Shown: in pieces, positions 1-64,000 of the stretch
How the letters are laid out: every line of letters starts with the position of its first letter
Position numbering within the stretch: position 1 is the stretch's first letter
Source of the DNA: Hypanus sabinus
Lineage: Eukaryota
Direction: 5' to 3'
Assembly: GCF_030144855.1 (NCBI RefSeq)
Contig: NC_082712.1
Coordinates: 137,020,001-137,084,000 of the forward strand
DNA: 64,000 nucleotides
Notes under the pieces: generated by a model
Seen by the model: the letters and a program-made list of their open reading frames with translations, nothing else
Told to the model about the DNA's origin: nothing
The model's database searches: none
Program-made: the position numbers and the translations under genes

Positions 1-81
1 TGGGAGAGACTTCGAGAGGGCTATGGGGCCCCCGAAATTATTGAAGCGGCGCTATATCGACGTCTGGAAAACTTTCCTAAG

Positions 82-1083
82 GTGTCAGCCAAAGATCACG
101 TTAAGTTAAGAGAATTCGGAGATTTACTCATGGAGATCCAAGGCGCCAAAGAAGATGGCTACTCAGCTGGTCTGGTATACCTAGATACTCCATCCAGGAT
201 TAGACAAGTCGTGGACAAACTTCCATTTGGGCTGCAGGACAGGTGGCTGTCCGTTGCTTTAGAATACAAGGTAAACCACGATGATCGATTTCCTCCCTTT
301 GAACTCCTCACTAGGTTTGTGTGCTGGGAGGCAAGGAAGCGAAACAACCCTAGCCTCGTGGGTCCAGGAAGCAGTACGATTTACACCAAGCCAGGTAGAT
401 CCTCTTCGAATGTTTTCAACATTGATAAACCCACCTCAGTGCTCAAGACTGAAGCCCTTACAACTAACAATGACCCTAGCAAGGATTGTCCACCGCAAAC
501 CGACAACGCTCCTTCACCCCCACAACAGGACGGCAGGGAGGGAGAGGCTCACTCCAGGACAACAGTTGTCAGCTCGAACTGTACAGAAGTTTGCGGTCAA
601 GTTCAGTCAAGCCATTCTTGTTCCAAGATCTGCCTCACTAAGGTGTACCCTAAAGGAGCCAAAGACAAGGCCATCAAAGCCTATGTGATTCTGAACGATC
701 AGAGCAATCGCTCACTAGTCAGTCCAGAGTTCTTTAAATTGTTCAACATTGAGAGCGAGCAGTTCCCATACTACCTTAGAACTTGCTCAGGCAACATGGA
801 AACCCAAGGAAGGAAGGCAGAAGGCGTCCAGATCGAGTCCCTGGATGGCAAAGTGGTCATCTGTCTCCCTCCGCTCTTAGAGTGCAATGGAATCATGAAT
901 AACCGCACTGAGATCCCGACACCAAGTGCGGTGCTACACCAGCCACATCTCCGCCACATCGCAAAACACATCCCAGAACTGGACCCAAAAGCAGAAATAC
1001 TCCTGCTATTAGGGAGAGACGTTCTCCGGGTGCACAAGGTTAGGCAGCAGGTCAATGGACCACACGACGCCCCCTTTGCGTGA
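82..1083 (+). pseudogene. BEL/Pao Gag and aspartic-protease remnant (zinc-knuckle region deleted)
   Basis: Matches ORFs 14972-16550. AYVILNDQSNRSL is the degenerate protease motif; sequence equivalent to about 15670-15880 is missing. Confidence 0.8.
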
Positions 1084-1585
1084 CGTCTGGATCTAGGCTG
1101 GGTGGTGATAGGAGGGGTGTGCCCCGACAATGTACACAAACCGACGGTTAACACACTCAAGACCAATGTGCAAGAGAGTGGCCGCCATTCAATTTTTCAA
1201 CCCTGCACAAGTGTCCCATGCGTTAAGGAAGCACAACAAGACGTTAACAAGCGTAAAGTAACTGACGAGACGCTAGGTCAGTCCGTTTTCGTTCAAACCG
1301 AGCATGGTAATAAACTTGCTCAATCAGCTCAAGATGCCATTTCCTTAAAAACAAAGGACACCAAGGTCTTCAGAGATGAAGCAAATAATGGGGTTGCCCC
1401 ATTGCTTTTCAGAGAACCACGCCAGCGCTCACCAAATAACAAACAGCAGGCAGTCAAGTGGTTCACGTCCTTACGAAAAACCCGGAAAAGGAAACCTGAG
1501 ATGCAGCAATGCACCCGATTGACCCACGAGGTACTGTGCACCCTAATGGCAGAGGTCACAGCCATTATAAACGCACGACCTACCT

Positions 1586-2005
1586 GTGTCTTCTGACCCA
1601 GAAAACCCCTTCATACTTTCGCCATCAATGCTCCTTACGCAGAAGGCAGGAGCTCCCCCTCCACCAGGAGACTTCTCAGACAAGGATTTGTACACAAAGC
1701 AATGGAGACAAGTCCAGGCTCTGGCAAATCAGTTCTGGTCTCGCTGGAGACAGGAATATCTACCTTTGTTGCAACAGAGACAAAAGTGGACAGAACCCCA
1801 CAGGAATCTTCAAGTTGGAGACTTAGTCCTGCTCAGGGACAAGCAAATTGCCTGCAACAGCGGGCCAATGGCCAAGATCACTGCTACATTCCCTAGTGGG
1901 GATGGACATGTCAGGAAGATCGAATTGAAGACTACTGACCAAGGCGATGTGAAAATTTACCAAAGGCCAGTTACAGAAGTTATTCTACTTCTACCTAATG
2001 ACTGA
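1586..2005 (+). pseudogene. BEL/Pao integrase C-terminal domain remnant
   Basis: LANQFWSRWRQEYLPLLQQRQKW and GDLVLLRD...WPMAKI-like motifs typical of BEL/Pao elements. Confidence 0.85.
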
Positions 2006-2063
2006 TTAAGAGACTAAGTTTTGTACTCTGTTCATTGTGACCTTACGAAGGTCAGGCGGGGAG

Positions 2064-2731
2064 TGTATTGTCTTTACGACAGTTATTTAGTTTATAATAT
2101 TTCGCTTAGTAATTCATTTGTTAGTATTTTCTAGTTAGAATTAGAAGTGTTTAAAGTATATTCATTGCCTGTAAAAATATCAGCATGCGATGACGTCACA
2201 TCCGGTTTCGCCGCGTCTTGTGGGAAAATACCGGTTTGAGATCGACGCGAGGGTGGGGGCTCACCACGAGGCACACCTGAGCAGAAGTTGTTTTGCAAGC
2301 ATTAGAAATCACAGTGAGAGCAACGCTGTAAGTTAATAGATAATCGATATATCGAACTAAGATGTTAACGCCGATCCTGTTAAAAGTAACGACGGTCGAT
2401 AATGTTTATGTTTTTGTTAGTTAAAGAGTTGCGGATAGTTTGCATTGAAGTGTATTTAAAGTAGTCAATGGCGTAGGTAAACTCTGCCTGTATACTGCAC
2501 CTTAATGTAATGTAGTTATAGTCACTTTTACAAGTATTTACAATGAAATGTGATATTAAGAAAGGAATACTGTATCAATCTTGTATTGTTTTATCAACAG
2601 TTTTCACCATATGTTAATGTGAAGAGTGAACAGTAAATGGTTAATCTTACTGCGATCTGGTTTTCATTGACTGTGGTTTATCTCGACATTGAATTCGGCG
2701 TTATCAGTTACACCCGAACGAGAACGTTACA
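2064..2731 (+). repeat. BEL/Pao 3' LTR (subfamily distinct from the LTRs at 13609, 18652 and 21391)
   Basis: Begins tgtattg directly after the PPT and ends cgttaca. Internal blocks are shared with the other LTRs but the ends differ. Confidence 0.8.
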
Positions 2732-3454
2732 TATACTTACAGCTCTGTGGGGTTGTACGCTCCAAATAATTTTTCTTTTACACATTGAAATGGTTGGCCT
2801 GGAGTTTTGTAGTGGGAGGGTGTGGAGGACAATAACTTTATATGATTTTATTTTGGGTGTTTTTTCCTTATTGTTATGAATTATATATTAGTCATGTTTG
2901 TTTTGCACTATATAAATCTCAATTTTGTTGATTTTTTTGTAGTTGTATTGTAGAAACATTAAAAAATTAATAAAAATAAGGGACTTGAGTAACAACTTCT
3001 TCAGAGTCAGATGTATGTGGAAAAAACTGGCAGAAGTTGTTGAAGGAGGTACAATAAAAATTTAAATACATTTTGAACAGGGTCATAGATAGAAAATGTA
3101 TAAGGGGTACAGGCCAAACACAGGCAAATGGGATGAACTATTATGGGCATCTTGGCACGAGATGGACTGAAGGACAGGTTTCTGTACTGTATGTCTGCTG
3201 TGTAGCAATGTGCCAGAAGCTATATCCAAATCAGCCTTGGGCTACAGCACAGGTCCCACCTTTGCTTTATTTGATAGTCATCTTACCGAACTACTTACAG
3301 CAAATTACAGTGCACACTGCAATACAGGAGGGATGCATTCCTAGAGAGCTATTCAAAATGCTATTCTTCATAATGTTCTAGGAAGTTTTTCCTATCTGCC
3401 CCAGTGGTTGGCCGATCTGTAGACAAGGGAACACAAAGTACACTGTAGATACTG

Positions 3455-3802
3455 GGGTCAAAGCAACACGTTCAACACGCTGGAGGAACCCAGCAGGTCG
3501 GGCAGCATCTGTGGAAACGAGCAGTCAATGTTTCGGGCCGAGACCCTTCATCAGGACTGAAGAGGGAGGGGGCAGGGGCCCTCTCTTAACACCATTTAGG
3601 GCCCCAAACAGTCCTCCCAGGAGAGGCAACACTTCACTTGTGAGTCTGTTGGGGTTATCTATTGTATCTGGTGCACTGGTGCAGCCTCCTCTACGTCGGT
3701 GAGACCCGATAGAGATTGGGGGACTGCTTCATCGAGCACCTCCGCTCCGTCTGCCACAACAGACAGGATCTTCCGGTTGCTACCCACTTCAACTCTGCTT
3801 CA
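3455..3802 (+). mobile_element. Penelope-like element, left part (inverted terminus plus N-terminal half of GIY-YIG endonuclease)
   Basis: Translates as FTCESVGVIYCIW...LLYVGETR.RLGDCFIEHLRSVCHNRQDLPVATHFNSAS and continues in register at 9004 after the L1 insertion. Confidence 0.8.
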
Positions 3803-6193
3803 TGGACTCACCCATGGATATGTAAGACACAGTATCTTTCTGTCCACTTTTAGTCTCTCCCTTTCCTGACTTAAACTTTGAAATTTTAACTTTATTCTAT
3901 CAGAGTGATAGTTACAATTATGTCTAACCTAAGAGGCACCAAAAGGAATCCTGAAGCAGGCAACAGTAAGCTTAAAAAAGCTGACAAGACTTCAGAGGAG
4001 CCACCCTGGGTAAATAGATCAGAGTCTCAAATCAGCTATATCGTTGCTGAAATAACTAAAAGAAAGATTTCTCCCCTTGGAGGGAAAAATTGACTCTTTG
4101 AGCCTTGATCTTAAAGAGGTTAGTCGAAAAGCGGCTGATATTTCTTCTCATTTGGAAAAAGGCTCAACAACGGATTGTGGATTTGAAGGCTCGCTCTTAT
4201 CGGAACAATATTTGAATTGATGGATTAAAAGAGAAATCCGAATCTGCTGACACACTGGATTATTTTGCTAAAATGTTTCAATCTTTATTTCCGGAGGCTT
4301 ACCCACAACCACCAGAGATTGAAATGGCTCACAGAGTTGGTGCATTAAAATTCTCGGATCAAGGTAAAAACAGACATATTGTTGTGTGTTTTCTTCATTT
4401 TAGAGACAAAGACCACATTATTAAGCTTGCAAGAAAACAAAGGTTGTTTCAATTTCAAAGCTCTGAGACCGGCTTCTTCAAAGATTTTCCACAAGAAATT
4501 GTACAGGAATGTTCTGCATTGGCTGCTGTAATGCGTACAGCTTATCAAAGACAGTTGTATCTATCTCTTCAATACCCAGCTAAATTAAGGCTTTTCGTCA
4601 AAGACTCTGGGGTTTGTACTTTTGAGGTACCAGTTGAAGCATTACATTTTATTAATTCTCTTCCTGACGAGTCTGAAGGCTGAAGTTTGAATTATTTACA
4701 ACTGTTTGATTGTCTAGTGACGTAAGGAGTGATGAATTCAGAAGATTTGATGGGTATAGAAAGTCTTTACCTTAAAATGTACTCTTATCCTTGAAATAGA
4801 CTGGGTTGGATGGTTTTAACCTCAGAAGACATAGCAAGGGAACTGTCGAAAGACTGTAGATAACTTTGAACCATCTAGAATTTTTTTGTTTGTAGCATTT
4901 AAATGAACTAATTGCTTTTTTGCACAGTATGCTCTTGTTAAGAACTTTTAAGTAATTATCCAGGTTTTTTTACTTTTTAAAGATAGATTGGATAATTTAA
5001 AGATGGCGATTGTTTTTCTTCTGAGCAAATATTTCAAGAATTTTTTTTGGACGTTTTCTTTTCCTTATCTAATATTATGAAGGTTATTTTCAGAACTGAA
5101 GGTCGTTTTTTTTTAAAAAAAACTGTTCCTTTCAACTCAACTGTAATGAGCTAGCTGTATGTCGGCTGTGATGAGATGTATATCCGGAAGAAGGAGACAG
5201 AGATTACTCTTCTCAGTTTTACCTTCTATTTAGGCAGGTGGAGTTTATAATTGCCTTTTATGCATTCTTTGGGACTTGCATCGATCGATATCAACTTATT
5301 TCCGGGCTTTGTAGATTGGTGTTTGTTTTTTTTTTCTTTTTTTCTTTTTTCTTTTCTTTTTTTTATCCCCATTATGGAATTCCAGAGTGTACACAAATTA
5401 TTATTACTGTTGTTTATCTCTGCCATTCTCAACTACCTTATCCTGACATGCATCTAACTACTTTTTTTTAGATACAAAGTCTCATGATGATATTTAAACA
5501 GTTAAAAGTTTTTAAGTTGGAATGTCCGTTGTTGGAATCCTCCTATTAAGCCCAAGAAAACATTTAAAACTATTAACCAATTCCAACCTGATATAATCTT
5601 TGCACAAGAGACACAGATCAGGTTACGAGATAAAAATCGATTTTTTTTTAAAATTTTGGAAGGATCTTCAGTTTCATGCAAATTCTCACAGTAAAATTAG
5701 AGGTGTTTCTATTTTTTATTGATTCCAATATTCCTTTTAACAAGGAGGGTATTATAGCTGATACTAATGGTCGTTTTTGATTGTTAAATGAACAATTTAC
5801 AACAAGAAAATGGTTTTGGTTAATATATATGGAGCAAATGTTGATGATCCCTCATTTTTAAAGCTGTTTTTGCTCTATTACCTCATCTAACTGTATATAT
5901 GTTATTAATGGGTGGTGATTTTAATACTTGTTTAAATCTTTTAATAGATAAGTCATCATCCAAACATCAACTCGCTGATCATTCTGCATCACTTATTAAT
6001 TCATTTTTAATTGATTATGTCTTAATTGAAATTTGGAGACATATGCATCCTAATGATAGAGAATATTCCTTTTTCTCACATGTTCATAATAAATATTTGA
6101 GAATCGACTATTTAATAGTCGACCCTCGACTTCTATTTAATGTTCAGAAATGTGAGTAAAATTGCAATTGTTATCTCTGATCACGCTCCTTTA

Positions 6194-7188
6194 AACCTAA
6201 TATTTGATTAATAGAAATAAACAAGTCCACAGTGTTTTTCTCAGGCATCTCAGGAAAGTTGGGTAATAAAGGATTAATGAAGTGTCTGATTGGGAGATAC
6301 CTAAAGAAATGGGCATTAGGCAGATTAAACTTAGGAGAGAGTTGTTGAAAAGATGCGAAACAGTTATCAATGAAAAGATCTTCAAAATGCCTAATGCCCT
6401 TTCTGTACCAATCATAAAATGTTGAATTGTGCATAGAAGGTTAAAAAAAGACGATTATGTAAAATAGGACTAGAAAGGGAAAAAGCATGGAAACCATTAA
6501 ATTTCCTAAACTGGACCCATATTTGCGGAGTATGTCTGACAAGAGGGTTAACAATTAGTCTAGGCAAACTACAAGGGAGTGCAGATCCAAGAAGTGCAGA
6601 AATAGAGAGATCTTTAGAAGAGTCCAGCTTCATTGCTACCCATTTAGGGCAGTCAGACTGGCTATGAAAAAAGGATCAGAAGATAAGACATCGAATATTA
6701 GTTGCTCAATAGTATAGACAAAAATTAGGTAAAACCATGCCACCTTCTTTTTTAGATTTTTGAAGATATGCTTTATTAAGTCTAAAATGCTTACCCTTCC
6801 AGAGATAGGATAAAATAATAGTCTAAGGAATCAAAGAAGGTTTTAGGAATAAAAATTAGAATAGATTGAAATAAATATAAAAATTTAGGGAGGATATACA
6901 TTTTAATAACATTAACATGACCTACCAAAGACATAGATAAAGGTGACCATTCTGACAAACTCTGTTTTGTAGAGTTCAAAAGATTGGCAAAATTTTCACA
7001 AAAAAGATCATTAAAATTCCTTGTAACTGTAATACCAAGATAAATAAATTGCTTATCAACTACTTTAAAGGGGAGGTCACAAAATGCTAATGCTTGTTAA
7101 TGCTTCTTTATTAATTGGAAAAAGTTCACTCTTATGTAGGTTAAGTTTATAGCCAGAAACCTGGCTAAATTGAAACAATTATTTTCTA
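6194..7188 (-). mobile_element. Antisense L1 ORF2 fragment (end of RT plus post-RT region) embedded in the plus-strand L1
   Basis: Minus strand reads SGYKLNLHKSELFPINK, VIKMYILPKFLYLFQSI and FNLPNAHFFRYL. Confidence 0.75.
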
Positions 7189-8654
7189 GATGGAACCCAC
7201 TTACACTTTCTTTAATAGATCATATCCATGCCATGAAAATGATGATTTAGCTAGATTTTTTTATATTTTTCAAAATATACCTATCTTTTTAACTAAGATT
7301 TTTTTTGATCAAATTGACTCTATTATTTCGTCCTTTATTTGGAACAATAAAAGACCAAGAATTAATAAGTATAATATACAAAAATCTAAAAAAGATGGTG
7401 GACTTGCGCTTCCTAATTTAAGATTGTATTATTGGGCCATTAACATTCGACAATTATACTTTTGGCTATATTGGCTCGATAAGAGCCAAAAACCAGCTTG
7501 GATTGATTTGGAATTAAAAGCTACAAACAATTTCATTTAACCTCATTATTAAGAGCTCCATTACATTTACAGCCCTCTAAAATTCCAAATTTAAATCTCT
7601 ACCCTGTTATTAAACAGTCCTTGTGGATTTGGTTTCAGTTTCACAATTTTTAAAATCTTAAACAATTTAAATTGTCCAGCTCTTTATATCGAATTTTTTT
7701 ATTTAAACCTTCAATAACCGATCTCATTTTTCTCTAATGGAGAAATAAGGGGATCTGTTTTTTGCAGATTTATTTTGTGATGGTCAATTGATGACTTTTG
7801 AAGAGTTGATTAGCAAACATTCTCTCTCTCATACACACTTTCTGCAATATTTTCAGGTTAGACATTTTTTTACAAAAATACTTATCTAAGTTTCCATATA
7901 TGCAAGAATCTGATTTGTTGGATACTATTTTGAATATGAATCCTTTAGTAAGAGGTTCCATTGGTAGAATTTATAATTTATTTTTACTACAAAAAGATAA
8001 CCTCACACTGAAGATTAAACAAGATTGGGAGAGAGAACTTAATATGACCTTTGTTAATGAAGATTGGTTGCGAGCTCTGAAATGGTCAATTCTTCTTCGA
8101 TACATCCCAATCACTGTTTAATTCAATTTAAAATTGTTCACTGTTATTATTTAACAAAGGAGAGACTATCCAGAATATTTCCTAACATAGACAATTACTG
8201 CAATAGGTGTAAAACTGAAGCAGCCACTTTGTCACATATGTTCTGGTCATGTTCTTCATTAAAATCTTCTTGGAAATCTTTATTTTCTACAATTTCTAAA
8301 GCTCTGAAAATTAATTTACAACCTAATACATGACTGTTCTATTTGGAATAGTTCCGCATCATATTCAGGGTATTTCATCTTCAGATCAACATGTAATTGC
8401 ATTTGTTACATTGTTGGCAAGAAGGGCTATTTTATTAAAATGTAAAGATACCTCTGCCCCTACAATGGTTTTCTCAAAAAAATTTATGTCATACTTTGGA
8501 AAAAACTTATAAGTAGAACTTTTAATCCCCCATTTGATTTTGAGAGAAGATGGGGCTCTTTTGCAAAATATTATCATTTAATTTAAATTATTTTATATGG
8601 TTCCCTTCCAATTTTTTTTTATAAACGTGAACTGGCGGTTGATGATTCTTCTTC

Positions 8655-8657
<3 letters not shown>

Positions 8658-8700
<43 letters not shown>
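8658..8700. repeat. (AT)n microsatellite in the L1 3' UTR
   Basis: About 21 uninterrupted AT units. Confidence 0.95.
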
Positions 8701-8702
<2 letters not shown>

Positions 8703-9003
8703 TGATGGTAAGATGTATTGCTCCGGGAGTTGGTTCCTAATGTTTTTTCCCTTCTTCTTTAAATTATTTTTTTCTTTTTCCTTCTCTTGTAGTTAGTGGG
8801 GTTTCTTTTTATTTAGTTAGTTGGGGTTCTCTTTTTACCTTTTCTTTATAAAAATGTTTTTTTCATTTTTATATATGATTCTTTTTTGATAAGTTATTTT
8901 CATCAGCATTATTAATTGTATATATATCAACTTGTTGAAGTTTTGTATCATTTTATAGCTGTAGAAGATTATGTATCAATAAAAATATTCCAAATTGAAA
9001 AAG

Positions 9004-9505
9004 AACTCTGCTTCACATTCCCATTCAGATATGTCCATACATGGCCTCCTCTACTGCCATGATGAGGCCAAATTCAGGTTGGTGCAGCAACACCTCATGT
9101 ACCGTCTGGGTAGACTCCAGCCCCTTGGCATGAATATTGAATTCTCCAACTTCCGGTAATTCCCTCCCCCTCCCTTCCCTCACCCCAGTTGCCTCCTGCC
9201 TCCAGCTATCTACCACCACTCTCATGATTCTGCCTTCTTCTACTACCCAAAGTGCTTTCCCCTTACATTCTTTCTTCACCTTTCCTGCCTATCCCCTCCC
9301 CCACGACTTGATCTTTACTCTTACTGGTTTTTCACCGGCACCAACCAGCCTTCTCCTTCCTACCACCCCCCCCCTTCCTTATCGGGCCCTCCCCCCTCCC
9401 TATTCTGTCCTGACGAAGGGTGTCGGCCTGAAACGTTAGCTGCTCACGTCCACGGATGCTGCCCGACCTGCTGAGTTCCTCCAGCGTGCTGTACGTGTTG
9501 CTGTA
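9004..9505 (+). mobile_element. Penelope-like element, right part (C-terminal half of GIY-YIG plus terminal repeat with hammerhead-like core)
   Basis: SASHSHSDMSIHGLLYCHDEAK.RL.QQHLMYRLGRLQPLGMNIEFSNFR*; ctgacga...gaaacgtt at 9405-9442. Confidence 0.8.
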
Positions 9506-10522
9506 GACAAGGGAATTTGGATTGTATTGCAGTTAGAAGTGAAGGTTGCTGATCTAATTATTTCTGTTACCCAAACTGTATAATGTGCATGCTTTGCTAA
9601 ACCAGAGTCAATTTATCAGTTGTTCACTTCAGTGCTGTACTGTGGGTAAGATTTTTTATTTGAAACTAAAAGGTATTTTTAATGCCAATCTGAAAGAAAA
9701 TGTCATTTTCATTAACATATAAAACTCGGATAACCTGGCATCCTCGGGACTTCAGTGCTGCAAGCCTCACAGATGTTCTAAGTTAATGGTTGCCTGTCTA
9801 TTAACATGAAAGCAATTTCATTTCCTTGTCTCATATGTTGCACAGTATTACAATATTCTTCCAATGAAAGAGTATGGGGAATAGAACCCATCAATTTATG
9901 CATTTCAGATTGACTACGGGTATCCCAACTTTCTCACATTGGATCCACAGCTTTGGCCACATTACACAACCCCAACTCAAACTCTTTAGAGTGTGCATGG
10001 TTCACAAGCATTAGGATTTCTGAACAACTGGGTGCAGGCTTCTCAGTTTTAAATGTATTAATACCTGGTAATGCTTGCATTTATATAGTGAAATGAAGGA
10101 AAGGAATACCCAAGGTATTCTGAAGGAGTGATTTCGTTCCAAATTCAATACATGAAATCACAGAAAACACACAAATGACTTAGAATCTTAAATTAAGTCA
10201 TTGGCTACTTTCTCAGCTCATCCAAAAGGACCCCAACCTTGACGTGGTTTGGAGATTCATGTGCCTTAATGACCTGGAGAACTACATCGGATGAAGTCAG
10301 GGCTTTCAGCATTGGCTATTTGTAGGATCACACATGTGATACAGGTCAAAGGGTAGAAGCCAGACTAAGAGTGGTTCACCAATCCTCCAGGTTCAGGGGT
10401 TCAGCTCAGCGAACAACTTTGACTGATCAAACAAAACTGTTTGAAACAGCAATGAAAATCCTTCTACATCTGAGTGCGACAGTATTCTTAAGTCTCCACC
10501 TGGGACTTGCATGACTGACAGT

Positions 10523-11308
10523 TGTTACGAAATTCCCGTAACTGGATCACTTTCCAGCAAAGATAGAGAGGTCCGTTGAAGTCTGATGGTACTATTTTTA
10601 AAAGTATTTATTGATAAAGGGCACAAAAAAAAGATTAATGCAAACATACAGATAATATACGTCATCAATACTAAATCTAAGCGTGGGTATCATAATAACC
10701 GATAAGAAATAACTCTATCGTTGTCTAGGGGTTACTGTATTGTCCGATGGAAAGATAAGTCACTATCAGTTCGTTCAAGCTGCAGCGTTGTTGGGTTTAA
10801 AAGTGATGTGGTTTAAACTTGCCCAAGTCTTTTATGATGTTAATCCATTGAGTCAGGGGAGCAGGTTTCCCCGTTGTTAGCTAAAAAGCCGTTTTCCGTG
10901 GTTTCAGCCACCAATTCCAGCCACGGAATTGAATGCACGTGGCTTGGTTTCCGATGACCGTCTGCTGTTACGTGGTTGCTTAACGTTTCTTCTGGTGCGT
11001 CTGAGGGGTTGTTCCTACAGCACCTCTTTTATTCTGACTCGCAGGGTCATAGATGTCAATCAGGTTGGGGGTGAGGCGATCTCTCCCTCAACCAGCCCAC
11101 TTTGCCCGAGGGCATTCACATAGCAGAGCATCTCAATCCACAAATCTGTCTCCAAGCGACAATGGCCATGTCCCGTAGCTTTACATCGCTATGGGGGGGA
11201 GAAACGTGACATCCTGCATATCTCCCCCTCATGTCCTGGGCCCCCTGTTTGACTCAACCCAACACTGATCTGGCGATTCTCACAAAGGAGGGGGCTACAG
11301 ACGTAACA
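10523..11308. mobile_element. Solo LTR (Gypsy/ERV type)
   Basis: Perfect 7-bp inverted termini tgttacg...cgtaaca; 4-bp TSD cagt at 10519-10522 and 11309-11312. Confidence 0.88.
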
Positions 11309-12803
11309 CAGTAAACCAAGATGAAGCTACTGAAGGAAGCCCTGAACACTATCAGAGATGGAGAACCTTCATTGCTGCCCAAAATACCAGTGGCATAACA
11401 TGCAAAAGAAGATCTTTTAATCAAATAAAGTAAAACCTCCCAAACAAAATTTTAAGCACTACTTTAATTTTAGACAATTTTCTGATTCACAGCTTTGCCA
11501 TTGTCTCACTCCACCCCTCCTGTACTTTTCTATAAACCCACCAACCTTCTGAAATATTAACATTTAAAACTTCCCATGTCTCCTTAATTCTTTGAGATAA
11601 TTCTAAAGTGAGAAGTTCAGCAGCTAAAAATACAACCACTATCCATGCAGTGAGTAAACTCTGGAATAATTTACAACCAAAATTGAAGGGCTAGAGATAT
11701 TTCAAAGAGTCAGAAAAGGTTGGGAAAGAGTAGAATAAGGAAGAGAACATTTTGAGAAAAAGAAAACAGTGCAAAATTAAATTTCTGCTTAACCTTGCAA
11801 CTGACTGTCTCCACATTACCAAGATGGATACCAAAAGAATTTTCTTCTGATTATAAACCAGAAACAATTTGATTCAATCAGCACAGGGATGAAGGGTGCA
11901 ATTTTTGATGAGAATACTTCACCATTTACCAAATAAAATAGGGAAGTCACTTAGAGTCCAGTCACTTTGGGAGTAGGCTAAAGCCAGGATCAAATCTAGA
12001 AGGAGTATAATACCTCCAGTCCAACCAACCAACCTGTCAAGGCAAGCACCTCCTACTCCACCTGGGTCGAGTTTACAGGTACCACACTGGCCTCAACAAT
12101 ACCTCAGAAATACAGGGGTAGCAAGTTAGCATCATCCCCAAGGAATTGCCAAAGAAAGGGTAAGAATGGGCCGAGAGGGGAGAAGAATTATTTAATACAA
12201 GCTAAAGCAAACAAAAACCACTTCACAACCCTATCTGGAATAACGACAAATTTTGGCTGCTGTCAAACAAATCCGTAAGTGGCCCAGTTGTATAAATTTA
12301 ACAAACATAAATGAAATAATAAACTGAACATCCTACTTTAGAGGTGGAAAACATTTTTATGGGTGGGGCACTCTAGTTAGAGCGCACATTAAAATGTATA
12401 ATCATACCACAAAAGAATTATCACAAACAAGAAAATCTGCAGATGCTTAAAATTCAAGTTACACACAAATTGCTGAAGGTGCTCAGCAGGCCAGGCCCCA
12501 ACCATGGAAGAGTACAGTTGACACTCCACAACCCGAAACAGTGACTGCACTTTAATCCCTGCCTGGTTGGCCTCCCGAGTTCCTCTAGCATTTTGTGTAT
12601 GTTGCCGCAAAAGAAAGTAACCCATCCGCGTTTTACTTGGAAGAATTGACAAAAAACACACTACAAAATGTTTAAGCTCCTTTGTACAATTCTCGAGAAT
12701 GATCTTTTAAAGGAAACTTGAGTCAGACTCCATTTTATGCCCTGCAGTTCAAATAAACCTGCTTTACCCAGAGGAGAGGAACAGCCGCATGCTGACACCT
12801 TAC

Positions 12804-12846
12804 CTGCCGCAGAGGTTAGTCACACAACAATCAGAAACACCATCAT
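12804..12846 (-). pseudogene. Second signal-peptide-like exon with an in-frame TGA (MMVFLIVV*LTSAA-G)
   Basis: ATG start, hydrophobic run, phase-1 end CAG|GTAAGG, upstream polypyrimidine/AG; stop at codon 9. Confidence 0.45.
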
Positions 12847-13259
12847 CTTGAAAAGAAAGAAAACCTAAAAAAAACCGAATACTTCCCCATCAACATTATA
12901 GAGGAACAAATAGAGTCAAACATCAAATCCTTTAATTACTTTCAAAATCAAATTATTAATAATAAAAAATAAAAAGAGCAAAATCACAGTAATATTAAAT
13001 TAGATGACACCATTGGAGCAAATCCTGAGACCCTACAACTGACCTTGTATTCCTCATGTCTTACCGATCTCCTGGGAAGGGGATTCAATGTAAACAACGA
13101 TACCCACTTCGGTAACGGCCTCTAGACAATGACCTTGGGGGCACCCAAAATCGGGAGGGGTAAACATATAGAAATACTTCCATGCACTTAGAAATATGGA
13201 AACCGATATGAGAAACTAATTTGTGATTTAGTGGGAGATTCACTTTGTCCCGCTAGTCC

Positions 13260-13600
13260 ATGCAGCATAACCCTCAAAGCCGAAGGCTGGATCACCGGAT
13301 CAGACCGAGCCCCCGCCCCTCGTTTTACCTGAAAGTCGGAGCAGAGCCAAGACCGCGACCACCCGGGGTACGAGGCGCGGCAGAAATTTCCCGGCGCAGC
13401 CCATTTCTCCGTGTGAACGCCGGGGCGGTGACGGACTCGCACTTCACTTTCGCGAGGGCTTGGCGCTGCGCCTGGGCGGTCTCGCTGAGGGCAGAAACCC
13501 CCAACCCGAGTCGTGTTCCGCCACCATTTTCATCGTCGGCGGGCGAGAGAGCCGAGGCAACCTGGACGTCGACGAGCTTTCATCCCACCGGTCCAGGACT
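13260..13600 (-). promoter_or_regulatory. CpG-island promoter with GC box (13421-13428) and IRF-E/ISRE-like motif GAAAGTGAAGT (13441-13451)
   Basis: Densest non-repeat CpG cluster in the window; the motifs lie 17-47 nt upstream of the leader ATG. Confidence 0.65.
13329..13404 (-). CDS. Signal-peptide (leader) exon of a second minus-strand gene (MGCAGKFLPRLVPRVVAVLALLRLS-G); remaining exons not found in the window
   Basis: 76 nt = 25 codons plus 1. ATG in good context (gaaATGG), hydrophobic core, phase-1 donor CAG|GTAAAA, inside a CpG island. Confidence 0.72.
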
Positions 13601-13608
13601 CTTACAAC

Positions 13609-16600
13609 TTTATTATATTTTCGCTTTAGTAATTCGTTGTTGATCGTTTCCTAGTGAAAGTTAAAGTTGTTTGAAGTAAATTCGTTGTCTGCGATGTATC
13701 GCGGCGCGCGATGACGTCACACCCGGATTCGCCGCGTCTTGTGGGAAAACGCTGCTTTGGAGAAACTTGTGTGTGCAGGGTCAGTGCGAGAAAAGTTTTC
13801 ATTCTTCGCACTAAACACTAGAGAAGCAACGCCGTAGGTTCATGAGATGATCAATATGTGGAATTAAAAATGTTAACGCTGATTCTGTTAAAGGTAATGA
13901 CGGTTGATAAAGTTTATGCTTTTTGTTATTTAAAGAGTTGTGGATAGTTTGTGTTGAAGTGTATTTAAAGCCAGTCCATGGCGTAGGTAGATTCTGACTG
14001 TATGTTGCACTTTAATGTAATATAGTTGTAGTTTTACTTTTGCAAGTATTTATGATGTAAATGTGATGTCAAGAAGGAAATAAATACTGTATATATTTTG
14101 TATTGTTTTATCAACAGTTTTCACCATACGTTAATGTGGAAGAGTGGACAGTAAACGGTTAATCTTACCGGACCACCTCATTGACTGGTTTATGCTTGGT
14201 GTTTAGTTCAGAGTTCTTTTACACCTGTGCAAGAACACTACGGTGAAAAGGCAGCATTACCAGGTGTTTCAAGTGCTGCAATGACAACTCGATCCAGCAT
14301 CAAGTCGTTGCCATCCAGCGCCAAGGGCAGTAGGGCATCAACAAGTAAGGCTGCCCATGCAAGAGCTAAGGCAGAAGCCGCCAAGGTGCGAGCGTTGTAC
14401 GCTGAACAAGAAGCAAAATTGAAAAAGGAAGTGGTTGCCAGAGAAGCCGAAAACCAGTTAGAAAAGGTAAGGATAGAGTCAGAGTTAGAAGTGCTGATGC
14501 TACAACGAGAAGCAGAAGCTGCCAGGGTGGAAGCAGAGATAATAGAATGTGCTGAAGAAATGCATGTTCTGGATGACGTAATATCTACTTCAGTAAGGAC
14601 CAGATTGGAATGCACAAGCGACTATGTCCAATGTCAAATGGACTTGAAGATTCGTTCTTCCTCTCCATACTTATATGCTAACATCCCACCTCATGAGGAG
14701 TCTCAGAGAGGCCCAATTGCATCACATCCATCCAAGGAAGACAATTTACCCTTGCAACTCCGCGATGAATTCAAAGATGAAAGGGCTGATGACAAATACT
14801 TCTCGACACCAAATTTACCAGATTTGGCGAGAGGAGAGGCAAAGGCTGAATTCAGAACAGCAAATTCCATAACAAATGTACACCCTCAGTCATATACCCG
14901 CTGACATATTCCCCCAGCCAGCATACCACTAGTAGTTGAACCCATGGCACAGTATTTAGCACGACGAGATCTTGTCACTTCAGGACTATACCAGTCTGAC
15001 GATAAACCTGAAAATTATCGTGCATGGTACTCCTTTTGCCAACGCTATCCACGGAGTCCAGCTCGAAGCAACCCAAGAGTTGGATCTTATGACGAAATGG
15101 CTGGGAAAAGACTCATGCGAACAGGTGAGGCGCATACGTTCAGTGTACATTAACAACCCCAAGCTAGCCTTACGCAAAGCATGGGAGAGACTTTGGGAGT
15201 GCTATGCGGCCCCTGAAATTATTGAAATGGCACTATTTCGACGTCTGGAAAATTTTCCTAAGGTGTCAGCCAAGCACCACACTAAGTTAAGAGAGCTCGG
15301 AGATTTACTCATGAAGATTCAAGGCGCCAAAGAAGATGGCTATTTAACTGGTCAATCATACCTAGCTCATACGGAATTAAACCAATCGTGGACAAACTTC
15401 CATTTGGGCTGCAGGAAAGGTGGGTGTCTGTTGGCTCAGAGTACAAGGAAGAGAACGATGGTCGATTTCCTCCCTTTGAGTATTTCACTAGGTTTGCGTG
15501 CAAGGAGGCGAAGAATCGAAACGACCCTAGCTTCATGAGTCCAGGTAGCAGTACAATTTACACCAAGCCAGTTAAATCCACTTCGAATAATGTCAATATT
15601 AATAAATCAGTCTCAGTGTGTAAAACTGAAGCCTTTACAATTAACAATGACCCTAGCAAGAATTGTCCATTGCACAACAAACCCCACCCCCTCAAAAAAT
15701 GCAGAACGTTTAGGAAAAAACCCTTTGACGAGAGGATGGCCCTTCTCAAGGAGAAAAAAATATGTTTTAAATGCTGTTCCTCTACCTCTCACCTTGCTAG
15801 AGAGTGTACGATCTCCGTGAAGTGCCCGGAATGTAATAGCACTAATCACGATGGGGCCATGCATCCCGGCCCGTTACTGCAAACCAACAAAGCTCCTTCA
15901 CCCTCACAACAGGATGGCAGGGAGGGAGAGGCTCACTCCAGTACAACTGTTGTGAGCTTGAGTTTACGGTCAAGCTCAGTCAAGCCGTTCTTGTTCAAAG
16001 ATCTGCCTCACTAATGTGTGACCTAAGGGAGCCAAAGACAAGGCCATCAAAGCCTATGTTATTCTGGATGATCAGAGCAATCGCTCACTAGTCAGACCAG
16101 AGTTCTTTGACTTGTTCAACATTGACAGTAATCAGTTCCCATACTACCTTAGAACTTGCTCAGGCAGCGTGGAAACATATGGAAGGAAGGCAGAAGGCTT
16201 CCAGTTCAAGTCCCTGGATGGTAAAGTTGTCACCTGTCTCCCTCCAGTCTTAGAGTGCAATGAAATTTTGAATAACCGCACTGAGATCCTGACGCCAAGT
16301 GCAGTGCTACACCAGCCACATCTTCGCCACATCTTCACCACATCGCCAAACACATCCCAGAACTGGATCCAAAAGCAGAAATACTCCTGCTATTAGGAAG
16401 AGCTGTTCTCCAGGTGCACAAGGTTAGGCAGCAGGTCAATGGACCACATGACACCCCCTCTGCCCAACGCCTGGATCTGGGCTGGGTGGTGATAGGAGAG
16501 GTGTTCCCTGGCAATGTACAGAAACTGACAGTTAACTCACTCAAGACCAATGTGCTAGAGAGTGGCCGCCATTCAATTTTTCAACCCTGCACAAGTTTCA

Positions 16601-19326
16601 TGTGTATCAAGGAAGCACGGCAAGGCTTTAACAAATGTAAAGTAACAGACAAGATGCTGGGTCAGTCAGTCTTCGCTCAAACTGAGCATGATAATAAACT
16701 TGCTTCATCAGCACAAGACGCCATTTTCTTAAAAATAATGGACACCAAGGTCTTCAGAGATTAAGCAAATAATTGGGTCGCCCCACTACCTTTCAGAGAA
16801 CCATGCCAGCGCTTGCCAAACAACAAAGGGCAGGCAGTCAAGTGGTTCACGTCCTTGCAAAAAAGGAAACCTAAGATGCAACAACAATACGTAGCATTTA
16901 TGGAGAAGATCTTCGCTAATGGACATGTTGAAGTAGCACCGCCACTGAGGGAAGGTGAGGAGTGCTGGTACCTCCCAACGTTTGGGGTTTACCACCCACA
17001 AAAGCCCAATCAGATCAGGGTGGTCTTTGACTCCAGTGCTCAGTGCACTGGTATCTCCCTTAATGATGTGCTCCTTACAGGCCCCAACCTTAACAATACC
17101 CTTCTCGAGGTCCTGCTGCACTTCCAGAAGGAGAAGGTCGCAATCTTAGTGGACATCCAGCAGATGTTCCATAGCTTCTTAGTTCAGGAGGACCATTGCA
17201 ATTTCCTCCGTTTCTTATGGCACAGATGTAACTTACCTCGCACTGTAGACGAATGGGCCCAGGCAAAGGACGTCATCCTTAAAGCAACTCAAAGAGCAGC
17301 CTTTGCAAGGGAGTTTTCGGCCCTCCAAGCTAATAAACCAATACCAAAGGACAGCCCTTTGAGGAAACTCATGCCGATCCTGAAGAACGATATCATTTGC
17401 ATTGGAGGCCGGTTAATACACTCCCACCTTCCAGCTGCAGAAAAGAGCCCAGTAATCCTGCCCAAAGACAGCCATGAGTCCTTACTGCTCACTCGCCATC
17501 ACCATGAACAGGTAAGGCATCAGGGCCGTCACCTGATGGAAGGAGCAATCAGGGCAGCGGGACTGTGGATCTTGGGAGGGAAAACACTGATCAATTCAGT
17601 ACTCCACAAATGTGTAACCTGCAGGGAACTGTGAGGCAAGTTGGAAGCTCAACGTATGGCTGACCTCCCACCAGAACACCTCGAAGCCTGCCCTCCTTTT
17701 ACATATGTGGGGCTCGATGTATTTGGTCCCCGGACTATCACTACAAGATGCACCAGAGGAGGACAAGCAGAGAGCAAGCGGTGGGCCATCACATTTAGCT
17801 GCATGAGTTCAAGAGCAGTACACATCGAGGTAATCGAATCTTTGGATACATCCAGCTGCATTAATGCTCTCAGGCGCTTCTTTGCGCTAAGAGACCCTGC
17901 AAAACAGTTAAGGTCTGATTACGGCACGAACTTTGTTGGAGCGTTCAAGGAGCTGGGGATGGACAAAACTGTGCAAAGGTACCTCAGCAGGGATGTAACT
18001 GGGAGTTCAACACACCACACGCCTCTCACATGGGAGGCGCATGGGAGCAGATGATTGGTATCGCCAGAAGGATCCTTGATTCAATGTTTCTGCAGCAATG
18101 CACCCGACCGACCCATGAGGTACTGTGCACACTAATAGCAGAGGTCATGGCCATTATAAATGCACGACCACTCCTACCTGTGTCTTCTGAACCGGAAAAC
18201 CCCTTCATACTCTCGCCATCAATGCTCCTTATGCAGAAGGCAGGAGCTCCCCCTCCACCTGGGGACTTCTCTGATAAGGATTTGTACACAAAGCAATGGA
18301 GACAGTTTCAGGCTCTGGCAAATGGGTTCTGGTCTCGTTGGAGACATGAATATCTACCTTTGTTGCAACACAGACAAAAGTGGACAGAAGGAATCTTCAA
18401 GTTGGAGATTTAGTCCTGCTCAGGGACAAGCAAATCACCCGCAACTGCTGGCCAATGGCCAGAATCACTGCCACATTCCCCAGTAGGGATGGACATGTCA
18501 GGAAGGTTGAGTTGAAAACTTCTGACCAAGGTGATGTGAAAATTTACCAAAGGCCAGTTGCAGAAGTCATTCTGCTTCTTCCTAAGGACTGATTTAGAGA
18601 CTTAAGCTTTGTATTATGTTCATTGTGACCTTACAAAGGTCAGGCGGGGAGTGTGTTGCCTTTAAGGCATTTGTTTAGTTTATTGTATTTTCGCTTTAGT
18701 AATTCGTTGTTATCGTTTTCTAGTTAAAGTTAAGATTGTTTAAAGCAAATTCGTTGTCTGTGATATATCGCAGCATGTGATGACATCACACCCGGTTTCG
18801 CCGCGTCTTGTGGGAAAATACTAGTTTGGAGAAACGGGAAGGAGGGAGCTTATGTGTGCAGGATCAGCGCGAGAAAAGTTTTCTTTCTACGCGCTAGAAA
18901 CATTAGAGAAGCAACGCCATAAGTTCATGAGATAATCGATATGTTGAATTAAAAATGTTAACGCTGATTCTGTTCAAAGTAATGACGGTTGATAAAGTTT
19001 TTTTTTGTTATTTAAAGAGTTGCGGATAGTTTGTGTTGAAGTGTATTTAAAGCCAGTCCATGGCGTAGGTAGATTCTGACTGTATGTTGCACTTTAATGT
19101 AATATAGTTGTTGTAGTTTTACTTTTGCAAGTATTTATGATGTAAATGTGATGTCAAGAAGGAAACAAATACTGTATATATTTGGAATTGTTTTATCAAC
19201 AGTTTTCACCATGTTAATGTGAAAGAGTGAACAGCAAATGGTTAATCTTGCTGGGACCGCCTCATTGACTGGTTTATGCTTGGTGTTTAGTTCAGAGTTC
19301 TTTTACACCTGTGCGAGAACACTACA
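13609..19326 (+). mobile_element. BEL/Pao LTR retrotransposon with both LTRs, non-autonomous (most of RT deleted, frameshifts)
   Basis: 5' LTR 13609-14242 (first ~25 nt missing) and 3' LTR 18652-19326 are highly similar. Coiled-coil ORF 14227-14904; Gag with CFKC..S.H..REC knuckle; start of RT (WYLPTFGVYHPQKPNQIRVVFD); integrase (PPFTYVGLDVFGP, LRSDYGTNF); PPT before the 3' LTR. Confidence 0.92.
16813..18592 (+). pseudogene. BEL/Pao pol remnant: RT N-terminus fused by deletion to the pre-integrase region, then integrase core and C-terminus
   Basis: ORFs 16813-17634, 17641-18054, 18030-18413 and 18380-18592; the junction FLRFLWHR|CNLPRTVDEWAQA skips the RT core and RNase H. Confidence 0.82.
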
Positions 19327-20750
19327 GCCCTCCTCATTGGAATGTCTCCCATCACTGCTCCACTCTCATCCACTCCCTTTCTGTTCCCATTCCCTCTCCT
19401 CAGTTTCATCTCCCACCTCCCCTCTACTTTATGACGTTATTTAATAATATATTGATTTTTTTTCAGCAAACCGATTGGTGACGTGAGATGCTGAGACTGG
19501 AACAAAAAATGGTAGATTTGTTTTTTCTTGTGATATGGGCTGAGGTACATTGAAAGCACTTGTCTTGCATACCGTCCATAGAAATCAATTCATTACAACA
19601 GTGCAAGGTAAAACAACCCGTTGAAGGAGCTGAGCGTCTCACTTGGCATCTGTAAATGAAAATAGACAGTCGACATTCCCGATCGGGACCTATCATTTGG
19701 ACTGTCCATTTCCCTCAGCTGATGACGCCTGATCTGCAGTATTCCTCCAGCTTGGAATACCAGTATACCAAGCTGCTGTGCCTTCATATTTAAATTGAGC
19801 TCTGGAACCAGGGGCTGGGGGATTTGAAGGGGTGCACAGCAAACATCACTGGATGAGTCCTTATTTCCAAGTCATTGAATAGCAGATTAATGTCGTTTTA
19901 CTGTAGTGAGCTTATTGGAGCTGGAGGTTGACACGTTCCTGAGGTGCTGATAGGTGTCATGCTGGAGTATTAGACTAAGTGGATCGTGGCCGTGTAGGTG
20001 TAATTAATAAAACAACATACTAGAAATATTCATTGTCAAGCCTCATGGATGGGAAGAGAAACAGATTTATCATTTAGGTTGAAGGCCCTTCTTCAATGAC
20101 CCCAGTTTTACACCATGGAAGACCTCACCCACTCTCTCTGCAGCTTACCTGCCATCTTTCCTTCCTGTTTCTGATGAAAGATCTTCAATATGAAGCATCC
20201 TTTTGTTTCTCTTCCACAGATGTCACCTGATCTTGTTGAGTATTTCCAGTGTTTCCTGTTTTTATTTTATTTTTTCCATTGTCTGCAATTTTGCTTTAAT
20301 TAAGATTTTCAGAGATTGTAACTATATTGGTTTTAATTTTCCCAAATTCTCTGGAATCAAGAAAAGTTCCATTTGGTTGAGAAACTGAAAAATCCAACTC
20401 CTTATTTCCAAAAGGGAGAGAGATGCAAAGACAGAAACTCTGGGCTAGCTTGACATCTGACACAGGGAAGTTATTAAATAGAGAAACTATTAAATGTTCC
20501 AGCACACCATGAGATAAATGCAGCAATTTTAAGAAAAGTCAGAGTGTTTCTGTGAAAGGAAAATTATGTTCAACCAGTTCATTGGAATTCTTTGATCTCT
20601 GGATAATGAGGAATTATTTGTTTTTATTTATCTTGAGATACAGTGGGGAGCTGGCCCATCTGGCCCACTGAGCTGTGCTGACCAGCAATCCACTGATTTA
20701 ACCCCTAGCCTAATCACAGCACAATTTACAATGAACTATTAATCTACTAA

Positions 20751-21385
20751 TGTTGTGGTTACTTGAAATGACCAGGGGACGCAGACAATTCTTCGAGAAG
20801 TTTAAACCTTTATTTGCAAACAAAGGCTGAGGCAATCAATGAACTTATCACCGAAAGCCCACTGAGCATTCTTTATAGTAATTTCTTATCTCAGTTACAT
20901 TTCGGTTTTATCAGCATACCCAATCAATTTTTAGTTGCATATCATCTATACATTAACTAATCAATCGCTCTTGCCCAGCTCTCAGTGCGCCACCAGTATT
21001 TCTTTCCAGTTCACATCTTGGGCCTCATTCCTGTCCAACGTTGTTTATCAGTCAGCCTCCTTAACCTCCCTCACATTACATTTTCTGCTCATTCCATCCT
21101 GTCCGCCACCATTATCTCTTAATAAACAAGGGCTGAGTATAATACATGGAGTACATTTCAGCTAATCAGTGCTGCTAGCTAAACAGGTGTTCTTTAATTG
21201 CCACAGTATGTAGCTAAGAGAATACAAGGTATCTAGTAAAACAATACATAGCAAAATGTGTCTAGTAAAATAATATATAGTAATATTAAGTACATAGGAG
21301 TGATTACATAGTGTAGTAAATACCTAGTACATAGTGGTTATATTTCAGGTATATACAGTGATTATGTCAGGTATATTTCTCAATA
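20751..21385. mobile_element. Solo LTR-like insertion
   Basis: Termini tgttg...caata; 4-bp TSD ctaa at 20747-20750 and 21386-21389. Confidence 0.55.
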
Positions 21386-21390
21386 CTAAC

Positions 21391-22058
21391 TGTAGTGTTC
21401 TCGCACAGGTGTAAAAGAACTCTGAACTAAACACCAAGCATAAACCAATCAATGAGGTGGTCCCCGTAAGATTAACCGTTTACTGTTCACTCTTCCACAT
21501 TAACGTATGGTGAAAACTGTTGATAAAACAATACAAAATATATACAATATTTGTTTCCTTCTTGACATCACATTTACATCATAAATACTTGCAAAAGTAA
21601 AACTGCAACAAATATATTATATTAAAGCGCAACATACAGTCAGAATCTACCTACGCCATTGACTGGCTTTAAATACACTTCAACACAAACTATCCGCAAC
21701 TCTTTAAATAACAAAAAAAAAACTTTATCAACCGTCATTACTTTTAACAAAATCAGCGTTAACAGTTTTAATTCAACATATCGATGATCTCATGAATTTA
21801 CAGCGTTGCTTCACTAATGTTTCTAGCGCATAGAAAGAAAACTTTTCTTGTGCTGATCCTGCACACATAAGCCCCCTCCTTCCCGTTTCTCCAAACCGGT
21901 ATTTTCCCACAAGACGCGGCGAAACTGGGTGTGATGTCATTGCATGCCGCGATATATCAGAGACAACGAATTTACTTTAAACAATCTTAGAAATGAGAAC
22001 AAATGAACTACTAAAGCGAAAATATAATAAACTAAACAAATGCCTTAAAGGCAACACA
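21391..22058 (-). mobile_element. BEL/Pao solo LTR, reverse orientation
   Basis: Reverse complement of LTR 18652-19326; 5-bp TSD ctaac at 21386-21390 and 22059-22063. Confidence 0.93.
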
Positions 22059-22259
22059 CTAACTCTTTGCCTGTAGGAGGAAACTAGAACACCTGGAGGA
22101 AACTCATGCGCACTTTGGAAGAATATACTGTACAGACTTTTTTGCAGAGGACACCGGAATTGAACTCAGAACTCTGATGCCCCGAGCTGTAACAGTGTCC
22201 TGCTAACTGCAATGCTACTCGATATACAATATTGTGCTTATACTTTCCAGGACACTTTT

Positions 22260-23030
22260 GAAGTGTTATTATTGAAAATAAAAGATAATGATGCATGTGG
22301 TTATATTGACTTGGATGGAAGATTGGCTGGCTAACAGGAAAATGGGTAGTCTATATAACTAGGTATTTTTCTATTTGGAAATATACAGAGAGAGGAATGT
22401 TACATGGACTTTTACTAAGGCCTCAGCTTTACTTATAACAGAAGGTGTAGTTGCTAAATTTGCTTTTGACACAATGGCACAAAGATCATTGTAAAGAAGT
22501 CAAAAAGAGGCTATAAATTGATGCAGATATATTAAGTGGTAATTATTAATCTGGCAAAGGGAGCACAATGTTAAAATATTTAAATGTCAGTATGAAAAGA
22601 AGCAAAATGAGAGATTGCAGAGCTGAGGGATAAATATACTGGGTGTGCATGAATCCCAACCGATTTGTATTCAGTTGCAACAAATTCTGGCAAGCTTACA
22701 GAATATTATTTTTTATTAAGAGGAAATTGCATACCAAAGTAGGGAGGTTATGTTTTAGCTCGATGATGCTTTAGTCATCTGGAGAACTTGTACAGTACTG
22801 GTCTCCTTAGGGGAATATATTGATATAATGGAAGCAGTTCAGACAAAATTTACTGAACTGATTCTGGAATAAGAGGGTTGAAGAAAGTTTAGATAGTATC
22901 TGCTGACACTTAGAAGAAAGGGAGACTTGAATGAAAGAAAGAAAATCCTGAGGATTTTCATAGGATGAATAGAGGCTTCCTCATATGAAAAAATATAAAC
23001 TATTATAAACACAGTTAAAAATAAAAGGAT
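22260..23030 (+). mobile_element. Old degraded CR1 LINE fragment
   Basis: Recognisable CR1 RT and 3' motifs (tggttatattgacttggatggaagattggctggctaacagg; gtactggtctcct). Confidence 0.55.
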
Positions 23031-25369
23031 GACTAAACAGAGCTTGTACATGCTGGAAATGCTGCTTTATTTTGCATCCCAGGCTGGGAATTCACCACTT
23101 CCTCAAAGTTGCCAGCCTCTGGTTTTTCGTGATAAATTCTACTCTGTTGCTGCAAATTTTACAAAATGAAATGATGGGGCTAACATTGTCTTCGATCTCC
23201 ACCATCAAACATTAGACAAACTGTCAGTGGCTGTTTCCATTTATTATTCATCTGCCCTAGTCTTTCAATTCCACCACTGCACCCTCCCCTACCTGGTGCT
23301 ACCTGCCTGTCAGTTTACACCCCTCAGGTGCATCGATCACTTTGAAGTCCATTCAGGTCACTCCCCTTACTCTCTCCATGCCAGACATCTCACCTCTCCA
23401 TTCTGAATCTTGGTGTAGGTTTCCGACCAGAAACATAGATAATTTCCTTCTTTCCATCGATGCTGCCAAACATGCCGAATTCCTCCAGCAGACTGTATGT
23501 TGCTGATCCAGCATCTGCAGTCTCTTGTTTTTCCAATCTGCCACTGGGTGTCACTTTTTTTTGCAATTTAAATGTTTCTTAAAAGTATGGCATAAGTCTG
23601 GATTAACAACAATGTTTTTTAAGTATAATTAAAATTGATATAAACATGATTGTATCATTAACTTGTAAGTAAAATGCATGATTTTTTAAAAAGAAAACAC
23701 TTGAGCAAAGTTTATTTTAATGATTACAGATACTTGAAAGGAGCAATGCAAGAAAACCTTTCCTTGCTGCTTCCCATGCATTTTTGCCCCCAGTGAGTGG
23801 TAGCTAGAGCTGGTAGTACATCAACAATGATTTGCTACTTCAAGGCCCTTTTAACAGAGACTTGCATTCATGTCGTACATTCAGCATGCCTCCCAAAGTT
23901 GACACTGCTTTACATAAAGTAATATTACATCAGATAAACAAGAGTCAGGAAGTTTGAAACAGGATAGAGTGGTGGAGATGTTTAGGAAAAGAATTTCAGT
24001 TCTCAAGCTTACAACCCGGAGGCTCTGAGATCCACAATTAGGAAATGCTTTCTGAGGCTGGTTATGGCATGCAATGCATTAACTGCAGCCTCCTAGAAAA
24101 ATTTTACCCACTGCCAGATGCCATGTCCTTGGCCCTACATCACTAGAGCATTTCAATGGTAAACACCTACTCTAGACTATTCCTTATTGGTTACAATTCT
24201 TTCTTCTATACTATAATTCCTAGCTCACTGATCTCCATCACAAGGTGAAAACAGGTGTGTACTCGTGTGCCTTCAACGTTTATGATATGTAGAGAGAGAG
24301 AAATAGAGTGACCTGGTCCTCATGCCAAGGACCACTTACCTGAGGCGGATGCACCTGCTTAAGAATCTCCATCTGCTGCAACACGTCCAGGAACCTATAT
24401 CAGATTGGGTTGTTTATCTGTCCCACCACGGTGATATATCCATAGCCTAATAGCTTAGGGCAAGTGACTGAAGAGGCAGAATAATCCTCTCACTTTGCCA
24501 GAGCATTCAGGTAGTCTACCCCGACCTCCATTAATTTAGTGTTTTTTTTTGGTGAGTTGTAATGTTGAAAACATTTCAAAAAAATGAGACTGCTCTTAAA
24601 ACAAAAGGGAATTGGTGAAAAAGGGAGGAATACAGAGAGAGAGAAATTGTTACAAACAAAGCAAAAGATTGTCATGATGTTGGCAGTTCTTTTTGTTGTT
24701 TATGTAAAGAGCATAAGTTACGTGCTATGGGTAAAGTGAACTGAATTATTTAGTATCAGTGTCTATAATTTCAATGCAGTTCTATAAGTAAAAAGTGTAG
24801 TTTTTTTTCAAGAAGGGGAGATGTAGCAGTAGTAAATAGTAGTATTCCTATACCACTTCCACGTGAGAGGAGTTCACATACTGAACAAGCTCGGATAACA
24901 AACATCAGTTGAGTATTCTACAGACTGTCATCCTGGTGTGCTCTGCACTGTCCCTCAATAACAAACACAACAGGTCACACAGCATCTGGAGTTTTGTGCC
25001 TCTTATTTAAATGACCCCAAAGAAAAGATATGTTGCACTGGGGAGAGTCCAGAGGAGGTTCATGAGAATATCCTGGGAGTGAATGAAAGGATTAACACAT
25101 GTGGAGCATTTGTTGGCACTAGACCCGTACTCACTGAAGATTAAATGAATGAGGGGAGTTCCAAATAGAGTGATGTGGATTGTATATTTCATTAGAGTCA
25201 TAGGACACTACAGCATAGAAACTGACTGGATGGGCCAAAGGGTCTATGTCAAAACATTAATCTACCTAGTCCCGTTGAACTGTCCCTGGACCGTAGCCCT
25301 CCATAGCCGTCATCCATGTAGCTATCCAAATCTCTTTTAGATGCTGAAATCAAACCCCCATCCATGACT

Positions 25370-27120
25370 TAGAACCATACCATAGAACACTACAGCACAG
25401 TACAGGCCCTTCAGCCCTCCATGTTGTGCCGACCCATATAATCCTTTAAAAAAGTACTAAACCCACACTATCCCATAACCCTCCATTTTTCTTTCATCCA
25501 TGTGCCTGTCCAAGTGCTGTTAAATACCCCAAATGTTTTAGCCTCCACCACCATCCCTGGCAAGTCATTCCAGGCACTCACAAATCTCTGTGTAAAAAAC
25601 TTACCCCTGATGTCTCCCTTAAACTTCCCTCCCTTAATTTTGTACCTATGCCCTCTGATGTTTGCTGTTGGTGCCCTGGGAAACAGGTACTGACTATCCA
25701 CCCTTATCTATGCCTCTCATAATCTTGTGCACCTCTATCAAGTCCCCTCTCATTCTTCTACGCTCCAAAGAGAAAATTCCCAGCTCTGCTAACCTTGCTT
25801 CATAGGACTTATTCTCTAATCCAGGCAACATCCTGGTAAATCTCCTCTGCACCCTCTCCATAGCTTCCACATCCTTCCTATAATGAGGTGACCAGAATTG
25901 AACACAATACTCTTTAAGTGCAGTCTCACCAGAGACTTGTAGAGTTGCAACATGACCTCTCTGCTCTTGAACTCAATCTCCGTTAATGAAGCTAGCAACC
26001 CATAGGCCTTCTTACCTACCCTATCAACCTGTGCAGCAACCTTGAGGGATGTATGGATTTGAACCCCAAGGTCCTTTTGTTCATCCACACTCTTAAGTAA
26101 CTGACCATTAATCCTGTAGTCAGTCTTCTGGTTTGTCCTTCCAAAATGCATCACCTCACACTTGTCCGGATTGAACTCCATCTGTCATTTTTCTGCCCGA
26201 CTCTGCAGCCTGTCTATATCCTCTTGTAACATTCGATCACCTACAGCTCCATCCACAACTCCTCCAATCTTCGTGTCATCCGCAATCTTACTTACCCATC
26301 CTTCCGCCTCTACATCCAGGTCATTAATAAAAATCACAAACAGCAGGTGTCCCAAGACAGATCCCTGCGGCACTCCACTAGTCACCAACCTCCAGGCAGA
26401 ATACTTTCCTTCCACAACTACCCTCTGCTTTCTTCCTTTAAGCCAATTTTTTTTTATCCTAATAGCCAAGGTTCCACTTATCCCATGCCTTATGACTTTC
26501 TGGATGGGTATCTCATGAGGGACCTTGTCAAAGGCTTTGCTAAAGTCCATGTAGACTACATCCACTGCCCTACTCTCATCAATTTCTTTTGTTACCTCTT
26601 CAAAAAACTCAATCAGGCTCATGAGGTACGATCTTCCTTTCACAAAGCCATGTTGACTATCCATGAGTAGACTGTACTTCTCCAAATGCTCGTAGATCCT
26701 ATCCTTAAGAATCCTTTCCAGTAGTTTGCAGACCACCGATGTAAGACTCACTGGTCTATAGTTCCCAGGTTTCTCCCTATTACCTTTTTTAAACAAGGGA
26801 ACTACATTTGCCATTTTCCAGTCGTCCGGCACTTCCCCTGCAGCTAAAGAGGATTCAAAGATCATAGCTAATGCTCCTGTGAGCTCCTCTCTCAATTCCC
26901 ACAAGAACCTGGGGTGTATCATCTCCGGCCCTGGGGATTTACCAATCTTTATGTTTTTAAGATGATCCAGCACTACTTCTTCCTTAATCTCCATGTTGTC
27001 CAGCACACAGGCCTGCTCTATTTCGACCTCATCCTGATCAAGATCCTTTTCACTTGTGAATACTGAAGCAAAGTATTCATTTAGGACCTCCCAAACCTCC
27101 TCCACCTCCAGGCACGTTGC
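25370..27120 (-). mobile_element. 5'-truncated CR1 (HER1-like) LINE with RT remnant
   Basis: ORF 26185-27105 has NYRPVSLTS, YMDFSKAFDKV, GVPQGSVLG and ADDTKIGG; ORFs 25816-26181 and 25468-25701 continue it; ttctatg-type 3' tail near 25375. Confidence 0.92.
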
Positions 27121-29677
27121 CCTTTTTATCCCTTAGCAGTCCACCTTTGTTCTTGTGCTGGCAGCTCATTCCACACTCCTACCACCCTCTCTGTGAAGAA
27201 GTTCCCCCTCATTAAACATTTAATCTTTCACACTTAACACATAACCTCTAGTTGTAGTCTCACCTGATCTCAGTGGAAAAGGCATGCTTGCATTTACCTT
27301 ATTTCTACCTCTCATAATTTTCTATACCTCTATCAAATCCCCCCTCAATCTTCTACATTCTAGGGAATAAAGTTCCAGCTATTCAACCTTTCTGTATAAC
27401 TCAGGTCATCAAGTCCCAAAACATTCTTGTAAATTTTCTCTACACTCTTTCAATCTTATTTACATCTCTTCTGTAGGCAGGTACACAATACTCCAAACTG
27501 CACACAATATTCCAAATCTGGTGTCTTATACAATTTCAACATAACTTCTCATGTCATTCTACCATACATGGATACCTATGAATACAACCAAAGGAAACAG
27601 CGTTCCTCCGGGGCCAAGGTGCAGAACACAGTAGCAACGGTCATATACAGCACTGGAGGCAGCACACTATCACCGGCTGCAACAGGCAACACCTGCTAAT
27701 ATCAAACACCAATTTGTTCTCAAATGCTAGATGTAATTGTTAGGAGGCATTACATTCATATACACAAACTATCACCATTGTTTACTTGGTTTTCTAGAAT
27801 TCAAATACGTTTAATGAAAATATATTTTAATACAATAAAAAAGACAAGTACATTCATGATGTTTTTGCCCCACAAGAAATTCATCCAAGATCTTCTCTAC
27901 CAATTCTCCTGGTGCATATCCGAATCCAATTTAAAACCAGTTGTTAACTAGCATACAATTTTCAATGAATGGTGTATTTGTTCCTTTTCTCACCACAATT
28001 TCCAATTACCAGATGGACTACCAAATAAATCCCAGTACATCATATTTATCAGCAGTTTCCTTCATCTCTCTGTAAAAATTAAGATAACTTTAAGACTTGC
28101 ATACAAGCATAGATTATTCAGTTATATTGGGGACACCGCTTTAGTTGATTCCATTCTAAGCTTAGGCTAACACATGAAAGTTTAGACATTTCACATACAT
28201 ACTTGTACAAAAAGGCTCAATACTTCCCAAACTGACGTAACATATACATGTAAATCTTAAAAATGTTAATATACAAAATTTATATGTCATCTTCAAATGT
28301 GTTCACATGCAGATGGTCTAATAATTAATGACTGATGTCTAAAATTCTTTTGAAAATTAAAACACCTCTCAGTAAACAGTACACATAATTCTTTGATGCA
28401 ATCAAGCTTTCTGGTGTCAATGCTGGATTGCAGAAATCCCCTTTCTGGTTTACAATAGTTAACATTTAAAGACAGAAAAGGGGTTCCACATACAACTGGG
28501 ATTGTTACACCCTTGGTAATAAATGGTCTGTGACTGCAATTCTAGTCCACTTTACTGAATTCCAACAACCTTAACATTAGTTCTAAAATGTTAAAACCTT
28601 GCAATAATGAAGGGCCAGAGATGCAAGCAGGCCAGGCAGCATCTATGGAAAAGAGTAAACAGTCAATGTTTCTGGCTGAGACCTTTCATCAAGAGTAGGG
28701 GAAAAAAGGAGATCAGAGTAAGATGGCTGGGGGAGGGGAGGAAAAAGTACAAAGTGGTAGGTGATAGGTGAAACGGAGTGAGGGAGGGGTGAAGTAAAGA
28801 GCTGGGGAGTTGGTTGGATAAAGAGATAAAAGGTCTGGGGAAGGGGAAATCAGATAGGAGAGAATAGAAGACCATAGAAGAAAGGGAAGGGGGAGGAGTA
28901 CCAGAGGAAGGGGATGGATGGGTAAGGGGATAAGGTGAGAGGGGAAAACGGGAATGGGGAATTTCTAAAGGGGCGGGCAATTACCAGAAGTTTGAAAATC
29001 ATTTTTCAAAATCAATTTGCCCATGATATTCCTTTGAAACCTTCCAATCCAGGTACTCATCCAAATACTAAAATGTTTTTATAATACCAGTATGAGGCTG
29101 TCCCTCAGGTCCCTTTTGTACTCTTACCCTCTCACCTTAAACCTGTGCTCTGTAGTTTCTGATTCCTCTGTGTGCATTGCCCGTTTATTCCCCTCAACAG
29201 ATGCTGCCCAACTTGCTGAGTTCCTCTAGCATTTTGTTGTGTTTCTAGAAAATTTACAAAATTGATCCACCTGATTAGCTGGGGGCAAAGGAAGGAGAGA
29301 GTCAATGTTCGTAAATGCACCAATAGTAGGTACATTTTTGTCCAAATGGCACAGGAGTTCAACTGAACTGTAATAAATGATTCAGTGGATTTGTCCAGCA
29401 GATTGACATAATTAAATCATTGTGGCTTAATGCATCAGATCAGACAACTCCTATTGTACACAAGATCTTGGGACACATCTGCCATCCTCAATTAATTTCT
29501 CCTTACATCTTCAACTAAATCACTGTCTGCCTCACAATTGTGCAACTTCTGTGACTTAAATAAATGGTATGTTAACTAAACTGGATTAATTTACCAATCA
29601 GAATGGTGAATGGGTACTGGATGGTAAACTGCAAAAGAACAATGAAGTTGACATAAATTATTTTATTCTCAGTTATA

Positions 29678-30584
29678 TAGGCAGTTCCTGGGTTACGTAC
29701 AAGTTCTGTTCCTGAGTCCATCTTTAAGTCTGAACAAGTACATCTGGTATTATAGCAACAGTTAGTCAAACGCTTTTAGTATATATTTTACCTTTCTATT
29801 CATATAAAACACTTAAGAAACATATGTATTCCAATAATTAAACCACTGCGTTGGTTAGTAATAATTGTAGCTTTCATCGGGGCAGGGCATTTCACATGCT
29901 CCATTATTCTCACTTTATCCATTATCCTTTAAAATTGTTCCAATCGTTCACTGACTGTAGCCTAACGCTTTTCCATTCACGGATGGCGTTCCACCTCTTT
30001 CCAAATACTATTATGTTCACTTTATTTTCAATCGTGATCCCTTCCCGTCAATGGAACAGAAATATTGCGGGTGGTGGGTCCCGAGGTCCGCTGGGTCCGA
30101 AAGACCACCGCTCTGAGACAGGTTAAACAGGACAAGTGGGGGCTGTGCTGGGTTTGGGTATTTGATCCTCCACAATATTCCACGTGTGAATTTAAACTGG
30201 AGGTGGCAGTAGGTTTTTTTTTAGCGAGCTCGACATCAACCTGGCACAGATGGTACGGGAGTCACTAGATCGACATCAACCTGGCACGGATGGTATAGGA
30301 ATCAGTGGATCAACAACAACCCAGCACAGAAGCACTCTGTCATTGGATCAAACCTGGGACCTCCGTTCTCAAGCCCGGCGCTGATCTCACTGTGCCACCA
30401 GCCGACTGGAACTGAATGGGGCAGGGTCAGGGTGAATCTTACTAAGAAAAATTTAAGCCAAATACATAGTTAAACACTCAACACAGTGTCAACGGCAACG
30501 ACTTAAAATGGCAGATGGCGTTCTCCTTCCTCGGTTCATAAGTGCGAGTTGTAAGTCAGACGTCCATAACTCGGGGACTACCTA
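29678..30584. mobile_element. Tc1/mariner Tigger-like non-autonomous DNA transposon
   Basis: TIRs taggcagttcctgggttacg and cataactcggggactaccta, each flanked by TA. Confidence 0.75.
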
Positions 30585-30653
30585 TAATTGAAGTGCGTTC
30601 TTCAATTTAAAAAGAGTTCCCATGCTCACTCTTCCAAAAAATGCTGCATAAAT

Positions 30654-30958
30654 TCAACTAAATATCAAGTCATACTGTTTCATATGTTCTTCCAAATTAA
30701 ATTCAAGTTGCAGTTGGATGTGATGCTTATCATTTGCTTTTGGTGTATAAGTTAGTTCAGTGGTGAAACCGCTAGCATTTTCAAGTGGCTTGCTTGTAAC
30801 AAACTCCTTTTCATCAAACGGATAAGCATCTCTGTACCAGATGATATGAGCCTCTTCGAGGGCACATTCTTTAACAGTGCAAGAAAGAGTTACTGGTTGA
30901 CCAATTTTAGGATTTTCTGTGAGGCACTTTATTTCTGAAACCTTCTGCAATACTTCCG
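30654..30958 (-). CDS. Last coding exon: C1-like domain D7 ending QYDLIFS*
   Basis: ttcttttttcag|CG phase 1. VSEIKC..PKIGQPVTLSC..IIWYRD..GFTTELTYTPKAND; paralogous to D6. Confidence 0.78.
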
Positions 30959-33900
30959 CTGAAAAAAGAATTTACAATAAATAACATGAGAACCTTAAAG
31001 GCATTTCAAAAATAAAGACCTACGTGAGTCAGTATCTATTACTGCACTCGCAAAGTCCTTATTTTAATTCTTACAAAGTCTAATGTTTATAGTAAATTAC
31101 CAATTTCCACCTGAACTACTGTTGAAATTCATCAACATTGACCAAGATGCTAAAAGTTAGACAGATCTGCCCACATTGAATGTATATCCCTGAACACTAC
31201 CTGTTCAAATGTCTTCTAGATGTTGTTATTTTACCTGCTCCAATACTTCCTCTGTCAGCTTACTTGATATACTATGTATCATTCTCTGCCTCAGGTCCCT
31301 TGAAAATGTTTCTCCTCTCACACTTACACTCTCTAATTTTCAATTCCCTTTGATGGGAATACAATTTGTGCATTCATCCTAACTACGTCCCATATGATAT
31401 TATACACCTCTAAGATCACCTCTCAGTCACAGATACTCCAACAAATAAAGCGCTAGTCTGCTCAGCCTCTCCCTATAACTCACCTCACATTTGACACAAC
31501 TTCCATGATCTGTTTTTGCTGGTGTAAATTTTATGCTTGTAATTGATGAAACCAGAACTGCTTCTGCAATCACACAATGACCTGTTTTTGTGTCTTTCCA
31601 TCTTTATACCACATTACTTTGATTTTCGCAGGAACATAGCCTTTCAAGATGCTAAATGTTGCAGGCTATTTAGCTTGAAGTAGTTCCAGATCACTTTTAA
31701 TATCAGATATCTCCTCTCAACTTAAACCAATGCTCTCTAGTTTTTCCTTTCCCTTTGATGGGAAAAATATTTGTGCATTCATCCTGACTATGCTCCATAT
31801 TATACTATACAGCTGTAAGATCACCTCTCAGTCTCCGATACTCCAACAAATAAAGTCCCAGCTGCTTAGCCTCTCCCTATAGCTCACCTCCCTGAGTCCT
31901 GGCAACATTCTCATAAATCTGCTTTGCACTCTTTCCAGCCAATGATATCTTTTCTATAGAAAATATCATATCCACTCTTAACACACTCATCTGGAATATG
32001 CTTCTCCTTTCTCGGTATTCTCAACACAGTGGATCACATGCCAGTTCACCCATCTTGCCTTGTCAGCATTTCATGATCTGAACCACAATCATTCCCTCCA
32101 TCACATTCGCTAGAGAAGAGACGTACAGCAATAAAGGAGTTTATTTGTTAACACAGATGTCACAAATACGTATCAGGTGAAAGTGTGGGATGCATGCTCG
32201 GCAAGATTCTTTAAAACAGAGTCAGTATTCATTGCCTTGTGGAAGAGAAGGGAAGTGATCTTGTTTTAAAATGGAGGCCTAAAGTGATTACAAGCACGTT
32301 CAGGTATGGAAGTTAGCAACAGAGTCTACCATAAAAATCCAGTCCACCTTAGAGTATTTGAAGAGTTGACGACATGATAGAGCCTAAAGGAAAAAGTAGT
32401 TCGCCATAAGGTGCTCAAGTGTCTGTTTGGAGATGACTACTTTGTTGGTATTTACATATATAATAAGAAGAAACAGTTGGTAGACAAATGACGTGAGAAA
32501 TTCAATTTTGTAAAGCTTAATCAGATCTGTGTTTGGCTGTTTCAGTGTATTCTTGTTATCATCTACAGATCAGTGGAAATTTATTGGATATGGGCACCCG
32601 AGAAATGAAGGCAGCAATCAGACAGGTCCATTGAAATGGACTGGCAGCTTGTAGACAGCTTAAGTTCACCAAGAAATGAAGGCAACATACTGACGGGGCA
32701 CTGAAATGGTCTAGCAGCCTGTATAGAATGGCTCAAATTCACCATTCCAAATACTAATTCTTGTCTCATATGTAATAATCTAAAATTCTACTTTGCCCCA
32801 ATAATGGATTTCAAATGAATGAACACTTTACCTTCACTTGTTGCTCTATTGCTGTCATCTTCATTGACAGCATTGTCTGCAGGGAAAAAATGGAAGTTTA
32901 ATAAAATCAAACATTAGTCAAATCAAATTAGTCCTTAGAAATTTAAAACACTAATTATCTAGATACTACTAAAACTCTCATGCTCTGTTTGTTTGTTTGT
33001 GACCGCCAGTTAGCGCAAACAGTGCACTACAGCGGCACATTTTTTTGGCTAAATCAACTTAAAATGCGTTAATTTACAGAATGCAGGTAAAGTTCAGCGT
33101 TATATATTGGTATAAAATTGCTCATTTGCCAAAAATCAACAGCCCCGCTTTCACCCGAGAGTCGATCCACCATCATGAAAATTGGGAGGCGACACCAGGA
33201 TGCAATGCGCATGGCCAGCCTCAGCAGCGACACCAAGCGGAGCAAAAGGGCAGGGCAGCTCTACTTCAATTCTCTCAAATAGTGCCCCAATGGGTCACCC
33301 CATTGTCTAGTTTCATCTAACCAGATGTCAAAACAACTGTAGCTACCGAGAAATATCTATTCACAGCAGTAGAAAAAACACACCAGTTCAGTCAATGTGA
33401 GGACTTGATTTGCAGTAAATGGTTAAATTAAGTTTAAATAAATCATTGCATCTATAACAACATTATTGGAATGTGTCACATGAACACACTAGAATAGTGC
33501 ACTGTTCCCTGTTACAATTGATGGTGAAGTCGTTGCTGGGGCGAGGACCTACAAGTAGTTGGGGCTGCAACTGGATGAAAGACTTGAGTGGAGCTCAAAC
33601 ACACAGGCTGTGTCAAAGAAGGGCCGGAGTCACTTCTACTTCTTGAGGAGACTGAGGTCCTTTGGATTGTGCAGGTTTCTCCTTCACTTCTTCTACCAGT
33701 CTGTTGTCGCCAGTACAATCTTCTCTGTAGTGGTCTGCTAGGGCAGTGGCATCAACACGGGCAATGCCAGCAGGCTCAATAAACTGTTTAGAAAGGCTGG
33801 CTCTTTCATAGGTGTTCAACTGGACACACTACAGGCTGTCATAGAACAAAGGACACTACAGGAAATACTGGACAATGATTCGCGCCCTCTGTATGCCACA

Positions 33901-36900
33901 AGGGCTGAACAGAGGAGAAATTTGGGTAATAGACCAAATCTACCATGCTACTCCAAGAGTGCTATATAAAGTCATTCTACCTTCGGCCATTAGGCTCTAT
34001 AATTAGACAGCTGACAGCCGGTTAAGTGATGAACCCCTATTGTTAGATAGTTTGAGGTAAACTTTTCCCTTCTACTATTTATATCTGTGCACTTTTAATT
34101 CTAATCTGACACTGTAATTTCCTTTGGGATCAATAAAGTATCTATATCTATCTATTCCAAGATCTTCCTTGGAGGCCTAATTAGAATTCATTCTTTTGAA
34201 CTTTGTCTCTTCGTGAACCACCTCACATTTGATACAATATAAAAGATCTGTTTTTGCTAGTGTAAACTTTATGCTTGTAATTGATGAAATCAGGCCATCT
34301 TCTGCAATCTCACGATGACCTGTTTTTGCGTCTTTCCATCTTTATACCATGTTTCATTGATTTTCAAAGGAACATAGCTATTCAAGATGCTAAACATTGC
34401 AGGCTTTTTAGCTTGAAGTAGTTCCGGATCACTTTTAATATCAGATATCTCCTCTCAACTTAAACCAAAGCTCTCTAATTTTGCCATTCCCTTTGATGGG
34501 AAAAAGATTCATGCATTCATCCTGACTATGGCCATATGATATTATACCCCTCTAAGATCACCTCTCAGTCTCCAATACTTCAACAAGTCCTAGCCTGCTC
34601 AGCCTCTCCCTATAACTCACCCCCTTGAGTCCTGGCAACATTCTCATAAATCTGCTTTGCACTCTTTCCAGCCAATGATAACTTTTCCATGAGAGTAAAC
34701 AAAGCTGTGTGCAATATTCCATGTGCTGCATTACCAACATCTTGTACAACTGAAATGCAATGCCCTGGCCACCTACATTCAATGCCCTGATGAAGGCCAA
34801 ATGTGCTTTCTTTTCCAACTGACTACTGGTAATGCCACGTTCTCATAGAGATATTAAAAATATATTTCTAAACACCCTCATCTGGACTATCCCTCTCCTT
34901 TCTAGGCACTCTTTGAACAGTGGATCACAGTTTACCCATCTTGCCTTGTCAGCATTGCAGGATCTGAACCACACTCAAATCCTCCATCCCATTCCATAGA
35001 GAAGAGAGATACAGTGATAAGGGAGTTTACTTGTCAATGCAGAAGTTACAAATACGTGTCAGATTAAAGTGTGGGATGCATGCTCGGTAAGATTCTTGAC
35101 AACAGAGTCAGTATTCATTGCCTTGTGGAAGAAAAGGGAAGTGATCTTGTATGAAAATGGAGGCCTAAAGCGATTAGAAGCATCTTCAGGTATGGAAGTT
35201 CACACCAGAGTCTACCATAAAAATCCAGTCCACCTTAGAATACTTGAGGAGTGGACGACATGACAGACACTCAAGGGAAAAGTAGTTCGCCATAAGGTGC
35301 TCAAGTCTGTCTGGAGATGACAACTTTGTTGATATTTACTTATATAATCAAGAGAAACAGGAGGTATACAAATGACATGAGAAATTTAATTTTGTAAAAC
35401 TTAAGCTGATCAGTATTTGGCACTTTCAATGTATTCTTGTTAACATCTAAACATCAGTGGAAATTTATTCGATATGGGCACCCAAGAAATGAAGCCAGCA
35501 ATCAGACAGAGCACTGAAATGGTCTAGCAGCCTGTATAGAATGGCACAAGTTCACCATTCCAAATACTAATGCTTGTCTCATGTGTAATAATCTAAAACT
35601 CTATTTTGCTCCAATAATGGATTTCAAGTACACTTTACCTTCACTTTTTGCTCGAATGCTGCTGTCTTTCTTGTCAACATTGTCTGTCAGGGGAAAAAAA
35701 GCAGTTTAATAAAACCCAACACTAGACAAATCAAATCAGCTCTTAGAAGTTTAAAACACTAATTATCTCATCTAACCAGATCTTAAACATGTGTATCCAC
35801 CTGGATTCATCTATTCCCAGCATTAGTCAAAAATCCACACCAGTTCAGTCAATGGGAGGACTTGCTATGAATTAAATGGTTAAACTACTATTGTGTTAAG
35901 TTTAAAATAAATCATCATTGTATCTATAACAACTTTATTGAAATGAGCCACATGAACATACGAGTACTCTGCACTGCTCACTGTTACAATTGATGGTGAG
36001 GACGTGGCTATGAAGAGGAGAGAAGTGTGGGATGCTTGCTGAAAAAGATTATTGACACCAGAGTCAGGATTCACTGCTTCTTGGAAGAAAAGGGAAGTGA
36101 TCTTGTTTTAACATGAATGCCTGAAGGGTATAAGGCATGTTCAGGCATGGAAGGTGCACGAGAATATACCATGAAAATCCAGTCCATGATAGAATACTTG
36201 AAGAGTGGATCACTCGACACGGCCAAGGGAAAAGCACATGATCCTTCTACAGCTGCTCATGGTTTACAGTAAGGTGCTGAAGTGTCTCTTTGGAGAGGAC
36301 TACCTCTTTGATCTTTACTCATCTGATCAGAGAAACATTGGTGTTCAAATGACAGAGAAAAAATTAATTTGTAAAGCTTAATTAGATCTGTATTTGGCTC
36401 TGAGTATACTTCTGTCATCATCTCACAAACTGTGGAAATTTATTGGATATGGGCACCCAAGAAATGAAGGCAGCAGACTGACAGAGCGTTGAAATGGACA
36501 GGCAGCTTGTATACAACAGATTAAATTCACCATTCCAAATACTAATGTTTGTCTCATATGCAATAATATAAAATTCTACTTTGCCCCATTAATGAATTTC
36601 AAGTTAACGAACACTTTACCTTCACCGATCACTCCATTGCTAACAACTTGCTTGTCAAGCTTGTCTGTCCAGAAAAAAAAAGTAGCTTAATAAAACCCGA
36701 CATTAGTCAAATCAAATTATCTCTTTAAATTTAAAACATTAATCATTTCATCTAACCAGATATTAAACTGTAACCACCGAGAATTATCTATCCACAACAT
36801 CAGGAAAAAAAAAGTTTCAAAGTGAGGCTTGATATGAAGTGAATGGTTAAGTTAATAATTTGTTAAGTTTGAAATAAATGATCATTGCATCTATAACAAC

Positions 36901-39900
36901 TTCACTGAAATGTGTCACATGAGCAAATGAGTACTCTGCACTACAATTGCTGGTGAGGACGTGGCTGTGCCGAGGAACTACAGGTACCCAGGAATGCACC
37001 TGGATGACAGAGTTGAGTGGAGCACCAACACAGAGGCTGGGTCGAAGAGGGACCAGAGTTGCCTCTACGTCTTGAGAAGACTAAACTCCTTTGGAGTATG
37101 CAGTCCTCCTTTTCACCTGTTCTAATAGCCTGTTGTCACCAGTACAATCTTCTACACTGTGGTGTGCTGGGGCAATGGCATCAACCCCAGTGATGTCAAC
37201 AGGCTCCATTAATTTCGTACAAAGGCTGGCTCTGTTAAATGAGTCTAACTGGATGCTGTGGGGGACCAATGGACCCTACAGAAAATACTGGCAATTCTGG
37301 ACAATAATCTCACCCTCTGCATACCATCTTGGCTGAACCAAGGAGAACTTTTAGTAACAGACTAAGGCAACTGTGCTGCTTCAAAGAGCGCAATATCAGG
37401 TCATTCCTACTCTCTACAACTAGGCTCTATAATGAGTCAGCCATTATAGGGTTGTGAGGATCCCCTCTTGTTACACTGCTTGAGATAACTTAATTTTTAG
37501 GCTTTAGACCTCTTCTAATTATTTATATCTGTGCACTTGTAATGCTGTGGTGACACTGTACATTCCTTTGGGATCAATAAAGTAACTATATCTAACTACT
37601 GCAACGGGCTCTCTCTCTCGAAGGTGTAATTAGAATTTATTCTTTTGAACTTTCTTTACAACACCTCAAATTCACTATTCCAAACACTAATGCTTGTCTC
37701 ATATACAATAAATTTCAACTTTGACCCAATTATCGATTTCAAGTAAAACATGTCCAGTACCATAATTACTTATTTGCATGCTAACTGGCCCCAACATTTT
37801 ACACAATACTTCCAACTCTTTATGATATTTAAACTCCTCCAGTCAAAGTATTGCTCGAATCATTTGACCAACTGCGCCACTTAAAAATTACACATTTTAC
37901 ACCGAGAATGTGTCATCAAATCTGATCACACAGCTGTTAAACATCAGCTATACTTTTCCAACATCCCCCCTCGTTTAACTGCTGCTCTGCAGCAGAAAGC
38001 ATCAGCTAAGAGAAATCCATAGCACAATGATTGAGAGATTTTCTCAGTGACATTGGGCGTATTTGTACTTCACTGCTTTGTTATTAACCATACGTTCCAG
38101 CAAGGAACCCTCCAAGGCAATCATGTACTACTGGAGTACAAAGAAATTTTAACTGCATCAAATTGTCACCCTCTACCTCGTTAAGATATATTTCACCATC
38201 GTACATAATCACATTCCCTTTTCTGGTTTCTGACTCACTGATGTGTATTATTTTATTCGCTTTAAACAATAAATAACAAACAAAACTTGGTAGTTTATTA
38301 TCCTTAGAATAGCTTCAGGTTTACTTCCACTTAAAAATTCAAAGCTGTTGTCACTGGGCAAAAAAACAGCACAGCGCAAGATTTCTGCGCACAATGGTCA
38401 TTACAAATTCGAGGGAACATTGTGTTCTAGTCCTTTTATTTCTGAAAATCTGTAACATTACCAGCCTCTGTTACTCCCCAGCAATGGGCTACACACAAGC
38501 TCTGCAACATTGCACTCGTTAGTGACCTCACTTGATCCAGCACTTTTCAGTGCCGGACATCAGAGGCCGATTCTGCACACTGTCTCCATGGCTTCCTCTG
38601 CACCCCATCTGTGCACTGAGGGCATCATAGTGTATTCTCATTGATATGCCCGTTCTAGGCACTCAGTATATGTAACTGTGGCCAAGATGCTATGCTCTGT
38701 TGGATAGCAGCAAATGATGTACTGGTGGTCTTATCAGAATAAGGAGAGTCAATCTCATTGAAATGTACAAAACTCTTATCTGTCTGGACAGGGATTAATG
38801 TGCAATTGATGTTTCAACTGGTTGATATAGCGAGGACAAGATATCAGTGTCTTACAGTTTGGATATGAGAAAAAGATATTGTCAGTCAGAGCTGTGAGGA
38901 AGCTATGAACCCACAACCTTCAAGGCAAAAATTGAAAGATGTTGGAAAATAAAGTCTGTGGGGCCAAAACAGGGATATGACACTGCAATAAAAAAAACAA
39001 AGCCTGGCATGATCTCACTAAATAGAAAAGCAGCCATGAGAGGACAAATGGCTTAGACTGCTTCTCAGGGTACAATGTGATCACAGACTTGGTTAGAATG
39101 GTATTCACCTCTTAACTGCAGACGGTAACTCGATGTCACAGGCTTGCTTGAAGTTTCAGAGTGAAGGAATTGCATTTTGAACTCTTTCCCATGATCTTCA
39201 GTCGTTGGTGTAAATGTCCACTGGGATGATCGTGAGTACAAACCACTGGAATCCTCTTTATTTGCTTCGGTGACTATTCCTACTTTTGATGGATTTTGAA
39301 TTTTACTGAAATCTTTGAACCAGAATATCTGATTTCCTTCTGGATAAAATTCATAAGCCATGCAGGAAAGTGTTAAAGGCTTTCCTATTTCAGGGGAAGG
39401 TGGATCTGCCTTAATTTCCGAGATCTTTGGCAATGAAACTAGACATAAAAAAGGAAGAAAAATAAGTTAAACTAAACATGCAACTTAAAGGAGATTACAA
39501 TTTAAACCAAAACTGTCAAGCATTTCTTAGTAAGTAGTTAAAGACTGAATACTATTAAAAGCAATGAAAGAAAAGATTGCCATTTCTTTCCTGATTTGGA
39601 TTACTATTTTATTCCGAATTATTGGAACTCATTGCTTTCTTGTGGGTTCTCAGCTGTTGTTGATTGGTCATTATTCTGTTGTTAAGCAATTAGCTTTCAT
39701 CATCAGGGCAGCCACTTTACATTGTTTATACATTTCAATTAGTAGTTAGAAACAGTGGTTATTTGAATCTGCCTTTTGTTGGAATGCTAACATTTTAATT
39801 AAAAAATAGAATCATTCAGGAGAGTCCTTTAAACTATCCTATATCCTTGTAATTGTGTGAAATACTGTCAAACACCCTTGATAAGTTTAGACATATGACA

Positions 39901-42900
39901 GCTAGTTTTGATCAAATAGTTTATAGTTTATATAATAGTAATTTAAAGTTTTATACTTTTTCTTCAACTATATCTATGTATTAACTTTTATGTCTTTACC
40001 TACAAATCAATGAATTCACCCATTTTAATCTAGTTTGATTTTCAAAGGTATTCTCTGTTCAATCAAATCCACCATGTTCACCTTTCCTTTGCAATAATAC
40101 AATTAACCTGTAGGCCTTACAACAGTTGGCTTTCTGTCTTAGTAAACGGATGCCAAAAAGTTACAAGGGTATGTCCCAGTACCAACAGTTATCATTAGAT
40201 GTCCATCCTTTATGAATTTCAAATTGATTGTATAAAAAACAAGTTCAGAAACGAAAAGTAATCTCATGCTTTAGTTAAAAACCTGTTACTTACTCACTTC
40301 ACCAGCTACCCAGTGAGTCTCTATTGGCTTTGATAAGCTCTCATGTATGACTTGGCATGTGTATTTTGTCTTAGTGTCAGCAAAGGTAAGAGCAATCTTC
40401 ATATTAGCTGTCAAATGATAGACTTCATCCTGTCCAATTACTGCATCATTAACTTCAGAATTTTGTTGAAGTTCTACGCCATCTTTCAGCCATTTAACTG
40501 TGATATCTCTGGGGAAAAATGAACTTATTTGACAGCTTAAGTTCACGGGCTCTTCTGCAATTGGTTTTGCTGCGTCACACTTTATAGTGCCCAGTTTTGG
40601 AGGAGCTGGAAGAGAAAACAAGGTTTTAAACAGTAGCAGATTTTCAAAAGTGGGGAATTAGATATTGCACTTTCCATATGTAATTACTTATAGCTTCGAA
40701 AACTTTAGAAAAAAGACAAAATATAATTATTTAATTTATTAATTTCATTGCAATCCTACTCTATTGATTTAGTTTGCTATATTCTTAAATTATCTCAAAG
40801 CTTTTCCCTTGTAACATTATTACTACCTTGTAACAATAAGAGAAATATGGTATCAAGACAATGCACTCATCAGAGGAGCCTCCAAATCAAATAAGCAATC
40901 TGGATCCTTTCTCATTTCAAGGCTTAGATAACAGTATACCTGTAATGCTTAGGGTTATTGCTTTCTCTTGCTTGTCGTTAGTGGAGTGGTGCAGTATGCT
41001 ACAGAAGTACTGCGAGCTCTGGTCTTGCTGTTTATCTGGCACAATAACTAATACACTAGTAACGCTGTAAGTTTTGTCTTCATGCTCCACTTCACTGATG
41101 TAATTCTTTGCCTTCAAATTCATCTTGTTGTCAATGATTGTTGTGTTGTCCAGCTGCAACCGGACAAGTTCTTCCAAATCTGCATTCTTTCTCTTTTGTT
41201 GCCATATAATACTTAATGGCCTTGGTTTAAATCCACTGATTGAACAAGACAAAGCCGCAGGTTCCTTGTCCTTGATGAGAGGAGGCATCAAAATGTTTAA
41301 AACCTTAGGTGGCACTTAGAAAAGAGAAAATGAAGAATAAATCACACAAATTGAAATGCAAAGAGAGAAAAAATATTGAATTGTTTTAAATGTTTAATGA
41401 CTGAGTCCACCTGATGAAGAGCTGTATTTAACATAACTATCCACATCATTGACATAAGAGATTCTACTGGTGCTGGTAATCTTGAGCAAAACATGCAAAA
41501 TACTGGAGAAGCTCAGCAGGTCAGGCAACATCTATGGAGGGCAATAAACAGCTGATGTTTTGGGCCGTGACCCTTCAGTACTCTTCACCATATTTGCTGC
41601 CTGGCCTGCGGAGTTCCTCCTGAATTTTGTGTATCTACATCAATGCCAAATACCATATATGTTAATGAAAGTCATTCAAAATGGAGACAAAAAGACAGCA
41701 ATTAATAATTAAAGAAAATGTTTGAAATTTACCTCCTTTAACATCTAGTGTCAGTGTCCTAGTTATAGGCTCTTTCAGTGCTCGATGTTGAACTTCGATA
41801 CTTAACTCAGCCCCATCATCCTGCGAAATATCTGGATATATTCTGACATTGACTTCTACACTGGAAATCTTAAGTGTGTCAGTTGTGAAATCAGAAATCT
41901 GTGGCTTAAAGGATGCATCTTCAACATCTGGCTGCAAAAGGATCTTCATTTCATTACGATCTGGTCCATTTGTTGATGCAAGCTGACTGTAGTTTTCATT
42001 CCAATCCTTATCACTCCACTTCAGAAGCTGATGTTTATCCTCCTGCCTCCTCTTTACGTAGATCACAACTGTAACATCACGAGGCCGAAATGAGTTAACC
42101 ATCCAAGTGACTACTTTTTCTTCATGATGTTTCAAAACTTGATGTTCACTGCATCCAGTAATTTTTGGAGGAACTAGTCAAAACAAAATAAGTAATTAAC
42201 ACTTAATAATGTAAATGTTCTTTCTTTCATCCAGTCTTTCTGGCCCTTCTGGAATTACAGAAATAAGACAATTAGTGTAACAGACAAGGTCAGAATTTCC
42301 ATTAGTTTGTACCATTTTTATTCAGCATATTACCGTCCAAAATAGTGAAACCAATGAAAATTGTAACCAGTGATATTAAGAGCATCTTTAAAAATTGCAC
42401 TATTTACTTATTCCAAAACACTGGGCAGCTATTTATTTATTTAATTTCTTATATCCAAGGAAGTATGAATCTTTATGTAGCTGATCCACAATATACAAGC
42501 AGTAAAGAGGGGCAATGTGGGAGGATACTGCCCTTACCTTAAAATTGCATACATGATTGTACAATCAGATCAATGAGATCAATGTACAGTCAGATAGCAA
42601 TCAGATCAATATGTACTGATAAATCTAACTTCTGATTTCAGATTTCTGTTAATTGCATCTATTGGTGAACTTTAGAGCAGGTTCTTAAAATAATCTACAC
42701 AGTAAAAACCTAGAAAATTCATCACTTAGCACAGTTTATTTCTAAACATGTGAACCTATTTTTTTCTCTAACCCCCTCCCCCAAAATCCCTCTGCCGATA
42801 AAGGATTTCCCAAACTAGAGAAAATCTGCAGACACTGGAAATTCAAGCAATACACACACAAAATCCTGGAAAACTCAGCAGGCCATGCAGCATCCATGGT

Positions 42901-45900
42901 AAAAGGTAAACAAGCGATGTTGTGAGCCGAGACCCTTCATTAATCCTGAAGAAGGGTTTCGGGCCCAGACGTTGACTGTTTACTTTTCTATAGATGCTGC
43001 CTAGCCTGCTGAGTTCCTCCAGTGTTTTGTGTGTGTTGCTTAATGCTCATTCAATGTCAAGGGCAATTAAGCAAAGGAAGTGACAAAAACCAGATAAGAA
43101 CCCATGAAATGGGCCACATTTGGTGGGGCCCCACATTGTGCTATTAAAACAGTGCCCTGGAGAAAACCTGGAGGAAATTCAACTAGTTTTCTACAGGATG
43201 AAGCTTATTGGTGAAATTAATCTACATTATCCAAAAGGAACTTTGAAAATTGAATAATGTAATTTATTACATCATAAAAATGAACTGTGCATCAATTCCC
43301 AATTCAAATGTGTTAGAAGGGAAATATAATTATAATAAAAAAATTCAAAATAATATGGAGGCTGTGTCTGGAGTATCAAATTCCATTCAATGTAGAAACT
43401 CCAAGCAAGGTTTTCTGTTGAACACCAATGGGGGAGTACAACTACTGCAGCCCAGTTGTAAGCAAAGCAAAAAAAAATCAATCACTTCCCAGTTTGGGGA
43501 AGAGATACAAGAAGCAGTCAAAGGATCAGAACAGCATCGCAAATTCACAGCCACCAACCCAGGTTCAATGCCAACCTCTGGCACTACTTGTGTGGAGTTT
43601 CCACACTGCCCGTGATGCAGGAATTTACTCCAGGTGCTTTGGTTTCCTTCCGCATCACCAAAAAAAAAACATTTGCAGGCCAATAGGTTAATGAAAACTC
43701 TGAATTTCCCCAAGTGTAGGTGAATGGTAGAACCTGGGGGGGGGGAGCTGGTGAGAAATTGGGGGAAATAACATGGGATTCTGAAAACGAGTGCTTGATA
43801 GCTGGCACGGACACACGGAGCCAAATGGCCAGCTTCTTTGCTGCATCTTCTATGACTCAATGCACAAACTGCAACACACCAAAAGGATTTCACTGTCTTC
43901 ATATTACCTTTTAGAAAGATCCAGAAATAAGCAAGAAGTCCTGCAGCAATTAGTAACCCAAATACTCCTAGAAGTGCAGAAATAACCACTGCTGCTGTTG
44001 AAGTTGATTCAGGCTCTGAAACTTAGAAAACCAAAATGACAATATGAGCATTTAGACACACGAATAAACTTCACCAACTTGAGACATATGAGTTTTTGCA
44101 AATTATAAATCACCATTCATAAGCCCTGTAAAAGTTTTTCAAGAAATTAAAACCATAATTGTGCAACATATTTTCACATTAAGTCATGGTGTGGGAACTC
44201 CATTCTGTAGTTTTGTTATTTTTCATATAATCTGGAATAAGTGATGGGCTCAGAGATTCTAGTATCCCAACTTTTGACTCAACTTATTTGCACATGATAT
44301 CAGTTGTAAGTTATGCTGTCAAATATTCAAAAAGAAAGATAAAAAACTAGCCCTGGGCAAGGGTGGTGACAGAAGGCTAGAACAATGCTTCCAAATTTGC
44401 CTCAATTATTTTTGGGACATATTAAAAGAATATCTAACCCACAGGATGAAGACAGAGGCAGAAGGGCAGGGCCCTTCTTACTCAACCAAATCGAGTACAG
44501 GAAAGGTAGACAGCGGTGTGCAGAAAATGAAATGATACGATGAAGGTAGAAATTAATCATTCATGGCATGGAAAGAATCAGCAGTTGCATTGGCACAAAT
44601 AGTAAAATGAGTTAATGAGCAAGTAACTAACAGCCAGTCACCAAGAGTCTCTGTGCAAATCCAAAATGTGCCAGCCTCTGTTTATTTTCAGGCATGACTC
44701 AAATTCTCAGCCAATATCTTTCTGGGGTGAAATAACAAACAATGAACTTTGATTTAAATCAGTGGAATGAAAGTCAAACATTTAAAAAAAAACGTCAATA
44801 CAAATATTGCTATGAAGTATCCCCAACTTAGTCAAAGTATGGAACATACCCTCAACTGTGAGTTTCACCACCTGTGAAAGTTTGTCTGGAAGGGACTGAT
44901 GTCTCACTGTACACTTGTATATATTACCATCATCTTTCGGAGTTGGTTCAATTATTATATTACTAGAAACATTAAACGTTCCATCATTATTAGAAACTGC
45001 AGCTCCAGTGCAGACACGTCTTTCCATTCTCTCAGCTATTCCTCTGGATATCTTTTCCCAGAAGATTTCATCAATCTGAGGATAAAATTCCGTAGCATCA
45101 CACCAGACAGATTTCTCTGTACCATTCCGAATGGTAATGTGTTGTGTGGACAGAAGCACCTTTGGCTGAGCTGTATTAAAAAGCAAATCAAACCTTAAGT
45201 TAGATCGGATGAAGTGTATTATCATAAATATCTAAAACCAAGTCTAAGCTATTGCTATGTTAAGATAAACAAAATGTACCACTTTCCTTCCTTCAATTAC
45301 TCCAAAACACAGGATTTCCCTTCACTAATACTCCTGAAAGATAATTCACTTGCTCAACATTCAATGTAGTTCCATGTGAGAGTTTTTAATTAGTTATTCC
45401 TTCTGATCCAGAGTCTCCAAATAATAAATTAACAGACCGTGGATAAGTGCATTGGTAATTCTGCTGAGATTGTATGCATTATGGATAATGTAGACAATTG
45501 CCAAAGGATATGGCAGGATATAGATCAGTTATAGATATGGGCAGAGAAATGGCAGATAGAGTTTAATGTAGCTAAGAAATAATGTTACAATTTGGGAACT
45601 CAAATATGAAGGGGTAATACTTTTAATGGAAAAATCTTTAACAAAATTGATCTATAGAGAGATTTTGTGACCCAAGGCCACAGTCCCTGAAAACAGCACA
45701 CGTTGATAGGCTGGTAGGGAAGTACATGGCACACTTGTCTTTATTAGTTGAGGCACTGAGATCAAGAGTTGATAAGTTACTTTGCAGCTTTATAAAACAC
45801 TGCTTATGCTATGCCTAGAGCACTGCTTCCAGTCCTGGTTGTCCACACAATAGGAATAGAGTAGAGGGTTTGAAGAGGGTACAGAAGTGGGATGTTGCCC

Positions 45901-46804
45901 CAGGAAAAGAGCATGTGCTACAAGGAGAGGACGGACAAATGTGGAGCAACAAACGAAGAGCTTTGTCAGGCAGCATCTTTCGGACAGTTAACGTTTCAGA
46001 TTAAAACCATTCAAATGAACTAGGGTTGTTTTCCCTGGAGTGTCAAGGTGAGGGAAAAACTGATGGAAATTTATATGATTATGAGAGGCAAAGATAGAAT
46101 GGACAGCCAGTATCTTATCCAGGGTCAAAATGCCAAAGGTGAGGGGGGGCAAGTTTAAAGATGATGTGAGTGGCAGGTTTTCTTTTTATTAAAAAAACAC
46201 ATAGAGCAGTGGGCGCCTGCAATGCACTGCCAGAGGTGGTAGCAGAGGCCGATGTAACAGATGCATTTACAAAGCTCTTAGATAGGCACATGAATGTGTA
46301 GAGAGTTGAGTGATAAGGACATTGTGTAGGCAGAAGAGATTACTTAACTTACTAGCTAATTACTAGTTTAATTAGTTCTGCACAGCATCATGGGCTGAAT
46401 GGCTTGTTCCTGTGCTGTGCTGTTCTCTGTTCACACCAGGTAATGTTTTAGAAGTCTCTTACCCAAAATCACAACTCGTGAGCTCTTTTCCACTTTGTCA
46501 GGAGTGACAAGTACAACACAGGTGTATTCTCCTGCTTCACTTAATTGGATATTTGGAAGATAAAGTGAAGCATCTCCTTTCTTTAATTCAGTTTCAGATA
46601 TTTTGGCTCCAGATCGTTTAACGGTAATATTTCTTGCATTAAAGGTGTAGATTTCTTTCTTTTGGGATCCATACAACCACTGAACACCTACGTTTGATAG
46701 GTCAAGAATGGGCGATCCAAAATCAGTAACTTTACATTCCAAGGTAATGTCCGTATACAAAAGTACATTCTTTGGACTTCTAAAAATGGTCATATCCAAT
46801 GTTT
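30654..46804 (-). CDS. NCR3LG1: NCR3LG1/B7-H6-like multi-Ig gene: V - C1 - TM - 4 x C1-like - micro-exons - C1-like; about 900 aa; leader exon not located
   Basis: Twelve exons with canonical AG/GT boundaries, all phase 1, joining into one open frame. V and C1 exons carry B7-H6-type motifs recalled from the human protein. The symbol means -like; orthology is not tested. Confidence 0.75.
31481..31710 (-). pseudogene. Decayed Ig C1-like pseudo-exon (paralogue of 34180-34448)
   Basis: ISDIKSD..*..GYVPAKIKVMWYKDGK..*, then a frameshift, then ITSIKFTPAKTDHGSCVKCEV; truncated by a CR1 duplication. Confidence 0.68.
32832..32876 (-). CDS. 45-nt micro-exon copy C (DNAVNEDDSNRATSE)
   Basis: ttttttccctgcag| ... 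GAAG|gtaaag, phase 1-1, no stop. Confidence 0.65.
33505..34155 (+). mobile_element. Rex1/Babar-like LINE 3' fragment (copy also at about 36945-37590)
   Basis: YK.LG..LD.RLEWS.NT.AV.KKG.S..YFLRRLRSF..C; tail gggatcaataaagtatctat. Confidence 0.72.
34180..34448 (-). pseudogene. Decayed Ig C1-like pseudo-exon
   Basis: ISDIKSDPELLQAKKPAMFS..YVP..TWYKDGK, then a frameshift, then AEDGLISSITSIKFT..KCEVVHEET. The 5' splice region is replaced by CR1 sequence. Confidence 0.7.
35639..35683 (-). CDS. 45-nt micro-exon copy B (DNVDKKDSSIRAKSE)
   Basis: tttttttcccctgacag| ... GAAG|gtaaag, phase 1-1, no stop. Confidence 0.65.
36620..36664 (-). CDS. 45-nt micro-exon copy A ((N/D)KLDKQVVSNGVIGE)
   Basis: ttttttttttctggacag| ... 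GAAG|gtaaag, phase 1-1, no stop. Confidence 0.65.
38239..38259 (-). CDS. Candidate 21-nt micro-exon (ANKIIHI)
   Basis: T-rich acceptor tttgttatttattgtttaaag, donor gtgagt, phase 1-1. Confidence 0.45.
39109..39438 (-). CDS. Exon: C1-like domain D6 (F-strand Cys replaced by Met)
   Basis: 330 nt, tctag|TT...AGA G|gtgaat. LSCMAYEFYP..FWFKD..DSSGLYSRSS..DHGKEFKMQFLH. Confidence 0.85.
40294..40605 (-). CDS. Exon: C1 domain D5
   Basis: 312 nt, tccag|CT...GTG A|gtaagt. LSCQISSFFPRDITVKWLKDG..YTCQVIHESL. Confidence 0.87.
40940..41314 (-). CDS. Exon: C1-like domain D4
   Basis: 375 nt, ctaag|TG...ACA G|gtatac. LSCSISGFKP..IIW..DKTYSVTS..YFCSILH. Confidence 0.85.
41733..42173 (-). CDS. Exon: atypical C1-like domain D3 (no canonical Cys, long insertion)
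   Basis: 441 nt, actag|TT...GGA G|gtaaat. VPPKI..VTWMVNSFRPRDVTV..DDGAELSIEVQHRALKEPITRTLTL. Confidence 0.8.
42810..43040. repeat. Palindromic element built from two opposed Penelope-type termini
   Basis: cacacacaaaatcctggaaaactcagcagg...gacccttcatta is mirrored by cctgaagaagggtttc...cctgctgagttcctccagtgttttgtgtgtg. Confidence 0.75.
43530..43862 (+). mobile_element. HE1/V-SINE-like SINE, ending about 45 bp from the TM exon donor
   Basis: B-box-like ggttcaatgcc, tgtgtggagttt...ccaggtgctttggtttcctt core, CR1-type tail. Confidence 0.6.
43908..44015 (-). CDS. Exon: transmembrane segment (EPESTSTAAVVISALLGVFGLLIAAGLLAYFWIFLK)
   Basis: 108 nt, tttcag|AG...AAA G|gtaata, phase 1-1, about 26 contiguous hydrophobic residues, no stop. 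Confidence 0.85.
44850..45170 (-). CDS. NCR3LG1: Exon: Ig C1-set domain, B7-H6-like
   Basis: 321 nt, acag|CT...GAG G|gtatgt. CDATEFYP..W..NNDGTFNVSS..YKCTVRHQSL. Confidence 0.9.
45420..46420 (+). mobile_element. Degraded CR1 3' fragment between the V and C1 exons
   Basis: gatatagatcagtta...tgggcagagaaatggcagatagagtttaat; tail atgggctgaatggcttgttcctgtgctgtgctgttct. Confidence 0.65.
46463..46804 (-). CDS. NCR3LG1: Exon: Ig V-set domain, B7-H6-like
   Basis: 342 nt, tttag|AA...TTG G|gtaaga. ITLEC..VGVQW..GDASLYLPNIQLSEAGEYTCVVLVTP closely parallels B7-H6 [26 protein letters not shown]. Confidence 0.9.
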
Positions 46805-47016
46805 CTAAATGCAAACAGAAAAATGAGGCAAGTTTATCTTCAATCACATTGCAAGTAGAAATTAAACAGATTCAAGTTATAGTGTAAGTTATGGCATTTT
46901 TCTCTAGCAATCCCACAAGTCAGTAGGTTGTCCAACTCCAGGACTACAGATTGATTTGTGCATTGATGTGGATGCTGTATTGTTTGAAATCACAGATTTC
47001 AGATGAGGTACTAAAC

Positions 47017-48052
47017 CAGGCATGGGCAAACTACGGCCCGCGGGCCATATGCGGCCCATTAAGCTTTTTAATCCGGCCTGCAGAACTTGATGAAATTATA
47101 TTAATAAACCTTGTTAACGTATTTTCCCCAATAGATGACGCACTCTATATACATTGACCTTTGTTGAGGTGCAGCGTATTACTCCACATTTGCGCTTTAC
47201 TCTTTGTTCGTCTCGACCTATTTGTGTGAACAGGCGTTCAGCGTCATGAACATCAACAAAGACAGCCACAGATCCAAGTTAACTGACCAACACCTCAGAT
47301 CCATCCCGAGAATCGCCACAACAAAACTAAATCCAGACTTTGATGCGCTGGCTAAAAATGGAGACCAACAACACTGTTCCCACTGAAATTTAAAATAAGT
47401 TTCTTCATTGTGTTATGTAAAAAATGCATTTGAAAATATTTTTTTCAATAAGCCTTACATGTTACATGTCATTTCTGTTAAGTGATGGACATGAGTAGTG
47501 CGCAGGTGCACGTACATTCTCAAAATAAAAAATGCGCTCCAGAACAAATAATGCGCTCCGCATACTGGTGCGCTGTCACTGTTCTGTCTTTGTACTGGTC
47601 GTTGTTGAGTTTTGGTACAGGGGACAATTGAATAAGAAGGAGCAGGACAAGTAGACCTGCATCTCCTACCGTTTTTGAAATAAAGACAGTCAGGAGGAGA
47701 GTGATGATGTTAATATCTTGAAGGATAACAGAATTTTCAGTGCTTTAAAATAATAACTGTTACTATTAAAAAAGCTGTATTTTATTCATTTAATTTTCCA
47801 GTGTTTTAAAAGTCATTTCAATAAATAGCTAAATACCATGGGACTTCAAAGACAGATATTTTGTTGTAATGCATGTGTTCATTTTCAACTGAAATTAAAG
47901 CACATGTTTTCTACATATCCCATGATAGTTTATTTTCTCTTATGAGGTGTATTACCAAAACACTCTGTCCATCTGCTCCTGTTCCGGCCCCCCTGTCAAA
48001 TTTTAGAACCCTTTGTGGCCCACAAGTCAAAAAGTTTGCCCACCCACCCCTG
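47017..48052 (+). mobile_element. hAT (Charlie/SPIN-like) non-autonomous DNA transposon
   Basis: TIRs caggcatgggcaaact and agtttgcccacc..cctg; 8-bp TSD tactaaac at 47009-47016 and 48053-48060; transposase C-terminal remnant STYLCEQAFSVMNINK..RSKLTD. Confidence 0.9.
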
Positions 48053-49199
48053 TACTAAACCTTCAGCAACATAATACAAACATACAAAATTCCTCATCAA
48101 TATTAAATAAGTCCCTGGGCACTACCTTGAACATAAACTTTAGTCAACATTACTAATATCTCAGGTTAGTAAAGGTTAATTAATAGGATGTTTCTCAGAT
48201 GTTAGTAACAGTGTATACTCTTTAAAAAGTACTTCCTTAATTGTAAAGTGCTCTGGGACATTCTAAAAGCTACTCTTTTATTTAAATGGAATGGAACTGT
48301 ATTATTTCCAATACTTGGTTCCAAAGCATTGTTACAGAATGGTTAAATACAAAACATATCCCTAACTCACTGATGTGCCACACTGTAAATGAGTCATCAA
48401 ATGGAAACGGTTGAGGTGCTTACTCACAGGAAGTTAGGGGCAATTAACTTAAAAGGGATTGCATCATGCTGTATTTTCACAGCACCGCAGGACTGTATAT
48501 TGATTTTATGCAAAGAATAAATTGCACCTTTAATCAATTTAGGATAAAATTGCATTATTGGCTGCAGATAGACGCTTTGATCTCAATGCACAACACTGAG
48601 TTCGATGATTTCCCCAACAACAAATGCACGACACTAACGTGACTGGATTAACAACAACTGGAGCACAAAGATCTGCACTGAGCACTGTTGAACAATTATC
48701 GCCTGAGATGGAGACCAGTGTATTGGTTTTGTATTTTCTAGCTACTTAAAGGTACATTCTGTTGGTCAAGGAAGAAGTAACTCAACAGCTTCAGAAATGA
48801 CTGCATGTTACAGTAGTACAGAAGTCTAAGTTACTGGATGAGTAATTAAGAGGTCTAAACTAATAATTCAGAGACCCAGGTTCAAATCTAACACAGCAAC
48901 TGTGAAACAGAAATGCTGTAAATAATCTGGAAGCTAGTAAAAACAAGGCTTAGTATTTCTAACACTAGGCTGAATTCTCCAATGTGCTTTTTGGGAGAAA
49001 ACTGACAACTTTTCCTGGGCTGGTCTACGTGCGATTCCAAAGCCACCCCACGCCGTTGACTTTCAGCAGCCCTCCACAGTATCTAACAAGTTACTTTATA
49101 TGAGAATTAGGTTTAACACCACTGATATATGTTATGAATTTCCTGTTTTGCAGCAGCCATACAGTGCAGTAAGAAATACTATAAAGTACAATAAGAAAT

Positions 49200-49430
49200 A
49201 TCTGTTAAAAATGGCTGCAGCTCTGTGTTCGGTGTCTGGGGGAGAGATGTTTCTTTGAAGCAAAGCGTGCAGATACTGCAACCTTGCTCGAGGTCTTCAA
49301 TTTTATTTTCCAAAGACTGTACATTAGCCAGCGGGATGGTACAGAGTGGGACCTCAGGGCCTCGTGCTTCAATTTTACAGGCTGCTTTGCACGCTTTCCA
49401 AATTTAATTTACCTGCAGTCTGTAGTCTGC
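49200..49430 (-). mobile_element. Rex1-like endonuclease N-terminal fragment
   Basis: Minus strand reads approximately IPLANVQSLENKIEDL...CFKET. Confidence 0.5.
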
Positions 49431-49723
49431 TGATTTTGACTAATCGTCAGTTTTTTTTAAACATGACAAGACAATATTGCTTATTGAAGTACCCATGGGA
49501 TTAACTGTGGATTTCAACAGTGGAATGCTGATGAGGATACACTTGGAATATTGTGCACAATTTTGGTTATGTTGTTATAGGAATGACACCATTAAGCTGG
49601 GAAGAATGCAAAGAAAATGTACAAGGATGTTCCAAGAAAAACCTCTTTTTACTGGGAGTCTCTGTAAATGCAGCTCGTTGGCCCCTCACTAACAGCCACT
49701 GGACTCCACGGCAAGAAAACCAT

Positions 49724-50613
49724 AGCTACATCCACACTAAACCGGATAATTTTGAAAACACCGGTTTCGCGTAAAAACAATAGGCATCCACATTATGCAT
49801 TTTTGAAAATATCTCTGTCCACATTGAAAAGGAGATTTCAGCAAATCTCCTACTGGGCATGCGCAGGACACATCTACCAAAAACAAGCGACATGTTTGGT
49901 GTCGAATCTTGCCGTAAAAGTCCGCGTTTGTGTAGTTATAGACTAGAAAATTTTAAAACGACAGACAGCTGTTGGTTCTCATGCAGGAGAACTTAAAAGT
50001 ACAAAAAAACAAATACTGGAGCGTATGGAGGCAACCGACTGGGAGTTCACAGACAGATTGACCCGGCTGACGATGAACATTGAAAAACTGCATAACTCTG
50101 TTGTATTAATAAAGCACCTTGTTAAATGTATAAAACATGTCTGCATCAGTGTTATCTTGTATTTCCATACAATGTTACATTAGGCTGTTACACATCTATT
50201 GTCAGAGAAGTACTTGCATAAATAGGTAAACCACCTTTATATGAGCAAGGAGAGAAAACAGAGCAAAGTGAGCATACTTATTTATTCAGTAAGTTATGGG
50301 TCAAAGTATTTGGAGAGTACATTTCTAACTCTTCTGGCTTCAGTCTCATTGCCATCTGTTCTGAGATTGTTAGGTTGCGTTCAAGAAAACAATGAAATAG
50401 CACACTGCCGTCTGACAGCGTTTTCAGATTTCTCTGGTTACTTCGTCCACACTGACTGCCTGTGCAGCGTTTTCAAAAATACCCACACTGGAAAACGTTT
50501 CTGAAAAGCTCTGGTTTTGGGGGATGAAAACGCCGTTTTAGTGTGGACAGAGGGTAAAAACGAAGAGAAAAAGATTTGGTTACAGTGTTATCTGGTGTAG
50601 GGTGGACGTAGCC
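49724..50613. mobile_element. PIF/Harbinger-like non-autonomous DNA transposon
   Basis: About 26-bp TIRs agctacatccacactaaaccggataa and ttatctggtgtagggtggacgtagcc; 3-bp TSD cat on both sides. Confidence 0.75.
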
Positions 50614-50644
50614 CATCTTTCTCAGGCTCTATGCATATAGAGTG

Positions 50645-52600
50645 TGTACGACTTTGGTCCCGCCAAACCCGTGAGGTAGGGATGTCTCGCACACTCAAAC
50701 TCTGGTTTGTGTGAATGCTGTGTGATTTACTGACAACACCCCCCCAACCCCACAGGCCCCGGCAATTGCTTTTGGCAAGAAATAATAGACCGTACACTGC
50801 ATACAATTACAATGAATTATAATTAGGAAAGTTACTTTAATAACTGTTAGGTTAAGTTAAGCAAAACAAAAAACGGCCCACCATTACTAAACAGTCTATT
50901 ATGGACACAAGTTGGAGCTCATCTTGCAATTGTCTAATTCAAGCACTGGACCCTCAGTCTGTATGAAAGCACACACTACCTTCAAAATGTTGCTCGAAAT
51001 CCATCTTGAACAAATGGGATCTCCCACAGAAGCGTTGGTCCTTCCTCCTTGAAGCCATTCATCTGCACAAAGCACCTTGTGCAATAGGGATTGCATCCTC
51101 AGCCATCTTCCTTCCTGTATTCTCTCAGCTCCCACCAAAAAGACCTCAACCAACATTATTGCCCCTCAAAAAAAACGCTCAACCTATCATTCTCTAGAAC
51201 CTCCCAATTCCACCATCCTGATTGGCTGACACCACATTCCTAAGTTAAACAACGAAGTCCCTTATCTCAGCTCAAACCCAGACAGGCTGACAGTGGAACA
51301 GACTGCGCTACAGAACTGCTAAAATGGAATAGCTACAGCATAGCAGTAAAAATGTTAAACAGGGCATTACACTCTCCCCCCCCCACCAAAAATAGTCATA
51401 CCCTCAAGACTGTGGCATGTAACAACCCATCATTAACAACACACTTTTCAAAGGAATTTCGTGATGTCAGGACCTCCAATCCAGTGTGAATGGTAGTGAC
51501 ATATCTCACTAGGGGGAAAGATGCAACACTCTGATCCCCCAGTGCATCATTAGCCAGCCTATCTGAGGGTGTCCCAACTTTGAGAACTCCATATCCCATC
51601 TTCAGCTCCTCCAGCTTCAACCACTTCTTGTGACCCTTCCTGTCTACTACAGGGTGCCTCATGTCTTCCAGTGGCTCAAATTCCCCGCTCCATGACTGAA
51701 TTTAACTTCCGTCAGTTTAGGCTGGTGAAGCTAAACATCCCTCCACTGGTGCTAACCGGCAAAACCTCTCGGAAAGGGGTGTCCTCTATCACTCCAATAG
51801 TGTGGCAAGTATTCCCGGAGTAACCAACATCAGACTCATCTGTAGAAAATACATCTTGGCATCCCAACCTCTTCACAGTTAATTTTCTTTTCCATTCCTT
51901 GGACGTACCAGCAAATTCAGGGGATCCTGTCACTCTGGCTCCTCCTCCAGGACGTAAGATGACAGATTTAAAATGGATGCACCACACAGTTCCTTGTTTC
52001 TGTCCATCATCCTGCTTAGGAGAAACTTCCGGCCTCTCAAAAGCAGCTCTGAACACAGGATGAATGGACAAGGTTTTCAAAAAGTTCTCTCCATTTCTCT
52101 CCTAGCATTCTCCCAGGAGACTTCTTACAATGGCAGTATTTGTTCCCACCAGAATGGAAGCTCCAGCTTTTTCAACCGGTTCTGGGCAGGCCAACACTGG
52201 GGTGTCAATCGTCTTAGTTACTCCAACATCTGCTTCCGAAAACTCCAGCTTCAACAAGTAACCATCGTATGGGTACTCATCAACACTAAGCCCCCGAATC
52301 TCAAGGGCACTGAATGATGTCAAAGGTAAATGTGTCAAATCCTGCTTGTAAAAGCATTTATAAATCCAAGTAACTTGAGAACCTGTGTCAAGTATGGCTC
52401 TAGCAAAAACATCTTCAATGTGTATGGATAGCCAACCTTGGTCCCAGTGAACCTTCAGGAATAGTGTTTGGTACTTTATTATTTATCTTAATACACTGAT
52501 AGGAACGTTTCCTCTCTGAAACGCCAGCCCATTCCTTTACTGGGTCCCTCCATTTTAATTCTTTTCTTCGCTGTTTGCTTAACCATTGATTCCCTTTCCT
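50645..52600 (-). mobile_element. Gypsy LTR element remnant (protease, integrase C-terminal end, PPT, 3' LTR about 50645-51371)
   Basis: ARAILDTGSQVT protease motif near 52390, ORF 52102-52338, purine tract followed by tgtaatgccc on the minus strand. Confidence 0.72.
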
Positions 52601-52861
52601 AAGATTTTCTTGTGCTTAACACTCCTACTTGTACTGTCCATCTTCTCCACAGTTGTAACAGAAAACAGCAGTCACCACCAGCAGCAGCCTTCGCCTTGGT
52701 ATGTCCTACCAGTCACCACCAGCAGCAGCCTTCGCCTTGGTATGTCCTACCAGTGGGTTTGGCTTCTTATCGGCCTGGTCAGGCTTGGTGTCAGCACCAA
52801 CTGATATCATCCGAAATACCTCGGCCCTCAGATCTTTCCTGACATCCTACAAACCCCCGCT

Positions 52862-54211
52862 TGTGTGGTGTACCGTATGGTCTACATTATAATAAGGGAC
52901 TACTTTATGATTTAGTAACACATCATTGCATGCACTGTTAGGCACGTATTGATCTGTATGTGTATGTCAAGTCTGGACTCTACCAGTAAAGAACCATGAA
53001 ACTCAGTTCCCCTCTCCAGTGTTTTTAGTAATAACATAGTTGTGTAAACAGGCCACATACACAACAAATTGGCGAGGAGAATTATGAACATACATCTTAT
53101 CGGAATGCCGTGTTTTAGTTGATAACAACACTCGGAGCAGAGAGAGAAGGGAGATGAAAAGGAGCAACACATGCATCTGGACGGAGTGTGCTCGTGGTGC
53201 TAGAAATATGAACACGTGAGTCAAGTGGGATGTGCAGTGACTGCAAGCAGCTAGCTAAAAAGAAACGGAAAAACTGGACAGATGGTGGCAGCAGCGCGGC
53301 ATTTCATTGTTTTCTTGAATGCAACCCCCCACACAACCTAACAATTTCAGAACAGGCAGCAACGAGACTGAAGCCAGAAGAGTTAGAAATGTACTCAACA
53401 AATACTTTGACCCATAACTTTTGAATTAATAAGTATACTCACTTTGCCCTGTTTTCTGCCCTTGCTTGTATGAAGGTGGTTTAATTATTTATCCAAGTAC
53501 TTCTCTGACAATAGATGTGTAACAGCCTAATGTAACATTGTATGGAAATACAAGATAACACTGATGCAGACATGTTTTATACATTTAACAAGATGCTTTA
53601 TTAATGCAATAGGGTTACTGAGCTTTTCAATGCTCGTTGTCAGCCGGGTCATACTGTCTGTGTACTTACTCCCTGTCGGTTGCCTCCATACAGTCCAGTA
53701 TTTGTTTTTTTTTTAGTTTTAAGTCCTCCTGCGTGAGAGCCAACAGCTGTCTGTCTTTTGGCAATTTCCTTTTAAGTTTTCCTAGTCTGTAACTTCACAG
53801 CGTGAAAGAGACAGATGATCGAAGAGTAATATGGATCACTCCACAAGTGGCAGGCGTGAGACTGAAAATGGAGCTGGACACAGGCTCAGCTTTAACAGTG
53901 ATCTCTGTACACGATTACAAACAACTGTTTTCCCACATACCTCTGAAATGAACTAAACTACTGTTACAGACTTACACAGACAGAGACTATGTCCCAAAGA
54001 TAAATTAAAGTGACAGTGACCTACAGAGACAAAACACAGCAGCTGAACCTCTATGTACTGAAACATGGAGGCCCACCGTTAAGGGGACGTGAATGGCTCC
54101 GTAAAGTCCAGCTGAATTGGAGTAAGACGGCATCTGAGAGACTGTCACAAATACTTGCTGACTCTGAGGAAGTGTTCATGAAAGGAATAGGAACACTTCA
54201 GGGCATGAAGG
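52862..54211 (+). mobile_element. Gypsy remnant (K02A2.6-like): short LTR, PBS-like aattggcgaggag, protease region
   Basis: LKMELDTGSALTVIS and LYVLKHGGPPLRGREWLRKVQLNW. Interrupted by a Harbinger-family fragment at about 53485-53795 and by the LTR at 54212. Confidence 0.7.
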
Positions 54212-57200
54212 TGTAGGGTCCTCATTATTAACTGTATGTTAACTGCTAACTGCATATATAAAATAGCTTCTCTTTAGAGTTATAATGAAACGGCTTCTTG
54301 TGGGTAACTGATGAGGTAATGTTCTGTTCAGTTGGAATGTTTGGGCTATAATTATTGATAATGGAGCAATGAACCAATGGTAGCAATGTTGTTCTATCTG
54401 TATGTGGGGGAACCTGGAGTGAGTGTGTGGGTTTATTGGGAGGAGAACTGAAGAGAAAGGACATGCTGGATGTGCTCTAGTCAACCACCGAGGTTGGTCC
54501 CAGGCAGTGGGATGAGGTGGTCGGAGAAGATTGAATAGTGGACCGAAGACTTCGATAATTGAGCTCCGACGGTTGTGCATGAATTGACAGAACTCTGATA
54601 AGTTTTGGCGCCTTTTCTTTTCTTTTTATATATATATTGTATCGCTATTAATTACCTAGTTCTAGTAAGATTTATAAAGTGTACTCTGTAAACATACATG
54701 GTGTGGGGTCTGATATTGTGTGTGCAAGTTTGAATCAGCATCCGCACATACGGGAGACACGGTCTGGCGGGTGGATAGATTTTCCCCTAGACATACATTA
54801 GCTGATAGCGTGGGCGTTACATTTGTGGGGTGCTCGTTCCGGGATTGAATTTGTGGATGCTTGTGACCACTCTGCTTAAATACAATACAGGTGGGATGGC
54901 GGCTGCTGCTATTCGGGGATGGTGTGCGGCTGCGATGGTGGCAGAGAGCAATGCGTGCATGTTGGGGGGGGGGGGGGGGGGTGGAGACTAGCCTACCAGA
55001 TGAAGTGTTACTTCGGGGTTTGTGTGCGGTTGAAACTTTTGGCAAAGTGGAGATTGTGTCGTGGAACTTGGATTTTGAGGCAGGTACAGATATAGAGTTT
55101 GTGCAGACAAGAGAGGACATAACGGGCAGAGTTGCCAAAGGAGACTGGCATCCCTGGGTGAACAGGGCCATGGCGCCCGGAGTGTCAGGGAGGGAGGGGC
55201 CAAAGCTCAGCGAGCACAGTTGCCTGCAGAGGGGTAGGAGATCTTAGGGAACATATTCTTTTGATGCTGGGGGATGAAGGGAAAGAGTGGTCAGATTTGG
55301 AAAAGTTGGTCAGTTCCCGTACCACAGAGAAAGGCAAGCATTCTGAGTTGGCCTCTGCACTTACCTCCCTAGCAAGGGGCCCTGCCAGAAGATAAGCGTT
55401 TTCTCGGGGTTAGTGCCCACTCCAGAGGGTGAGGAGGATTATGAGACATGAGTTGAGCAAACTTCATAGTTGTTGAGTGAGTGGCAGTGCTCGGATGAGG
55501 AAAAGAGACAGAGGTTAGTTGAAAGTTTGTGGGGAGAGGCGGCTAGGGTAGGGCGATGCGAGAAGGTTAACCAGCCTTCGGCCACACTGGATGACTATCT
55601 GGAGGCTTTGGAAAGTTCTCTTGGGTTGACTGGGAGCTCCTTGGAGCTCCTCAGGGAGTTTCAAAACATGTATCAGGAGGAGGGTGAGAAGCTCTCTGCG
55701 TACCTTTTTCGGCTAGAGAGACTGCTTAATGGATTGCAGCTCCGGGGGTCATTCGGGCTGAACAGGTAGATCAGTTCAGGATGGATCAGGTATTTTGGGG
55801 TGCCCAGTCCAGGGACAAGATTGCTTGGAGTCTCCAACAGTCTTATAAAATGCACCCCCCTCTGACGTTCGTTCAACTGATCAGAAATGTGAGGGTGGGG
55901 GGATGAGCGCACGTTGAGGCTGTGGGAGGACACTGTCAGCAGGGTGAGATCCTCAGTTGTAGCCCCCAGTGGGGACAGGAGAGGAGCTTGCTCCACCCGG
56001 CAACTGATAAAGGAAGTGGTAGCCGAGCTGAGGGGTCGGTAGGGAGGGCTTCGACCCCACCCAAAGAGGGGCGGCTGATAGTGTGTGCTATAACTGTGGG
56101 AAAGAGGGACACTTCTAGGAGAGACTGAGAGAGGCAGGGGTTGTGCTATAACTGCGGGGAGGAGGACCACCTCCGGCGGGATTGTGAGCAGCCGGAAGCC
56201 CCTAAGAGGGCGAGTCCCCGGGTATCCAAGAAGGGAGAGGTGTCGGGAAACTTAGAGGGGAGCCAGTGAGGGAACGGCCTGGTGTCTCGAAGCTAACACG
56301 TTTCCAGCAATGTACCAAGGAACCCCCAAAACCAAAAGACCCTATTCCGGAAGGATTAGTGGGACCCCAATCCAGCGTGTCGCTAACGGATAGAGGGAAT
56401 CTCTGCTAAAGCTATAATCAACATCGGGTCACAGGTCACCCTACTATACCATTCGTTTTACAATCAGTACTTAAAGCATTTGCCATTGACCCCATTCAGT
56501 GCACTGGAGATTTGGGGTGTCAGTGCTGGGGATTATCCATTTGATTGGTATTTGTCGGTGAAACTGGAGTTTTCAGAAGCCGATATGGGAGTGTCTGAAG
56601 TTTTGGAGACGTCAGCGCTGGTTTGTCCGCTCCCAGCTGAGACGGGGGGAGGGGGGTGGGGAGGGTGAAGGTGGGCAGAGAGCTTCAATCCAGGAGAGGA
56701 CCAACACCCCTGTGGTGCAGAGGCTCATGGGGGCTCGCCAGGAGAGGGCGAGTGAGAACTGTTTCGGGGCCCGGGCTGTGGATCCAGCGGTTCATGCTGC
56801 TTCTGAGGAAGTGCGGCACAGCCCTGGGCCGGAGACTGAAGTTAAATGAGGGACTGTGTGGTGCACCCAGTCGAAGCCTGTAATAATAAAGCCCGGGGAA
56901 GTAGCAAGAGTGATGGGAACCCACAGGTTTTGAAGACCTCGAGGGAGAGACATGATTTCCAGCTGGGGTGCCGGTGAGGCCCGAAGTGCAGTGGCCCTCG
57001 GTGGTACATGCGAGGCGGATAGCCGTGAGTGTCAGGAACACTACGGAGAGAGAAATCACCTTTACGAGAGGGATGCCGCTGGCACATTTGTTCCTGGTGA
57101 CGATAATGTCTAGCGCCCCTGTGAGGCCCACTAAGGGGGAAGGATTGGAAAACTGAGGAAAGCTGACCGCTGAGGTTCTGCCTGAGAAGTATCGAAAGAC

Positions 57201-58206
57201 TGTGTTGAAGTCCCTGCACGATGATTCTGGACATTTGGGGTTGGAGAAGACCTATGGATTGCTCAAAGACAGGTTTTACCCGAATGAAGGCGGAGGTGGA
57301 GCAGTATTGCAAGTCATGCATTCGCTGCATACGGCAGAAGACACTGCCTGTTCAGGCTGCTCCATTGTCACACTTGCAAAGTGAGGGGCCTTTGGGCCTG
57401 GTGTGTATAGATTTCTTGGCAATAGAGCCTGATGCCAGCAATACGGCAAATGTCTTAGTCATCACAGACCACGTATGCTCAAATGTTCACACACGTATGC
57501 TCAAGTGGTGCACTAAGGTGGCAAAAGTGCTATGGGAGAAGTATTTTGTGCATTATGGTCTTCCCCGGTGGATACATGGTGACCAGGAATGAGACTTTGA
57601 GAGTAAGCTCATCTATGAGCTACTGGGTATGTTGGGGGTTGAGAAATCAAGGACTACGCCCTATCATCCGCAGGGCGATCTCCAGCCGGAGAGGTTCAAA
57701 TCGGATGCTGCCCGACATGCTCGGAACTCTGGAGATTAACAAAGAGAGCCAATGGAGTCAACATATTGGGCATCTGGTTCACTGTTACAACTCTACCCGA
57801 AATGAAGCTACTGGGTACTCGCCCTATTATTTGATGTTTGGGCACGAGGCAAGGTTGCCCATTGACCTCGGTTTTGGGACGAATGCGGGAGAAGTATTGC
57901 CAAAGCCATACTTGAAATATATGTCTGATATGAAGAAAGAATTACAAAGAGCGTATGAGCTGGCTGGGGAGGCGGCCGCTAAGCAGAATCGGGGAAATAA
58001 GAAGAGGTATGACCAGAAGGTGAAGTTCTCCCAACTCCTGCCAGGAGATTGAGTCCTCATAAGGAATTTGGGACTACCTGGGAAACACAAGCTGTCTGAT
58101 TGCTGGGCGAAGCATGCCCTATGTAATAGAGAGTCAGATGCCAAATCTACCAGTTTTCTGGGTGAAGCCTCAGAATGGGAGAGGGTCTTTCAAGATTCTC
58201 CATTGG

Positions 58207-61200
58207 GGGGGGGGGACGTCACATGATGACGTAGGATCGAGACGCTGGAACCCAGCCCTCCCATAAAAAATCAATAAATTAATGTTTAAGTGAAAAAAGT
58301 CAGCCAATATTTTCTTAAGGTTACTTATAAACTACTCCGGATTGTTTTAAGCTATGCCTCATAAACAGAGGATGAAGAAAACTACTACCGCGAAGACAAC
58401 TCGGGTTGGAACAGAATCAAGGCCTACTTCTACCGAAGAACCACGGACTCAGGTACATCACCGGTGAAACAGAACAGGAAACTGTGGCAGCATCGGCCAT
58501 TTCTAAAGGAAAAGATCAATGTGAATTGCGCAAGCGTAAAGGAAAGAGCATGTGCAAACGAGACCAACCAGAACTACAAAACCCAGCAGCGATTGAAACC
58601 GAAAGTGAGAGTGAATCTGAGAGAGAGTCAGATTCTCTGGAAAAATCAGACGAAGATGGAGATGAAAGTTCCTCTGAGAATACAAAAAAGACTTTGAGGC
58701 AAATAATGCATAAATTAGAAAAATTAAATGCATTAAAAGTGATTAAAGAAAAAAATAATAAATATGGAGACTATGTTTGATAAAATGACAAAGAAACAGG
58801 AAAAAATGGAAAAGAAAATTACAGATTTGGAAATTAAAATGGAAGAAATGGATGGAAGAATGAAGGAAATGGAAAATGATAATAATGCCTGGACATCAGA
58901 AAGAAAACAACTCGTGGAAAAAATTGATAAGCTTGAAAATTTTAGTAGACGCAATAATATCAAAATTGTTGGACTTAAAGAAGATACTGAAGGAGAAGAC
59001 CCAATAAATTTTTTTCAAAAATGGATCCCTGAGAAATTGGAAATGGGAGAAAAAACTTCAATTGAGATTGAAAGGGTGCACAGAGCTTTAAGGCCAAGAT
59101 CTCAAGATGATCAAAATCCACGATCAATTTTGATAAGATGTTTAAGACACCAGGATGAAGAAAAGATTCTGAGGGCGGCTGCCCAAGGTGCCAAAAGAAG
59201 AAAGGGTCCATTGATGATAGCAGAGAAACCAGTTCTTTTTTATTCTGATATAAGTTATAACCTTTTGAAGAGAAAGAAAGTATTTAATTCAGCTAAAAAT
59301 GTCTTATGGGAAAAAGGTTATAAATTTTTAATGTGTCACCCAGCAACACTGATAATTTTTTTTGGAGGAGGGAAAAAGATTTTTTTCTGATTATCGAGAT
59401 GTGGAGGTGTTCGCACAAAAACTTCCATCTATCTGCTAATTAAACGTAGAGACTTTTAAACGTTATGGTTAAAGATGAAGACAGAGATAGTGAATGGAAC
59501 TGATGGACATTTAAGGATGATACAAGGGAGTAAAGTAAAATTTTAGAAATATTAATTGAGAATAATATGTTTTTTCTTTTCTTATATATATATTTTTAAT
59601 GTTGCGGGGGGGCTGGGGAGCTTTGAATCGGTTACTACGGGATTCACGTGTGTAATCATGGCAATTGCCATGACCCGTACAATAGAGGGGGGTAATGTTG
59701 TGTTTTTTTTCTTTCACAACATTAGTAGGGGGGTATTTTGTTTTTCTCTATATACTCTATTTTTTTTCTACTCTTTTGCCTGGATGATTGGTAGGGAATC
59801 ACATAGCAACATGGAGACTTCTAAAAAGATTTCCCAGGATACCACGAAAGTTGAAAGATTAGGCATTATTATAGATTGGAGTAACATAATTAAAAACAAT
59901 GACTAATGTATTCAATTTTTTAAGTTTTAATGTTAATGGGCTTAATGGAAAAGAAAAAGAATTTTAACATATATTTAAAAAATGAAAATAGATATAGCTT
60001 TCTTACAAGAAACTCATTTAACGGATATAGAACGTCAGAAATTAAGAAGAGATTGGGTTGGAAATGTTATTGCAGCTTCATTTAACTCAAAAGCGAGAGG
60101 AGTTGCAATTTTGGTTAATAAAAATTTACCAATTAAAATACAAAATGTATTAATTGATTTGGCAAGAAGATATTTAATTATACATTGTCAATTTTTTTCA
60201 GAACTATGGACTCTTATGAATATTTATGCACCAAATGAAAATGATATAAAATTTATACAGGAGGTCTTTTTGAATTTAGCTAATGCACATGACAAAATAT
60301 TGATAGGTGGAGATTTTAATTTTTGTCTAGATCCAGTTTTAGACAGATCAACAAAGTCTGTTACAAAATCAAAAGTAGTAAAATTAACTCTATCATTGAT
60401 GAAAGACTTAAATTTGATTGATATATGGAGAAGAATCAATCCAAAAGAAAGAGATTATTCATTTTATTCAAATAGACATAAAACATACTCAAGGATAGAT
60501 TTTCTCCTATTATCAACGAATATTCAAGACAGAGCGAAAAATGTGGAATATAAAGCAAGAATATTGTCTGATCATTCTCCTTTAATAATGACAATGATAA
60601 TGATAGATAAAGAGGAATCAATTTACAGATGGAGATTTAATTCAATTCTACTAAAACGTCAAGATTTTTGTGATTTTATGAAAAAGCAGATTCAGTTCTT
60701 TTTAGATACAAATTTACACTCAGTTGATGATAAATTTATATTGTGGGAAGCAATGAAGGCATACTTGAGAGGTCAGATAATAAGTTATACTTCTAAAATT
60801 AAGAAGGAATATATGATAGAAGTAGATCAATTGGAAGAGATTATAAAATTAGAAAAAGAATCTCAAAGAAATATGACAGAAGAAAAATGAAGACAACTCA
60901 TTAATAAAAAGTTAAAATATAATACACTCCAGACATATCGAACAGAAAAAGCAATTATGAGAACTAAACAGAGATATTATGAACTAAGTGAAAGATCATC
61001 CTTGCACGGCAGTTAAAAACAGATCAGACTTCTAAAACAATAAAGGCAATTTGAACAAAAGTAAATAAAATTACTTATAAGCCTCTAGAAATTAATGAAG
61101 CTTTTAAGAATTTTTATTCTGAGTTGTATAAATCAGAATCAAAAAATGATGACGTCAAGATAGAAAGATTTTTATCACAAATAACACTTCCAAAATTAAA

Positions 61201-63919
61201 TACGGAAGAACAGAAGGGATTAGGTATGCCTTTTACATCGAAGGAGGTTGAAGAAGCTCTAGGATCACTTCAAAGTAATAAATCTCCAGAAGATGGTTTT
61301 CTGCCTGAATTTTATAAAAAATTTAAAGATTTATTAATTCCTCCCTTTATGGAGTTAATACATCAAGCGGAAAGAACGCATAAACTTCCAGAATCTTTTT
61401 CAACAGCTATTTTAACAGTATTGCCAAAAAAAGATAGAGATCTTTTAAAACCAGCATCATATAGACCCATTTCTTTATTAAACGCTGATTATAAAATAAT
61501 AGCAAAAATCTTATCTAATAGATTATCTAAATGCTTACCAAAATTAGTGCATATGGATCAAACAGGATTTATTGAAAATAGACAATCGGCAGATAATGTA
61601 ACCCGGTTACTTAGTATAATCCATTTAGCGCAAAAGAGGGAGGAAACGAGTGTGGCAGTTGCTTTAGATGCAGAAAAAGCATTTGATAGATTGGAATGGG
61701 ATTTTTTATTTAAGGTATTGGAGAAATATGGATTAGGAACATCATTTATAAAATGGATTAAAACCTTAAATACTAATCCCAAAGCTAAAGTAATGACAAA
61801 TGGTCAAATTTCAACATCATTTCAGTTAACAAGATCAACTAGGCAAGGCTGTCCGTTATCACCTGCTTTGTTTGTGTTGGCAATGGAGCCACTAGCTGAA
61901 TTAATTAGAATGGACCCAGATATTAAGGGTTTCAGAGTTAATCAGGAATACAAGATTAACTTATTTGCTGATGATGTTTTACTTTATTTAACAGATCCAT
62001 TACATTCATTACGCAAATTATCTTATAGATTAGAAGAACATGGGAAAATATCAGGCTATAAAATAAATTGGGATAAAAGTGAAATTTTACCTCTTACTAT
62101 AGTCAATGTCGATTAATAACTCAATTTAGATGGCCGGCAAATGGTATAAAATATTTAGGTATAAGAGTTGATAATGACATAAAAAACTTATACAAATTAA
62201 ATTATTCACCACTTTTGAAAAAAATTCAGGAAGATCTTGATAAATGGATGGCACTACCAATAACATTAGTAGGTAAAGTAAATACTATAAAAATGAATAT
62301 ATTCCCTAGACTACAATATTTATTTCAATCATTACCAATACAATTACCCCAGAAGTTTTTTCAAGAGTTAAACAAATATGTGAGGAAGTTTCTCTGGAAA
62401 GGTAAGATGTCAAGAATATCGTTGGAAAAACTGACATGGAAATTTGATCTAGGAGGGTTACAACTTCCAAATTTTAAGAATTATTATAAAGCAAATCAAC
62501 TTAGATTTATTGCATCTTTTTTCGAGAAAGATAAGCCAGCATGGATTAGAATAGAACTAGATAAAATAGGAGAAAACGTACCAGAAGATTTTATATATAA
62601 ATGGGAATCTAAATGGATACAGGAAAAGAAAGAATCTTTTATATTAAAACATTTGATTGACCTATGGAATAAGATAAATGTTGATGAGGAGACAAAAAAA
62701 TCTTTACTAGCAAAGAGTTCTTTAATTCAAAATAGACTTATTCCTTTTACAATGGACAATCAACTTTTATATAATTGGTTTCAAAAAGGGATTACATATA
62801 TAGGAGATTGTTTTGAAGGAGGTATATTAATGTCATTTGATCAATTAAAGAATAAATATAAAGTAACACTTTATTTTGTTACTTTCAACTAAGGGCTTAT
62901 TTAAGAGAAAAATTAGGTCAAACAATGTTATTGCCGAAATCTTATGAAATAGAAATTTTAATTCAAAAAGGAAAGATTAAAAAATTTATATCTTTTATGT
63001 ATAACTTGATTCAAAAACAGGCAATTAAACAAGGAGTCCATAAGTCAAGACAAAAATGGGAAAGTGATTTGAATATTAAAATTGAAGAAACAAATTGGTC
63101 AAGACTATGTCTTGATAGTATGACAAATACAATAAATGTTTGGTTAAGATTAGTGCAATATAATTTTCTACATCAATTATATATTACACCACAAAAAATA
63201 AATAAATTAAATCCAAATTTATCTGATCAGTGTTTTCAATGTAACCAAGAAACTGGTACTTTTTTTTTACATTCTACATGGTCTTGTTCTAAAATTCAAC
63301 CTTTTTGGACAAATTTAAGACTTCTACTGGGACAAATTACAGGAACACAACTTCCTCATAATCCAATATTACTCTTATTAGGTGATATTGAAGGGATAAA
63401 ACCGAAACTCAAACTAAATAAATATCAGAAAGAATTCATAAAAATTGCACTGGCAGTAGCCAAAAAAGCTATTGCAGTTCCTTGGAAATCCGATACATAC
63501 TTAAGTATAGATCGTTGGAAGAAGGAAATTTATGGCTGTATTCCACTTGAAAAAATTACTTACAATTTAAGAGATAAATATGAAACATTTTTGAAAATTT
63601 GGCGCCCTTACTTACAAAAGACAGGATTAAATATATAGGTGCTCCGAAGATGAAATAATTGGTTATTTGGGGAAATAAATAAATAAATATATTTAAGTTA
63701 TTACGAACTCCATGGAGCATGTGGGGATCTTCCGATATCCAGGCATTCTTTCTTTTTTTTTCTTTTTTTTTCCTTTCTTTCTTTTTTTCATATATAGGGA
63801 TGTTGGGGGGGGGTTAAGGGGAGGGGGGAAGGGTATATTTTTTTTTCATATATTTTCTTTATTTCTGTAATTATTTGAAAACTCATTAAAAAAAATTATG
63901 AAAAAACAAGAGAAAAAAA
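58207..63919 (+). mobile_element. Full-length L1-type LINE, about 5.7 kb (ORF1, ORF2 EN-RT-CCHC), with several frameshifts and stops
   Basis: 15-bp TSD aagattctccattgg at 58192-58206 and 63920-63934; G-rich 5' end; ORF1 (LENFSRRNNIKIVGL); EN (FLQETHL, GGDFN, SDHSPL); RT (TRQGCPLSP, LFADD); A-rich tail. Confidence 0.95.
59982..63638 (+). pseudogene. L1 ORF2 in broken segments (59982-60890, 61124-62116, 62215-62892, 62925-63638)
   Basis: EN, RT and C-terminal CFQC..H..WSC domains are collinear in different frames. Confidence 0.9.
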
Positions 63920-64000
63920 AAGATTCTCCATTGGAATCACATGTTGCCCCTGGGGCGAGATGTACAGGTAGAGCAGGAGCCTGAGATGCCAGCTGCACCT

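What the first reader, a model, noticed from the sequence alone, without database searches (positions are those of the whole stretch)
30654..46804. B7-H6-like receptor whose transmembrane exon sits in the middle, implying five cytoplasmic Ig-fold domains
Seen: after the B7-H6-like V (46463-46804) and C1 (44850-45170) exons comes a clear TM exon (43908-44015) with no stop. It is followed in frame, phase 1 throughout, by five further intact C1-like exons (D3-D7), and I found no second TM. Established: B7-family and NCR3LG1 proteins are V-C-TM with a non-Ig tail, and C1-set domains are normally extracellular or luminal. Inference: this is a type I protein with an NKp30-ligand-like ectodomain and an Ig-repeat cytoplasmic scaffold of about 640 aa. 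That would be an unusual immune-receptor architecture, and I know of no functional description of it.
Basis: partly seen in the sequence, partly recalled or inferred. Interest (0 to 1): 0.92.

Follow-up and report, generated by a model that had tools for sequence, protein, structure and literature searches.

The report
Stingray B7H6 gene with Ig-domain tail
This is a real, already annotated stingray gene of the B7H6 (NK-cell ligand) family; five antibody-type domains follow its membrane anchor, a layout shared by most non-mammalian jawed vertebrates and probably lying inside the cell, though nobody has tested that.

Summary
Eleven minus-strand exons, all AG/GT and all phase 1, reproduce RefSeq XP_059831706.1 (Hypanus sabinus LOC132397245, "uncharacterized protein") exactly from residue 67 to the end.

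The V-C1 part is most similar to human B7-H6 (E 1e-33). The TM-to-D3 junction is not a mis-join:
- It occurs in a nurse shark GenBank protein named B7H6, an elephant shark UniProt entry and an intron-free RNA-assembly contig.
- It occurs in most of the 150 best database representatives, from chimaera, sharks, rays, sturgeon, bichirs, coelacanth and lungfish to amphibians and reptiles. NCBI names several of these NCR3LG1.

Three statistics on 114 family members favour a cytosolic tail:
- Charged residues follow the positive-inside rule.
- N-glycosylation sequons are enriched before the TM and at chance after it.
- The canonical Cys pair is intact in 95% of pre-TM domains but 46% of post-TM domains (100% in control ectodomain arrays).

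Isoforms that skip the TM exon are annotated in three species, so a secreted form probably also exists. Sidedness is untested. This scan had already flagged paralogues on other DNA of this genome.

The parts
46463..46804 (-). IgV exon (phase 1-1) of the B7H6-like ectodomain
   Evidence: Pfam V-set E 5.6e-8. AG/GT sites. V-C1 best solved relative is human NCR3LG1/B7-H6, E 1e-33.
44850..45170 (-). IgC1 exon of the ectodomain, canonical Cys pair intact
   Evidence: Pfam C1-set E 4.2e-8. 100% match to P0171.
43908..44021 (-). Transmembrane exon, 114 nt, symmetric phase 1-1.
   Evidence: Hydropathy 2.66 over 19 aa, the strongest such stretch inside the gene. Exact match to RefSeq residues 287-324. 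The orthologous exon is skipped in Hemitrygon akajei isoform X6.
41733..42173 (-). D3: first post-TM Ig-fold domain, 146 aa, both canonical Cys lost, about 25-aa disordered insert
   Evidence: No Pfam hit. AlphaFold2 pLDDT 83, beta-sandwich. Foldseek matches beta-2-microglobulin, TCR constant domains and UrIg2. hhalign to the C1-like profile gives 99.7% (partly circular).
40940..41314 (-). D4: C1-set domain, Cys pair kept
   Evidence: Pfam C1-set E 9.7e-8. Cys columns at least 90% conserved in 44 orthologues. Ka/Ks 0.18 against H. akajei.
40294..40605 (-). D5: C1-set domain, Cys pair kept
   Evidence: Pfam C1-set E 1.8e-15. Second Cys invariant in alignment A3.
39109..39438 (-). D6: C1-set domain, second Cys replaced by Met, an ancient substitution
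   Evidence: Pfam C1-set E 1.2e-7. The consensus DHGxEFxMExLH is shared across 44 orthologues.
36620..36664 (-). Micro-exon 1 (45 nt, phase 1-1), acidic and Ser-rich linker
   Evidence: Exact match to RefSeq X1 residues 811-825. AG/GT sites. Predicted disordered.
35639..35683 (-). Micro-exon 2 (45 nt)
32832..32876 (-). Micro-exon 3 (45 nt)
30654..30958 (-). D7: last Ig-fold domain, second Cys lost, ends in TGA directly after the domain
   Evidence: Weak Pfam Ig hits. Confident beta-sandwich in the AlphaFold2 model. Collinear with the last domain of nurse shark B7H6.
34180..34454 (-). Relic exon (frame-shifted), not in the mRNA model
   Evidence: 44% identical to post-TM domain 6 of nurse shark B7H6. 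Read in two frames.
31430..31665 (-). Second relic copy of the same exon, with the same frameshift
   Evidence: Lies in a roughly 2.8-kb tandem segmental duplication.

Best explanation
The stretch is the body of Hypanus sabinus LOC132397245. It is a member of the B7H6/NCR3LG1 family in that family's ancestral, non-mammalian form.

Shown: the gene has a signal-peptide exon outside the window, then IgV, IgC1, one hydrophobic TM exon, and five Ig-fold domains with a disordered acidic linker encoded by three micro-exons.

Inferred: the main product is a type I membrane protein. Its V-C1 ectodomain is displayed as a ligand for NKp30-family (NCR3) receptors. Its roughly 630-aa tail lies in the cytosol as a chain of five Ig-fold domains that no longer need disulfides or glycans. 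The most likely role of that tail is to pair or scaffold the ligand, as C1 domains usually pair with other C1 domains.

Inferred from annotated isoforms of relatives: skipping the symmetric 114-nt TM exon would yield a secreted seven-Ig form.
For: Gene model. The eleven exons reproduce RefSeq X1 residues 67-956 exactly, and X2 maps at 100%.

Family. V-C1 matches human B7-H6 structures at E 1e-33, against 1e-17 for CD276.

Transcript-level TM-to-D3 junctions:
- Nurse shark QTT61906.1, named B7H6: V-C1-TM-7 Ig.
- Elephant shark V9K7L7, which differs from the genome-derived models at several residues.
- Logan contig L002 from run SRR22028074, with an uninterrupted 970-codon ORF.

Conservation. 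Most of the 150 best representatives have C1-TM-Ig x3-14, and 114 sequences pass a strict filter. Named taxa run from chimaera to alligator. Domains are collinear one-to-one with shark, sturgeon, coelacanth and newt, at identities like those of V and C1.

Topology statistics on 114 members:
- K+R is 3.18 in the 15 aa after the TM and 1.46 before; D+E is 0.54 after and 2.41 before.
- Sequons are 1.62x the shuffle expectation before the TM and 1.06x after, paired Wilcoxon p 5e-16. Control ectodomain C1 arrays give 1.39x.
- The Cys pair is intact in 95% of pre-TM domains, 46% of post-TM domains and 100% of control domains.

Fold. The tail model has mean pLDDT 83.9 with five beta-sandwiches.

TM skipping. 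It is annotated in Hemitrygon akajei X6, Heterodontus francisci X3 and Bombina bombina NCR3LG1 X2.
Against: - No experiment or RNA-seq count was available for this gene. The RefSeq models are predictions whose read support I could not inspect.
- D4 and D5 keep both cysteines in at least 90% of 44 orthologues. That could mean disulfides still matter, as they would in a luminal or secreted form. From memory, some cytosolic Ig domains such as telokin also keep both cysteines in reduced form.
- Ka/Ks against H. akajei is only moderately below 1 (post-TM 0.57, pre-TM 0.63) and rests on few changes.
- No known cytosolic signalling motif or partner was found, so the scaffold role is a guess.
- I could not read Flajnik 2012, Ohta 2015 or Kinlein 2021, so the layout may already be discussed in print.
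Confidence: 0.72

Rival explanations
1. The working product is mainly the TM-skipped, secreted V-C1-D3-D7 protein, or the array otherwise acts in the lumen or outside the cell. On this reading the TM-containing mRNA is a minor or regulatory isoform, and the Ig array is an extracellular stalk or soluble decoy.
For: The TM exon is symmetric (114 nt, phase 1-1). Exact TM-exon skipping is annotated in a ray, a shark and a frog. The D4 and D5 Cys pairs are nearly invariant. All post-TM domains are of C1 type, a type otherwise known outside the cytosol.
Against: Both RefSeq isoforms of this gene, six of seven in H. akajei, and the nurse shark, elephant shark and Logan transcripts all keep the TM. 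Sequons are at chance after the TM, and 54% of post-TM domains have lost one or both canonical Cys, whereas control ectodomain arrays keep 100%. 38% of post-TM domains carry a lone canonical Cys, which from general knowledge would be awkward in the ER. The basic stop-transfer flank is conserved.
Confidence: 0.17
2. The tail is a decaying remnant. The domains after the TM are translated but no longer have a function, and the lost cysteines and relic exons are signs of erosion.
For: Three of the five domains lack a Cys pair. Two frame-shifted relic exons lie in the D6-D7 intron. The stingray has five domains where the nurse shark has seven. Ka/Ks is 0.57.
Against: The frame stays open over 630 codons in both stingray species. 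Domains are collinear over hundreds of millions of years, with domain-specific motifs such as DHGxEFxMExLH. The Cys losses are ancient and fixed, not recent. All five domains give confident fold predictions. The tail evolves no faster than the ectodomain.
Confidence: 0.07
3. This is a gene-model artefact: two neighbouring genes, a V-C1-TM ligand and a separate multi-Ig gene, wrongly joined because all Ig exons share phase 1.
For: Phase 1 is shared by all exons here and, from general knowledge, by most Ig-superfamily exons, so phase compatibility alone proves nothing.
Against: There is no leader-like exon or other start between the TM exon and D3. The same join is seen in mRNA-derived sequences and in more than 100 representatives from many classes.
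Confidence: 0.03

Closest known systems
Nurse shark B7H6 (GenBank QTT61906.1, 'natural killer cell cytotoxicity receptor 3 ligand (B7H6)', 1092 aa) and the NCBI-named NCR3LG1 of gecko, alligator and Bombina
   Same: Signal peptide, IgV, IgC1, a single TM, then collinear C1-like domains. D3, D4, D5, D6 and the last domain correspond one-to-one at 32-53% identity to the nurse shark protein. Both share the Cys-to-Met change in D6.
   Different: The stingray gene has five post-TM domains rather than seven. Homologues of nurse shark post-TM domain 6 survive only as frame-shifted relics, and domain 5 is absent. It also has three 45-nt micro-exons in the last linker.
Human B7-H6 / NCR3LG1 (PDB 3PV6, 4ZSO, 6YJP)
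   Same: The V-C1 ectodomain is the best sequence match among solved structures, E 1e-33. Both are type I with a single TM.
   Different: From memory, the human tail is short, non-Ig, gag-like and carries ITIM/SH2/SH3-type motifs. Here the tail is about 630 aa of Ig-fold domains.
UrIg2 and other receptors with multi-C1 ectodomains (PDB 9DMX; PMC12227049)
   Same: Arrays of C1-set domains after a V domain. UrIg2 is among the best sequence and structure matches of the tail.
   Different: In those proteins the array lies before a C-terminal TM, and every domain keeps its Cys pair (102 of 102 control domains). Here the array lies after the TM, and more than half of the domains across the family have lost the pair.
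Cytosolic Ig-domain proteins of muscle (titin, obscurin, MyBP-C, telokin)
   Same: Chains of Ig-fold domains that work without disulfides in the cytosol. This is an analogy for how the tail could work.
   Different: Those are I-set domains in proteins with no signal peptide or TM. Here the domains are C1-set by Pfam and are tethered to the membrane.
Butyrophilins (V-C-TM-B30.2)
   Same: A B7-related V-C ectodomain joined to a large folded cytosolic domain.
   Different: The folded tail is B30.2/SPRY in butyrophilins. The Pfam scan of these exons found no such hit.

Membership tests
B7H6 / NCR3LG1 (B7 family) | IgV followed by IgC1 in the ectodomain | tested here: met
   Pfam V-set E 5.6e-8 and C1-set E 4.2e-8.
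B7H6 / NCR3LG1 (B7 family) | Closer in sequence to B7-H6 than to other B7 or C1-bearing proteins | tested here: met
   PDB search: NCR3LG1 chains at E 1e-33; next are CD276 at 1e-17 and TAPBPR at 1e-13.
B7H6 / NCR3LG1 (B7 family) | Single-pass type I membrane protein (signal peptide plus one TM) | tested here: met
   One TM. RefSeq X1 has a hydrophobic leader, PLVLFLIVVWLTAAA, encoded outside the window. No dedicated signal-peptide or TM predictor was available.
B7H6 / NCR3LG1 (B7 family) | Full-length collinearity with proteins named B7H6 or NCR3LG1 by their depositors | tested here: met
   44% identity over 791 aa to nurse shark B7H6, with domain-by-domain collinearity. Proteins named NCR3LG1 in gecko, alligator and Bombina share the layout. 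Synteny was not examined.
B7H6 / NCR3LG1 (B7 family) | Binds NKp30 (NCR3) | not testable with these tools
   Needs a binding assay with stingray NCR3-family ectodomains.
B7H6 / NCR3LG1 (B7 family) | Mammalian-type short gag-like signalling tail | tested here: not met
   The tail consists of five Ig-fold domains. This feature defines only the mammalian form.
Multi-C1 ectodomain receptors (UrIg2-like) | C1 array placed before a C-terminal TM, with all Cys pairs intact | tested here: not met
   The array follows the only TM. Three of the five domains lack a pair.
Cytosolic I-set Ig proteins (titin-like) | I-set domains with no signal peptide or TM | tested here: not met
   C1-set is the best Pfam family for D4-D6. 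A leader and a TM are present.
Butyrophilin / BTNL | B30.2 (PRY-SPRY) domain after the TM | tested here: not met
   No SPRY or PRY hit in any exon at E up to 1.

The most novel reading that the evidence does not exclude
The post-TM array is a functional cytosolic chain of C1-set Ig domains, a domain type otherwise known only outside the cytosol. It would be the ancestral tail of the NK-cell ligand B7H6, kept from chimaeras to crocodilians and replaced in mammals. Skipping one symmetric TM exon would move the same domains from the cytosol to the secretory pathway. If the array pairs with itself or binds cytosolic partners, it could couple the state of the cell to display of an NKp30 ligand.
Probability: 0.55. 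Interest if true: 0.8.

Novelty: new member of a known kind. Interest (0 to 1): 0.6.

Why it matters
Mammalian B7-H6 is a stress-induced self ligand that lets NK cells kill tumour cells through NKp30. Its tail looks like a late acquisition. The data here show that across non-mammalian jawed vertebrates the same ligand carries a long chain of Ig-fold domains behind its membrane anchor. The sequence evidence points to that chain lying in the cytosol.

If an experiment confirms this, it would be the first case I know of C1-set Ig domains working inside the cell. It would also open the question of what the ancestral NK ligand sensed or bound on the inside. The gene itself is ordinary in the sense that it is annotated, belongs to a local multigene cluster, and has many relatives with the same layout.

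Tried and rejected
- **Second TM.** A hydropathy scan of the whole minus strand found none in or downstream of the gene.
- **Other Ig exons or a second gene in the window.** An HMM of the six C1-like domains run over all six-frame open stretches found only these exons and two relics.
- **Family members with two TMs.** They looked like a variant layout, but their TM sequences are the Ig heavy-chain membrane type (TFIVLFLLSLFYSATVTLFKVK). They are therefore Ig loci or fused models, not this family.
- **The long open frame reading through the TM-exon donor** (43390-44022, 211 codons). It is not kept in Hemitrygon akajei, where it stops after about 63 codons, so I treat it as chance.
- **Leader exon.** It is not in the window. 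In H. akajei it lies about 29.5 kb upstream of V.
- **Literature.** Six full-text searches found no description of Ig domains behind the TM of B7H6. Flajnik 2012, Ohta and Flajnik 2015 and Kinlein 2021 are not held.
- **Large ORFs in the flanks.** They are LINE endonuclease and reverse transcriptase or have no Pfam hit.
- **Tandem repeats.** None at score 200 or above.
Full report
**1. What is in the sequence**

They are followed by five more open Ig-like exons. All have AG acceptors and GT donors and all are phase 1.

Pfam calls V-set for the first exon and C1-set for C1, D4, D5 (E 1.8e-15) and D6. D7 gets only weak Ig hits and D3 gets none.

An HMM built from the six C1-like domains was searched over every open stretch of the window on both strands. 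It finds only these exons plus two frame-shifted relics at 34180-34454 and 31430-31665. No second hydrophobic segment lies in or downstream of the gene.

**2. It is an annotated gene**

- RefSeq XP_059831707.1 (Hypanus sabinus LOC132397245 isoform X2, "uncharacterized protein", P0171) maps to the window exons at 100%.
- The eleven exons joined in phase reproduce X1 residues 67-956 exactly.
- The leader exon is outside the window. In the Hemitrygon akajei orthologue it lies about 29.5 kb upstream of V.

**3. Family**

The V-C1 part matches the three solved human B7-H6/NCR3LG1 chains at E 1e-33. CD276 follows at 1e-17 and TAPBPR at 1e-13. The tail matches SIRP-alpha C1 domains, Ig heavy-chain constant domains and shark UrIg2.

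**4. The layout is not an accident of this locus**

A profile of the six domains was searched against 1.84 billion representative proteins. It gave 2254 hits at E up to 1e-3, and most of the best 150 have C1-TM-Ig x3-14. 114 sequences pass a strict filter.

Named members come from:
- rays, skates and sawfish;
- many sharks and the chimaera Callorhinchus;
- sturgeon, bichir and reedfish;
- coelacanth and lungfish;
- newts, frogs and caecilians;
- gecko, skink and alligators.

These taxa are listed. NCBI names the gecko, alligator and Bombina proteins NCR3LG1, and a nurse shark GenBank entry (QTT61906.1, 1092 aa) is named B7H6.

The nurse shark protein is SP-V-C1-TM followed by seven Ig domains. 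The stingray D3, D4, D5, D6 and D7 find their best match at collinear positions in shark, skate, sturgeon, coelacanth and newt, at identities similar to those of V and C1. The two relic exons are decayed copies of nurse shark post-TM domain 6.

**5. Is the TM exon really joined to D3 in RNA?**

I had no reads for this species. Three sequences of relatives that do not come from genome models carry the junction:
- the nurse shark entry;
- elephant shark UniProt V9K7L7, which differs from the genome-derived models at several residues;
- a 7.5-kb Logan contig from run SRR22028074, in which the whole 969-aa protein, TM included, is one uninterrupted ORF. It is therefore a spliced transcript. Its nearest relatives are caecilian proteins.

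On the other side, RefSeq lists isoforms that skip exactly the TM exon in three species: Hemitrygon akajei X6, Heterodontus francisci X3 and Bombina bombina NCR3LG1 X2. The exon is symmetric, so skipping keeps the frame and would give a secreted protein.

**6. Which side of the membrane?**

This cannot be settled without an experiment, but three statistics on the 114 members agree.

- *Charge.* The 15 residues after the TM hold 3.18 K+R and 0.54 D+E on average. The 15 before hold 1.46 K+R and 2.41 D+E. This is the positive-inside pattern of a stop-transfer anchor.
- *Sequons.* N-x-S/T occurs at 1.62 times the shuffle expectation before the TM and 1.06 times after it. It is higher before the TM in 93 of 114 proteins (Wilcoxon p 5e-16). 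Twelve control proteins, with a C1 array before a C-terminal TM, give 1.39 times. The best-conserved sequon column reaches 22 of 44 sequences in the ectodomain and 14 of 44 in the far longer tail.
- *Cysteines.* The canonical pair is intact in 95% of 134 pre-TM C1 domains, 100% of 102 control domains and 46% of 601 post-TM domains. The replacements are V, I, M, F, L and W.

The losses are specific to each domain and old. D3 has mostly lost both cysteines, and D6 has Met for the second Cys across the orthologue set. D4 and D5 keep both in at least 90% of 44 orthologues.

That last point is the main evidence for the rival view that the array also works in an oxidising compartment. From memory, cytosolic Ig domains such as telokin also keep both cysteines unbonded, so it is not decisive.

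**7. Are the domains real and under constraint?**

- AlphaFold2 with family alignments gives D3 a beta-sandwich (pLDDT 83) with a disordered insert. Foldseek matches it to beta-2-microglobulin, TCR constant domains and UrIg2.
- The whole 636-aa tail model has mean pLDDT 83.9 and five sandwiches. The only disordered parts are the D3 insert and the micro-exon linker.
- Against the H. akajei orthologue, Ka/Ks is 0.63 before the TM and 0.57 after it, with D4 at 0.18. Both are weakly constrained, which I would expect of an immune ligand, and the tail is no freer than the ectodomain.

**8. Reading**

The most likely account is a type I NKp30-family ligand whose cytosolic part is a chain of five Ig-fold domains, with a soluble isoform made by TM-exon skipping. 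The role of the tail is unknown. I propose pairing or scaffolding because C1 domains usually act in pairs, but nothing here tests that.

**9. Novelty**

The gene is annotated, the layout is in GenBank under the name B7H6, and this scan had already flagged several paralogues in the same genome. One follow-up reached the same identification and left sidedness open. What I add is the topology statistics, the TM-skipped isoforms, the transcript-level junctions, the exact exon model and the relic exons.

I found no paper describing the tail, but the three most relevant papers were not available.

Noticed in passing
window 31300-37250: A tandem segmental duplication of about 2.8 kb, with a partial third copy, lies inside the D6-D7 intron. 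It carries the three 45-nt micro-exons and the two relic Ig exons, and the copies are 61-94% identical. The H. akajei orthologue has four such micro-exons in its longest isoform, so linker length varies between species through this duplication.
   Followed up: partly
window 34180-34454 and 31430-31665 (minus strand): Two decayed copies of an Ig exon homologous to post-TM domain 6 of nurse shark B7H6. Both carry the same one-base frameshift in an A-run, so the shift predates the duplication.
   Followed up: yes
window 44015-44024 (minus strand): Two AG acceptors 6 nt apart lie at the TM exon (AAG|TTTCAG|AGCC). RefSeq uses the upstream one, which adds Val-Ser. Use of the downstream one would be an in-frame micro-variant.
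   Followed up: no
window 43390-44022 (minus strand): The frame stays open for 211 codons through the TM-exon donor into the intron. The same read-through in Hemitrygon akajei stops after about 63 codons, so this is probably chance.
   Followed up: yes
window 25471-27132 (minus) and 59982-62116 (plus): LINE-type retrotransposon ORFs with reverse transcriptase (Pfam RVT_1 E 1e-22 and 9e-39) and an endonuclease domain. One lies downstream of the gene and the other in its first intron.
   Followed up: partly
window 54000-58000: A GC-rich stretch (0.49-0.53, against about 0.38 around it) with strong positive GC skew lies in intron 1. The ORFs there have no Pfam hit.
   Followed up: no
P0165-P0168 (Heterodontus francisci paralogue, not in the window): The tail of this shark paralogue alternates Ig domains with repeated acidic modules of about 26 aa (KEIEDDSDRSLLENVPDSER). 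They resemble the stingray micro-exon linker but are much expanded.
   Followed up: no
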